A stretch of DNA of 64,000 bases from Albugo candida (lineage: Eukaryota): positions 124,001 to 188,000 of the forward strand of contig JBDOQK010000053.1 of NCBI GenBank assembly GCA_040437565.1, in the 5' to 3' direction. Within the stretch, counting starts at the first letter, position 1. Each line of letters begins with the position of its first letter. The notes under the pieces were generated by a model. It saw nothing but the letters and a program-made list of their open reading frames with translations. It was not told where the DNA came from and did no database searches. A program made the position numbers and the translations under genes. Shown here one piece after another: positions 1 through 64,000 of this stretch.

Positions 1-650
1 AGTGCCGAAAACGAAGTGCCATCCTGCAGTTCCACATCCAGAACTTCAAACAGCGCGTTGGATTCGTTCTCATCAGCATCGGCTTTTGTTTTGAACGACA
101 CAATTGCTGTCTTCCCACTAAATTAAGATATCAACATCTGTACGAGAATCGATCTGAATCAGCTTACTCGTCTCCAACGACGCGGAACGCAGAAGTGCCG
201 TCATTGGGATCCTGAGACTCCACCTAATTGATCATGAGCGTCATGCAAGTCTCCTATCAGCTCAAACGCACGTACCCTCTCGAATTTGCGCGGATACCCA
301 ACAGCTTCAAAAAAGCGCGGATCCTTCACTACCGCACGTTTCGCGTAGTTGAGAGATCGACTCATCTACAATTGCAATGAATATACAAAAGAACATTTTC
401 ACTGATGAGGCACTACCTCTGGATCAAAATCTTTGTCCCCTTTGAAATGAGCAATGAGAGCCATGCCACTTAGCGCGGCAACCACGTATCCAATGATTAT
501 CTGCGTCGAAGCCGGCTTCTTCTTGATGTCATAAATCTTATCTTTGGCTATCAATAGGGTAGAAAAGCTATGTCTGGTGCGCGTATTCGGCACGAAACGA
601 AGTCGCTGTACTCGTGGAATCGCATTGGTGACAAGACGAGAGTACCACAT
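1..650 (-). CDS. Partial spliced gene for a probable mitochondrial single-pass membrane protein (Coa1/Tim21-like architecture); runs off the window
   Basis: ATG at 650 gives an Arg-rich presequence-like N-terminus (MWYSRLVTNAIPRVQRLRF) and one hydrophobic segment (IIIGYVVAALSGMALIAHF). Short GT..AG introns lead into further exons (MSRSLNYAKRAVVKDPRFFEAVG). The family assignment is a guess. Confidence 0.5.
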
Positions 651-1131
651 CAATCCGATTAAATCCGAATTATGACTGGATATGAAAACGCCATTTATAT
701 TTTTTCCCACACTTAAAGTCAAGAATCCGTTCGTTCACTATAAATCGATTCTGTTACGAGCGTGGAATAGTAATGATTCAATGAGGTGTTGTGCTCGTTC
801 TGAGTATGATACGCATTATCAGAAGCTGATGAGAGTGGAAGTAAAGCGCATTAGACCCTGCTTCCTAGATCAGTCTTCTTACATTCGTCCAAGTGTATTA
901 GCGCACAAATACTGAGATGCAATGCAAGTTTCACTTGACATCATTGTTATCTTATCAACGTGCAAATAAAAACGCGAGTCCTGAAAGCACACGTTTCCTT
1001 CCTTCGATGAAGAAATGTGCCGTCAATTGGGCTCACACCATCCAAATAATTCATCTATTAATATCCTTCCACTACGAATATTCTGACAAATTTCATCAAA
1101 AAACAAATTTTTATTACGCACATTAATGCAA

Positions 1132-2550
1132 TCAAACGTGATGATGTCCATCATTACTATTGAGTATGTTGGCCACATGTTGCTGATTGGTGTGGTTTAC
1201 GTCACTTCCATGAACCGCCACTCCATCGGTCCCCTTTTGCGACCCAATTGAGGTGTTTGCCAGCGGATAATTGTACATTAGCGAATAATTGGCTGGAGCG
1301 ATGGCCGCAAGTTTGGCTCGGGGAATTACTTCACCGGGTCGTGGTCGGGTACGAGGTCTACCACGAGGACGACCTGTTCCTCGGACTTTCTTCTTGGACC
1401 CTGATTTACCGCTAGCAGCTCCGTTACTCTGCACGGGGACTCCGGAAGCACCAAAGGAAGCCATCAATTCTGCAGAAGATAGTGGTGAAGGCTGGTCATT
1501 TCCACATGTTTGGTCGTTGCTACCAGTGGAGCTATGTCCCTGTAAGCCAAAGGATTGGCCAAAATTTGTCATGAAAGACATTCCAAGTCCTAAAGCTGAT
1601 TTATGACCAATCGTATCGGGCTCATGCTTAACAACGCTGTGAAGTGATAAATCGTGCTTCGATGGGCGTCCGCGTTTACGTCTTGGTGCTTCCTCATGGG
1701 AGCATGACATTGATAGATTTGTACCCAGCGAGGCGAAAGCGTCATTGGTGTTCCCAATAGACGAAAGGCCCAACGCATCCGTGTTAACATTTTCCGCCCT
1801 ATACTGTCCGTTCATCGACTGAGCAGCCAGAGCCATCGCTTGACTTGCGTGAATTGACTGTATGTTACTTCCATCGACTGAACTTTTCTCCGTGTCATGA
1901 TCTAGTGACTTAAATGAATTTGGATCATCATTATGTTCTTCTTGTTCATTGGATGTAATTGCCTGTCCCGACGCATTTGATTGGGTCATCCAAGGCATCA
2001 CTGTCCCCATTGGGAACATCATCATCCCCAAAGCCATTTGCTGAGCCATTGACGCCATATTCGCTAATTCACTCGGACTTAGATTTTGTATTTGCTGTTG
2101 TTGTAATTGCATGAATTGCTGTTGTAATTGCCCAGAGTTCGCGCCACTCAAATCAAGCATTGCATTCCCATTAGAAGTTGAAATGGATGCTGACGCTCCA
2201 TTAAGACTCAGATCATCGGCATCATTCGCAGTACTTAGAGTTGATGATGTGGTACACGTACTTTGAGTGGCGGATATGGAATTTAGGATCGTGGGCGCGA
2301 AAATAAGTGGGAACGAAGTGTTGGCTATAGATGTCGCATGAGCATTTATTGCATTGGAATCAACCATTGAATCCGAGACATGGTGTGCGGTACTTTCCAA
2401 CGATTTTGTAGTTTGGTGATTTGCTTCATGAGATGAAGATTTTTGAAATTCGGACTGATCATTTTCATCACGAGAATTCGACACTTTTGTATGTTTGGAA
2501 TCTGTTGGTTGTGGAGCAAAGTGGCGACGCTTTTCGGAATGATTGGGCAT
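1132..2550 (-). CDS. AT-hook-containing low-complexity nuclear protein
   Basis: 472-aa ORF with RRKRGRPSK and GTGRPRGRPRTRPRP AT-hook motifs and a Q/M-rich tract. Confidence 0.75.
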   Translation of the reverse strand: MPNHSEKRRHFAPQPTDSKHTKVSNSRDENDQSEFQKSSSHEANHQTTKSLESTAHHVSDSMVDSNAINAHATSIANTSFPLIFAPTILNSISATQSTCTTSSTLSTANDADDLSLNGASASISTSNGNAMLDLSGANSGQLQQQFMQLQQQQIQNLSPSELANMASMAQQMALGMMMFPMGTVMPWMTQSNASGQAITSNEQEEHNDDPNSFKSLDHDTEKSSVDGSNIQSIHASQAMALAAQSMNGQYRAENVNTDALGLSSIGNTNDAFASLGTNLSMSCSHEEAPRRKRGRPSKHDLSLHSVVKHEPDTIGHKSALGLGMSFMTNFGQSFGLQGHSSTGSNDQTCGNDQPSPLSSAELMASFGASGVPVQSNGAASGKSGSKKKVRGTGRPRGRPRTRPRPGEVIPRAKLAAIAPANYSLMYNYPLANTSIGSQKGTDGVAVHGSDVNHTNQQHVANILNSNDGHHHV

Positions 2551-2895
2551 TTTTGAGGCGAATTCCCTAGGCTTTCGAGTCGATTTATAGCTAATCGTTG
2601 CGCGTCGAGCTCAGTTTTTCTCCCTCTCAAAGAAGCGGATCAGAATGTAAGGAATCGTACTTTGCAAGCACCGTTTTTCAAAAGTACGAAGCCCACTTTC
2701 TACAAAGTACGGTGGCAAGGACGAAAACGCACAGTCTATATCTACCAATAAACAAACTCCACGCTGACAATAATACGATAAATACTGTTTATCTATCTTG
2801 AAAAGTACGAATCCGGCTCACTACCGTGCTGTTCACAAAACGTACGAAAGCGCAGCACCAGCCAATTATTCCACTCAAACTCTTTATCTGCGGTA

Positions 2896-3317
2896 ATGCC
2901 TCTGTCCAAGGAACAACACGATGAGCTCTGCGTCTCGTACGCTTCATTGATTTTATTTGATGGCGAAGCTGAAATCACATCAGACGCTCTTATGAGTGTA
3001 ATCACCGCTTCAGGAAACGAAGTTGAGCCTTACTGGCCGACATTGTTTGCTGGTTTCTTGTCAAAAGAGGGAAGGATCATGGATTTGATCACTAGCGGAG
3101 GACCTTCAGCGGGAGGAGGTGGTGCAGCTGCCTCAGGCAACACTGCAGCAGGTGAAGAAGATGCTACTGCCGCTAAAGATGAACCAAAGGAAGAAGAAGC
3201 CGATATGGTACTTTATTACTTACGTCTTATTACAGTTCTATCACTCACTATTATCTCTTTGCATAGGATCTTGGAGGTGGAATGGATATGTTTGGTGGGG
3301 ACGATGATGACTACTAG
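2896..3317 (+). CDS. RPLP1: 60S acidic ribosomal protein P1
   Basis: ELCVSYASLIL...VEPYWPTLFAGFL followed by an Ala/Gly hinge. Removing intron 3208-3266 (GT..AG) gives the acidic C-terminus EEEADMDLGGGMDMFGGDDDDY*. Confidence 0.95.
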
Positions 3318-5695
3318 ATGGCTCTTGTACCTTTATAGCATCTTGATTTGCAGGCGTATACCTCTCATCATAATATAAAAAAAAGACTTTGGCTTCACCG
3401 AACACTATTACTATTTGTATCGATCCTTGAAGCTCATTGGACAAGTCGCTCAGTCACAGCCTCGGATTGAAAGTCACGTAGAGCCTATCCAATATCACCA
3501 TTTCTGTCACGTATCATATCCCGCCCTATTGACTTCTGTGCTGTTAAAACACCTGCCACTGTTTATTTTACCAATGTTTGTCAGGTGCAATGTATGGGCT
3601 CGTGAATGTGTCGGCCGTACGAATCACACGCAACCTGTTGTCATTTAATATCTATTCACCGGATCGACGGGATACTTGCTATCTTTCTCGGTCCATGCTT
3701 TCTACTCAATAAATCGTAAGGAAGCGGTGTCCTTATTTTACACAAAGAGTTACACAAATTCAGTCCGCGGACCAATTGGTCCAATATCGCTGAAACCTCA
3801 TGTATCGAACTTCAGCTCTCCGAGGGCTAGTGAAGTTTTAAGAATCGACCTAATCATATGTCATGCGTTACCAAATCTCTTCGACTACGTGAGCGTGCCG
3901 AAATAGTCATTGCACGGTGTCTGATTAGCGGTGCATGTAAGTTGCATTGATTGACGACCCTAAGCTATGTCTACACAATATTTTAGGGCAGGAAGACGCA
4001 CTAAATCGGACATTAGGCATTGACAGGATACTTTTTGTACATTTTAGCTTCTTCTAAAATAGAGATATTCTTAACTTGATTGGTTATTTCTATAACACGG
4101 CAAAATTGAAAAAGTCATACCAGATAACGTAAAGAATCTAATGATCAAGCACCTTCGTGCAACTATGCTATAAATCGGTTGTACTAACACGATGTAATCC
4201 CTTCTTTACAAGAAATCCTTCCCATTTCTCCGTCTTCGTTCACATCAAACGAGGTTCGGCTTCAATACAGCTCATCGTGGTGATGTACCGTTCCGTCTTT
4301 CGGTTGTTTAGAAGATGGAGATCAACGCCACCCCCTCGTTACCAGCCTTTGTTAAGTTACTTGTGGTTCAATGGGGGGTTGGATTCTTACGCGCATTTGT
4401 GCTATATTGAATAAACGAATTGGAGAAACGCATTGCGCTCGACAATTGTCTCCGTTAATTGTGTATCCACACTATTTACACAAACCATCACCCGTTTGAT
4501 GTATTGTACACAACATGGATCCATCGCGTTGATGAACTATTGCGATAGACACGTCTTTCACCATCACATCGGCGGACCATAGGAATCAACACGTCCAAAT
4601 ATCGTCAAAGAACAAAAAATGGCGTCAAATACAACACATCACAGAGTATGCGTGCGGCAAGCTTTTTATCGCATTCGTTGGCAATTATCAATTGGATCAA
4701 ATTAAACTACAATGTATAGAAACCAAAGCGAGAGTCGTGGTGGCAAGCACGGGTTAAGGTGTGGTTTATTAAGATTGGAGAATGGTTCTGGGATGTATCG
4801 ATCATCAAAGGTGCTGCTCTTATGGAGACTACGGATTAAATGCGACACTTTTTGATTTGGACGTACATGCAGTTACGTGAAGCAAAACCGCAACAGCACA
4901 TCACCATCATGTTTACGAACTCTACAATAACTACTATTTTGGCTGTTGTTCCCAGCTGAGTGTTACCCGCCCGGGTTCATGAGGCTTTTGGCAGCACAGC
5001 GTGTAATGGCAATCGCATTCGATGTACACTAATGGTACGGGTATTTTCAAAATGGATCTTTATGCTCTCGATCACATCTCCTAGGCTATAAGGCAGCTTT
5101 TTTACGTCTAGCAATATGAAACGTGTGCTGTTAGCCATTCAACCAGTCCAAGCAGTCAAGTATCCGCTTCGATCAAGACTGCTACCTTGTTGATAGGCAA
5201 GAGGAACCGACTCATCGTGTCTGGTACTGGTCCGATAAGGCTTTCCTGATGAAAAATCTCGAATATGCAAACTTTGATACAGAAATGCAATTAGACGTCA
5301 ACGATTGTAAATCAAGGATCAACACAGGATTTTGTCTTTATCACGAGACATGATCGCGATTTGTTATACAACATTGCAAAGAGAAAAGCGATTTATGGAA
5401 GCAAGAGCGATGAAGCAATCATTCTACGGATCTTTATATGGCCACCTATCTCACCTTTATGACTTCGAAACGCATTCGGATACTCTTCTCGGCATTCGTG
5501 TGAGTTGTGGCTAAGACGTCGTGTCCCTACATAGCTCCGAGAGGTAATTGTTTCTTTGCTTTGTATTTACATACCACTGAGAAATAATCTCAACTTTCAT
5601 TTGTTGCTCCAATTCTTATGAAAAACCCCAACCTATAGTAAATAATACATACGCGTATTCAAAGTCGAGCTTGCAATGTACATTGACCATAGTAC

Positions 5696-6835
5696 TTAGT
5701 CGGTTCTAGAAGGGTCTATGTATGTCTGATCACTTCTGCCATATTTCACATCAGAATCATTATCAAAATCCTCCTTCACATTCTCCTTGATAGATTCTGT
5801 GATGTCGACGGCCCATTCATTTTCGTTCACGCCAAAGGTTAAATTGAAAGCTCTCAGAAATGAGGAACCGAGTACCCATACATCCTTCCTTCCTGAACTC
5901 TCGAATAGAGGGATGCAAGTGTCTTCCTTTTTGAATATTGATTGACGGCCTTTGAATTTTACATCCAATTGCTGTGTCCTGTCGCCACCCCAGTGTATGG
6001 ATAAGTTGATGTATATATCGATCAGTCCAACCCCTCTATTCAACAAGAGTATATCCAAGCAATTGAACTCGTAGCGACCGCTATTCGAATTGAAAGTTAC
6101 TGGAATCTTTTCCAATTGAAATAAATATCCAATCCTTTGAAAAATATCGGGCGGAACTTGAGTGGCTTCGTTACCAAGCTGGAATCCTATCTTTTGATTA
6201 GTATAATGTTTCCCGACAAATTTGACTTTTTCTGGCTTGATAAAATTCCCCTTCTTCAAAGTAACACATGGTGCATTCAGCAATTGCCGTGAAACTCCAA
6301 GGTAGAGCCTTGGACCCTTATGCGTTATCCAGTCAACCGTGTAAATCCCGCGGTGTTGAAACATATAATCATGAGGGTTGACAGCGGGGAACGGGATATG
6401 GTAGAATCCTTTCCCTTTACACAACTTTACTAAGGCATTCCAAGTTATCCTCCAGCCGATGTGGTATTCATACCCCTCAACCGGAAGTGTCAAAACTGCT
6501 ATCGCTTCCTCGCCGTTTATTTTGAACTTCCGATTTCTTCGCTCAAAAGTTTGGAGTTCTTTCCAAGCCGAATCCGAAGGAGGAACTGAATCACTCGCAA
6601 TGACAAAAGTCAGAGTATAAATACGCGTTTCACAATCACCTTCGCATACGGGAGCTCCATCGTTCAAAAATTTTACATCAGGGAGTAGATCAAGCCTCAA
6701 TCCTCTATGGAATTTATCTGACCCAGCCGATACTGCATGGACCATATCCAAGTGAATTGCACGCACAAAAGGGACGTGTGTAAGGAAGACTCCTACCGCC
6801 GCAAGACCGATTGTTTTGAGAAAGCAGCATATCAT
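5696..6835 (-). CDS. Secreted pepsin-fold pseudo-protease (aspartic protease-like, no catalytic Asp motifs), paralog 1
   Basis: Intronless; likely ATG at 6835. Signal-peptide-like N-terminus (LKTIGLAAVGVFLTHVPFVRA|IH). A1-type motifs VPPDIF, GRYEFNC and TCIPLFE..WVLGSSFLRAF are present; no DTG/DSG anywhere. Confidence 0.8.
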   Translation of the reverse strand: MICCFLKTIGLAAVGVFLTHVPFVRAIHLDMVHAVSAGSDKFHRGLRLDLLPDVKFLNDGAPVCEGDCETRIYTLTFVIASDSVPPSDSAWKELQTFERRNRKFKINGEEAIAVLTLPVEGYEYHIGWRITWNALVKLCKGKGFYHIPFPAVNPHDYMFQHRGIYTVDWITHKGPRLYLGVSRQLLNAPCVTLKKGNFIKPEKVKFVGKHYTNQKIGFQLGNEATQVPPDIFQRIGYLFQLEKIPVTFNSNSGRYEFNCLDILLLNRGVGLIDIYINLSIHWGGDRTQQLDVKFKGRQSIFKKEDTCIPLFESSGRKDVWVLGSSFLRAFNLTFGVNENEWAVDITESIKENVKEDFDNDSDVKYGRSDQTYIDPSRTD

Positions 6836-6910
6836 CGTTTTTCTTGGTCGACTATAGAATACTGATAAAACGCCCAACACTAACTAATGGAAAGATAGAA
6901 TTGCATTACA

Positions 6911-6932
6911 GACTTGGCACGGTGTGGGACTC
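6911..6932 (-). promoter_or_regulatory. Conserved 22-bp upstream motif of the pseudo-protease family
   Basis: GAGTCCCACACCGTGCCAAGTC on the gene strand. Near-identical copies occur at 18472-18493, 34787-34808 and 42891-42912. Confidence 0.6.
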
Positions 6933-6974
6933 TTGAACAAGGATACAGTGTGTTCTTCATGTCTACGACAAAAA

Positions 6975-7370
6975 GTTACCTCAACCTGGATAAGTTTATA
7001 CGGTGGCAACTTTCGAAATTTGGAATTTGTATAGTACGCATAGACACGCACCTTTAGGGTCCCACGATTAACAACAAACGACTTGATTACGGAGCCTAAC
7101 CTCGTAAAGCTTATAAGCGGGCAACTTTCGTAAGTTAAAATTTGTATGTTACGCATAGACACGCAGTCTTAAGCTTACAGAATACAAAATAAACGACTTG
7201 ATTACTGGGAAACACCTCGGAACGCTTATGAGCTGGCAACCTTTATATTATATTACGGATAGACACGCAACTGCAGGGTTTTGGACTCACAGCAAATGAC
7301 TACATTTCTGTGCACCACCTTGGAAAGCTTATAGGATGGCAAGTTTTGCACTTAAGAATTCGTATTTTAC
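6975..7370. repeat. ~115-bp degenerate tandem array upstream of paralog 1 (about 3.5-4 units)
   Basis: The core acctcggaaagcttataagctGGCAACtttc recurs, with the GGCAA[C/G] anchor at 7005, 7120, 7235 and 7338. Confidence 0.9.
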
Positions 7371-7559
7371 ACCAACTGCTCAAGTGCACACTTCCAGGAG
7401 CCAAGTATGTCGAATCATATTCTTTTTATACCTATCACGCTGATTGATATATCTGGCAATTATTTGCGACGCTTATTAAGGATAACTGAGTATGAAGACT
7501 GCGAAGTTCGTTTGAACTTAGACTCGGTCGGGACAAACTAAAGCGCTGTACTCTCACGA

Positions 7560-8100
7560 TACAAAGCCGCAAAACGTTCATCCCCCGTGTTGAACTGAAT
7601 AGTTCACTGAAAACCACACTGAGGCTGTTTCTTCAGTTTTTCGGGTGATTTTACCTTTGCTTTTCCATGTAACCGATCAAGTTTCTGTTGTTTTTAAATT
7701 CATATCAAAATCTCGATCGTTCCCCGCATTCTCGCCAGTGACTTTTTCATTCACTGAGCTTACCAGTAAGGCGACATTTGATTCACTGTCAGTAGTTTTG
7801 GATGACCGCATGATTGTACGTTGCTCACGNNNNNNNNNNNNNNNNNNNNNNNNNNNNNNNNNNNNNNNNNNNNNNNNNNNNNNNNNNNNNNNNNNNNNNN
7901 NNNNNNNNNNNNNNNNNNNNNNNNNNNNNCAAGAGCCATAGTTTTATGTACCTTCCTTCCACCTCAATGCGTTCACGTTTCTTACATTCGTGTCACCTTT
8001 TGTATGTGTTGATGTGGTGCACGCGAACGGATTATAATCATGAGTACACATGGATGAGATCGTATATTGACTCGGACAAAGCTGGGTAGTACGATACGTT
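7560..8100 (-). pseudogene. ESF1: ESF1-like pseudogene, copy in cassette A (interrupted by gap)
   Basis: 7645-7829 aligns with 35480-35670 and 7930-8160 aligns with 37140-37373, i.e. both ends of the ESF1 relic in copy C. The diagnostic middle falls in the N-gap. Confidence 0.6.
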
Positions 8101-8261
8101 TACTTGTTATATAACAGCCACTTGAATAAATCTTAAGCAAAATAGGATTCCCGGCGGGCTTTTTTCTATATTTCATTAATATCCATGCACGGCATAACAG
8201 AGCGAACGTAACGAACTTCTGCGTCCTAAACCGCTATCAACTGTACTGTACAATATTATGA

Positions 8262-9312
8262 GGGAATTGCTATTTCCAGCCACCGCGTGACTTTTTGACC
8301 AATTAGATTACGGTGTTATTTCCACCCAAGTTTTTTTACTAGGGAATTGCTATTTCCACCACATCGTGAGTTTCTGACCAATCAAGTTACGGCTTTATTT
8401 CCAATCAACTCTTTAGTATAAGGCTAAAGTTTCACAGTCCTGCATGCCGATCGAAGGTATCAGAACTCATAGTTGCACATCTTTCTAGTATCCACTTCTA
8501 GATCAGCTAACTTCATCATGCTTTTCGTTGTACCGCGTCGTTCCCAAACAGTAAAGTACACATTTACGGATCGCCATCACATGTCGTCGATCTACTACAT
8601 CCTACGAAAAAGTCTTTAGAAGTTGAAAATACGTTCAGTCTGGTCTGAGAATTGGACTGATAACGACAGCGGACTTTTGCCGTATGTCATCAACACGAGA
8701 GAAAATTAAAATAACTTGTAAATACATTTGTAACTTGTTCACGCCGGTTTTGAAGCGCACAAACGCCCTCCGGCTGTACTGTTATGGGATGGGTCATCGT
8801 TTCCAGATGTTGCACGTAGCTGCTTTCAGTGGACTTGTCATCTTTATACCGCTATACCGCTTGTATGCATCGCCCGAATTCCGAAGTGCCCTGTGGTGCA
8901 ATCGAGTGCACGTTTGCGAAAGTTCTAGCAGAATCTTTGGACTGAAAAAAGGTACTCTACATTATCTCTTACGGATGCGACACGGATAGCGGATTTTCAA
9001 TACACCTGGTGTCAGGCCGTTCATGGCAGATTATATGCATCCAGGGTGGGTCTACCAATCAAAACTTCTGAGTNNNNNNNNNNNNNNNNNNNNNNNNNNN
9101 NNNNNNNNNNNNNNNNNNNNNNNNNNNNNNNNNNNNNNNNNNNNNNNNNNNNNNNNNNNNNNNNNNNNNNNNNTGGGTCTACCAATCAAAACTTCTGAGT
9201 GAAGTGCCCCTATCATAAAAAGGTGGGTGGAAATAGTAAAAAACTTGGGTGGAAATAACGCCGTAATCTGATTGGTCAAAAAGTCACGCGGTGGCTGGAA
9301 ATAGCAATTCCC
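8262..9312. mobile_element. Non-autonomous TIR DNA transposon, probably Merlin/IS1016-type
   Basis: ~80-bp inverted repeats starting GGGAATTGCTATTTCCAGCCACCGCGTGAC (8262 onward; reverse complement ends at 9312), flanked by a perfect 8-bp TSD TATTATGA (8254-8261 and 9313-9320). Contains an N-gap; no transposase recognised. Confidence 0.8.
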
Positions 9313-9330
9313 TATTATGAATGCGGCGCA

Positions 9331-10210
9331 ATGGCCATACCGTTTGCTCTTCTTGCAGCTTCAACGGATTGTGATAAAGTACGTTTCATACATCCTAGCA
9401 ATCAGATTTTGTAGACACCTTTTCCTTCAGCGAATGAATGCTGGCCTTATTGTAAAGCTCGTCTGAAATTTATAATAATATTTCCATTCGGAAACAAGTT
9501 CCAGTGCCACAACATCGCCATCTTCTCAATGGAAAGAGAACGTCACCTACACACTACAATGGGAGATTTGTTTCAAACGTTTCAGAGGGGACCCATACAC
9601 TTGAGATTCCCTCCGCAAAATATTATTTCAGTCAGTTACCTAACAAATTACTGCACACATATGCGAATATAACGAGTCAATGCACTGTGGTTTACGATCA
9701 ATATGTCGCCAGATGGCAGAGTTCAAGCCTTCGAGACCAAATATCCAGGTTTACTCACATACTTGCAAAAATAACTGACGAATACCGTAACGTACCGCTT
9801 CTACGTAGGCGCTCCATCGGTGCCCATTGAGTACCCGATAGAAACTCAACCACTCACAGAGATTGACTACTTTGAGATGCGTTTCCGTTTTTCTCAAGCA
9901 CCGCACTCACGCTACACTCTGACCAGAATCGAGAAAGTTTGAATATACTTCGTATGATCATGAATCCATCTTTCCTTACTGTTATATTACCGATCGCTTC
10001 AATGTATCTCCTTCCAAAACTATCCAAAAGCATGATGGGTGGGCAAATTGAATTCTTTTCGGTGTGGATCCCGAGGAATTGGAAAAAGGGCAGGAAGAAA
10101 TGGCAGGACAGAATCCCCAAGCACTATTCCAGGGATTCTTTGGCGGAGGTCAAGCCATTGTCGAAGATAGCGATGAGGAAGAAAATGCGGATCTTCCGAA
10201 TATACATTGA
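9331..10210 (+). pseudogene. EMC7: ER membrane protein complex subunit 7-like gene, probably pseudogenised
   Basis: Pieces translate to LNGKRTSPTHYNGRFVSNVSEGTHTLEIPSAKYYFSQ, PIEYPIETQPLTEIDYFE, NRESLNILRMIMNPSFLTVILPIASMYLLPKLSKSMM and DPEELEKGQEEM, matching the EMC7 layout. Two expected splice sites are non-canonical (gag|atgcgt donor; gtgtgg|atccc acceptor). Confidence 0.7.
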
Positions 10211-11829
10211 CCATTGGTAGTTTTGTCGTTTCTAAGGTATTCGGCTAGAATACTTTTGCTTTCTTCCTTGAGAATTACGTCAAAACTTTATCAATTTCGT
10301 AACGTATCACTAGCGACAATCATAATCTCCAACTCACATGCTTCATCGCTTTCTATCTCGGCTTAGACCAGAATCGTAACATAGAAGGTCTTTATCTACC
10401 ACAAGAAATGCAAGCTCGAGGTTTTTGTATCGTAATTTTACCGAAATGTTGTTATTTACAAGTTGTTTCTCGGGACATTCAAGGGCATTTAGGTATACTG
10501 GACAGAACATTTCGAAAACGATCGCGAGGATGTATCTCTTCTTTATATGGACGGACCTGATAATTCCAGTGACGACAAAGACCTTGAAGATGCACATGAG
10601 GTCAATATTTGCGTATATTCCAAATGACCACACGGGACCGCATCGACGCTTCTATGTCTCTGACTCAGATAGAAAATTCTCGAATGATTTATCTAGCCAC
10701 TACGGTCGTCAGGTTTCGACTTTTTTTTATTTGCCAATTCCACATATTGACGGAGATTGACGGGAGCCATGAGCCTAATTGAAGGTGTTTGTATACCAGA
10801 AAATACTACTAACTACCTTCTCCATATGCCTTAACTATCTTAGCCTAGTCTACAAGCCTAGTCAGAAAAGGATGATGATATGATACCCAGCATTTATATC
10901 GTACACAATCGATCAGCAATCAAAGCATCCGAAATGAAACTCGTGCGGATTGAACCGGGTGAAATTCGGAGGATCGTGCATAACACGCTACAGATTTTTT
11001 GTTTTTGGGTACGTTTGAGTACGCGTTCTTGTTGACAATGACGCCGAGTTGCTCGTCCGTAATAATGAAACTTTGAATTGATTGAGTCGTCATTGCAAGT
11101 ATCAAACATAATAACAGTAGTTATCGGACAATTTCTGTAAAGATTCCTGGTGCGTCGAATCTCCTCTGCCCATAGTATATTACCAGCGGGTCGGAATGGA
11201 ACCTACAACAAAGAAAGCATCTGTCGACTATTCAGAGAAAAGGGCGAAAGTATCTTCATGAAGCGATGAGGGTCTTGAGATCGGGCTGTTATAAATCGCT
11301 TACCGAGTCGGTTGTCGTAAAGATAGATTCACGCTAAATCCTATACTAAAACCAGCGTGTTTGGTTGGCCTCGTGTAAATGTTATTAGTGTCAGTCTTTG
11401 CGTGGGTCAGGAGTCTATTGACGATGATATAGACGTGCCGCATTTTTGATTCCGTTCCCGCTTCATTCTGGTGTTGCTTTAAGCGCTCTTGTGGTGGATA
11501 ATGGCGGTTGAATGGAAACCGATCGGATATGTAACGTAGTCTAATCCGGAGACCACCACAACAAGACAAGGCATCGGAAAAAGAGGTGACAGAAAAAGAA
11601 CCGGTGCCGCATCGCGACCCAAAACTAAAAAAGAAGAAGACAAGCCAAGGACGGACGTGGCCTCGAGATGAGCATCGTACCCATTCGAAGGCAAGAAAGG
11701 AAGATGCGGAACGGAAGCATCAGTACAACATGGAACATAGTGCGAGGAAGGAGTTTGACGTAGTACAGCGTGCGTAAAGAAGATCCCAAAAGCTACGGAC
11801 ATGATATGCGTAGCAGTCGGAGCATATCG

Positions 11830-13250
11830 AACGTTACAAAGCGAGACTCGTGGCCTGGGGGAACGAGTAACGTTTCGGGGTCGACTATGGACTTACATTT
11901 GCCGCCGTTATGGAGCTCAGTACCGTACAAGTGGTACTGGTTCTTGCAAGGAAATGGGGTGTGCCGGCGAGGCACGGGGACATCCCGAATGCCTTTGTAA
12001 AGGCAGATAAGGAAGAGCATTTGGAGATTTACCTGCGTATACCGCAAGGTAAGGAAATCCGCACAGAAGATATCCGGAAATTGGGTGCGGATACGCGGAG
12101 CCAAGTTGCATTGCGTTTCAAGAAGTCACTATACGGACTTAAGCAGGCAGGAAGATTATGGAGCCAGCTACTTCATGGCAAACTGGAAGATGCAGGGTTG
12201 GGTTTGCACGCTTTACTACGGACATGTGTTTGTACTGCAATTGATCGGGTTGCGAGATGATCGTCGTAGGGGTTTACGTCGATGATCTCCTGTCCACGGC
12301 ATCGCTACAGACGCTAGTGGAAGACTTTTTTGCTACAATGGATACACTCTAAACAAAGGACCTCGGTGAAGTAATGAAATTTTTGGGAATGCGCGTTGAG
12401 CTAAGCGAAAAGGATGACTACACATGCTTGATTAGTAAGCGACTATTGAAGAACTCCTGGAGCAGCATGGATTGGCTAAAGCGAACGGGTACACATTCCA
12501 GCAGGAAAGGATAGAAATGAAGCTGAAGCGGGTGAGATGAAGTATCTGGTGACGGAAGGATTCACCAGGTGAGCCGCGTATCCGCTATTTTCAGTCTCTT
12601 GTTGCAAGTTTGTAATGGATTTCGCGCTGTACGCGTCTGGACATAACCTCCACCCTTCATAAGGCGACGCGAGGAGCTCACTAGCGGACTCTACAAGACT
12701 GGAAATTAGCGAAGAAGGTTGCTCACTATCTGAAGGGTACATAGGAGTTGAAGCTGTTCATGCAAATGAGTGCGTCGGACGCAGATGAGCTCTCGCTTGA
12801 GATTTGGAGTGACGCGGATTTTGCGAACGACATGCAAGATCGGAAGTCGGGTGGAGTGATTACGATGAATGTTGCGTTCATACAATGGATCTGCAAGAAG
12901 CATACTGGTGTATCCCTTTCCACCATGAAGGCTGGAATTACTTCAGCGTCTCACCTTGGACGGGAGCTTTTGGAGTTATGTGAGCTCGTGCGAGAGATTG
13001 GATTTATGGTCCGCGAGCCGATGACCATGAAGATGGACAACCAGGCAGCCTTTAAGCAGCTGGAGTCCGAAGACAGTATGACGAGCGCAAAACACGTGGA
13101 TGTTCGAGTGAAGTTTATTCCAATTTCGGCAAAAGGGGAACTGTCGCTCCGTTGTACGTCGAATCACGAATGACGATGGCGGACCTCCTAACCAAAGCAC
13201 TCTCGGCACCGAGACTGATGGAATTGCGAGAGTTTTTTTGGCTTCGCTAA
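11830..13250 (+). mobile_element. Degenerate Ty1/Copia retrotransposon (RT and RNase H)
   Basis: RYKARLVA, GDIPNAFV, KKSLYGLKQAGRLW, VYVDD, WSDADFA and MDNQAA..AKHVDVR, with stops and frameshifts. A purine tract GAGGAGGAG is followed by a TGTAAG LTR start at 13287. Confidence 0.92.
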
Positions 13251-16200
13251 CTGGAAGATCACAGTCACGAGGCGGTCGAGGAGGAGTGTAAGAATTTAAG
13301 GTTTAATTGCAAGAGCGAGAAACTGGTTTCGACCGCTTTTTTGAGATGAGTGTGCGGCATACCGGTAACTCAGTTAGACAAGAAGGATAGGTTATCAGAA
13401 TGTCAAATATCTTTTAATAGACGACTTTTCTTCACGAATTCATTCCTGTCTGATCAAAAAAAAGCGAGGTCTATGTAGTCAAAGTGTGCTTCTGCAATGG
13501 ATAATAGAACGCAAAATTCTACTTTGATATTTATTCGACGCACGCAGCGACAGCCACGAGCTCGGAGGCTTCCTATTTTTCATTGATGTAGCCCAACGTC
13601 TCTGACTGGGATCGAAGGGTGGGGCGATGTGGCCGAGTTATCTAAAGACGGTCGAGATGTATTGTAAAACGTTTCTATCAAAAGTGGAAAAGCAAGAAAA
13701 GAAAGCGTACTATAGGTATATCCGTATCTAAAGTCGATGTTCGTAACTATTATAGCATCTTGCACACCTTGCAAATGAAAGAAGGGTGGGAACGGTTCTG
13801 TATATGTTTGATGCCTAAAAAAGGAACGGTGCTTCTACAAAGAAGTTGGCTCCAGCACATTGTGGCTTCTTTAGTATCACTTGAGCCAGCCAACTCCTTT
13901 TTTCTACATACTCAAAGAATACTTCCTACCGACTTACCCGCATACTTATACAACAGGATTAGTGCTATTTTTTGCGTGATATGTACACCTTATCACACCA
14001 CAATGTAAGCCTATCCAAGGTTTTAGAGCTTGATCAAAGCGGAGATGAGACAATAATGTGCATGTAGTTGTTCTTAGTAGCTGCTCCTTCTAGTCGTTAA
14101 ATAGTCGATATCAAGCGCCTCAAATCTGCACACTTGGAGGAGGGAAACACGTAACGTATATTACCAATCAAGCTGTGAGCACGCTCGTGGCAGCAGAACA
14201 AACGCAACAAGCATGTGTGTCTAAGGATTCCACCCCATTCAGGGGGTCATATTTGTATGGTCGTGTGAAAGCTCATTTCTCATACCGTGAAGATAGGATT
14301 ACAACTAGGAAATTAGCGACATGCTAGGGCTGCCGTCTAGACGAGAATTTATGCTCATTGTCAGTGCTTGCGATTCAATTCCGAAAGGTTCATATGCTTG
14401 CGGACAAGCTCGTACGACCTCAGATTTTGCTGCAATCCGACTATCATGTATTGGCTGATACAATCCTGACGAGAACTTTCCCGCTAGTCGTAGATCACTA
14501 GTCCCTTTCTTTACGAATGCTGCAAAGACTCCAATTAAGCACATTTGATTTGAGGTTACGAGTCATGAAATCGATACATGAAGGTTGCTGACGCTCGTAC
14601 ACGATTATGAAGTAGTACTGTAGTTGAATGGTCAATTTCTATCTATCGTGAGTACGTTCATTGAACATCCTCATCTTTTTTGCAACTCACACACGAAGTC
14701 TCACTCGCATGTACGCACCAATATGCTGAACGAGCAGTACATATTGTGATGGTGCCATGCTCCTCCGTCTGTACAGTCTATTGGCGAAATATCAATAGGT
14801 CATCAAACCCCAAGCATCGATTGGATCACCAATAAGTCTCCAATGGATTGATTCAGCAGTTGTTTCGTGGCAGGATAATTCTCTTTTGCTCTTGCAGTAC
14901 TAGATACGATAGAAGACGCTATGGCTAAACAGATTAGCTACATGTACCGTGCTAAGAGTCAATTATGGTTTCTGGTAAGCGGTGCATACAAGTTGCATTG
15001 ATTTACGACCCTCAGCCATGTCAATAAAATACTTTACTGCAAATTATGAAAAGAAATTGGAGTTTGTGTGACATTACACAATTTTACAGGATACTTTTGT
15101 GTTCCAGCTATTATGAAACAGGTATTTCTTGATAGGATTTGGCACATTCTTTTCGAGTTTCTAGCACGATAAATTTAAAAGTCACATACAGAAAGTGATT
15201 AATAAGCACCTTCATGCGACATTTCTCCAATTCGATCGAGCTAGAGTTGAAAAATGTGATCCCATTTTTATAAGATATCGTCTCCATGTCGCCATCTTCT
15301 TCCAGATCAGTGGAGTTACCACAATCATCTGCGCTTGTAACGTTTAGATGTGTTTCGACAAATGAAATGGCCAGCACATAATGTCCTCAATATCGAGTCC
15401 AAAGATAAAGATCGTTTAGACTCCAGTACGCCATCTCAATTACTTTCCATCGGCTTTTTACAGGGCTTCTAGCCTCAGAAGTGGGGTAATTTTGCGTCAA
15501 TAAAAGTAACCGCGATGATATACTCTCCCAATCTTATTGGCTGTGTAAAAGATGGATATAAAGCCATCCGCTAATTGCAGAATTCTTTGACATATTTTAG
15601 AATATACGTGTCGTGGAAATGAACTTGGAATTCGTCGCACATTTGCGCTGGACAGATATACGAAAAGAATTAAGCTTGACCATTATCTTTGATCTTTTAT
15701 GTGTACACACTCACACTATTTACACTGGTATCAGTTCGATGTACTTTGTCAAGGATTTCATTACACTGTTTATCTGGTTCTTTAACTACCTTCCTTATCC
15801 TATCATGAGCCCCTGACCGTGTGAATATCACTTAAGTCTGTACTGTACACAGCTTTGCTCCATCACGTCGATAATTTATCACCAGAGGCCCCTGCGTCAG
15901 ATCACATTGTGTGAATAATAGAAATCGACACGGCCCAATACTGTCAATGACAAAAGATGGCGTCTTTTACAACAAATCACGGGTTATGCGTGCGCTCACC
16001 AAGTATCGATATCAATTCATCGTTGGCAGTGTATTCATTGGATAAGAAGCATCTGGAAACTATGCGGAAATCTTCGTTGCAATCATGGGTCAACTTGTGG
16101 CTGGCTGTGATTAAAATTTTTTATAAATCTATTTACCATTTGAGGCGTCTAAGACACTACTCGTGTGGAGAATATGGATCTGATTCGACAGTACAAATTT

Positions 16201-17336
16201 CATTTGATAGTACCGCTCTTACGTGAGGTACAACTGCGACCCAGCACCGCCATCTTATTTATGTACACTCAACAGCTACCATTTTGAATGTTCTTCTCAG
16301 CTGCGTGTGTCCCGGTGTCGACGATCGGATTTACGATGTTGTTGGCAAACTGCTGCATAGCGTGCAATGCCAATCGCATTCAATGTACACTTATGGTTCC
16401 GAGCATTCAAAATAGATCACTAACCTCTTGATCGTATATCCTATGTTGGAACGCGGACGTTCACATTGTTTAGCATGAAACGTGTGATTCTTTAAAGCAG
16501 CCAAGTATCTGCTGGCTAGCAACCCTACCAGAAAGAGCACGAGAATGACTGCAAAGTCAGATAGTGCTGCTTCCCGTGCTTTCATCAATACTTCGTGTTG
16601 AGGAATGAAAAATTAGAAGAAGGATGGAACGGTGAGTAGCCCATTTAGGGTGCATGTGAATGGAGAATCAAGTCAGACAAGGATGAAGTCAGCTTGGATG
16701 ATGAAAAGGAGACTCATGCAGAGAGAAGTCGCTCGTATCAGCAAAGCAAGGAATGACATCTTCAATGGCAGTGTGGAAGGATTAAACAAATGCATCATTT
16801 ATTGTCGGCAGACAAGTATGAACATTTTATTATTGGGGCTTGTGGTTGAATATGGCTTGCCTGAAGAGAATATCTCATACAGGAACGCAACCTCCGTTCG
16901 ACGATGTCAATCATTGTGGATTAAGAAAGAATGACGAGTTTAGTCTCAAAAACGGAATACGGCCGCGATTTGATGTACATGCATTGTGAAAAGAAAAGCG
17001 ATTCGTGGAAGAATACATCAGGTCAGCAAGCATCAAAATCTTCCGCTGTATATACAATGGGCCACCTTCTTTCACGTTTGAAGTCCGAAACGCATTTGGA
17101 CCCAAAGTCATACGTCTCAGCGTTCGTGTGAGCTCCGGCCAAGACGTCGCTTCTCTACACAATTCCGTGCGGCCATTGCTTGTGCTATGGGTGTACCACC
17201 GAGAATCATCTAAAATTTTTACTTGAAACTCTCTATTTCATGCAAAAACAGTGGCATAGGAAATAAGACACACCCGTACTTCGAATAGAGCTTGCAATGT
17301 ATATTGATGATAGTGATTAGTCGGTACTAGATGGAT

Positions 17337-18395
17337 CTATGTACCAGTCTTTATATTTTCCCCATTCTCGTCGGTTGTTTTGATGATTCTGACGGACCAA
17401 TTTTTCTCTGTCACCACTTCAAACATCAGGTAGGCAACCCTCAGAAATGAGATACCGAGTATCCACACATTCTCTATGTTTGAGTTCTCGAATAGAAGAG
17501 TACACGTGTCCCCATTCTCGATGACTGAATGTGCCGGATTCATTATAATAATGAACGGCAATTTGACATACCAAAGTAATTTAAAAGTGAGCTCGATGTC
17601 CGCTGAAAATTCATATTCATTTCGTGTATGCATGATTTCGCAAGGTACCTTGTAGCGACCATTCTTCAAAGTCCATGGAATTTTGCGTGCAGACAAGAGG
17701 ACTCCTATTCTGCTGAATGTCTCGGGCGGAACTTGGGTGGCTTCGTTAGCAAGGTGAATATTTAAACTTTGAGACTCATAATTTGAGTGGAGGAATGTGA
17801 TATGAAATGGATTGGTGAATTCTTCTCTCAACATCGTCTCTTGAGTTGATGCTGGCTCCTGCGGTACTCTTCCAAACTCAAGTATCGGATCCGATTGCGT
17901 TAACCATTCAACCGTGAAAAGCCCGTAACTCTGGAAAATATAAGCATTCGGATCGATAGCGGTGAACGGGGTATCGTAGAATCCTTTCGTTTTGTACAAC
18001 TGTTTCAAGGAATTGCAACTCATCTTCCAGCCGATGCGGTGTGTGTATAACATTTGCCTATATAGCAAAACACTTCTTGCCTTCACACCGTTTAATTGAT
18101 AGAACGGAAGTTGTTGCTCCTCAGCATCGAGTTCTTCCCAAACCGAATTAGGAACTGATTCCTTCGGACTGATAAAAGTCAGCGTATAAACATCCCCCTT
18201 TTTGCATACGAGAGCTGCATCGCTGGAGAATTTTACATCAGGGGATATATTAAGCTTGAATCCTCTATGAAATTTCTTTGAACCAGCCGATGATGTATGG
18301 ACCATATTCACGTGAATCGCACTCACAAAAGGGTCCCGTGGATGAAAGACTCCCACCACGGCAAGACCAAACGTTTTAAGAGAGCGGCTTTTCAT
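17337..18395 (-). CDS. Secreted pepsin-fold pseudo-protease, paralog 2
   Basis: 352 aa, intronless. N-terminus MKSRSLKTFGLAVVGVFHPRDPFVSA|IH; motifs EATQVPPETF, NGRYKVPC and GDTCTLLFE..WILGISFLRVA; no DTG/DSG. Confidence 0.8.
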   Translation of the reverse strand: MKSRSLKTFGLAVVGVFHPRDPFVSAIHVNMVHTSSAGSKKFHRGFKLNISPDVKFSSDAALVCKKGDVYTLTFISPKESVPNSVWEELDAEEQQLPFYQLNGVKARSVLLYRQMLYTHRIGWKMSCNSLKQLYKTKGFYDTPFTAIDPNAYIFQSYGLFTVEWLTQSDPILEFGRVPQEPASTQETMLREEFTNPFHITFLHSNYESQSLNIHLANEATQVPPETFSRIGVLLSARKIPWTLKNGRYKVPCEIMHTRNEYEFSADIELTFKLLWYVKLPFIIIMNPAHSVIENGDTCTLLFENSNIENVWILGISFLRVAYLMFEVVTEKNWSVRIIKTTDENGENIKTGT

Positions 18396-18539
18396 TATTT
18401 CTCTTTGTCAATTATCAAAAACTGATGAAATAACAGCACTTTAAACTCGTGGAAATAAAGAATTGCCTTACGACTTGGCACGATGTGGGACTCTAAAATT
18501 GCGACATTGGTTTGTATCAATTCTACGATCAGATAAGGT

Positions 18540-18830
18540 AGCTCACCTCGAAACGTTTATACGATGACAACTTTTTCAAATTAGAAACGCTTCTGCAGGG
18601 TTAGAGAATTGATCACAAGCGAGTTGACTAAGATGATTACCTCGATAACGTTATAGACTGACAACATTTGTAACCCAAGCTTGGTAATTTAAGACCGGAC
18701 CGTGCCTTTCAGGGTCCAGAATGCACAACGAACGACTGCATTTCTGTGCACCACCTCGGAAAACTTATAGTTGCAACTTTAGAATGCTAAATTTGTATCA
18801 TACAAAGAGACGTAACTTTAGGGTTTAGGC
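18540..18830. repeat. ~95-115-bp tandem array upstream of paralog 2 (3 units, truncated by an LTR-like insertion)
   Basis: Same unit as 6975-7370, with anchors at 18566, 18660 and 18772. It ends abruptly at TGAAGGTGTC (18831). Confidence 0.8.
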
Positions 18831-19018
18831 TGAAGGTGTCTATATTACTAGAATTAGACAGACTGACTTCTCTAGTTGCCTAGGCTATCTTAAATAACAT
18901 ATATACATTTAAAAAACGTTTCGTGAAATACCTGTGAGAGATGATTCTCGTGGATAATCTAGTATCGCAGTAGCCTCAGCACCCTTAATACGAGACTGTG
19001 TCCAGCTTGTAAATGCTG
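18831..19018 (+). mobile_element. Dispersed LTR-like repeat end (TGAAGGTGTC...)
   Basis: The first ~57 bp recur inverted at 37474-37530, and a related TGAAGGTGT start occurs at 10780. It begins with TG. Both main copies run into N-gaps. Confidence 0.55.
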
Positions 19019-19123
19019 NNNNNNNNNNNNNNNNNNNNNNNNNNNNNNNNNNNNNNNNNNNNNNNNNNNNNNNNNNNNNNNNNNNNNNNNNNNNNNNNNN
19101 NNNNNNNNNNNNNNNNNNTGACA

Positions 19124-19657
19124 TTATCGAATAGTCTCCGCTGGTATGTCTACGTGCATCGTGTAATGCCAAAGACGTGATGAAATCACCGTCTGCGCCA
19201 CCAGTAGTCGAACACGGACAGCAAGTGATCGTGGAAACCTTACACCAAACCCGTCGTAAAAACGCTTGTCGAGAGTTGAATTAACCATCGAATGAGTTTG
19301 TGTCTGGCCGAACAGAATATTCATATACTTGACCGAATCTTCCGGACCCATTGTGGTCAAATTAAGAATGCGTGGACATGGCATGGTTCGATTAAACGAG
19401 ATCAACGATGATTTGCTCAAGTTGAATTTCGCACCAGATCCATCGCAATAGACTTGAACGAGTTCGAGCTGCGTCAAAACACCATTTCGTGTCTCTGAAA
19501 GCAATGTCGAATCTTCCTCAAAAATTTGGCTAGCTGCGACAACCGTGCCATTGATCCAAATACCATGTTCTCCATGTTGGTGAAGTAGATTCCCAAAAGG
19601 TTCGATCGTCATTGGAGAAGTAATGCTGAGAGAGGAACACCTATTGGCGAAGAACAA
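19124..19657 (-). mobile_element. LINE (non-LTR) reverse transcriptase fragment
   Basis: IEPF..GIWING...QIFEEDSTL (degenerate FADD), YCDGSGAKFNLSKS and VKYMNILF follow the L1/Tx1-like RT motif order. Confidence 0.8.
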
Positions 19658-19659
19658 GA

Positions 19660-20616
19660 CGGAGAAGACGAAGGTAGTTTACTACCAGGTGACATTGATG
19701 ATAAATCAGAACGACCGACTGTGAAGATGTTTCGATCGGTCATTGGAAGCCTCCTGTGGTTGTCTCGATGCATGAGACCAGACATTGCATTCGCTGTGCA
19801 CCGTGCCCGACGGCGAGCGCACGCGCCGAGATATCGCGATCGGCGGTGGACAAAGAGAATCGTTCGGTAGTTGAAGGGAACCGTCGAACTGAAGTTTAAC
19901 TTGGACGGAACACTTGGAGCCGATAGTTCACAAGAAGTCGTTCTAGAAGGCTACAGCGACGCGGATTACGCGGCAGACTGCGCGGATCGAAAATCGGCAA
20001 GTGTAGGGGTTATATGTTTAAATGGTATAGTTGTCGGTCAGACGTGCCGATAACAGGTAAGGGCGGTGTTATCCGCAATGGAGGCCGAGTTTGTAGATGC
20101 ATCGCAGGTGGTGAGTGATTTGCTAGGACTCGACGAATTGCTTGCCGAAATTGATGTGCGCGTTTCAAAGCCGATGCCGATGCATGTCGACAATCAAGCT
20201 GCGATCAAGCAAATACAAGGTGAAGACAGCGCAGGAAGAGCAAAACACATCGTAGAACGTCTTAAGTTCATCAAGGATTACAGCAAGAAAAAGAGAATCA
20301 AGGTGGTTGATTGCGAGCCGCGCTTCATGCGAGCTGACCTCCTCGCCACGACATTCGCTGCGCCACGGTTGGCAGAGCTGCGCGAGATGATTTCGCTGGT
20401 TTAAGGTCATTTCGGGAAGGAGTGTTGAAAGGAAGCGACTGGTAAGGCTACACAAAGATCATAAGGTCGAAATATATTGAGTTTCTCATTTACTTGATAC
20501 TGAACTAGTGCTAGTAACTACCAGAACACACTTATCAGTGCTGTCTACTGATATAGGTCTGAATAAGCAGTTGCTTGATCGGATTGCGTTATATCAAATA
20601 CTACTCCATTCTCACA
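19660..20616 (+). mobile_element. Degenerate Copia 3' fragment (RT end, RNase H, PPT, LTR)
   Basis: IGSLLWL..MRPDIAFAV, GYSDADYA, LSAMEAEF and VDNQAAI..RAKHI. Purine tract GGGAAGGAG is followed by TGTTG at 20423; the LTR end (~CTCACA 20616) is tentative. Confidence 0.88.
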
Positions 20617-21558
20617 AAGTTTGTGGGGTTTCCACCATCTCATAAAACATTATCAGAAGTCTATACTTGACCCAATTTGACTCACCTAAGAGCTCAAACT
20701 GGTATTTGCCTTGATCATATCAAAATTTGGTCACTGTAGGAAGTAGAAGCGCTTCGTTTGATGATTAGTGTCATCTGATTGTGATTCTGGTTTCATGAAC
20801 CTAGCGGGTAAGAGTAATAAGCTTCTGATGGGAGATCTAGACTTTCACTGAGTCAACAATGATTCAGTGTGATTTTTCGAAAAAACGAATATATCTACCG
20901 ATCTTATATGTATGCCCAGTTCGAGATATACCTTTACGTACGAGGATTTCTGGGTGGGAATCAGATAGGGAGACGCGAAACCGTATGATCCCTCTACAGC
21001 CTACACCACCCTACACTTTTCTTCCTCTGTCATTAGCATCCTGGTTGCTTGCTTTCCCAATTATACGACTTTCAACAGCATTGTATATCAGAAGTTAAGC
21101 AGCAGTGCATCCAAAAACATCCATACAATGTATATTGTTTTTGTTATCTTTGGTCCGACAGAAGCGATAACTCACTTTCGTTATCCGCTAATTGATTCAC
21201 CAAGTTCTCGTTTTTTTTTGACACAATTCGGTGCGCTTTGGCTTCGTCAGAATGGCTGATAACATTGTAAAGTATAAGAAATGAAGCGCAAGTACTCATC
21301 CGTGGCTTTTGATCTCTGATTGTTGAATGAGAAGAGTGCACACGTCACCCTTCACTGAGTATTTGCTGAGTCGGGCTGGATCTAACTTGATGCCCAAAGC
21401 CGAAGTTGAAGATGACAGGATGATGAAAATCGGTGGCGCTGTATTTTCAATAGGAATGNNNNNNNNNNNNNNNNNNNNNNNNNNNNNNNNNNNNNNNNNN
21501 NNNNNNNNNNNNNNNNNNNNNNNNNNNNNNNNNNNNNNNNNNNNNNNNNNNNNNNNNN

Positions 21559-22710
21559 TTGATTGCGAGCCGCGCTTCATGCGAGCTGACCTCCTCGCCA
21601 CGACATTCGCTGCGCCACGGTTGGCAGAGCTGCGCGAGATGATTTCGCTGGTTTAAGGTCATTTCGGGAAGGAGTGTTGAAAGGAAGCGACTGGTAAGGC
21701 TACACAAAGATCATAAGGTCGAAATATATTGAGTTTCTCATTTACTTGATACTGAACTAGTGCTAGTAACTACCAGAACACACTTATCAGTGCTGTCTAC
21801 TGATATAGGTCTGAATAAGCAGTTGCTTGATCGGATTGCGTTATATCAAATACTACTCCATTCTCACAAAGTTTGTGGGGTTTCCACCATCTCATAAAAC
21901 ATTATCAGAAGTCTATACTTGACCCAATTTGACTCACCTAAGAGCTCAAACTGGTATTTGCCTTGATCATATCAAAATTTGGTCACTGTAGGAAGTAGAA
22001 GCGCTTCGTTTGATGATTAGTGTCATCTGATTGTGATTCTGGTTTCATGAACCTAGCGGGTAAGAGTAATAAGCTTCTGATGGGAGATCTAGACTTTCAC
22101 TGAGTCAACAATGATTCAGTGTGATTTTTCGAAAAAACGAATATATCTACCGATCTTATATGTATGCCCAGTTCGAGATATACCTTTACGTACGAGGATT
22201 TCTGGGTGGGAATCAGATAGGGAGACGCGAAACCGTATGATCCCTCTACAGCCTACACCACCCTACACTTTTCTTCCTCTGTCATTAGCATCCTGGTTGC
22301 TTGCTTTCCCAATTATACGACTTTCAACAGCATTGTATATCAGAAGTTAAGCAGCAGTGCATCCAAAAACATCCATACAATGTATATTGTTTTTGTTATC
22401 TTTGGTCCGACAGAAGCGATAACTCACTTTCGTTATCCGCTAATTGATTCACCAAGTTCTCGTTTTTTTTTGACACAATTCGGTGCGCTTTGGCTTCGTC
22501 AGAATGGCTGATAACATTGTAAAGTATAAGAAATGAAGCGCAAGTACTCATCCGTGGCTTTTGATCTCTGATTGTTGAATGAGAAGAGTGCACACGTCAC
22601 CCTTCACTGAGTATTTGCTGAGTCGGGCTGGATCTAACTTGATGCCCAAAGCCGAAGTTGAAGATGACAGGATGATGAAAATCGGTGGCGCTGTATTTTC
22701 AATAGGAATG
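21559..22710. repeat. Identical copy of ~20308-21458 across an N-gap (probable assembly overlap)
   Basis: The sequence on the two sides of the 21459-21558 gap appears base-for-base identical over ~1.15 kb. Confidence 0.85.
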
Positions 22711-22735
22711 GCAAGAGAAGTGGTATTCGTGGATT
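22430..22735 (-). pseudogene. C-terminal relic of a fifth pseudo-protease paralog (duplicated at ~21180-21458)
   Basis: IKLDPARLSKYSVKGDVCTLLIQQSEIKSHG*VLALHFL matches the family motif GD.CTLL.E.S...W.LG..FL, with a stop where W is expected. It is followed by the caatgtatattg 3' element seen after paralogs 1 and 2. Confidence 0.6.
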
Positions 22736-23996
22736 AAGTTTGCGTACTAATTGCAAGTCAAGATCATAGATGTATTTGCATTCGTTGATTTGTCGTAACA
22801 TACAACGCAGAATTAGAGCTGAATTGTAATGCTCGCATCAACATGATAGAACGTCAAAACTTCGACACCTGTCCTCTGAAAGGCCATTAACGTAAGTTTC
22901 CTTATATAATAATAAAACGTACCAAGCTTGAACGCTTGTACTGCGATCGGTCTTCCAGGGGATCAATCGTCTACTTGCATGGTTTACAACGTGGCGACAC
23001 TACATTCGGACTACAGCTCCGAATATTACGTGCGCTCTGGGTTTCTTCTTATCCCCTGTACGCGTCATCCGTCTCTCTCTGGTCCATGCTGACTCTGCAG
23101 AGAAAGCCGCTACGTCGGTGGTACGCTCCCAGGTGCTTCCGTGTTTCTAGCAACCCCGAAATACCTTTCACCACCAAGAATACAGGTCACACAACGCGTA
23201 GCCTCTATTGAATCCGGACCACCCGAGCGGAACCGTTTACGCCTCCACGGGATATTCTATTTAGTGCTTCTGGCTGAGGGTTGCCTTCATCGCCTTCCAC
23301 AGTTTGACTAGATGACGTTTTTTCGTACTTGTAGTGAGGGATTCATCTGGAGAGGATGACAAGACAAAGAATAGATCCAACTCGGAGACTTGTAGTGTAC
23401 AATATGCGTTATGTACAGCAGACACAGAGTCCAGCTACTTCTGTCTACTTCAGCTACTGTCTGCTTCAAAAATAGTGCATGTACCAAGCGCGCATGCATA
23501 CTGTGCATTCGCGGTAGATGAGCTGGAATGAGAATTTAGTATGGAACTAGTCTGTTAGTGTAGCGATTCAGTCAAGCGCAAAGAATGCGTTGACATTACC
23601 GCAAGATATTCCGATAGGTGCAGTGGGGTGCGGTAAGTTTTTCTCTCATCTAGATGCATAGTTTATTGGACTGACACAGCACCTAGGAAATCTGTGAAAG
23701 CCGACGAAGGATAACTTCGATCTTTAAGTGCTATCCAGAATCCGTGCGGATCCTCAATGATCATCAAAGTGAAGTCTAGTATCTTTATCCTTAACCCAGG
23801 AAAAGAAGTGAACTCCTCGATTTTTGTGACATAGGCTTAACAGTAGATCTTAATCTTTGGGGAAAGTGTACAGCTCCTTTCCTTCGATCAACTTCTACAA
23901 GAAACCCATTCTATTTTCCAGACTATATGATTGATACTAGATACGAGGTTCTACAATCCAACATCTCTGACGTTGTTTTTGTTAGCGGCCCCTTAT

Positions 23997-26900
23997 TGTA
24001 GGGCATGACAGCCTGCGAAAGACGGTACATGTTTATGAGAGCGATGGCGTCATTTAGAATAAGGAAAATAATCCAGTAAAGAAGTGAATACGCTTGGATT
24101 AGCACACGGTTGGGAAATAAGTACCTAATTCAACTGACTTTCGCTTTTACCAGCTCGAACACTACATCGGGTAGCACTTGTTGGTCAGCAACACTAACTC
24201 TGACCCGACCCGGACTCTGATCACACTCCAACCTTGATCCTGACACCAGCTGACGTGAACCTCAATACGCCTGACTTGAACCTCACCCGAATCTGATTCT
24301 GACGCGATGATGGCACAACAACAAGAAATGATGCGAAAGATGGACGAGGCGAACACGCTAAAGGACCTCCGACAAGTGCAACAGTATTTTAAATTGAGGC
24401 GCATCGAGTGGAAGATCGCGATGATGGCAGCCACGATTCTTCCGACTATCGGAAGTATGCTCACCGGCAGAATGGTTTCTCTGGTCGCGCAATAAAGGTA
24501 ATACTGACGATGAATCACTCTTTCACAATGAGCAAGATTTTGTACCCGCAGACCTAAAGGTGCGGCTTCGTGACCAACTTTGAAATCTCACTCGAGCGCA
24601 GTGTCGCGATCTTGGAGACTTTTTGAATCGCTCTAAACATTTGATGCATGAGTGAAGTCAACAAAAAAAACTGTTTTTCTTCTTCACTCATATCCTGAAG
24701 CATCAGACACGTACCAAAATTGAGTATCGCCGTTGCTCGTCTCTTAGTCAGGCAATAAATATCGCCTAAGACTTCGAGCGTTCACATTTTTGCGTTGTGA
24801 GCTCAAGGCGTGCGCAACAATCTCGTCGACCAGAAAGGATTAATCATCAATGCTTTGAAGATCCTCAATCCGAGCTAATGGAAATTGGCAATGTGCAAGT
24901 AGTGTCACGAGAAGAGTGCATTCAAAGCAAGTTGTGCTTTTATTGCAAGAAACCAGTACATCGACTCGCAGAATGCCCGACAAGGCCACGAGCTCGAACA
25001 GCATCGAGACTAAGGGAGTGTGTGGGCATGATCGAAATGCTCGAGATAGAAGTGAAGATGTTGACGAAGCTATCGTGGTTGATCACCTTACGGTCAATGC
25101 GGTACAAGTCAATCTGGTCAATAAGCCGCCATATTTGTTGAGAAAGCCCGGTGCTATTGATGACACGCCAGTTACGATAATTCTGGATTGTAGGTCATCG
25201 GCAAATGTGATTCCTCTGAGACTAGCTTCCAAAGTTATCAGTACGCAACGAGGCTAATGAAAGCGTTTTGATGGGTCGCTTAACTCGCCGATTGAGCTGG
25301 CGACGGTTGAGGCGACATTGCACACAGCGAAGGCGAAGTTTTGAATATGACTTCCACGGACACCCATCTAGATGTCGATCAGGATGTAATTTTTGGTCTT
25401 TCGGGGCTTCAAGAATATGCCCCGCAATTTGAGTGGACCTCAGACCAATTTGTGCTCCCGACTCAGCCCAACACAAGTAAACAAGAAGTTCCAGCGTTGG
25501 TAGAGCAGAACCCAAGCGACATCGTGGCTGGGCCAGGCGGGCAACCGCGCAGATTATATGTGTGCTCATATGTGGTGGCGCATCAACTTCTATGCACGAA
25601 CGAATCCGCAGAGTTTTTTTGGTCAAGGTTGTTCTGTTTAAGTGGACTACAATGTCCCGGATTGGCATTGCGGCCTTATCAACGAGTACGCCGATATCTT
25701 TCCAGCGAAGATCCCACACGGACTACCAACGTCACGTGCGGTTCAGTTCGACGTGTAAATGAAATCAGGTGCGATTCCGATTGTCAGAGCGCCGTTTCGT
25801 CTATCTAAGACCGAGTAAGAAGCCCAAGAAACATTTGTTGCGGAAAACCTAAAGAAAGGCTGTGTCAAAGTGTCAAATTTGCCATGGGTGTCAAACATAT
25901 TTGGAATTATAAAAAAAGACCTTGCGACTAGACAAGCTCCAACCCGCGTCGAGTGGCTTCGGTCGGGAGACACTTGCAACTAATTCGCTGGGTTATCGGT
26001 TATCGCTACATGGAAAGCCAGACAGAAATTCCTGAAATTCCGTTTAGTTTCAGAGACGAGCTCTTTGATAGGATGGCAGGGTGCGCTATGTTCACGGTGA
26101 TGGACTTGACACAAGGCTACCAACAGATGCTCGTTAAAAGTTCAAGTCACCAGTACACTGCATTTCGAACGCATAAGGACACATAACAGTGGTGTGTCGC
26201 ACCAATGCGATTCGCTGGATTGCCGGGTGTGTAGTCACGCCTTATGCGCGTGTTATTTGACAAGATTGAACTCGTGGTGGTCTACCTTGATGACATCTGC
26301 ATTTTTACAAAGACGAACGAAGAAGACACAAAACACTTGTGCGAGGTGGTTAAAGTGTTTCGCCAGGAAAAGCTATATGCTCATCGAAGCAAATGCTTCT
26401 TCGTAAATGACAGTGTCGAGTTCCTAGGCCCCACAATTTCCAGGAATGGCTTAAGCATCGACAAGCGTAAGACATCGACAATTGAAACGATGAACCCACC
26501 GACCGCGCGAAAGAAATAATTGAGTTATTAGATCTCGCCGGGTACTACAGGTGCTTTATATGCAACTTTGCCAAGATAGCATTTCCCCTAAGCGAACTTA
26601 TAAAGAAGGACATCTTTTGGGAGTGGTTGGATGATCAGGAAGAAGCATATCGACGAAAAAACTAGCGCTACAACAAGCACCCGTGCTTCAGCTACCGGGC
26701 TTTGCTAACAAGTTTATCGTTACAACGGACGCGTCAGAATTATGCATGGGCGGCGTCCTAAACTAGCTTACAAACGAAGCGAATCATCCTGTTGCGATTT
26801 TTCCCAAAAACTTTGGACTTCACGGAAAAGGGTGGTCGCCACAAGATCATCAAGACGTCTCTCGTAAAATGGCGCCATTATCTCCACGGTCGATCGTTTG

Positions 26901-28896
26901 ATGTCTATACCGACAGCAATGCGTGCCGTTGGACGCTCCACCATCCAAACATACGAAGAAAATGGCGCGGATGTTGACCTGATTCTCCCAATTTGATTTT
27001 ACTCTATATCACGTCAAAGTAACTTCCAACGTTGTCGCGGACGCACTGCCGCGTCCGGGATTCATCAGTCCAACCACCGGGAAGTACATGACTGCGGACC
27101 AGTGTGCGCTCGCCGGGACGTCAATATTCGACGTCATGGTCTGCACATGGCGGTTCTATGCTTGCTCCCACGACCCGATCAGGACCTTCTCCTCGACGTG
27201 CGGAATGTTTAGGGATGGATAAAGGGCATCAGGTTGGCGTAACCCAACTGCAACAGCGACAAATTCAAGGACCGCGAATTCACGTAAACGTTGTAGCCGA
27301 ATCACGACAAGTACGTGCGGCGGAATGATTTACTGTATGTCAAGACGAATCACGCAGTCAAGAGGCTGTGCGTTCCGGCAAACGATAGAATTATCACCGC
27401 CATTCTCTGTGAGCATCACGATGGAAATACTGCGACACATCCTAGTGTGCGTCGCACACAACTCAAGGTGGCGCAATGGTACTACTGGCCAACCTTCGAA
27501 AAAGACGTTCGAGAGTATGTACAAAGCTGCGGTACATGTGCGCGATGGAATACGAGCACACTCAAGAAAAACGGCAGGTTCACGCCAATCCCAGTTACTG
27601 AAGAGTGTTGGGAAGTAGTTTCGATGGACTTTGTAACGGGACTAGCGGTGTCGAGAGGATTCGATGCTATAATGACTTTGGTCGATAAACTGCCGAAGCG
27701 CCCCCGATATGCTGCTACACACACGAACACCGATGCAACAAAAGTCGCAAAACTATCGTTTGATGTCGTCCTGAGTCATCACGGATTGACGAAGGTCATC
27801 GTTAGGAATCGAGATCCAAAGTTCTCTTCTGATCTTTGGAAGTCGCTAATGGCCATTATGGGCACCAGGCTTTCAATGACGACAGCACACCGCGCGCAGG
27901 CTGAGCGACGAAATTCAATTTGGTAGATAATGCACTACACTGCATTGTGTCGTACCAAGACGACGACTGGTCAACTCATCTCGGGACTATCGGGTTTGCT
28001 CATGCAGCTCCGGTGAGAAAGTCAACAGAGCTATCACCTTTTAAAATTGACATAGGGCGACAAGTCAGAAATGCTAGTTCTGGACGTTTTAATGGCGCCG
28101 GAAAGAAACTCCCTATACCCGAGTACGCAAGACAATTTGCAGACAAGAGGCAAAAGATCATTATACTCGCACAAACCAACTTGGCTAAGGCTCAAGACAA
28201 ACAAAAAGACTACTACGAGAGGAAGCGTAGCAATGTGACATTTAAGGCTGTAGACATGGTCATGCTTGATGCAAGACACCTCAAGCTACGTCACCACAAA
28301 ATATGACACGACACGACAAAGAGCAAGCTGTTGGCGAAGAAAATCGGAACATTTCAGACTAGAGAAATGAACAACAAAAACGTGGCCAAGCTTGCACTGC
28401 CACAAAGCCTCGGCAAGTTTCACCCCAGTTTTAACATCGAATTGTTAAGCTATTTCTTCCCGAACTTGATGAGATTCAGCAGTTACCCAGTCCCGATAGC
28501 AGTGCCGGTAATCCTCGAGGAGGAAACCGGTAGCGATCTGCATATTGTAGAAGCGCTGGTCAAGAAAGGTGTCTACAACAAACAGACTGAGTGGCTCGTT
28601 AAGTGGCCTTCACTTCCGGAACAAGAGTGTACCTGGAAAAAGGAAAAGAACATTCGGCAGGTGGCGCATTGGCAGTACGTGGTACAATATCTCAAGACTC
28701 GCCATTACGAATTCCGCTAGGGGAGAATGTAGAGCACGACGTCCTGCGAAAGACGGTACATGTTCACGCAAGCGATGACGTCATTTAGAATCAGGCAAAG
28801 AGTCCATTAAAGGCTTGAGTATCCTTATATTAGCATACGGTTGTGAACTAAGGACCAAATGAAATGACTTTCGTTTTTACCAGCTCGGACACTATA
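23997..28896 (+). mobile_element. Full-length but degenerate Ty3/Gypsy chromovirus
   Basis: 5' LTR 23997-24166 (TGTA..TACA) and 3' LTR 28728-28896, with PPT AGGGGAGAA. Internal domains: gag knuckle CFYCKKPVHRLAEC, protease IILDC, RT YLDD, RNase H TTDAS, integrase (HHD..H..C..C, VSMDFV) and chromodomain EWLVKW...CTW. Many stops and frameshifts. Confidence 0.95.
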
Positions 28897-31800
28897 CCTT
28901 GAATCTCTTCCATGCGTTGAACCTTCTATCAATTCTTGACAAGGAGGTGGGCTCTCCTCTGTGTCGAAGTCAAGTTGTACAGCTTCTCTTCATAACATGT
29001 AGTCTCTATCAAGTTCATCCCCCGAAATAATCGGATGGTGATATAAAATTTTCAATTCCATCCAATACGCCGATGTGTTGGATAAATACTGCGGGGATCA
29101 TTTTAGCACGGGCTAATATTCGATTAGAAATTGCTCATGTGAGCGTATTATCTCTGCAAGTGCAAGACCATACGCTACAATCAAATATGTTTTCATTATT
29201 TTTGTACCTTGAGATTTGAATGATGAGAAACTCTTCGTACATTCCCACAGCAAAATAGAGACAAAAAAATTCGGCTATCATCTATTCATAATCGATAGAC
29301 TGTTCGCAATCATTTACGTAACAGCGCAAGTGCCTGAAATTGTTTTCCTTGTCAAAAAAAGGTAGTGTGTTGTAAGCACCCGTATCTAGTACGATGTACT
29401 GAGACATTGAGGGCTCAGAGATCTCGTACGATGTGACTCACGAAAAATGCTAATGCTTTTGAGCTTATAAATTTCATAATCAAGCCACTTTAAAAATCCT
29501 TTTTTTTAGATGCTTCACGAGGGTGGGAGAAGCAAAAATGTCGTGCTTTTCGATTTTGGATTGTTGACTCGTACTTGCTGCGAATATCGAATATGATTGC
29601 TTTGAACGAACTTGAATAGGATTTCTAGAAGATGGACAGTAGTGCAGTGGAAAAATTTGCTGAGATTCCGTCAAAACAACTTCTTTGCGCACGAGCATGC
29701 ATCACGCTCGTCCTGCAGCTTCAAACAAGTCGTGAAAAATGTTTTCATCGGCGATCGTACTATACGCAGAATCGCTTTAAGTTATCTTTATGATTCGTGT
29801 ACTACAAACCTATTTTGGAAATAAAATTCCTTGTGCCACTGCATGGAACACCTACATCGGTCCACTAGAACCAAATTATCGCGAGCGCAGTGCATGGACT
29901 GGTGGAATTACGCATCTCTTGAAACCTGTCCATAGATTACAAAATCCATAGTCCGTATACTATTCTACTGATCTTAGCGCAACCGCTTCCATCGATTTAT
30001 CTATTCACTGGATCTTCAGGGTATTCTGAAAACGTTTTTTTTTTCGTTCATTTTTTTCGTACCTTATAGCAAATGCTGCTGATCGCATTCGTTGTATATG
30101 TACCTATGTAAATACGTGTGGTAGGATAGTCGCTCTTTGTTTATCTTTGTGGTTGGCTTTTCGGGAGTACAAGTGTCAAAGTAGACGTGGACATAGTACC
30201 GGCATTCCAATACGTGTGCAAAGGTTGCTGCGAGCTCTTGCGCGTCGTACTATAAGAGGTAGGGCTATATTGTTAAAGTGTGCTTCTGCAGCGGACAATA
30301 GGACGCAAAATACTATTCTAATTGTTATTCGATACACAACAGCGACAGTTACGAGTTACAAAGGCATCCCGACAACTTTCGACGAGCTCAACGTCTCCGT
30401 AAATAATGACTGGGATCGACAGGCAGGGCGATATGGCCGACTTACTAAAAGACGTTCGAGATGTATTGCAGACCTTTTTTCTCAAAATGGAAAACCAAGA
30501 GCAGAAAACGTTCGATTTGCACAATCATCTCTAAAGTCGTTGTTCGTAAGCTCTGGGGCTTCGTGCACACCTGGCAAATGAAACAATGCTGAGAACGATT
30601 TCATAATGTTTGATGCCTAACCAAACAACGGTGCTTCTACAAAGAACAAGGATCCATCACATTTTCGCGACTTCCTTAGTATCGCGTGAGTAAGCCAGCT
30701 CCTCTTTCTACATAGTTATAGAATACTTCTTACCGACTTATCCGCACACTAATACAACGAGATTGATGCTTATTTCTTTGCGTGAAAGATACAGCTTATT
30801 GACATCTTAATGTGAGCCTATCAAAGGTTTCAAAGCTGGATCAAAGCGGAGAGGAGACAATAATGTGCATGGATTTGGTCTTACTAGCTGCCCCTTTCAG
30901 TCAATGATAATCGATATCGATTGCCTGAAACCTGAACTTACCAAAATACGCTGCTGCCCGATTATCGTGTATTGGCTGATACAATCCTGGCAGGAACTTT
31001 CCCGCTAGTTGTCCACTGTCAGCCCCCTTTTTTACGAGTGCTGCAAATACACTTGTGGCTGAAACAAGCACATTTGATTTGTGATTATGTTTTCAATGAG
31101 ATATTGTGACGTAAGTAGTGTAGCTGAGTTCACCACAATTTGTGAGCAAAATTAACTTTGACGAGTCAAAAAGTCGATAAATGAAGGTTGCTGACGCTCA
31201 TAAACGATTATGAAGTAGTGCAGAAGGTGAACAGTGTCGATGGTCAGTTTCTAAAGTGAGTACGTTCACTGAACGTGCTGATATTTTATTACGACTCACA
31301 CACGAAGTCTCACTATCATGTCCGCACCAATGTGCAGAACGAGCACTGCATGCTGTGCTGGTACCATGCTCCTCCGTCTAATCTTTCACGATCACTGTGT
31401 GTAGTACTTGTTGGGTACGCTTAGTAAAGCGCATGCTGAGCCAATAAATCGTAACGAGACGAATGTTGTTATTTCAGCTAGAGAGGGGGGATTGGACATG
31501 TGCAGTCTATCGGGGCACTATCAGGAGTTATCAAACCCCAAGGTTTGACTCGATCCCAATGAACCTCCAATGGTTTCATTCAGCACTTATTTCATAGCAG
31601 GATGATTCTCTTTAGCCCTTAGTGTATTAGACACGATATAGGATGCTGTGGCTGTAAGAGGCGCGTTACCAACTTCTTTCGACTACATGCAGCGTGTTGA
31701 GAATTAATTACAGTTTCTGATAAGCGGTGCATTAGGTTGCATTTATGTACGAACCTAAGCTATGTCAATACAATACTTTACGCAGATTATGAAGTTGGAG

Positions 31801-33629
31801 AAATGTGACATGATTCGCCAGCTAATATGAGACGGGTATTCCCTGGTATGATTGGACAATTTCCTTTCTGATTCGGTAGGTAGTCAGCCTGATAACGTGA
31901 TGAACGTGCACCTTCGTGCAACATATTATAAAATTTTCGTCTTCTTCCGGATATCACAATTGTCTGCTCTTGACACGTTTGGTTGTGTTTCGACAAATGA
32001 AATGGCCAGCATACAATGCCCTCAAGGTCGAATCCTAAGATGAAGATCATTCAAACTCCACCACACCATTTCAAGTATTTGTAAACAGCGTTTTGCAGGG
32101 CTACTAGCCTCGAATGTGGCGAGATTCGCGTCGGTAAAGTAATCGCGATAGTGTACTCTCCCAACCTTTGTGGTTGTTGTTAGGGATATAAATTCCCCGC
32201 TTATTGCAAAATCCTTTGACGTATATTGAATACGTGTCGGGTAATGAACATGGGATTGTTCACAAACTTTTGCTGGACTGAGTGTACGAAATGAGGGAAA
32301 CGCAATGAGCTTGACCATTATGGTGTGCGCACATTCACACTATTTACACGTAGTATCGCCAGTTCGATATACACTACACAGCTTTGCTCCATCACGTCAA
32401 TAGAGAGGCCCCTGAGTCACACATTGTGTGAACCATAGGAGTCGACACATCCCAATATTTTCAATGCACAACGAAGTACGTCGTCACAACACATGACGGA
32501 GTATGCTTGCGCTCACTAATACTTATCATCGTCGCTGGTAGTGTATCCATTGGATTACAAACATACAACAGTATCTGGACTCATGCGGGAATTGTGGTGA
32601 TAAGCGGGGGTCAATTTGTGGTTGATTGTGCCGGGAAATCGGTGTACTACGGGATGTATATGTAGAATCGTTATTCAAGGCGACAAGACACCGCTAATGT
32701 GGGAGTTCGGATTTGTTTTAACACTCGGCAATTATTTTGTACGTAACTACGCTCACTTGAAGCAAACCGCGATCCAGCACATCATCATCACTTTACGTGC
32801 TCTACAACAACTACTATTTTGGCTGTCAATACTAACTGCGTGTTACTCAGCCTGGTTCATGCGGCTTTTGGCAGAACAGCGTCTAATGACAATCGCATTC
32901 GATGTACACTTATGCTGCCGGTATTTTCGATATGGATCTTTATGCTCTCAATCATATCTTCTAGGCTGGAAGGTAGCCCTTCCATCCAGCAATATGGAAC
33001 GTGTACTGACAGCCATTCAACCAGTCCAAGCACTCAAGTATCCGCTTCGATCAATACGGATCCCTTCTCGATAAGCGAGAGGAACCGATCCAATTCTTCT
33101 GCTAGAAGAAAGATACTCGAATATGCAAACTTTGGTACAGAAACGCAATTCTTCTCAAAAGACGTCAATGATTGTGAATCAAGCAGCAGCAAAGAATTTA
33201 GTCTTGATCACAAGATATGGCCACGATTTGCTGCACGATATTGCAAAGGGAAAAGCGAGTCGTGGACGAAAAAGCAAGTCAGCAATCATTCTACGGATAA
33301 TGGCTACCTATCTCACGTTTGTGACTCAGAAACGCGTTCGGATGAAATTTTCTCTACTCGGCGTTCGTGTGAGCTTCGATTAAGACGTCGTGTATCCATA
33401 CAGCTCCGTGTAGTCATTGTCCCATTGTTTGCTCTGGGTGAAGCACTGAGATGTTATGTAGAGTTTGTTTGGTGCTCCCTTGTCATGTGAAAGCACCGTT
33501 TATAGGAAAGAAGACATACGCGCTATTCAAAATCGAGCTTGCACTGTATTTATGTTAGAAAAGCGGTATAGATAAGTCTTTGTAATTCGGATCTGTCATG
33601 CCTTACGTTTCATACTGGTACGCTTCAAA

Positions 33630-34703
33630 TCAAGCGTCATTAGCTACTTGAACTTGATTCCCTTTCACGACGTTAAAGCTTACATCAAAAGCCTTCAGAA
33701 ATACATTACCGAGCATCCATCGATTCTCCTGCATTCCTTTCTCGAAGAGAAGAGTACACTTACCGCCAACATTGACAAAAAAATGAAGCGGTGAGACTGC
33801 ATATTTCTTCTGGTCGACCGTAAAGGAAAAAAAATTCTCGTCCGATATGTTTCTCGTCGAACAATCTCCCTTGTACCGACCATTGTCTAATTTCAATTTT
33901 TCTTCAAATTGCGCTCCGATATTTTGGAAAATGCTGGGCGGAATTTTGATGACATCGAAACGGACTGTTTGACTTACAGTATGGTATGTATTAGTCATCC
34001 CAAAAAGCTCGACATCAACATCGTGGTAGTCATACATCACGTCAGATGTAGATTCGACAGTGCTAGATGATTTCCTTCCAAACATGAGCACAGGATCATC
34101 TACTTTGGGCCATGCATACGTGAAAGCTCCAGAATATGGCTTCAAGTATACCATAGAGTCGATAGAGGGGGTCGGGAGATGGTAAAATGCTTCTTGTTCG
34201 GCCAGCTTTTTCAACGCTTTCCAAGTCAATGTCCAGCCGATGTAATATTTTTTTGATTCAATCTCAAAAGTCAAATGTTTCTGTGTGTCCACACCAATCA
34301 ACTGGTGAACTTTATAATCATCGATCGAATCCTCCGGTTGTACTTGACCTTTATTACGTGGAAAAAAATTGCTATTGGCTCTTGGAGCTGAAAGGGATTC
34401 TTTCCAATTTTTAATCGGGACGGTGGCTCCCTCGATGGCTAGGGTCACCTCAAAGAGCTGTTTTTCGCAGCCCTTAAACCATACAGGAAGCCCTTTAGGG
34501 TCGAATTCCACATGAGGATCTAATTTGACTTCCAATCCTCTCCAATCCCCATCGAAATCTGCCTTTTTTGCTTCAATCAGTTTCACGTAATTCGTAATTG
34601 GATCATCGCTGGTTGTAGAAATGACTGCTACTACCGCTGGGTCGTATGCAAGGAAGACTCCTACCGCCGCAAAAGCAACCGTTTTCAGCAAGCGGTCCTT
34701 CAT
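33630..34703 (-). CDS. Secreted pepsin-fold pseudo-protease, paralog 3
   Basis: Likely ATG at 34703 (MKDRLLKTVAFAAVGVFLAYDPAVVA). Motifs YYIGWTLTWKAL, KIPPSIF, NGRYKGDC and KCTLLFE..WMLGNVFLKAF; no DTG/DSG. Confidence 0.8.
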   Translation of the reverse strand: MKDRLLKTVAFAAVGVFLAYDPAVVAVISTTSDDPITNYVKLIEAKKADFDGDWRGLEVKLDPHVEFDPKGLPVWFKGCEKQLFEVTLAIEGATVPIKNWKESLSAPRANSNFFPRNKGQVQPEDSIDDYKVHQLIGVDTQKHLTFEIESKKYYIGWTLTWKALKKLAEQEAFYHLPTPSIDSMVYLKPYSGAFTYAWPKVDDPVLMFGRKSSSTVESTSDVMYDYHDVDVELFGMTNTYHTVSQTVRFDVIKIPPSIFQNIGAQFEEKLKLDNGRYKGDCSTRNISDENFFSFTVDQKKYAVSPLHFFVNVGGKCTLLFEKGMQENRWMLGNVFLKAFDVSFNVVKGNQVQVANDA

Positions 34704-34849
34704 TGTTGCTCTTGCTCGATTTTGAAATACTGATAATATTACCAAGACTTCAAACGAGTGAAAACGTAGACCTGCACTGCATTACACACTTCGCACGATG
34801 TGGGACTTTTGAACAAGGATACGGGGAAGTTTTTATGTCTACGACAAAA

Positions 34850-35230
34850 AGTTAGCTCAACCTGGATAAGTTTATAGGGTGGCAACTTTTGAAATTTAGA
34901 AATTGAATATTACGCATAGACACGCACCTTCATGGGCCCACGATTAACAACAAAGGACTTGAATCCTGTGAAACACCTCGGAAAGCGTATAAGCTGGCAA
35001 CTTTCTTAATTTTAGAATTTGGATATTACGGATACACACGCAGCTTTGTCTCACAGAATAAAACAAACGACTTAAAATCCTGTCAATCACCTCGAAAAGC
35101 TTATAAGCTGGTAACTTACGGGTGGAAACGCACCTTCCGAATTCTTGGTTCACACCAAAACGACTTAATTATTGTGCACCACCTTAGAAAGCTTACTGGC
35201 TGGGCAATTTAAGAATTTGTTTTTCACACC
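34850..35230. repeat. ~115-bp tandem array upstream of paralog 3 (4 units)
   Basis: Anchors at 34881, 34996, 35110 and 35203. Confidence 0.9.
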
Positions 35231-35399
35231 AACTGCTCACATGAGCACTTCCAAGAGCCAAAAATATCAAAGTCTATTCTCTGCACACTCATTACGCTGG
35301 TTGATATATTCGGAAATTATTTGCGACACTTATTGAGACAATGAATGAGTTTGAAGACTGCCAAATTCGTTTGCACTTGAACTCGGTCAATGCCGATGT

Positions 35400-37140
35400 T
35401 CCCTCAGATACAAAGCCGCAAAACGTTGACCCTGCGCACTGAAATCCTGCTGGAGATCACACTGATGCTATTCTTTGATTGTTTGAGTTCTTTTTTTGCT
35501 TTTCATGTAATGGATCAAGTTTCTGTTGTTTTTCAATACGTTTATCAAAATCTCGATCGTCCCCCGCATTCTCGCCAGTGGCTTCTTCATTCACTGCGCT
35601 TACCAGTAACGCGACAGTTGATTCATTGTCAGAAGTTTTGAATGACCGCATAATTGTACATTGCTCACGAGCCAACTCTTGACGTCTTGCACGTTTTTCG
35701 TGACGCTCCTAATTCTTCTTCAGCTTCATTTCGCGAACGTGTTTTTTAAAATGTGTGGTGGATGACTCAATCTTGCAGGCGGGTTTGATTTAGTATGTCA
35801 GAAGCATCCGGACGGAAAGCGAGTCTTCTGTCTTAAGAAGCTTCGTTGCGCACGCATTCTTTATCACTTTAATCAGTGTCGCGCTTGAGTGAAATTTGAC
35901 GGTACTGTTTTTTGATTCTTTGATTGAATAGCATTTTTGGAGCCTTTCATATCGCTACTTTCCGAGTTGCATGACGCTAAATACGTAGAGAAACCATTAC
36001 CCTCTAACCATTCCAATTCGACCAACTAGTAAGCTTTTCAATTCGAATTGATTCGTCTTATTTCAATGTGGATTCCAAATCGAAAAATTCGTGCCAAAAA
36101 GGGACGGCTTATAGGCATCCGGTGAGGTTTGACAGGATTCTTTGGGTGTGCTGGTGAATTCCATGTCATTCGGTACGGGTCGGACATCCAGCACATATAA
36201 AGATGTCTCGTATTCCAACTGATCGCACTTATCGGCGTTAATTTTGCTGTTCTCATTGAATCGCATGTCATGATTGCGCAGTAGAAAGGTAGTTTTTGTA
36301 TTTTATATTGACAGAGTATCTCTTAATCGATTCCCTCAGAATTCCTCGCTTTGTGCCGATTGTTGCATGCCCGACGGCTCATCTTCATCTTGGTCGGCTT
36401 CAGAATCAGATAAAGCCTCAGAATCTGATACAGCTTCTTCACGATGCGCTTCTGCTTCTTCAATTTCATTCTCAGACTCTGATTCGACGTTTCTATTCTC
36501 AGTTTATGATTCTGGATGGGTTGAACTACTCTTTGGAGAGTATGTTGGAACGGCACACGCAATGAAATTGTATCATGTTCTGGGCACCAAAGTCGGATGG
36601 ATAAATTGTCACATCATTTACGGAATTTGTTCCACGCGCGGATGACTACAATTCTCGTCAGCTTATCGGTGCAAATGATGATTTCACGAATGCCTACCTG
36701 ACACAGCGCAACTGACCGAAGTCTAGTCCAATCGCAATTCATGATGACAAATCGCTTTGTGATATCGCACGGCAATATTCTTCGCGTCTGATTTCACTTC
36801 CGATTTGGAAGAAGGCTCTCTTCATCTCTAGTGATCTCGTCTTTGTCCATTCGGTGAAATAGTCTAGACTTTATGCATGATCAAGTCGATAAAACTGCTT
36901 CATATCGTTTTTCTGACTCTCATTCTTTTTCATTGGACGTCCGTATTTATCGCATGAGCCTATAAATGATCGCCATCTTCTTCGTATACCGATTACATTG
37001 TAATGAAGTATCGATGAAGTGGTAGTGATAGAGCTGGTGACTACTTTTGTAGGAAAATGCACACATCATTTTGTGCCTACGGGACGATAGTGAATGTTAC
37101 TGAAGCGGTTGTCGTTGATCACATCCAACGTTTTTAAGGA
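35400..37140 (-). pseudogene. ESF1: ESF1 (pre-rRNA processing factor) pseudogene
   Basis: Minus-strand fragments read VINDNRFSNIH, DKYGRP..DMKQFYRL, KRFVIMNCDWTRLRSV, VTIYPSDFG, an acidic tract, and CDQLEYETSLYVLDVRPVPNDMEF..PKESC..PDAYKP. These are ESF1 motifs in order, broken by stops and frameshifts. Confidence 0.85.
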
Positions 37141-38774
37141 GCTTTAGTTTTATGGACCTTGCTTCCACCTCGATGCTTTTTAGTACGTTTTTCTACATTC
37201 GTGTCGCTTTTTGTGTGTATTGATGTGGTCCACACGAACGGATCATCATCTTGAGTACACATGAATGAGATCGTATATTGACTCAGACAAAGCTGGGTGG
37301 TACGATACGTTCCATTTTTAAATGAAAGTCACTTAGATAAGAATTCAGCTGAAAGGATTCCCGGCCAGCTTTTNNNNNNNNNNNNNNNNNNNNNNNNNNN
37401 NNNNNNNNNNNNNNNNNNNNNNNNNNNNNNNNNNNNNNNNNNNNNNNNNNNNNNNNNNNNNNNNNNNNNNNNNTAGCCTAGGCAACTAGAGAAGTCAGTT
37501 AGTCTAATTCTAGTAATATAGACACCTTCAACTGAGGTGTACCACCTAAAATCACGTCATCATCGCCAACGCTATTGAGCATTAACCTCGTCGGTTCGTT
37601 GATTCAAAAAAGAGTCAAAATTCAGCATCATTTATATTCATGGAGTGTGCCGGTTTCCGGCCCTGATAGTCTCTTGTGTGCAGTTCTCAGCGCAAGCAGT
37701 TATTCGATATGATCAGGAGTATACTTATTCTGCTCTTAGCCAGACAGCGATGATACGATGGAGCGTTTACGTTACAAAAGCGTATTATGCTGATATTTGA
37801 CATATGGTCAACACAATGCCGGCAGCGAAGCCCATGTAAACTGAATTGCACGCCATAGAAGACCTTTACACCAATCATTCCAAGCTAGATGCTTGGCTTA
37901 AGTTCTTTCGCATAGGTATAGCTAGATGCAAATTGATCAACAATTTCGTTTCTTAAGACATCGTCTTATATCAACGCAAATAGAGTCGAGACTGTTTCCA
38001 CAAGAATTTTTTGATAAGATTGTACGCTTCAGAATGAATCGAACTGTCAGGGAATACAAATATGTAAGATTCTGTCCGCTGCGCTTCATATAAAGTGCAC
38101 TGCATGCGCTACATGTTGAAAACGTATACTTGTCTTATGTTTGGCTGTATACATGCCTTTGGCAGATCAACAGACTTCAACAGGAAAGGATGATCCTTCT
38201 TGTGTGCATCTATCGAATGGATAACAAGAATTGAATTTGAGCTGTAAGTGTTCTAAAGCCATTCAAAGACAAATTTTGTCATATCTATAAGTTCCACAAT
38301 AAAACAAAGGCTTCTTTCATCATCTTTTGAAGGAAAAGCTTCCAAGATAACCGAAACTGCCCCAACAATACTCTAGAGATGACTGAGGAGTTCTGTATTC
38401 TCTGGCTTGCCTTCTGAAACGTGTCGACCGTGTTGAAATAAATCCTGCACACCTGAAAGTTGAGCTCACGTACTCACGTACTCGTTGAATGACTGGACCC
38501 GAGGGGGATGCATTTTCGATCGCTTTACTTATGTAAACCCAGCAATAGCAGATCTCGTTATCAGCTAATAAACTAAACCTTCTGATTGCATTTTTGACCA
38601 AGCTGGGAAGTGACACGTATCCATTACGCATGCGACACGTTTGACATGGCCTCGTCAACACAATTGACCAAATGATGACTCATGGGCACTACGGCTAACG
38701 AACGTTCCTGTGAATGCACAGTGATCAGCTGAAGTAAGGTAACACCTTGTGCTTTGTGCGAGCCATTCGAATGG

Positions 38775-38792
38775 TTCATTTCGCAATTACCC
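38775..38792 (+). promoter_or_regulatory. Oomycete INR/FPR-like core promoter element
   Basis: TTCATTTCGCAATTACCC starts ~30 bp upstream of ATG 38806 and resembles the oomycete consensus TCATTYYNCAWTTT. Confidence 0.5.
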
Positions 38793-38805
38793 ATTACATA
38801 ATCGC

Positions 38806-39543
38806 ATGAAGCCTTCAGACTGGATCACCTACTTGACATTAGCGACACACTCTTCCTATCTGGTCATCTATGGGCAGACAGCAATTGCACCGGAAGGCGA
38901 TCTTGACCAGGTCTGTGTGGGGCTACATAAAAGACAACGCGCTTCTGTCGGACTTGGGGAGCTCTCCTGGAATGCAGACCTGGAGAAACGTTCGAAGGAC
39001 ATTGCAGCGTCTCGGTCTCAACAGGTCACAGGCGGGGTAACGAGTCTTTCAGACCACAGCTTGCCACAATCAAATGACGGATTAACGGCTTCTGACAAAC
39101 AAACCTGTGCTGTGTTCACAGGCGAAAGTTGGGCTGCTATTGAAACAAAATTTAGCTCCGACATAACACAATTGAGAGCACTAATTCCACAATGGACGTA
39201 TACGGCAACTGTTGCCCAGCAATACGAATCCGTGTCAATGGCCATTTGGTGGTCTCACACAAAAGTCGGCTGTGATGTCGGGAAAATTCAATTGACGTGC
39301 TGTTATGATACAATAGGGAATATTCTCAATGAACAAATCGTCAAAGCGAATCCGGTGAACGTGTCCTCCATAGTGAATACGGTGCTCACATCAACACCCG
39401 AATCAATCGGGAACGGAATCAAGAATGTGGCAGATGACACGGTAAAAAATACCGGGGATTTTGTAGTGAAAACCGCGCAAGAGGAGGTCAACAAAAGGGC
39501 GAACGATTTCATAGATAAGTTTAATCCATTCAAGCGCCGGTGA
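38806..39543 (+). CDS. Secreted CAP/SCP/PR-1 superfamily protein, divergent
   Basis: Hydrophobic N-terminus, then LHKRQRASVGLGELSWNADLEKRS, GESWA and MAIWWSHTKVGC...LTCCYDTIGN (CAP motifs), followed by a C-terminal helical tail. Intronless. Confidence 0.82.
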   Translation: MKPSDWITYLTLATHSSYLVIYGQTAIAPEGDLDQVCVGLHKRQRASVGLGELSWNADLEKRSKDIAASRSQQVTGGVTSLSDHSLPQSNDGLTASDKQTCAVFTGESWAAIETKFSSDITQLRALIPQWTYTATVAQQYESVSMAIWWSHTKVGCDVGKIQLTCCYDTIGNILNEQIVKANPVNVSSIVNTVLTSTPESIGNGIKNVADDTVKNTGDFVVKTAQEEVNKRANDFIDKFNPFKRR

Positions 39544-39660
39544 CTTTCATTCGAGCATCCGACTCACTCCTTTCACCAGTAGCTCTATATGATTGTATCA
39601 TCTTTAAATACAGCATGAAATTAAATTTTTCCAATTATCTTTTTGAGCAACCAACTTCGA

Positions 39661-40626
39661 GATGTGTCTGAGTGTGGCCACAGATAGCTTGTTGAAGGCC
39701 CACGCATGTTGAGATTTGGCATATTTGCTGTATTTACGCATCAAGAATGTCAGTGTAGCATGCAGCCAATGAGGTAATTAGCCATACAAAGATACGATAC
39801 AGATGCATCGAACGCAGACATATAGAAATGCGAGTCGGAATTCTCGAGACGTCGACAATAAACAACATGGAATGAGACTTGTACATTGTTTCTGACGTTT
39901 CCATTCGTGCCTCTCCACGTGAAAAGAACATTATGAGTCGATTTCAGACCTGACAATTTGTTTCTCGGGAGATGGATACTCATTTTTATTATACTCTGTC
40001 CCTGGTATCTGGCGACTTGGAGCAGTGAATTGGTCGGCATAAAACGTCGTAGGTATATCCGTGCATCATTGAACCTCGTTTCATAGTACTTAATNNNNNN
40101 NNNNNNNNNNNNNNNNNNNNNNNNNNNNNNNNNNNNNNNNNNNNNNNNNNNNNNNNNNNNNNNNNNNNNNNNNNNNNNNNNNNNNNNNNNNNNNATGTGT
40201 CTGAGTGTGGCCACAGATAGCTTGTTGAAGGCCCACGCATGTTGAGATTTGGCATATTTGTTGTATTTACGCATCAAGAATGTCAGTGTAGTATGCAGCC
40301 AATGAGGTAATTAGCCATACAAAGATACGATACAGATGCAGCGATCGCAGACATATAAAAATGCGAGTCGGAGTTCTCGAGACGTCGGCAATAAACAACA
40401 TGGAGTGAGACTTGTACATTGTTTCTGACGTTTCCATTCGTGCCTCTCCACGTGAAAAGAACATTATGAGTCGATTTCAGACCTGACAATTTGTTTCTCG
40501 GGAGATGGATTCTCATTTTTATTATACTCTGTCCCTGGTATCTGGCGACTTGGAGCAGTGGATTGGTCGGCATAAAACGTCGTAGGTATATCCGTGCATC
40601 ATTGAACCTCGTTTCATAGTACTTAA
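39661..40626. repeat. ~430-bp direct duplicate flanking an N-gap, with about 10 substitutions
   Basis: 39662-40094 and 40195-40626 are colinear but differ at about 10 positions counted by eye. Confidence 0.85.
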
Positions 40627-42349
40627 TCTCTGGACATCTTTTCCTCCAAATGAGACTCGTGTAACCGCTCTTCCTTCATTCTGAGCAATACGTCTGAGAC
40701 CGCAATACTAACGGGGGTAGTAAGGCTCCCTTCTACTCTCAAGGCGATTGACTGACAGAAGTCAGGCTGTGTGACAGTCAAAATGGCTTTTCACAGTTGA
40801 GAGGGCTTCTGATCCAAATATTCGTGAACACCACATCCTGCTGTAGGCAAATATCACAGCATCTCATCCACCCACGTCTATCCCATAGACCTGCAAATGC
40901 CTATCAGCCTCTCCTCCCCCACATATACTGACACTGGTAACATCCAAACGAGGCCAACCAAGCACGTTTGCAGTAGTATAGAATTCCCCGTGATTCCATC
41001 TTAACAACAACCGAATCGGTACGGTATGGTGAATTCTCGAGCTCAAGACCCTAATTTGTCTATAGTCGACAAATGGTTTACGTGCTGACACTTTCAATCT
41101 GACCCGTTCGTGATTTTGTATCGGTGGTAGAGATTTGAGGCATGTGGAAGCTTTACAATGATTTATCAGACATCTAAGTAACATTTTTGGCGATTGCAAA
41201 GAGCGAATTATTATTTCCGGAATTTCTATGAGCACCGATGCACAACTGGCGACGCTGTCACAAAATACGCTTACTCGATATACAGTGAAAAATGAATTTG
41301 TAGCGTGTCATGCTCGTGCCTCAGAATTACACCCGTTATCATTCGTACGATTTTTGTATTCGGATGATGGATGAACGACTTGTGTGCGATAGAATTGCTG
41401 GTAGCATACAAACTCCAATGGGCGAGATATCTGATTAGTGCAAGGAATTCGTTTCTCATCAAAGATGTTGGGATAAGTTCGATACTCTATTTTGAGATAG
41501 CCTAGACATACAGAGAAAGCAATTGATGAAAATCTCCAACTAGGTTCTCTTCAATGTACGGCAATCACTGAGTCCTGGCGATAGAACTGAGTAGATAATT
41601 CATTTGAAAGTCTTCTATCCGGTTCCGAGAGATAGGAAGCGTTGATGTGTTATCCATGTGGTCATTCTTAATGTATAGAAACGTAAATTAGGTGCGATAT
41701 GATCAGCGTAACATGGGCTATCATGCAAGAGACAACACCAACACAATTTGAAGCCATTTCATTTTGCAATCTCAATTATCTATGTCTCTGCAATGAAAGG
41801 TGCCGTCATGTTGGAGGATCAGTGATTGTCTCGAAACTCTGCCTTCTGACTTCTACAGACCTCTGTAAGGTGTTGTCATGATGTTAGTGCTGTAGTTTAC
41901 CTCCATCTTGGCAAAATAGTCACAGATCGCAGCCGATCATACTGATTTGCCTGTAAAAATAAAAAAACTGCTCAATTTAGATATGCGACCCAAGCAGTGT
42001 GCAGATATGATCACTATGGCTGGAACTGATCTTCTGAGCAAGTACCAAGGCAAAGGTAGCAGTAAGAGCTTGAACAAGCGACCCAATACAAAGATCACAT
42101 TCACGTCTGCCATTGACCGCATAATCCAAGCACGCACCACGATAGGTTGAGTCTCTTGATGCCACAATTTTTATATCATCTCAACTATTTAAAGCACCGG
42201 CTAAGAATCATCCTCGAGATCGTTTAAGGATACTTCGCAGTCAGTTATCGTACCAAGAGCGTCACAAATAATTCCCACCTATCCCCATGGCTGTGCAGAG
42301 AATAAATGTACATTCTTGGCTCTTAGAGGTGCCCACGTGAGTCGTTGTG

Positions 42350-42845
42350 AAATACAAATTTTCAAATGACAAAGTTGCCAACCTAAAGGTGGTATAGAAT
42401 CATGTAGTCGGTTGTCCCTGTATCCTGTTACCCTGATGATGCGTTCCATGCGTGAAGTACATCTAGATCAGAAAGGTCGCTACTCTATACAGTTATCAAG
42501 TATTCGCTCCTTTTTTGTGTATTATCTAACCCTTTAGGGGCGTGTAGTGCTATTCGTGTAATAGAAGTACAAATACAAATTTCAAAAGTTGTCAGCCGAT
42601 TTCGAAAGTGGTTAAAAAGTAAAGCACTCGTTTGTTGCGAATCCTAACACTCGGAAGGTACGCTTCGTTCGTGAAATACAAATCTTAGGTTACAAAAGTT
42701 GTTAGTCTTTGAAATTATCAAGATTAATCAAAGTAATCAACTCGCTTGTTTATATTCTGTAAGCTTGTAGATGTCTGTCTATCTATAGAATACAAATTCT
42801 GCAGTCCAAAAAGTTGCCAGCCTATGTACTTAACGAGGTTGAGCT
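42350..42845. repeat. ~100-115-bp tandem array upstream of paralog 4 (about 5 units, inverted)
   Basis: Reverse-complement anchors (aaaGTTGYY-like) at 42374, 42476, 42588, 42698 and 42813, most preceded by aatacaaat. Confidence 0.8.
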
Positions 42846-42960
42846 ACCTTGTTTCTCGCACGCATGGAAATAACGTGGATCCCAATCCATGAGTCCTACT
42901 TCGTGCGAAGTGAGTTTGAAGTGCTGTCAATGTCTTGAGCATTACTAATTCAGAGGAACA

Positions 42961-44121
42961 ATGAAAGGCCGCTTTCTCAGAACGTTAGGTCTTGCCGTGG
43001 GAGTCTTCCTTGCCCATGAACCTAGTGTGATTGCGATTCACGTGAGATTGATTCAAGCAAAATCGGCTCGGTCAACAGAATTTAAGAGAAGTATGCTACT
43101 TAAAATAGAACCTCATGTCGAATTCAACAAGAATGGAGCTCCTATAAAGTTCGATAATTGTGAAAAGACCATCTTCGACTTGACCCTGGTCATTGAGAAT
43201 GGGCCAATTCCGAAGACGGAATTGGTATGGACGAAAACACTCCGAGTAATGCTACCATTTCTTTTGCATAAATTCCATATAGAAGATTCATTCACGAAAT
43301 CAAACCAAGTGGAAACAACTGAAATTCTAAGTTATAAGCAAAATTCTGAAACATATTACATCGGCTGGAGACTGAATTGGAAATCCTTGAACATATTGGC
43401 CAAAGGAATAGGCTTCAACCATTACCCAGCCCCCTCTCTTGCCCTTGATGGATACGTTTCACAGCATTTCGGGCAATATACGTATGAATGGGTAAAAGGA
43501 AAGGGTCCTATCCTCAAGTTTGGAGAATCACAGGAGTTCCAACGTATTCACATGCGTTTCCCGAAGACGGTCATGCTATGTACACAAGTCCACTTTTTTC
43601 ATTCGCATCAAAACTGCCAGCGCGTGGACTTTCAGCTTCATCACGAAGCCACCAAAATTCCGCCAGAATATTTCAACCAAATCGGAAAGACATTTCGTAA
43701 TTTATTGCATCTGATGAATGGACGCTACCAGGGAAGCTGTCAAACGTTAATTCCCCACATCTCAAAAATCGATAGTCAACTCAACACTTACCTCAAATTG
43801 AAGTTAACGTGGTACAGGTACGGGAAAACGATGGCTTTAGAATTTGACTCGGCTCAATCAATAATGCAATCTGGGGACATTTGTACTCTACTACTCGAGA
43901 ATTCGAAGATGGAAGGAGAATGGAAACTCGGTTCTTCATTTCTGGGAGCTGTTGACATATTCCTCTACTTGACCCGTGATTCATCAAAAGATTACTTTAA
44001 GATGATACAAACAAACAGCGAGTGTATTTGGAATCTTGACCAGCTTTCGACGAATGGCAAAAGTGATCAGAATTACATAGACCCATCTGATACCAGCTAC
44101 AAATATACATTGCAAGCTTGA
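42961..44121 (+). CDS. Secreted pepsin-fold pseudo-protease, paralog 4
   Basis: 386 aa. N-terminus MKGRFLRTLGLAVGVFLAHEPSVIA|IH; motifs YYIGWRLNWKSL, EATKIPPEYF, NGRYQGSC and GDICTLLLE..WKLGSSFLGA; no DTG/DSG. Confidence 0.8.
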   Translation: MKGRFLRTLGLAVGVFLAHEPSVIAIHVRLIQAKSARSTEFKRSMLLKIEPHVEFNKNGAPIKFDNCEKTIFDLTLVIENGPIPKTELVWTKTLRVMLPFLLHKFHIEDSFTKSNQVETTEILSYKQNSETYYIGWRLNWKSLNILAKGIGFNHYPAPSLALDGYVSQHFGQYTYEWVKGKGPILKFGESQEFQRIHMRFPKTVMLCTQVHFFHSHQNCQRVDFQLHHEATKIPPEYFNQIGKTFRNLLHLMNGRYQGSCQTLIPHISKIDSQLNTYLKLKLTWYRYGKTMALEFDSAQSIMQSGDICTLLLENSKMEGEWKLGSSFLGAVDIFLYLTRDSSKDYFKMIQTNSECIWNLDQLSTNGKSDQNYIDPSDTSYKYTLQA

Positions 44122-47100
44122 TTTGAATGCATGTATGTCTAATTTCCTATCGCCGCTGCTTTCTCATGAAAAAGGGAGCAACTAATAAAACTCGAATAAT
44201 TTCTGACTAGTTTATCGATAGTAAAGAAACAATGAGCGTACAGAGCTGTGCAGAGAAATGACGTCTTAGCCAGAGCTCACACGAACGCTAAGCTAAAATA
44301 ATATTTGCATCCGAACGCGCTTCTGAGGCACAAATATGAGATAGGTCACCCATTGTATATCGCTGAAGACTCACGTAACGATTGCCGACTTGATCTTTGC
44401 TTCCGTGAATCACTTCTGTCTTTGCAAAATTGTACATTCAAGTGCAGCCATATCACGTGATATAGACAGAATCCCCAAATGTTTCTTATTCAGAAAACTT
44501 GAAGTTTTATCTTGTCGGACCACAAGCAGAAATAAAAATCGTTTTTCCTGCCTTCCAACAAGGGATCAGGATTGATCAGAGCAGATACCTGACTTCTTGA
44601 ATAACAGCACACGTTCCATGTTGCTCCACGTAAACTTCCGCGTTCCAGCATAGGATGTACGCTATCCAGCATTTTTTAAATAACGCCCGATTGTCCACAA
44701 GTGGTAAAACGAAGCTGAGAATCACAATCTTGGAGGGTACACTGACACGGTGGTGGTTTGCTGGTTCGCAATTACCTCACATAAGTAGAGGTACGACCAA
44801 ACTGAATTTCAAGTGTCGAATCGAATCAAATCAAATCCCAAGTAAATCGAATCAAATCCGAAATTATCACACAGCAGTGTCTCCGACGCATCGAAAACAA
44901 AGATAGTTCCATGTAACCATTCTCCAAGCACAATCGAACACACGTTGACCCACGCTTGTCCCCATGATTCCCGGTTGTTTATTTCGATACTGTTGTGTAT
45001 TTTCATCCAATGGATACTCTACCAGCAATAAAAAGCTTGCCGAGTGCACGCATACCGCGTGATGGGCTGTGAAAGACGCCATTTCTTATTCTTTGGCAAT
45101 ATTTGGTTGTGTCCGTTCCTATGGTTTCCCTTTGTGATCGTGACACAGAATTATGTACAGTACATGAAAGTGGTGATAGTGTGTAGATGGTGTGAGTGGG
45201 TGCACTTGATAAACGAAACGATTGTCAAATTCAATGCGTTTCTCCGTGTACTCATTGCAGCACAAATGCGTGCAAGAGTCCAATGTTCGTTCTAACCAGG
45301 CTACATTCCAATATTTCGCAATGAGAGGGTGACTTTGATTCTACTTACAAACATCCGAATGAAGAGAAGAGTACATCCTCACGATGTGCTCTATTCACGC
45401 AGAACCTCAGTTGATCTGGCGACGACGGAGAAATGGGAAGAATACCCTGTAAAAGATATTACATTTTTGAATGTACAGTGTTGCACGGAGGTGCCCACTT
45501 ATTACGTGCGTTACGTTAACTTGTCCGACTTTCAAACTTACCGTGTTCTAAAAGCAACCACGAGAGTATCCGGACATGCAAAAACATATTGGCTCTAACT
45601 GGTTACGTTCCCAAGCATTCGACATATGTATATACAAAAGAGCATTTAAGATTGAAAATTAAGCAAAGGGTATTCAAATTTAATATTGCAATGTATACTG
45701 TTCCTTTTTGTCCACAAAATCGATACCTCAATTGCGTTAACGACCAATTGCTTCAAAAAGTCGTCTTCATAGCTGACCCAAACTCGATAGCTTTTGGTTC
45801 GCCGGTATGGATATTAACATTTTGATCCAACAGAAAAAGTACCCACCATTTGATTTTCTTCCCTGAACTAACAAAGAAAAGAGTACAGAAATCACACAAA
45901 CTAACCATCCGGTGAGGTCATTTAGTTGATCACACAGTCCTCGCTTGCGTTTGCGTACTAACTACACTTTGAGATCACATAGGTATCCCCATCTTTGATC
46001 TGTCGAAAGATCCGAAGCGATATTCTGGATTCTTCGTTATCAAGTTGGTGTGTGACGCTTTAATCAACATGAACCACCGTCAAATTCGGATACCGATTTG
46101 CAGGAGTCCATAAACGAGAGCATTTATAGTCGTTGAGGATCCTCTGTGATCTCCAAAGGGACGTCTAGGACCTCCATCTTTCTACCGTTATAGTTCCCAT
46201 TCTATACGATCTGTCCCAAATTCGGAATCCTGCATCAATAATACCCCCATGTTGATTTTCATGCAGACCGTTGAATTAGTTCCATGAGTCGACCTCCACA
46301 TAATTCTAAATCATCTTCGATGTCGAGAAGCAAGTCATACAACTACTCTTTATACTTTGGTTGGCTGTATTGAAGATCCATTCGAAAAGATCAGAGCAGA
46401 GGGGGGACTTTCAAATCCGTGTCATGGTGCCCATGTGTTTGGATGAAGGCTGTGGAGATCAGTTTTACACGATGTGCGTTCGAAGAACTGGTCATGTGAT
46501 TGGACTGATCGTTATTTCTATAGAATCATTCTTGAATGATGATAACATGCTCGTTATTCCAACTACAATTCATCAAATACACAATACATGGAATCGCACC
46601 AATTACAACTAGCAGAGTATTGGCAGATTATTCACATTATTTACGTATGTGCATGGAAGTGTTTCAGGATTATTTCAAATCACAGGTTCTTTCTCACCTT
46701 CCTTTACTGTGCTCGTAGATGCGTCAGGTCGAGCCACGGCCAAGTCCTCGCCCGATACCTCTCCTCAGTAAGCTGGATTGATGGATAAACTGCCAAGAGG
46801 ATGAGGTGGAAAAAAAGTTGGATTTCAAGCAATTATCGACCCGGACCCGGCTGTAAATTTTTTGTGGAACCAAAAATTCATTGATCTGATACGATCTGAT
46901 CACGGTAATAATTTTGTGAGCTGGCAACTCGTGTATTCTATACTTCAATTTCCTGTTTTTTATGCTTTGTGTAATTAATCGTCCCACTTTGAATGTTACG
47001 CACTTCTGCGGTGATCAACATTCTGCTCCGATTGTTACATAAAAGAGATTCTTGTCAAAATTTGTGCGATTGATTCGAAAGAGCGTAACTTCACAACTGC

Positions 47101-48020
47101 TCTCAATACAATTTATTTTGTTCATCCGACAGAACGTTTACCGCTATTCGTTAATCTTCAACTGCTTGTGAAACCATCGTTAACTAAGACTTACTTTAAG
47201 ATTATATGTTCATAATCGAGACTTAGAGTTCGCTTTCAATGTGAGTTGCTTTGTACAAAACACTTCTCAGTTAGGCGTTAGATAATGTTGAGTGTGGACA
47301 CTTCCCAGTAACATTCGTTCGATAACACACCTTCGTGCAACACCTGTGCCGCGCCAACCACAAGCGATGCAAATTACCATCAAGGTTCGTTTGTGGCGCT
47401 TCTATATAATTACGCGCATCTTTCCTGATGTATACTTGTGCATTGCTAACGTTCTACTCCTCGTATCATTACTTTATCCTGAACCGTGTCGAACGCTCTC
47501 AGACTCTAACTGGACGAAAGGTAAATGGACGCGAAGCACATTAAATCCCCAGAAATAATATCTCCTAATCTCTGTAGCAAACATTTAATTTTGAAGGCGA
47601 GAATACCGTACGTGTTTCACTGTTCTTACTTATACCCCGTCAACATCGCTAACTCAAGTGTCTAATAGATCTTACACGTTAAAGAAGCTTTACAAGAAAA
47701 AGAAGGCATTCAAGTCAACCAGATCAGGTATTGCTGAAATACTCCCTCTCTTTATCAACCAGTGCTCATCCTTGCCGATAGATTGATTTATAGCGGAAGG
47801 CAACTGTACGTTGTTAGGAACATATTCACACAACCGTTTCTGATTGTTATAACAGATCAGATGATAAAACACTTCAAGATTACAATGTACTTGCCGGTGG
47901 TACCATCCATATGGTACTCCAGCTACGAGGCGGGCAGAAATTGCCTCAAAGCACAACATAACAAGAATCAGTTTCAGAATTACAATTATGATCGCAAGCT
48001 TGGCCGGCTCCAGTTCTTAC

Positions 48021-49025
48021 TCACTGAATATTGGCGCTCTCTCCAAGTTGCTGTTGAATCAAGGGTTCCAATTGATTTTTCTCAGCCAGAATTTTGAGCA
48101 GTTGAACAACAAATGGAATGTAATTATGCTTTCGACGTGCGTTTTCCAATACCCATTGCTTCTGCTTGTATTCTTCCTGACGTATCAGATCTTGATACTG
48201 AGTGATCGCATTCGAATTCTCTGGTGAACAACCTTGTGCCTGTAGTTTCTCAATTTCGTGTTGGTACACTTCAGAGCGGTTACGAATGAGTGCCAGAAGA
48301 TTGAATCGAATCTCTGAGGAAGCATACTTTTCAATACGCTTTTGTATCGTTGGACATGCAATATCGAGCCAGGCCGTGTTGCTCGAATTAGATGTTGCAG
48401 GAATGTGTCCGATGGCAATGGGCTCTTCCTGCAAGCCATCCAACTCGTATACCATTCCATTTACAGGGACATACGCGATGAAGTGATATACTTCGTCATC
48501 ATCCTTTTCCTGCTTTCGCTCCTCCATCACGAAAGGGTCGGGTCTTGCAAATGAATTGTGTGCTTGTCGAATGAGCTCACTATTAGAGATAGCCAATCCT
48601 TTTAAATCCGGTGGGAAATCCTTCGTGAACGATTTAAATTCGCGTAATGTATCGCCAATATCCAATTCGGCTGCGTTCAATACGATTGATAAGATCGCTT
48701 GAGTCGCACACGCGTTACTGATAACTTGTTTGGCAAAGAATAGATTCTCTGGAGGCGAATTGTTCAGTGCTTGTGTGGATGCTGTCTCTGGCGGAACGGC
48801 AGCTTGCGATTGCTCCCATTTAAACAGGAAAATCAAACCATACACCGGACTCATCGATTCGAATTGATCTCGATCCAGCGAATACAGCTCTTCCATTTGC
48901 GCTCCCTTGACCCCAATATCCTTGATCAATGCTGTAAACACTCCTACACAATCACTCAGTCACAAAGCAATAGGTACGTCTGTATGTAGCGTACCAGGAT
49001 CCGATTCAATCGTGCACCAAGACAT
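48021..49025 (-). CDS. UCHL5: Ubiquitin C-terminal hydrolase UCH37/UCHL5
   Basis: Exon 1 MSWCTIESDPG, intron 48944-48994. Then KQVISNACATQA, YHFIAYVP..YELDGL and ENARRKHNYIPF. Confidence 0.95.
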
Positions 49026-49232
49026 ATTGTTCTCGGAAACTTGGTAGTGTTTNNNNNNNNNNNNNNNNNNNNNNNNNNNNNNNNNNNNNNNNNNNNNNNN
49101 NNNNNNNNNNNNNNNNNNNNNNNNNNNNNNNNNNNNNNNNNNNNNNNNNNNNATTGTTCTCGGAAACTTGGTAGTGTTTGATAGCAAATCAGTTAAATAG
49201 TCGTGTTGTATACAAACTCATCGATTGGTAGA

Positions 49233-50880
49233 TTAACAACGAATCGCATTCAACTTCTTTTCAACCTGTGAGAATTGATCTCTTAATCGCATAAGCCGTT
49301 CGCGCCTTTTGAGCCGCGATTTCTGCGTCGATGAGAAATCGCATGACAATAACGCTAGATGGGTGGTCTCCTCTTGTATCTCCATGCAGATATCGATCCG
49401 CTTCTGCTTCAATGTCTCCAAATCGGCTTCTACCGCTTCCATTGAGTCACAGACCTCCGAGTTTTTTTCCGGCCGGCCTCGAACCTCTGAGCGCAATCGC
49501 TCAAATTCACAAAGAAAGGATTCATCGTTGAATGTGACTTCGCTGGACTGGCTTTCTTGCATGAAACTGAGTTTTGAAGCATCGCTAACGCCTTCCTCGT
49601 CTTCCTCAACGTTATCGAAAACGATATTTCTGGCGATTTTGGGTGTCGAGTACTCATTTTCATCGTCTTGGGATGGAATAGAAGGGTCTTTTTCTTGATC
49701 GTTGAAGCGAACTTGCTTTTCATAAGAATCTTCGGGGCATATGAGGCTTCTATCGTCCACTGAAAGGTTAGAAGTTTGTATTATTTTCTCTTCTGAAAAG
49801 GCCTCTTCAGTGCTTGGAGTTGTTGTTGCAACAGACTTTGAGTTTGATGGAATCGTATTGGAATTCGGCTCCGCCTGTCGACGGGATGATCTGTAGCTCG
49901 AATCGCTTTCGGATGAAGAAAAAGTAAACGGTTGATGGAGCAGTTTCCCACGTGCATCAATGGATCTCTCCAGATTTTGTATTGTTTGAGCAAATTGAAG
50001 CTGAATCTGGTAGACTTCCTGCAGCGTTTTACTGGCCTTCGAGTCGATAGTGTTGACGGGATGTGTTCGTTTCATAGAGCAAGAGCATATGGACGGCTTG
50101 GAGACAATGTCACAGGCGGAATTCTCCATTGGATGACGATCTTTTGAGCGATTACATGTGAAAAAGCCTTGCACGGAGAAATTTTCGGGCGGCACGAACG
50201 GCTGTTTTGACTCTATTGTAGCTCTCCATTGAGTGTTTGGTGGAGGAATGCGTTTGGCATCGAATTCCTCGAAATTTTGTATCTCTTTTTTTATGAGTTC
50301 TTTTTGTTGACGCAAAGACTCAATGGCTTTTTCGACTTTATAAAAGTGACTTTGCTGAGGTATTGGAGCTGTTTGAATTGGTCTTTTGATCCATGGAGCA
50401 TTTCGTTCGCTTTCCTGGAGCGCTCGAAGATGATCGAATTCAATTCTACGGCGTGTTTTTGCGACTTTTGCTAATTCATGTAAAATCTCGGAATTGTTTG
50501 GTGAGTATGTGGTTTCAGATTGCGGCAATTGGCGACGAGGAAGCGAAGCGGATGTAGTGTCAATGTTTGCAATTGNNNNNNNNNNNNNNNNNNNNNNNNN
50601 NNNNNNNNNNNNNNNNNNNNNNNNNNNNNNNNNNNNNNNNNNNNNNNNNNNNNNNNNNNNNNNNNNNNNNNNNNNGAAGATGATCGAATTCAATTCTACG
50701 GCGTGTTTTTGCGACTTTTGCTAATTCATGTAAAATCTCGGAATTGTTTGGTGAGTATGTGGTTTCAGATTGCGGCAATTGGCGACGAGGAAGCGAAGCG
50801 GATGTAGTGTCAATGTTTGCAATTGTATGATGCAATTGCATTTGAAGCGTACGGAGTTCTTGCATGTAAATTGACAGCAT
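49233..50880 (-). CDS. Hypothetical coiled-coil / Ser-rich protein
   Basis: Long ORF. 50426-50575 is repeated after the gap (50676-50826); collapsing the overlap gives one continuous ORF from ATG 50880. Confidence 0.65.
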
Positions 50881-51015
50881 GGAAACAAATGTCAGCTTTT
50901 CATTTTCTGTCTCTATTTCGCGCCAATTTGCTACACAATTGACTTAATTGAGTGTTGACTTTATGGAGATAATATCTCTACTAACTTATGAATGCAAATA
51001 CGATTATCAAAGGCG

Positions 51016-51758
51016 TTAGCGCTTCGCTTGAAATGGTTTCACGCCAAATTGAAGGAGTGTCATTGCTCCAGCGCCTATTGCACTTGCTAACACCATCGCT
51101 TTTGGACCGGCTACAATAAAAATAACAATTCGTAAGAAAATATCCATTTGAGCCATCCGACCAATGTACCTGTTGATTTATAAAACAATCCCGTCGCTGC
51201 CGACGCCAAAATCGGTGTCACCTGATCGTATTTGACAACTCGTTCGAGTTCGATCGTATCGGCCAATTGCTCAAAACCCTTATAAATGAGTGCTACACCA
51301 CACAAATGAGCACACATGCGTACTAGTCAGTAAGTACTCGTACCTAGACAACCTAGCGCGTTGCCGGCTTTCGAGCCGCGTAATGCTGCTTGATTCATGA
51401 CGCTATTCAATCGGATTTTGAACTTTGGACTGGGCGCTTTCCGAAGACCCTGTGCAGCGCCGTATAAGCCACCACCAAATATACCAGTGAAATAAGCAGA
51501 TCCACAGGATGTCTGCACTAGTTCCATGAATGGTCGACCTGCTTTATCATACTCCAAGTAATCAGCGCCATCATCGTCGAAACCTGCGACTCCGAAAACG
51601 GGAGCTACTGTGCCGATATCAATACTTCCAGAAGGAATGGACGGAAGTAAAGGAAACTCAAAGCCACCGAATCCCGAGGAACTTGAACTCTCATCGGAAC
51701 TGCTGTTCTCTGTATCTTGCCAGGAATGTTGCGAGTCCCACGAGCGATTATTGGACAT
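51016..51758 (-). CDS. TIM23: Mitochondrial inner-membrane translocase Tim23 (Tim17/22/23 family)
   Basis: CGSAYFTGIFGGGLYG, KIRLNSVMN..RGSKAGNALG and AATGLFYKST. Two short introns; the last exon is AGPKAMVLASAIGAG...KR*. Confidence 0.88.
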
Positions 51759-51884
51759 CGGTTCTTCGATTCTTTATGTACAAACATGCAACCTTCCGTA
51801 CACATTCGGTTCGTACATGCGGTTCAATGCAAAACCGCGGTTAAATTCAAAACGTAAAGTTTTATTAACTGTTATCTTTTCGCC

Positions 51885-52936
51885 TTATGCTTTCGTGTCT
51901 GGAAGCATGTTTAGCAGCAGAGAATCGGAGCCCAAATAAACTTTGTTGGGAGATCGGGAGATTACACCGGCAATCTCTTTAGCAGCGTCAAGACGTCGAA
52001 GCTGGACAAAAGCTGGATTCTTTTTAATTGCTTCTCCGACCAATTCTGCAGATTTCGCAACACCTTGAGCGCGAATAACAGTACTTTTCTTCTCTTGAAG
52101 TGCTTTTTCAACAACGAAACGAGCTCGTTCGGCATCCTGTTGAGCTAATTTGTGCAGAGTCAATATCCCACCAATTTAATGCATTGTGCTATGCAACGTA
52201 CCGACTTGTTTGGCTTCGATAGCGGCCGTATATTCGGTCCCAAATGTGAGATGAATGATGGATACATCATCCAACATAATCGCGAATCGATCTGCTCGTT
52301 GACGCTGCACACAAAAATGAATACCTCTTCGCCAACTTTCGTCTCAAATATCGTACCAAATTCTCTGCTATCAATTTACTAACGTGCTCACGCTGAAAGA
52401 TCAATTCGGATGCTGTGAATTGTGCGACAACTTGTTTGGCGACTTCATTGACAATAGATGGAAGCACTTTTTCATCATAGTCTACAGACAAAACACAGTA
52501 ATTACACAAAATTGGGGAAAAAACAAAAAGTTGCATTCCGACCCAATCCCAAATTAGTGTAAATCCAGTGTAATCTCCCTCGATCAGGCTTCGACAAGAC
52601 TCGAATACTGATATTAATCATTTGCAAGTCTTTGGTTCCTGTAAGGGAAGCATACGTTCGTGGACGCGTACGAACATCAAAAATGATTGGTCGATTGAAC
52701 CACGGAACCAAAAAGTGAGTTCCTTGCTCCATAACTTTTTTCCCGACACCATCCAAACGGCTGTAAACAACCGCACGATGTCCTGGAGGAACGTTGTAAA
52801 CGCTTTGATACAAGCCGTACGCGGCGAGACCACCAAATGCTGCCACATTGAGTAGTACACCTGCAGGCCGCGCACTATTTGGAGGCATTTTCATAGTCTT
52901 CTTCATGTTTTCCATTGCTTGTCTTCCTTTCTCCAT
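51885..52936 (-). CDS. PHB2: Prohibitin 2
   Basis: [39 protein letters not shown] and [15 protein letters not shown]...[10 protein letters not shown], with several short introns. Confidence 0.92.
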
Positions 52937-53135
52937 GCTGGTGACTTGATTTCCAATCGTTTAGCTTTCGCGTCAAAGAAAAGGAGTACAGTGATACACG
53001 TTAATACAAGCGCTTTAGAATCCCTCTGCGTATTGGCTGTTTCGAGTATCCCTCGCCCTGATTGGCTGAAACAACTCCACTGGACCAAAAGCGTCATCAC
53101 ATTTTTTCTCGCGCAACTCTGCTTATCGATTTACA

Positions 53136-53776
53136 ATGCCTAAAGTTTCTCATCTCACTAATTACCGTAAAACGTATCGTACACCAACACGAGTGTTTGA
53201 GAAGGCCCGTCTTGATCAAGAGTTGAAACTATTGGGCGAATACGGACTTCGCTGTAAACGTGAGATTTGGAGAGTCCAATACGCACTATCAAAGCTTCGT
53301 AAAGCTGCCCGTGAATTACTAACATTGGACGCTAAGGACCCAAAGCGTCTTTTCGAAGGTGCAGCTCTGCTTCGTCGACTTAAACGATATGGTCTTTTGA
53401 CAGAAGAGGAAAATGAATTGGATTTTGTATTGCGTTTAAATGTACAAAAGCTACTAGAGCGTCGCCTACAGACCAAAGTATTCAAACAAGGACTCGCGAA
53501 ATCCATCCACCACGCCCGTGTTCTGATCAAGCAGCGTCACATTCGTGTCGGCAAGCAATTAGTCGACGTTCCTTCCTTCATGGTCCGTTTGGATTCTGAA
53601 AAACTCATCGATTTCTCCGTCACATCGCCTTATGGCCAAGGCCGACCGGTGCGTACATTCAAACAACATTCTAACAGAACAACTTATCATTTCATATCTG
53701 TTAGGGACGTGTGGCTCGCCGTCGTGCAGCTCAAAAAGCCGCTGCAGGCGCAACCCAGGAAGAAGACGACGAATAA
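53136..53776 (+). CDS. RPS9: 40S ribosomal protein S9 (uS4)
   Basis: [27 protein letters not shown] and [19 protein letters not shown]. Removing intron 53649-53704 restores GRPGRVARRR...EEDDE*. Confidence 0.97.
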
Positions 53777-53884
53777 GCAGGAAATCCATTTAGCTCTTTG
53801 TATATTCAGTCGGTCAGTGCATCGGCTGTTCCAAATGATATAAAATTGAGCGAGAAAATCAAATTTTGCAGTTTGCTTTTTGGC

Positions 53885-56874
53885 TCACTTTGACACTGGA
53901 AATTGATAACAAAGAAGGCATCCGAGCGTTTGTTGCATGGCTCCAAGCTTCCACACTTTGAGATGCTCCTCCAGACACGACCAGTGGAAGCAGTGGCCGC
54001 ATTCGTACATGCAAAAGAACGTTTGTAGAGTCGATTTCCGTGCAGGCTCCGAGATCTGTGATCCCAACGCTGCCCGTAACACTTGACGACAGATCGCGCA
54101 GATCTGTTGGGTAGTTGTCACGTGACTGCCTCGTTTCCGTACACGAACTTGTTTACGCATCAGTTCCATTCGATCGACCTGAAAGCTTTTCAGACAGTGG
54201 CAGCAAAGGTCCAACTACATAAATTGTGTGAGATATTGAGACACAATTGAAGGGATTCTACGTCACCTGAAGCTTGTAAGTTGCAAGGATCTCAATGAGC
54301 GTTTGCTTGAGATGATCTAATTCCATATCGACTGGAATCTACGCACGATTTCGTCACTATTCTCCACAATCTCACCAGAGACTTACTTTTGTAAGAAGAA
54401 GAATTGGATCCACTTGATGCTTCGCTGCAGCTTCCAGCAAAAATTGCATCATTTCCGAGCTTGAAAGACTCAGCTCGATCAGATAGTCCCATAAGCGTGC
54501 ATCCTTTTGGCTCTATGTGAACATCGTCAGGCGCATACGTATCGCTGACAGTCGACATTTTTGACCTGCACAAATTGTATCGCTTGCTGCAAATCTTGCA
54601 ATTGCGTCAAAATGAGCTCCAAAGCTTTTCGTTCTTGTCCCATTCGACTCAATAGACAGATCATTGCTTCCCATAGTGGCGGTACATGTGTCTCACACAA
54701 TCGATAGACCTAACAATATTCACAATATTTCACAATTTTCTCAAAATTTTTCCAATTAATTTTACCTTTTCCAATGAAATGAAAAAATTGCCCCGAAGAA
54801 AAGTAAGCAGCGAATCCGGTGCATATTTAACGTATAATGCGACTTGCATGTCATGTATTTGCGTATATCTCTCACAATTGTAAACAGAGCTCTGTTCCAT
54901 CCACAATTGATGCAAATATTCCAATAAAATTTTCTCCTGTGGTTCCAATTGTTTGGCTGTTTGAACGATCGGGAAATGTTCCAATTGTGTCACAAACAGC
55001 TTCACAGCGAGCGATGTGTCCAACTGAACGAGATTTGCTACTTTTGTATCCACGAGCGCCCATAATTGATGCTCGCTAATGAGCTTGAACACGTGCTCTT
55101 TGCTGAAACATAAAGTTCCCTACAGTAAAAATGTTGAGCAATGGCTTCAATTCCACATTTTCGACATACCTGTGTGAGATAAATGCGAAGCGCTTGGTCA
55201 TATTGGCCAGTAGACGAATATAATTCCGCCAACGGTTCCAAAATGCACGCTGTCTCCATACTGATGGCATCCGTATCGACTTCCAAAATACGACGCTGAC
55301 GGACCACAGCTTCCAACTCGCGAATCCATCGAAACGCATCATACAATGGCTCTTCTCGTTCCTGGAAATAAGGCGATTCCGAATCGTTTTCTTCCTTCAC
55401 ACGTTCGTATTTGGGCTTTGGCCATTTTCGTAACACTTGCACCAATTTTTCCGGATCATTTTCGAGGAAATGACGAAGAATCATTTCATATTGAGCGTTT
55501 GGAAGTCTTTCGTTCGTAAGAGTGGGAACGTATTTCGCAATGGCACTCAATTGATTTCGTTGAGCGAATATGTAGACATATTTCTCCCAAAGCGCATTAA
55601 ATTCCTTCCCATGAAATAATCGATTTATTTCGTCGGCTGCTTCTTGAAACTTTTCTTGCGTTATCAGTGCGCTGAGGTACAATTCCAACACATTTGCATA
55701 TGAATATGCAAAGTCCTTTAGAGCGTTAGGATCCTCGAGCGCCACATACACCGCTTTCCGAAAGTGTTTTCGATCCAACGCCCATTGAACTCGGTCTTTG
55801 ATTCCTCGTACACGACAAAGAATGACATCTTTTGGGGTGCACAAATACGTGACACATCCTAAAGCCGCTTCATACGCTGAAGCGATTCGTTCTTCCTGTT
55901 GTGTATCGTCCGAATGATCAAATTGCCCCTGGCAATTTCGTTTATTGGAAGTTGAAATTGTGTATCGTAAACTGCTCATTTTATAGTCTGAAGCACGCAG
56001 ACGAACGTGTCCTCGCAATGGAAGTCGTACGGAAGAAATAGACATTCCGTCGATTCCGATAATATGCATTTCGGGAAGAGGATAGTCCGTTTCCAATGTA
56101 TCGGGTTGCTTTTCTCGTGGAGGACGATAGCCCAAAACGCATAGAAATTCCTTATTCCAAGCCGAAATGCCAGCGATGAAGTAATTGAGTGAGATAACTG
56201 CAGTCACTTTACCGACCGATTTCGAGCCGTACGCTCCGGAGCATTTTCTCTGTTGATTGTCGGTGGAGGATTTCGCGCCTGAAATCGCTCCGGAGTGCGA
56301 TTGTGTGAGATCCAACGAAATAATTTTTATTGTATGAGCCCACGCTACAATTAATTGATGATCCGAGAGCCAAATTAATTGACAGCGACTTAATTCCAAT
56401 GGAGGACAGAGTTGTGGGCGCTCTACAAAGGTAATTGGCTGCTCTTGATCGACATTGTACACTTTGACACCCCAATCGTTGGCCCATGCGACCAAATTGT
56501 GTTTCCATTGAATGCATTGAATCGGTCCTTCGCCTTCGTGAATCGTCAGTTCTTTGTCCAATATCCATCCTTTACGATTGATTGAGAATTGGCCTGTGAG
56601 GCCACCACACGCGAAAATGCGTTCACGACGAAAGGAATATTTTTCTTGGAATCGGACGCAATATATTGCATTGTAATAATTATAAATATTAATTTCTCCA
56701 ATATTTGAGGATTTTGATGAAGATTGGCTTGAGGCGGTAGAGAAAGAAGAAAAGAGGGTATAAATAGCTACAGTGCCATCGTCCGAGCATGATGCGATGT
56801 GCTGTAGATGTACATATGCATTCAGACAATGTATCGGTGATTACAGGTAGTATTAAATACCTGGCCGGTCTCAT
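53885..56874 (-). CDS. VPS41: Vacuolar protein sorting 41 (HOPS subunit), multi-exon; 5' end lost in gap
   Basis: IASCSDDGTV, GEGPIQCIQWKHNLVAWANDWGVKVY, a clathrin-repeat-like region (YEMILRHFL, LWDYLIE) and a C-terminal RING-H2 (CAIC..CGHCFHWSC..CLLC). Confidence 0.9.
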
Positions 56875-57053
56875 NNNNNNNNNNNNNNNNNNNNNNNNNN
56901 NNNNNNNNNNNNNNNNNNNNNNNNNNNNNNNNNNNNNNNNNNNNNNNNNNNNNNNNNNNNNNNNNNNNNNNNNNTTATAGAAAATACAAGTAAACAAATA
57001 ATGTTGATCAAAGTAAATTACCAAGAGATATGAATTCCTGCAGTAACTCTCAT

Positions 57054-57674
57054 CTACTGTCTTGATCCCATCACACTCGAAACAGCAAATTGGCTTGCTT
57101 TGTTGGCAAATGACGGATTTGAGCTCATAAAAGAAGCAGCTTCCTGCTGACCAGTGGTGTACCCAGTTGTTGGGTCTGCGTTAGCGCTCAAAGTAGCCTT
57201 GAATTCCGGATGACGACACATCACCAGCATATTGACAAACGCGTTCATACACATCAGAATGCCTGCAATATATCCTAACGCTGAACTCATTCCGAAATCC
57301 AAAAACCCAATGAAAAATATAAAAGCCGCACGTCCTTTATACGTATACAAAAATCCGAAATTCGCGCGAATCGGTGTTTCCATTCGTGAAAGACGACATT
57401 CAAAAAGTAGGAATAAGAATCCAAACATAATAACGTAAATGGATACTAAAGTCCCAGTGATATTGAGTGTGATAAAGGAAGTGATTCCGACGAAGCCGGC
57501 GATAATTTGCACGAGAGAACAAATCACATTTCCTAAGCGCATATATCGTAAGAGTTTCGGAAGCTCCATTTTGTTCACATCGTTGATTTTCTGTAAGACG
57601 CTTTTCTTCGGCGCTTGTTCCGATTGCATTGTTCCGCTAACACTATCGATATTAACTGTTGTAGCGTTCATCAT
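57054..57674 (-). CDS. COPI-associated / TVP15-like Golgi membrane protein
   Basis: 206 aa with 3-4 TM segments and the motif FGFLFLLFE..NFGFLYTYKGRAAFIFFIG. Confidence 0.8.
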   Translation of the reverse strand: MMNATTVNIDSVSGTMQSEQAPKKSVLQKINDVNKMELPKLLRYMRLGNVICSLVQIIAGFVGITSFITLNITGTLVSIYVIMFGFLFLLFECRLSRMETPIRANFGFLYTYKGRAAFIFFIGFLDFGMSSALGYIAGILMCMNAFVNMLVMCRHPEFKATLSANADPTTGYTTGQQEAASFMSSNPSFANKASQFAVSSVMGSRQ

Positions 57675-57991
57675 TGTCCTTCACTCTGAATCGATCCGAC
57701 AGAATCACAAGAAAAATATAAAAGTGACGTGTGGGTAGTGCCTTTACTATAATATAAATATAGAAAACATATAAATAAACCAAGTGATAAGGAGAGCTAT
57801 TCTACCGTCCATTATAATGATCAGCGTTTGGTGTATACCCGGTTGTGTATACTCTGTATATCCTTTGCAATCTCTCTTTANNNNNNNNNNNNNNNNNNNN
57901 NNNNNNNNNNNNNNNNNNNNNNNNNNNNNNNNNNNNNNNNNNNNNNNNNNNNNNNNNNNNNNNNNNNNNNNNNNNNNNNNCCAACCGTATA

Positions 57992-59077
57992 TCATGATCC
58001 AGCTGTCGGTCTGACTCGAATTGTTCGGTAGCCCCAAAGTACAGCGCAAATTGCGATGAATTGAACGTAATGCAGCGGCTTGACGGTGGCTTTCAACGTG
58101 ATACATGCCGTATAGACACCATTCGAGCAAGCTAATTCATTTTCGATGCCACTGAGCGGCTTGGCGAGTGCAGAGTACACTTGTAATCCCATTCCGAACG
58201 CGGCAACTAAACTGATGGCTGCCAATAAATATTGCATTCTTCGGGCTCTATTGAGTGGTTTTTCTATTTGTATTGCCTGTACGTGACGCTGTTGTCCTTC
58301 TTCAAGGGACATGCGATCAAGCGATGCGATTGCCAATGTGATTGATAGACCTGGCTCGCGGTGCACCATTCGATCGATGTACTTTAGACGCGCACATATC
58401 CGCAAACCGTAAATGAGGAGCACAGCGGCGATGATGAATAGTATAAGTGCTGCTCCAAGATCACGGATGTGGAAAGGAAATCGCCCAAAACCTTTTGTGC
58501 CGATCAGCGTAAGGTCAAATCCAATGTGAAATACCCACACACTCATCACGATAAACTTCTCGAATATTGTGATACGACTTGCTCGTTGGGTATGCACTGA
58601 TCCTTGTGTGATGGAGATCCAAAATATCGCCGAGCTTACTCTACAAACGCCAAAATAGTTAGCAATTTGCAGTGGTACAGGAATTTGTGGAGGCACTTAC
58701 AAAATCGTGTAGATGGCAGCCGTACAAGCGTCAATCAAAATGATGCTTACGATGTGGGGTAAGATGTGTCCGTACCCTTGTGGATCTACTGATCGTCCCA
58801 GGAACGACATGGAGCAAAAAAAGCAGATGATGAATGCACGCAGTTGGAGAGCTGAACCGGCATTCTGTACAGCGATTCCGAATTTATATGCGCTTGCTGC
58901 GACACCAGTAATACCCAACAAACAATATATGAGCTGAGATGTGTGGTACTGAGGCTGATTGAATGTGGAATACGGGATGGAACAGTTGGAGCCAGTCAAA
59001 GCATATCGACATGTTGTACGCGTGATGTTGAATGGTTGCATGAGATGTACTTTTGACGTGAGTTTTAGGTTTCCCAT
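57992..59077 (-). CDS. Seven-transmembrane-like protein, paralog A (intron 58641-58700)
   Basis: Two ORFs joined by a 60-nt GT..AG intron. Shares C...G..CS.PYS.FN, GR.(V/I)DP...G, CTA.IY, TKGF.R.P and CS.NG..C..LKA...PLH.(V/L)QF with its neighbour. Confidence 0.8.
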
Positions 59078-59272
59078 CGGTAATTAGCCAACTAAATCTG
59101 TGTCACCCGACTATCTCGTCACTGGAGGGTACACTACACGCATGCCACAGGTTCGCTCCAGCTGGCACTTGGTGACGAGTTTGGTAGCGACCATCTTTTT
59201 CGAATATAAAACCAATTGAAGCTGTCTTTCAGCTGTGATCGTGGCTTTATGAATTGATTTTAAACTCTTCCA

Positions 59273-60304
59273 CTATCCAACGAAAATCTTATCCTGCGTG
59301 ATGGTGAAGGTTTTATCGAGAAGATCTGTGAGACTTTGCAGTCGAAGATATCCCCATTGAATTCCAAGAATCCCAATAAACTGAAGCACATGCAATGGTG
59401 GAATATTCGCCTTCAGATTCTTACAAGTTGCGCCATTTGTAGAGCACACCACGTAATTAATATCCGCATTTCCCTCGGGAAGAGTGACGGTCGCGAACAC
59501 TTGTAATGTGATGGTTAGAACCGAGCATGTAATGATCACATAAAAAACGCGTTTGATTTTCTGGAATCTTCCATACGGAGCTTGTGCAGGATTCTTCTCC
59601 ATGCTGGATCGATTGCTCTCAATTGTGACGATGGGATCTCTTCCGAGTGCACTCGAATTGACTGGAGTGAGATCGATCCCAAGATGCTCAATCTTATCCA
59701 TCTCGTATACGCGTTGTAGAATTTGCCAGCCGTAAATGCATATGAATATGAGTACCACTGTAGTCAGCAAGCTATCTAAAACATAGCGGTATACTTTAGG
59801 AATGCGGTAAAATCCTTTCGTGTCGAGCACAATGACATCCGAGCCCACATAATAGATCCAAATTATGAGCACCAGAACCTGTTTGACGACAAGCACTCTC
59901 CATTTCTCCTGAACTGACTGGAGTATAAGTGAACGCCAGTAGAATAACGCATCGACTAAAACCGAGTAAATGGATGCAGTGCATAATTCTGCCAGTAAAA
60001 AGTTTCCAATGCGCGGAATCATTGTTCCAAATGAGTTGGGATCAATAGCTCGTCCAAGTAGCGTCGCAGAGCAAAAAGCTGTTGCCAGATACGCGTTTTT
60101 CTCATTCTGAATGCTCTTTTTCCGAACTGCGTCAATATATCGAAAACCCGCATTCAGTATTCCAATCAGTCCGATAGAGAAATACGTCCATCGCGCCGTA
60201 TGATAGTTAAACGTGTTAAATGACGAGTATGGTCTGCTGCATTCGGGACCGATGAGACCGAAATCGCACGTTACATCTGTGACCGTTGTGATGTTTGTGC
60301 TCAT
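59273..60304 (-). CDS. Seven-transmembrane-like protein, paralog B
   Basis: Intronless ORF, likely start MSTNITT. About 7 hydrophobic segments and an N-terminal Cys pair (CDFGLIGPEC). Confidence 0.8.
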   Translation of the reverse strand: MSTNITTVTDVTCDFGLIGPECSRPYSSFNTFNYHTARWTYFSIGLIGILNAGFRYIDAVRKKSIQNEKNAYLATAFCSATLLGRAIDPNSFGTMIPRIGNFLLAELCTASIYSVLVDALFYWRSLILQSVQEKWRVLVVKQVLVLIIWIYYVGSDVIVLDTKGFYRIPKVYRYVLDSLLTTVVLIFICIYGWQILQRVYEMDKIEHLGIDLTPVNSSALGRDPIVTIESNRSSMEKNPAQAPYGRFQKIKRVFYVIITCSVLTITLQVFATVTLPEGNADINYVVCSTNGATCKNLKANIPPLHVLQFIGILGIQWGYLRLQSLTDLLDKTFTITQDKIFVG

Positions 60305-61171
60305 TGCTTTAGCGAGAAGAGTGAGTCTATAAAAGCGTAGAATTTGCTTGGTCGGATCAATTTCCCACACGAATGCTTACGCTTATACAAATGCTGTAAG
60401 AGCTTCTCACCTCCACTGAATCATTTTTGTGACGAGAAATGAGGTGGCGGGTGACGAATGATGGTAGAATGAATGTTCAACTTCAACTTTGATGTCGTGT
60501 CACCAGAAGGTGACTCGAGTGTGTCAGAAGCTACAGGGGAGAAACACATCCTCTTATGACACGTCATTTATCCNNNNNNNNNNNNNNNNNNNNNNNNNNN
60601 NNNNNNNNNNNNNNNNNNNNNNNNNNNNNNNNNNNNNNNNNNNNNNNNNNNNNNNNNNNNNNNNNNNNNNNNNTGTGACGAGAAATGAGGTGGCGGGTGA
60701 CGAATGATGGTAGAATGAATGTTCAACTTCAACTTTGATGTCGTGTCACCAGAAGGTGACTCGAGTGTGTCAGAAGCTACAGGGGAGAAACACATCCTCT
60801 TATGACACGTCATTTATCCCGTCAGGCGGACTGGCTCGATTGCACGTGTCGCATGCTAGTGCCAAACATTGGAGCCCTTTTGGACGGAATTGATTGAGCA
60901 AAGAGGTCTCTATAGTATGAAAAGAATCGCAGAGCTTATTATAGTATAGTGTAAGCTATAATGCTCGCCTTGAAGACATCGATGTGTGGCAACGAGTTGG
61001 AATGTTCCACTAAATTGCATCGTAATGAAACCACTAATTAAACTATCTGTCATATAAATAAACACGACATGCACAACCTGATCCTTAAAGTGTTGCGTTT
61101 CTTTAATTTTGAAACTCTTCGACAAACGTTCATTTCTGGACGATGGAGTGGTCCACATATCATAAAAAGCT

Positions 61172-62056
61172 ATGGACCGAGGGCAGAAATATTATGAGCC
61201 GACGGGCGAGACAACAGAATGGGAAGATATTTTGATTAAGAAAGGAATCATTGCACCAAAGACAAAAGTTGAAGAAGAGGAAAAAGATACGGAAGAGGAC
61301 GATGCGCCATCCATCTACGAGGAAAAGACGTTAGACGAGCTCACAGAATTTGATGTACAAACACTCTGATTTCTTCGCACAAATTTGCTCATATCAATTT
61401 ATAGGATGAGTACGATGATGCCTCAGAAATTGCTCGCATTCGGTAAGTGGAGAGATTGACGACCGTTTCGAACTTCTCTGTAATAAATGGTTCAGCCAAC
61501 GTCGGATTGCGGAAATGAAAGAAGCAGCCAAACGCGCAATCTTTGGCGACGTTTACCCGATTTCCAAAGATGAATGGACAAAAGAAGTGACCGAAACGAG
61601 CAAGGAGAAGCAGTGCTGGGTGATTGCGTATTTGTGGGATACAGCTGTTGATGACTGCAAACTTGCAGATCAGTTGGTTCGTGAACTAAGTAAAAGACAT
61701 CGAGACGTCAAGTTTGTCAGCATTCAATCTCAAGTATGCATCGAAAATTGGCCGACACGGTACGTCACAAAAGCACACGCTTATATTTTGCTCAGCGTCC
61801 TTACAACTCACTATATAGCAACCTGCCCACTTTGTTTATGTATTATGGTGGGACGTTACGTGATCAAATATTGTCGTTGCATAAACTGAAAGGAAAGAAC
61901 ACAAAGGTGGAAGGTACGTGCAGAATTATCACTTTATAGTCTATGGACTCATTCCTGTTTATAGATTTGGAAGAAAAGCTTTCGAGTATCGGCGTATTTC
62001 GCGCACCAAAGCCAGCCACGCTTGCGGATAATACCGAAGAAGATGACGAGGAATAA
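61172..62056 (+). CDS. PDCL3: Phosducin-like protein (PDCL3/Plp2 type), multi-exon
   Basis: TTEWEDILIKKGII, FGDVYPISKDEWTKEVT, DVKFVSI..CIENWP..NLPTLF and an acidic C-terminus; short GT..AG introns. Confidence 0.88.
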
Positions 62057-62258
62057 ATGTTTGATCATTAAAACAAAGCGTGCATCATTGAAGACAACAC
62101 AATGCTTTGAAGCTGTTCTAAAGTGTAGGACCATCTACTTGGCTGTAATTGATCATAAATCCACTCATTCAAATCCGATCATTACGGTGATTAGAAGAGA
62201 AGTCGACTTTTGTATTGTATCATGACTAGTCCACTATGCAACCAAGTCCACCTTTGTG

Positions 62259-62708
62259 TCAATACAGATAACGTCGTGCAAGTGTCTTTACGCGGGCATC
62301 AAATATCTCCGATGCAATCTTTGTGTCATATTCGTAAAATGGATTCATCAGCAGCTATAATTGCATAGAGCCATTTCCTCAAATTTTTACGTAAGAACTG
62401 ATGTGGCGTACCTTCAAATAAAGCTCGTAGAGCTCGAGGAAAAAGCTTTTGATAGCGTCATCATTGCGCGAATCATGCAACAGTAGGAATTTTAGATTTG
62501 TCGCTGTCACGAACGCTGAAACGTATTGATCATTGAACGTATCGACTACTTTTAAAGCCATTGCTGAAGTCGTCCAAGTCATTTCATCAACCACATCCAA
62601 CGCTGAGTGTATTAGGAATTCATTCACGTGCGCGTTTTCTTCCTTGCGATTTTTAAATTCGACCTTGTACAGCGGTTCTTTGGTCCCTACAAGCATTAGC
62701 ACCGACAT
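62259..62708 (-). CDS. TRAPPC2: TRAPP complex subunit 2 (sedlin/Trs20)
   Basis: FLIHSALDVVDE, LKVVDTFNDQYVSAFVTA and IKSFFLELYELYLK, then an intron and LLMNPFYE..FDARVKTLARRYLY*. Confidence 0.92.
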
Positions 62709-62841
62709 GATGTAATGTGTTGTCGAGTNNNNNNNNNNNNNNNNNNNNNNNNNNNNNNNNNNNNNNNNNNNNNNNNNNNNNNNNNNNNNNNNNNNNNNNN
62801 NNNNNNNNNNNNNNNNNNNNNNNNNNNNCTAGGCAAAACTA

Positions 62842-63645
62842 ATGAAAGATTCGACTTCTAATGAACCGGATGCTTATTCAGCGACATCTGTTGCTCTTTC
62901 GAAACGAGTTGGAATTGACTTGACGGCAGCGCTACTTGCCTCACTGAATGTATCACCATTCATATCTATAGTAGACCGTGGAATAGTGGAGAACGCCAAT
63001 GGATCTCGTCCTCTGTTCGCGAATATAAAACACCTCTTGCTCTCATTTATCACCAGTCCCGTACAATTTATGTGCAAAAGACGCGAATTTCATTTAGTGT
63101 ATGGGCTGTACGCCGCAACATACGCAACAGCTAACATCAGTGATACGATTTGCGAATGGAAAAGCGTGGATAAAGAGATGCCCAAATTCTTATGCACAAC
63201 AGCTGTCAACATGACATTATGCATTGCTAAAGATCGCGCATTCACCCGTATGTTTGGAACCATACGACCAACAGCATTTCCGCTTTCATCGATCGCTCTT
63301 TTTGCGGTTCGTGATTCGTTGACTGTTGCCGCCTCTTTCAATGCACCAAAAATACTAGCAGAACAAATACGAGCACATTCAGACATGGAAATAGGTAAAG
63401 CTTCAATTATCGCACAATTATTTTGTCCAGCTGCAATTCAATTCATTTCTACACCTCTTCACCTACTCGGACTCGATCTATACAACAATCGCCACGCCGC
63501 ACCCAAACGGCGTTTCCGTTTTATCACAAAGGAGTATTTCAAGTCTGCAGCTGCACGGATAGGACGTATTGGACCCGCATTTGGGCTTGGGAGTATCGGA
63601 AATAATTTTTACAAGGCTCGATTACGCGTTTTGGTGGAAAAGTAG
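62842..63645 (+). CDS. Uncharacterised membrane protein, mitochondrial carrier/sideroflexin-like
   Basis: 267-aa ORF with DLTAALLASLNVSPFISIVDRGIVENANG, KDRAFTRMFG, RDSLT..ASF and QFISTPLHLLGLDLYN. The fold assignment is recalled, not tested. Confidence 0.6.
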   Translation: MKDSTSNEPDAYSATSVALSKRVGIDLTAALLASLNVSPFISIVDRGIVENANGSRPLFANIKHLLLSFITSPVQFMCKRREFHLVYGLYAATYATANISDTICEWKSVDKEMPKFLCTTAVNMTLCIAKDRAFTRMFGTIRPTAFPLSSIALFAVRDSLTVAASFNAPKILAEQIRAHSDMEIGKASIIAQLFCPAAIQFISTPLHLLGLDLYNNRHAAPKRRFRFITKEYFKSAAARIGRIGPAFGLGSIGNNFYKARLRVLVEK

Positions 63646-64000
63646 CAATGTTATAACACAGCATGTATTGTATCAATTATTAAAAGATATATTACTGTTT
63701 CATATAACAAGATTCAAGTGTCCGCTGCCTGCATCGAGTGATGTTCTTTCTACAGGTGGAGGATTCCGCCACAATTCCGCTCGATAAGCTTGTGATCGTT
63801 GCATGCCCAAATACTAATAATAAAGATGTCATAAATCTGTATTGAGTTCCTGAGGTTACGTACCGTAAAGTAGAATTGAGCGGACAGAATAAACGATCGA
63901 GATAGAAGCAAGAAACATTTCCACATGTTGAAGCTTTTCCACGCCGAAATACTGCCAATCAGTAACGCCACTGACATCATTTGGAGAAGTAACAAAGCTG

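Follow-up and report, generated by a model that had tools for sequence, protein, structure and literature searches.

The genomic region and the pepsin-like gene family

The sequence analyzed here, referred to as the window, is a 64-kb stretch of the genome of Albugo candida, which causes white blister rust in Brassicaceae. It is part of a draft scaffold, has approximately 42% G+C, and contains 12 gaps of 100 N. Housekeeping genes occupy positions 1-3400 and 47000-64000 of the window and encode a 60S acidic ribosomal protein, ubiquitin C-terminal hydrolase, Tim17, a Band 7 protein, ribosomal protein S4/S9, Vps41, and a COPI-associated protein. The cluster region at 3800-45600 is repeat-rich; besides a four-gene family it contains retroelement remains, namely a Copia RVT_2 fragment (11871-12257) and Gypsy RT, integrase, and chromo domains (26110-28717). 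A degenerate Gypsy-type element with RVT_1, integrase zinc-binding, and chromo domains spans 23997-28894, and its LTR-like ends (23997-24164 and 28728-28894) match at 81%. Duplicated sequence flanks a number of the 100-N gaps. Thus, within 20307-22710 the segments 20307-21458 and 21559-22710 are 100% identical over 1152 bp, and further gap-flanking duplicates are found at 39662-40627, 50426-50825, 60428-60819, 9047-9200, and 49026-49179. These duplicates look like scaffolding artefacts in which overlapping contigs were left unmerged.

The four members of the family, here called genes A to D, are intact ORFs whose products share 28-41% amino acid identity. Gene A (5696..6835, minus strand) encodes a protein of 379 aa with a hydrophobic N-terminus and a pepsin-like C-terminal lobe. 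Genes B (17337..18395, minus strand) and C (33630..34703, minus strand) encode proteins of 352 and 357 aa, respectively; the latter matches the Pfam Asp model (E 1.3e-9), and its AlphaFold model has a pepsin-like fold. The 386-aa product of gene D (42961..44121, plus strand) belongs to a cluster of at least 90% identity with a named Albugo candida protein, which in UniRef is called Peptidase A1 domain-containing. A more distant cluster mate of the window proteins comes from A. laibachii. In all four paralogs the protein has a hydrophobic start that, judged by eye, resembles a signal peptide. A tblastn search of the four proteins against the window detected no further family copy or fragment at E < 0.1; since only the four loci were recovered at this threshold, the window contains no broken family members.

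The relationship of the family to A1 aspartic peptidases is only partial. The Pfam Asp model matches the C-terminal lobe only, with 16.1 bits for A, 21.4 for B, and 38.4 for C at a cut-off of 19.9, and does not match D; two of the four paralogs (B and C) are therefore above the curated cut-off, and A is below it. A profile search against 1.84 billion representatives yielded 65 relatives at E <= 0.001, and 7 of the 26 relatives that were aligned match Pfam Asp. An AlphaFold model based on the 26-sequence alignment reached pLDDT 74.5 and pTM 0.76, whereas a model from 5 sequences (pLDDT 39.5) was discarded. Foldseek matched 255 PDB chains at E <= 0.001 with probability 1.00 and E down to 2e-9, and among the matches listed all are plasmepsins, proteinase A, cathepsin D, chymosin, or penicillopepsin. 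The predicted structure matches the bilobal pepsin-like fold of A1 peptidases, though with low TM-scores of 0.31-0.41. The D[TS]G catalytic motif, of which an active A1 aspartic peptidase has two, is absent from all four paralogs; among the 26 aligned relatives, one motif was found in three and two motifs in none. Thus, the family shares with A1 aspartic peptidases the fold, the Pfam Asp match in the C-terminal lobe, and the UniRef name, but differs from them in the missing motif and in structural similarity of this limited degree. Because a pepsin-like fold is combined with the absence of the D[TS]G motif, these proteins are probably non-catalytic, and the family probably consists of secreted pseudo-proteases. 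Expansion of aspartic proteases in A. laibachii is described in the consulted part of Kemen et al. (2011; PMC3130010).

The coding sequences have diverged strongly, with dN of 0.49-0.75 and dN/dS of approximately 0.7-0.8 (Nei-Gojobori), and this fast protein change explains their low nucleotide identity. Residues ~54-57 of the gene A protein form an RxLR-like string, RGLR, about 30 residues past the hydrophobic N-terminus. The aligned place is occupied by RGFK in B, RGLE in C, and RSML in D; hence, the RxLR-like string is no feature of the family.

Tandem arrays upstream of the family genes

Each of the four genes is preceded by an array of degenerate tandem units. Array A (6984..7409, plus strand) consists of three full units of 115, 115, and 103 bp and a partial fourth unit, and array C (34860..35265, plus strand) of three units and a partial fourth one. 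Array B (18544..18830, plus strand) contains three shortened, degenerate units. Array D (42294..42839, minus strand) contains five degenerate units and is mirrored because gene D lies on the plus strand. Scaffold gaps are located 460 bp beyond array A and 190 bp beyond array B.

Tandem Repeats Finder (TRF), the check proposed in the first-pass annotation of this sequence, detected only half of the arrays. It reported array A at 6983-7240 (period 115, 2.2 copies, 75% matches, score 274) and array C at 34860-35117 (period 114, 2.3 copies, 78% matches, score 305), but missed arrays B and D even with a minimum score of 30. As arrays B and D are invisible to TRF, a profile search was needed. An nhmmer profile made from five units and searched over the 64-kb window identified 16 units, all inside the four arrays of three to five units each: four hits in array A (6984-7370, E 7e-34 to 5e-9), three in array B (18544-18826, E 2e-9 to 8e-7), four in array C (34860-35220, E 3e-33 to 0.22), and five in array D (42307-42839, minus strand, E 9e-15 to 5e-5). 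Elsewhere in the window this profile produced just two hits, with E 0.8 and 9.8. A profile of all 16 units, which is circular with respect to these units, recovered these 16 places, each at E <= 5e-10, and gave four outside hits at E 1.2-9.7. A 22-mer of the originally proposed consensus had 7 matches at up to three mismatches versus 0.00 expected, and a 16-mer had 5 matches versus 0.43 expected, a number reached in none of 100 shuffles; such exact or near-exact word searches found arrays A and C only.

The geometry of the arrays is constant. The distance between the ATG and the array is 149 bp for genes A and B, 157 bp for gene C, and 122 bp for gene D, and the units are antisense to the gene in all four cases. 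With 16 tiled units arranged head to tail at a period of 114-115 bp, the arrays have the structure of a minisatellite, whose units range from tens to about a hundred bp. The central observation of the first-pass annotation, a tandem array directly upstream of every intact family member and always in the same orientation relative to the gene, is thereby confirmed (16 units, 4/4 genes, 122-157 bp from the ATG), and the coordinates, spacings, and unit numbers given there are correct by nhmmer within a few bases. Its statement that the housekeeping genes lack the array also holds: the nhmmer profiles found no array upstream of these genes at 1-3400 and 47000-64000.

Alternative identities of the arrays were considered. 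A structured RNA gene was rejected: Rfam gave no matches at the gathering score over the window and none at E <= 1 over 6800-7500, a tRNA scan found no tRNAs, and none of the eight unit strands folds more stably than its shuffled versions (z -0.52 to +1.33). A coding function was rejected as well, since the stop-free stretches lie on different strands (6887-7168 on the minus strand in A, 34907-35209 on the plus strand in C) and have no Pfam match. Features of a transposable element or MITE, that is, terminal inverted repeats and dispersed copies, were not found within the window: inverted repeats of at least 14 bp are absent in and around the arrays, over the 64 kb the nhmmer profiles detected units in the four promoters only, and self-comparison of the window revealed no likeness between the arrays and the nearby retroelement remains.

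Conserved core and proximal box

The best conserved part of the unit is a 10-bp core, TGGCAACTTT, which reads AAAGTTGCCA on the gene strand. Its mean column conservation is 0.89, compared to 0.667 over all 111 alignment columns, and was matched by one of 5000 column shuffles; this is not a clean probability, because the 16 units share descent and the best word serves to anchor the alignment. With at most one mismatch, 12 of the 16 units contain the core, at an offset of 18-23, so that a short motif recurs from unit to unit. In array A the cores start at 7004, 7119, 7234, and 7337 (7004..7346, plus strand, 0-1 mismatch), in array B at 18565, 18659, and 18771 (18565..18780, plus strand, 1-2 mismatches), and in array C at 34880, 34995, and 35109 (34880..35118, plus strand, with 0, 0, and 2 mismatches, respectively). 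Array D has cores at 42810, 42695, 42585, and 42371 (42371..42819, minus strand) with 0, 2, 1, and 0 mismatches. The resulting core-to-core spacings are 115, 115, and 103 bp in A, 94 and 112 bp in B, 115 and 114 bp in C, and 115, 110, and 214 bp in D. A spacing of 115 bp corresponds to 10.95 helical turns, whereas spacings of 112, 110, and 214 bp are out of phase.

Within the window the core is largely restricted to the arrays. All six occurrences of GGCAACTTT are inside them, and the 10-mer at up to one mismatch has 11 sites in the arrays and two outside, at 25875 and 59999, one in a retroelement remnant and the other within an ORF. No core was detected upstream of the remaining genes of the window, and sharing of the motif beyond the family was thus not observed there. 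The core presumably resembles an RFX half-site and a Myb core, the match being imperfect. Two palindromes of the unit consensus, AGCTTATAAGCT and AACTTTCGAAAGTT, were rejected as dimer sites, as they occur at up to one mismatch in just 3 and 2 of the 16 units, respectively.

The second conserved element is a 21-bp proximal box, GAGTCCCACAYCGTGCSAAGT, located between the array and the gene. It is found at 6912..6932 upstream of gene A (minus strand, -97 to -77), 18473..18493 upstream of gene B (minus strand, -98 to -78), 34788..34808 upstream of gene C (minus strand, -105 to -85), and 42891..42911 upstream of gene D (plus strand, -70 to -50). At up to two mismatches the box has four matches in the window, one per promoter, with 0.00 expected. 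In the four-way upstream alignment the two best noncoding 20-column windows cover the proximal box and the core of unit 1, where 16 and 15 columns, respectively, are invariant. Column shuffles reached at least 16/20 in 108 of 5000 cases and at least 15/20 in 557 of 5000, and both footprints are thus only suggestive.

Cassette duplication and the age of the arrays

Self-comparison of the window demonstrates that each gene sits in a duplicated cassette of approximately 4 kb, which is made up of about 1 kb of array-bearing upstream sequence, the coding sequence, and a noncoding 3' flank of more than 1.3 kb. Between A and C, the upstream parts (6771-7829 and 34639-35669) match at 76% over 1075 bp and the 3' flanks (4856-5680 and 32736-33548) at 74%, and further matches exist among all four 3' flanks. 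The conserved 3' flank of copy A occupies 4081..5695 (minus strand), as delineated by self-comparison, sliding windows, and tblastx, and its counterparts are at ~15839-17336, 32431-33629, and 44122-45560. It is noncoding, since all six frames give tblastx hits and the copies have no ORF in common. Sliding windows demonstrate the same pattern in all six gene pairs: the flanks are approximately 60-85% identical per 100 nt, in contrast to 30-60% for the coding interior.

Other observations concern the cassette borders. Short repeats are found there beside gaps, 18831-18887 matching 37530-37474 at 96%, and 7933-8163 matching 37139-37373 at 81%. The A and C blocks seem to run on past the gap, C having an additional 1.4 kb or so (35670-37138). 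An ORF of 245 aa (38806-39543, plus strand), situated between cassettes C and D, is weakly CAP/PR-1-like (Pfam CAP E 0.002, under the cut-off), and a 49-bp match to this ORF lies at 11436-11484.

Comparison of individual units on one common alignment allows us to order the two duplication processes. Units of the same rank are 85, 76, 73, and 81% identical between arrays A and C (A1-C1, A2-C2, A3-C3, and A4-C4, respectively), whereas units within one array are 63-73% identical in A and 54-74% in C. Similarly, the pairs B1-D1 and B2-D2 are each 69% identical, above the 53-58% observed inside B. The unit tree groups A1 with C1 (support 94), A4 with C4 and D5 (99), and B2 with D2 (90). As same-rank units of different paralogs are closer than units inside one array, the array predates the gene copies. 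By these comparisons, the array, including its partial distal unit, is older than the paralog split and has not been homogenised since. Hence, its presence at every family member is explained by descent with the cassette rather than by four independent associations. Array D exceeds the other arrays by about one unit, a difference that fits gain or loss of a unit, and units A3, B1, and C3 have internal deletions of 12-24 bp.

Near-neutral decay of the arrays and exchange between paralogs

In every paralog pair the identity of the array equals that of the other noncoding segments. As a neutral benchmark we used 4-fold sites in codons for identical residues, which are small samples of 38-60 sites. 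Identity at 4-fold sites and in the array, respectively, is 0.78 and 0.69 for the pair AB, 0.69 and 0.71 for AD, 0.55 and 0.71 for BC, 0.64 and 0.73 for BD, and 0.63 and 0.69 for CD; none of these five differences is significant (Fisher p 0.08-0.74). Only for AC does the array (0.81) exceed the 4-fold sites (0.55; Fisher p 5e-4), and as this excess is common to all flanks, it points to exchange between paralogs and not to constraint. Thus, taken over its entire length, the array drifts at a roughly neutral rate. The Nei-Gojobori dS of 0.61-1.10 gave the impression that the flanks are far better kept than synonymous sites, but the 4-fold counts undo this for five of the six pairs. The first-pass annotation had named decay of the core at the rate of neutral flanks as an observation against its proposal. 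The whole array does decay like the flanks and, in five of six pairs, like 4-fold sites; the 10-bp core, however, stands out.

Evidence of exchange comes from the conflict of phylogenetic trees. For the cassette spans 3800-7829, 14900-19018, 31600-35700, and 41900-45700, both the upstream and the downstream trees have the topology (A,C)|(B,D), whereas the coding-sequence tree is (A,B)|(C,D), with support of 100/99 in each case. Counts of informative sites for AC|BD, AB|CD, and AD|BC are 35, 5, and 0 upstream (-446 to -1), 12, 44, and 5 in the 5' coding half (+36 to +550), and 34, 4, and 9 downstream (+1289 to +2000). The conflict between flanks and coding sequence indicates ectopic recombination or gene conversion between cassettes. 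The topology switches between -106 and +36, near the ATG and outside the array. The suggestion that the array promotes recombination is thus only partly supported: exchange between paralogs has occurred according to both trees and sites, but the switch was mapped to the surroundings of the ATG, outside the array.

Possible origin and role of the arrays

The arrays have a common descent, keep a fixed position and orientation relative to the gene, and preferentially retain the 10-bp core. The explanation we favor, with confidence that is about even, is an inherited promoter minisatellite carrying repeated putative binding sites for one factor. In this scenario, a segment of about 115 bp that preceded the ancestral gene of the family would have been tandemly multiplied, and the whole ~4-kb cassette would then have been copied at least three times inside a 40-kb region. 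Each core would be a putative site of one sequence-specific factor, and the array would form a homotypic cluster of such sites upstream of the proximal box at -50 to -105, whereas most of the unit would be spacer drifting at about the neutral rate. Such an array would give the paralogs a common expression programme. The earlier proposal of a multimerised cis-regulatory module agrees with the position, the orientation, and the fixed-offset core, but the link to the family is one of descent and the array as a whole decays at a roughly neutral rate; the module is therefore possible but unproven.

The main competing explanation, which we consider plausible though somewhat unlikely, is that a chance minisatellite has been copied along with the cassettes and has no role, the core being simply its least decayed word. 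Cassette duplication alone accounts for the co-occurrence with the family, and the agreement of array identity with 4-fold sites in five of six pairs and with the other noncoding flanks is what a roleless sequence would display. The free loss of segments from units A3, B1, and C3, the four-way footprint p values of only 0.02 and 0.11, and the rarity of the consensus palindromes (3/16 and 2/16 units) point in the same direction. What argues for the promoter minisatellite with binding sites is that the conserved columns gather in a single word at a fixed offset, a concentration equalled in one of 5000 shuffles, and that the core of unit 1 is the second best kept noncoding window over the four promoters. 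Origin of the array from a piece of a mobile element, or from a dispersed Albugo satellite caught in the duplicated cassette, seems improbable. Indeed, the cluster region contains the Copia RVT_2 fragment and the Gypsy domains, and other short repeats lie at the cassette borders, such as the pair matching at 96%; however, all units found in 64 kb belong to the four promoters, the arrays contain no inverted repeats of at least 14 bp and are unlike the retroelement remains, and they keep a constant position and orientation with respect to the gene.

Tandem repeats act as small-RNA or heterochromatin nucleation sites in other eukaryotes, and in a repeat-rich cluster the arrays might similarly be a small-RNA source or a site of heterochromatin nucleation that silences family members, as the first-pass annotation also proposed. 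This reading finds no support in the results above (Rfam, folding, inverted repeats), and the identity of 53-74% between units of one array is poor for siRNA amplification in cis; we consider it very unlikely. An equally small chance is given to the possibility that the main function of the array and the other conserved flanks is to supply homology by which coding sequences are exchanged ectopically among cassettes. The conflict between flank and coding trees and the agreeing informative sites speak for exchange as such, but the switch lies outside the array, any conserved flank would be equally suited, and one inferred event is no demonstration of function. A broader and rather speculative view, which we hold to be improbable, combines these elements: the cassette may be a diversification device, in which conserved noncoding arms (the array plus proximal box at one end, the 3' flank of over 1.3 kb at the other) would keep a shared expression programme and supply homology, fast-evolving coding sequences of secreted pseudo-proteases would be swapped from one expression site to another, and the array copy number of three to five would set the output of each site.

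Comparison with known promoter repeats

The closest documented case is the promoter of the effector gene PWL2 of Magnaporthe oryzae. According to the consulted part of the published account, three 48-bp repeats, each with a 12-bp motif, drive its expression; the motif is needed for biotrophy-specific expression, and the copy number varies among strains (PMC8035637). Insofar as this part of the account allows comparison, both systems have imperfect tandem repeats with a short motif per unit in the promoter, or for Albugo the putative promoter, of a secreted-protein gene of a biotrophic plant pathogen, and in both the copy number differs, between gene copies in the Albugo arrays and between strains in PWL2. 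The differences are that the Albugo units are longer (115 bp, in 3-5 copies, versus 48 bp in three copies) and belong to an oomycete rather than a fungus, and that the Albugo array is common to four old paralogs via cassette duplication. Further, the function of the PWL2 repeats was established, as reported there, by deletion and mutagenesis, whereas that of the Albugo array is putative. In yeast, promoter tandem repeats have been linked to expression divergence (Vinces et al., 2009, as cited in PMC8035637); compared with what this citation conveys, the Albugo units are long and old, and their copy number is nearly stable (3-5). The position of the proximal box, -50 to -105, resembles that of the Inr/FPR core promoter element of Phytophthora, whose median distance upstream of the start codon is 81 nt in the consulted part of PMC3520976, a comparison by position alone. 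In contrast to Inr/FPR, the Albugo box is family-specific within the window, all four of its matches being in family promoters.

Among the titles and abstracts retrieved from the Albugo and oomycete literature on promoter tandem repeats, minisatellites, paralogs, and proteases, none describes such an array. The available text of the preprint on the Ac2V assembly (10.1101/2021.03.29.437041) contains nothing on promoters or tandem repeats, and the passages of Albugo or Phytophthora papers retrieved by term searches contain nothing about promoters or tandem repeats of this kind.

The four-gene cluster demonstrates that a repeat upstream of every member of a family can result from cassette duplication alone. 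The conflict between the flank and coding trees documents exchange between paralogs in a secreted-protein cluster of a biotroph. To our knowledge, very few cis-regulatory elements are known in oomycetes, and Albugo is unculturable apart from its host. In this setting, the core and the proximal box, found in four paralogous promoters, are testable candidate control elements for a secreted family of a crop pathogen.
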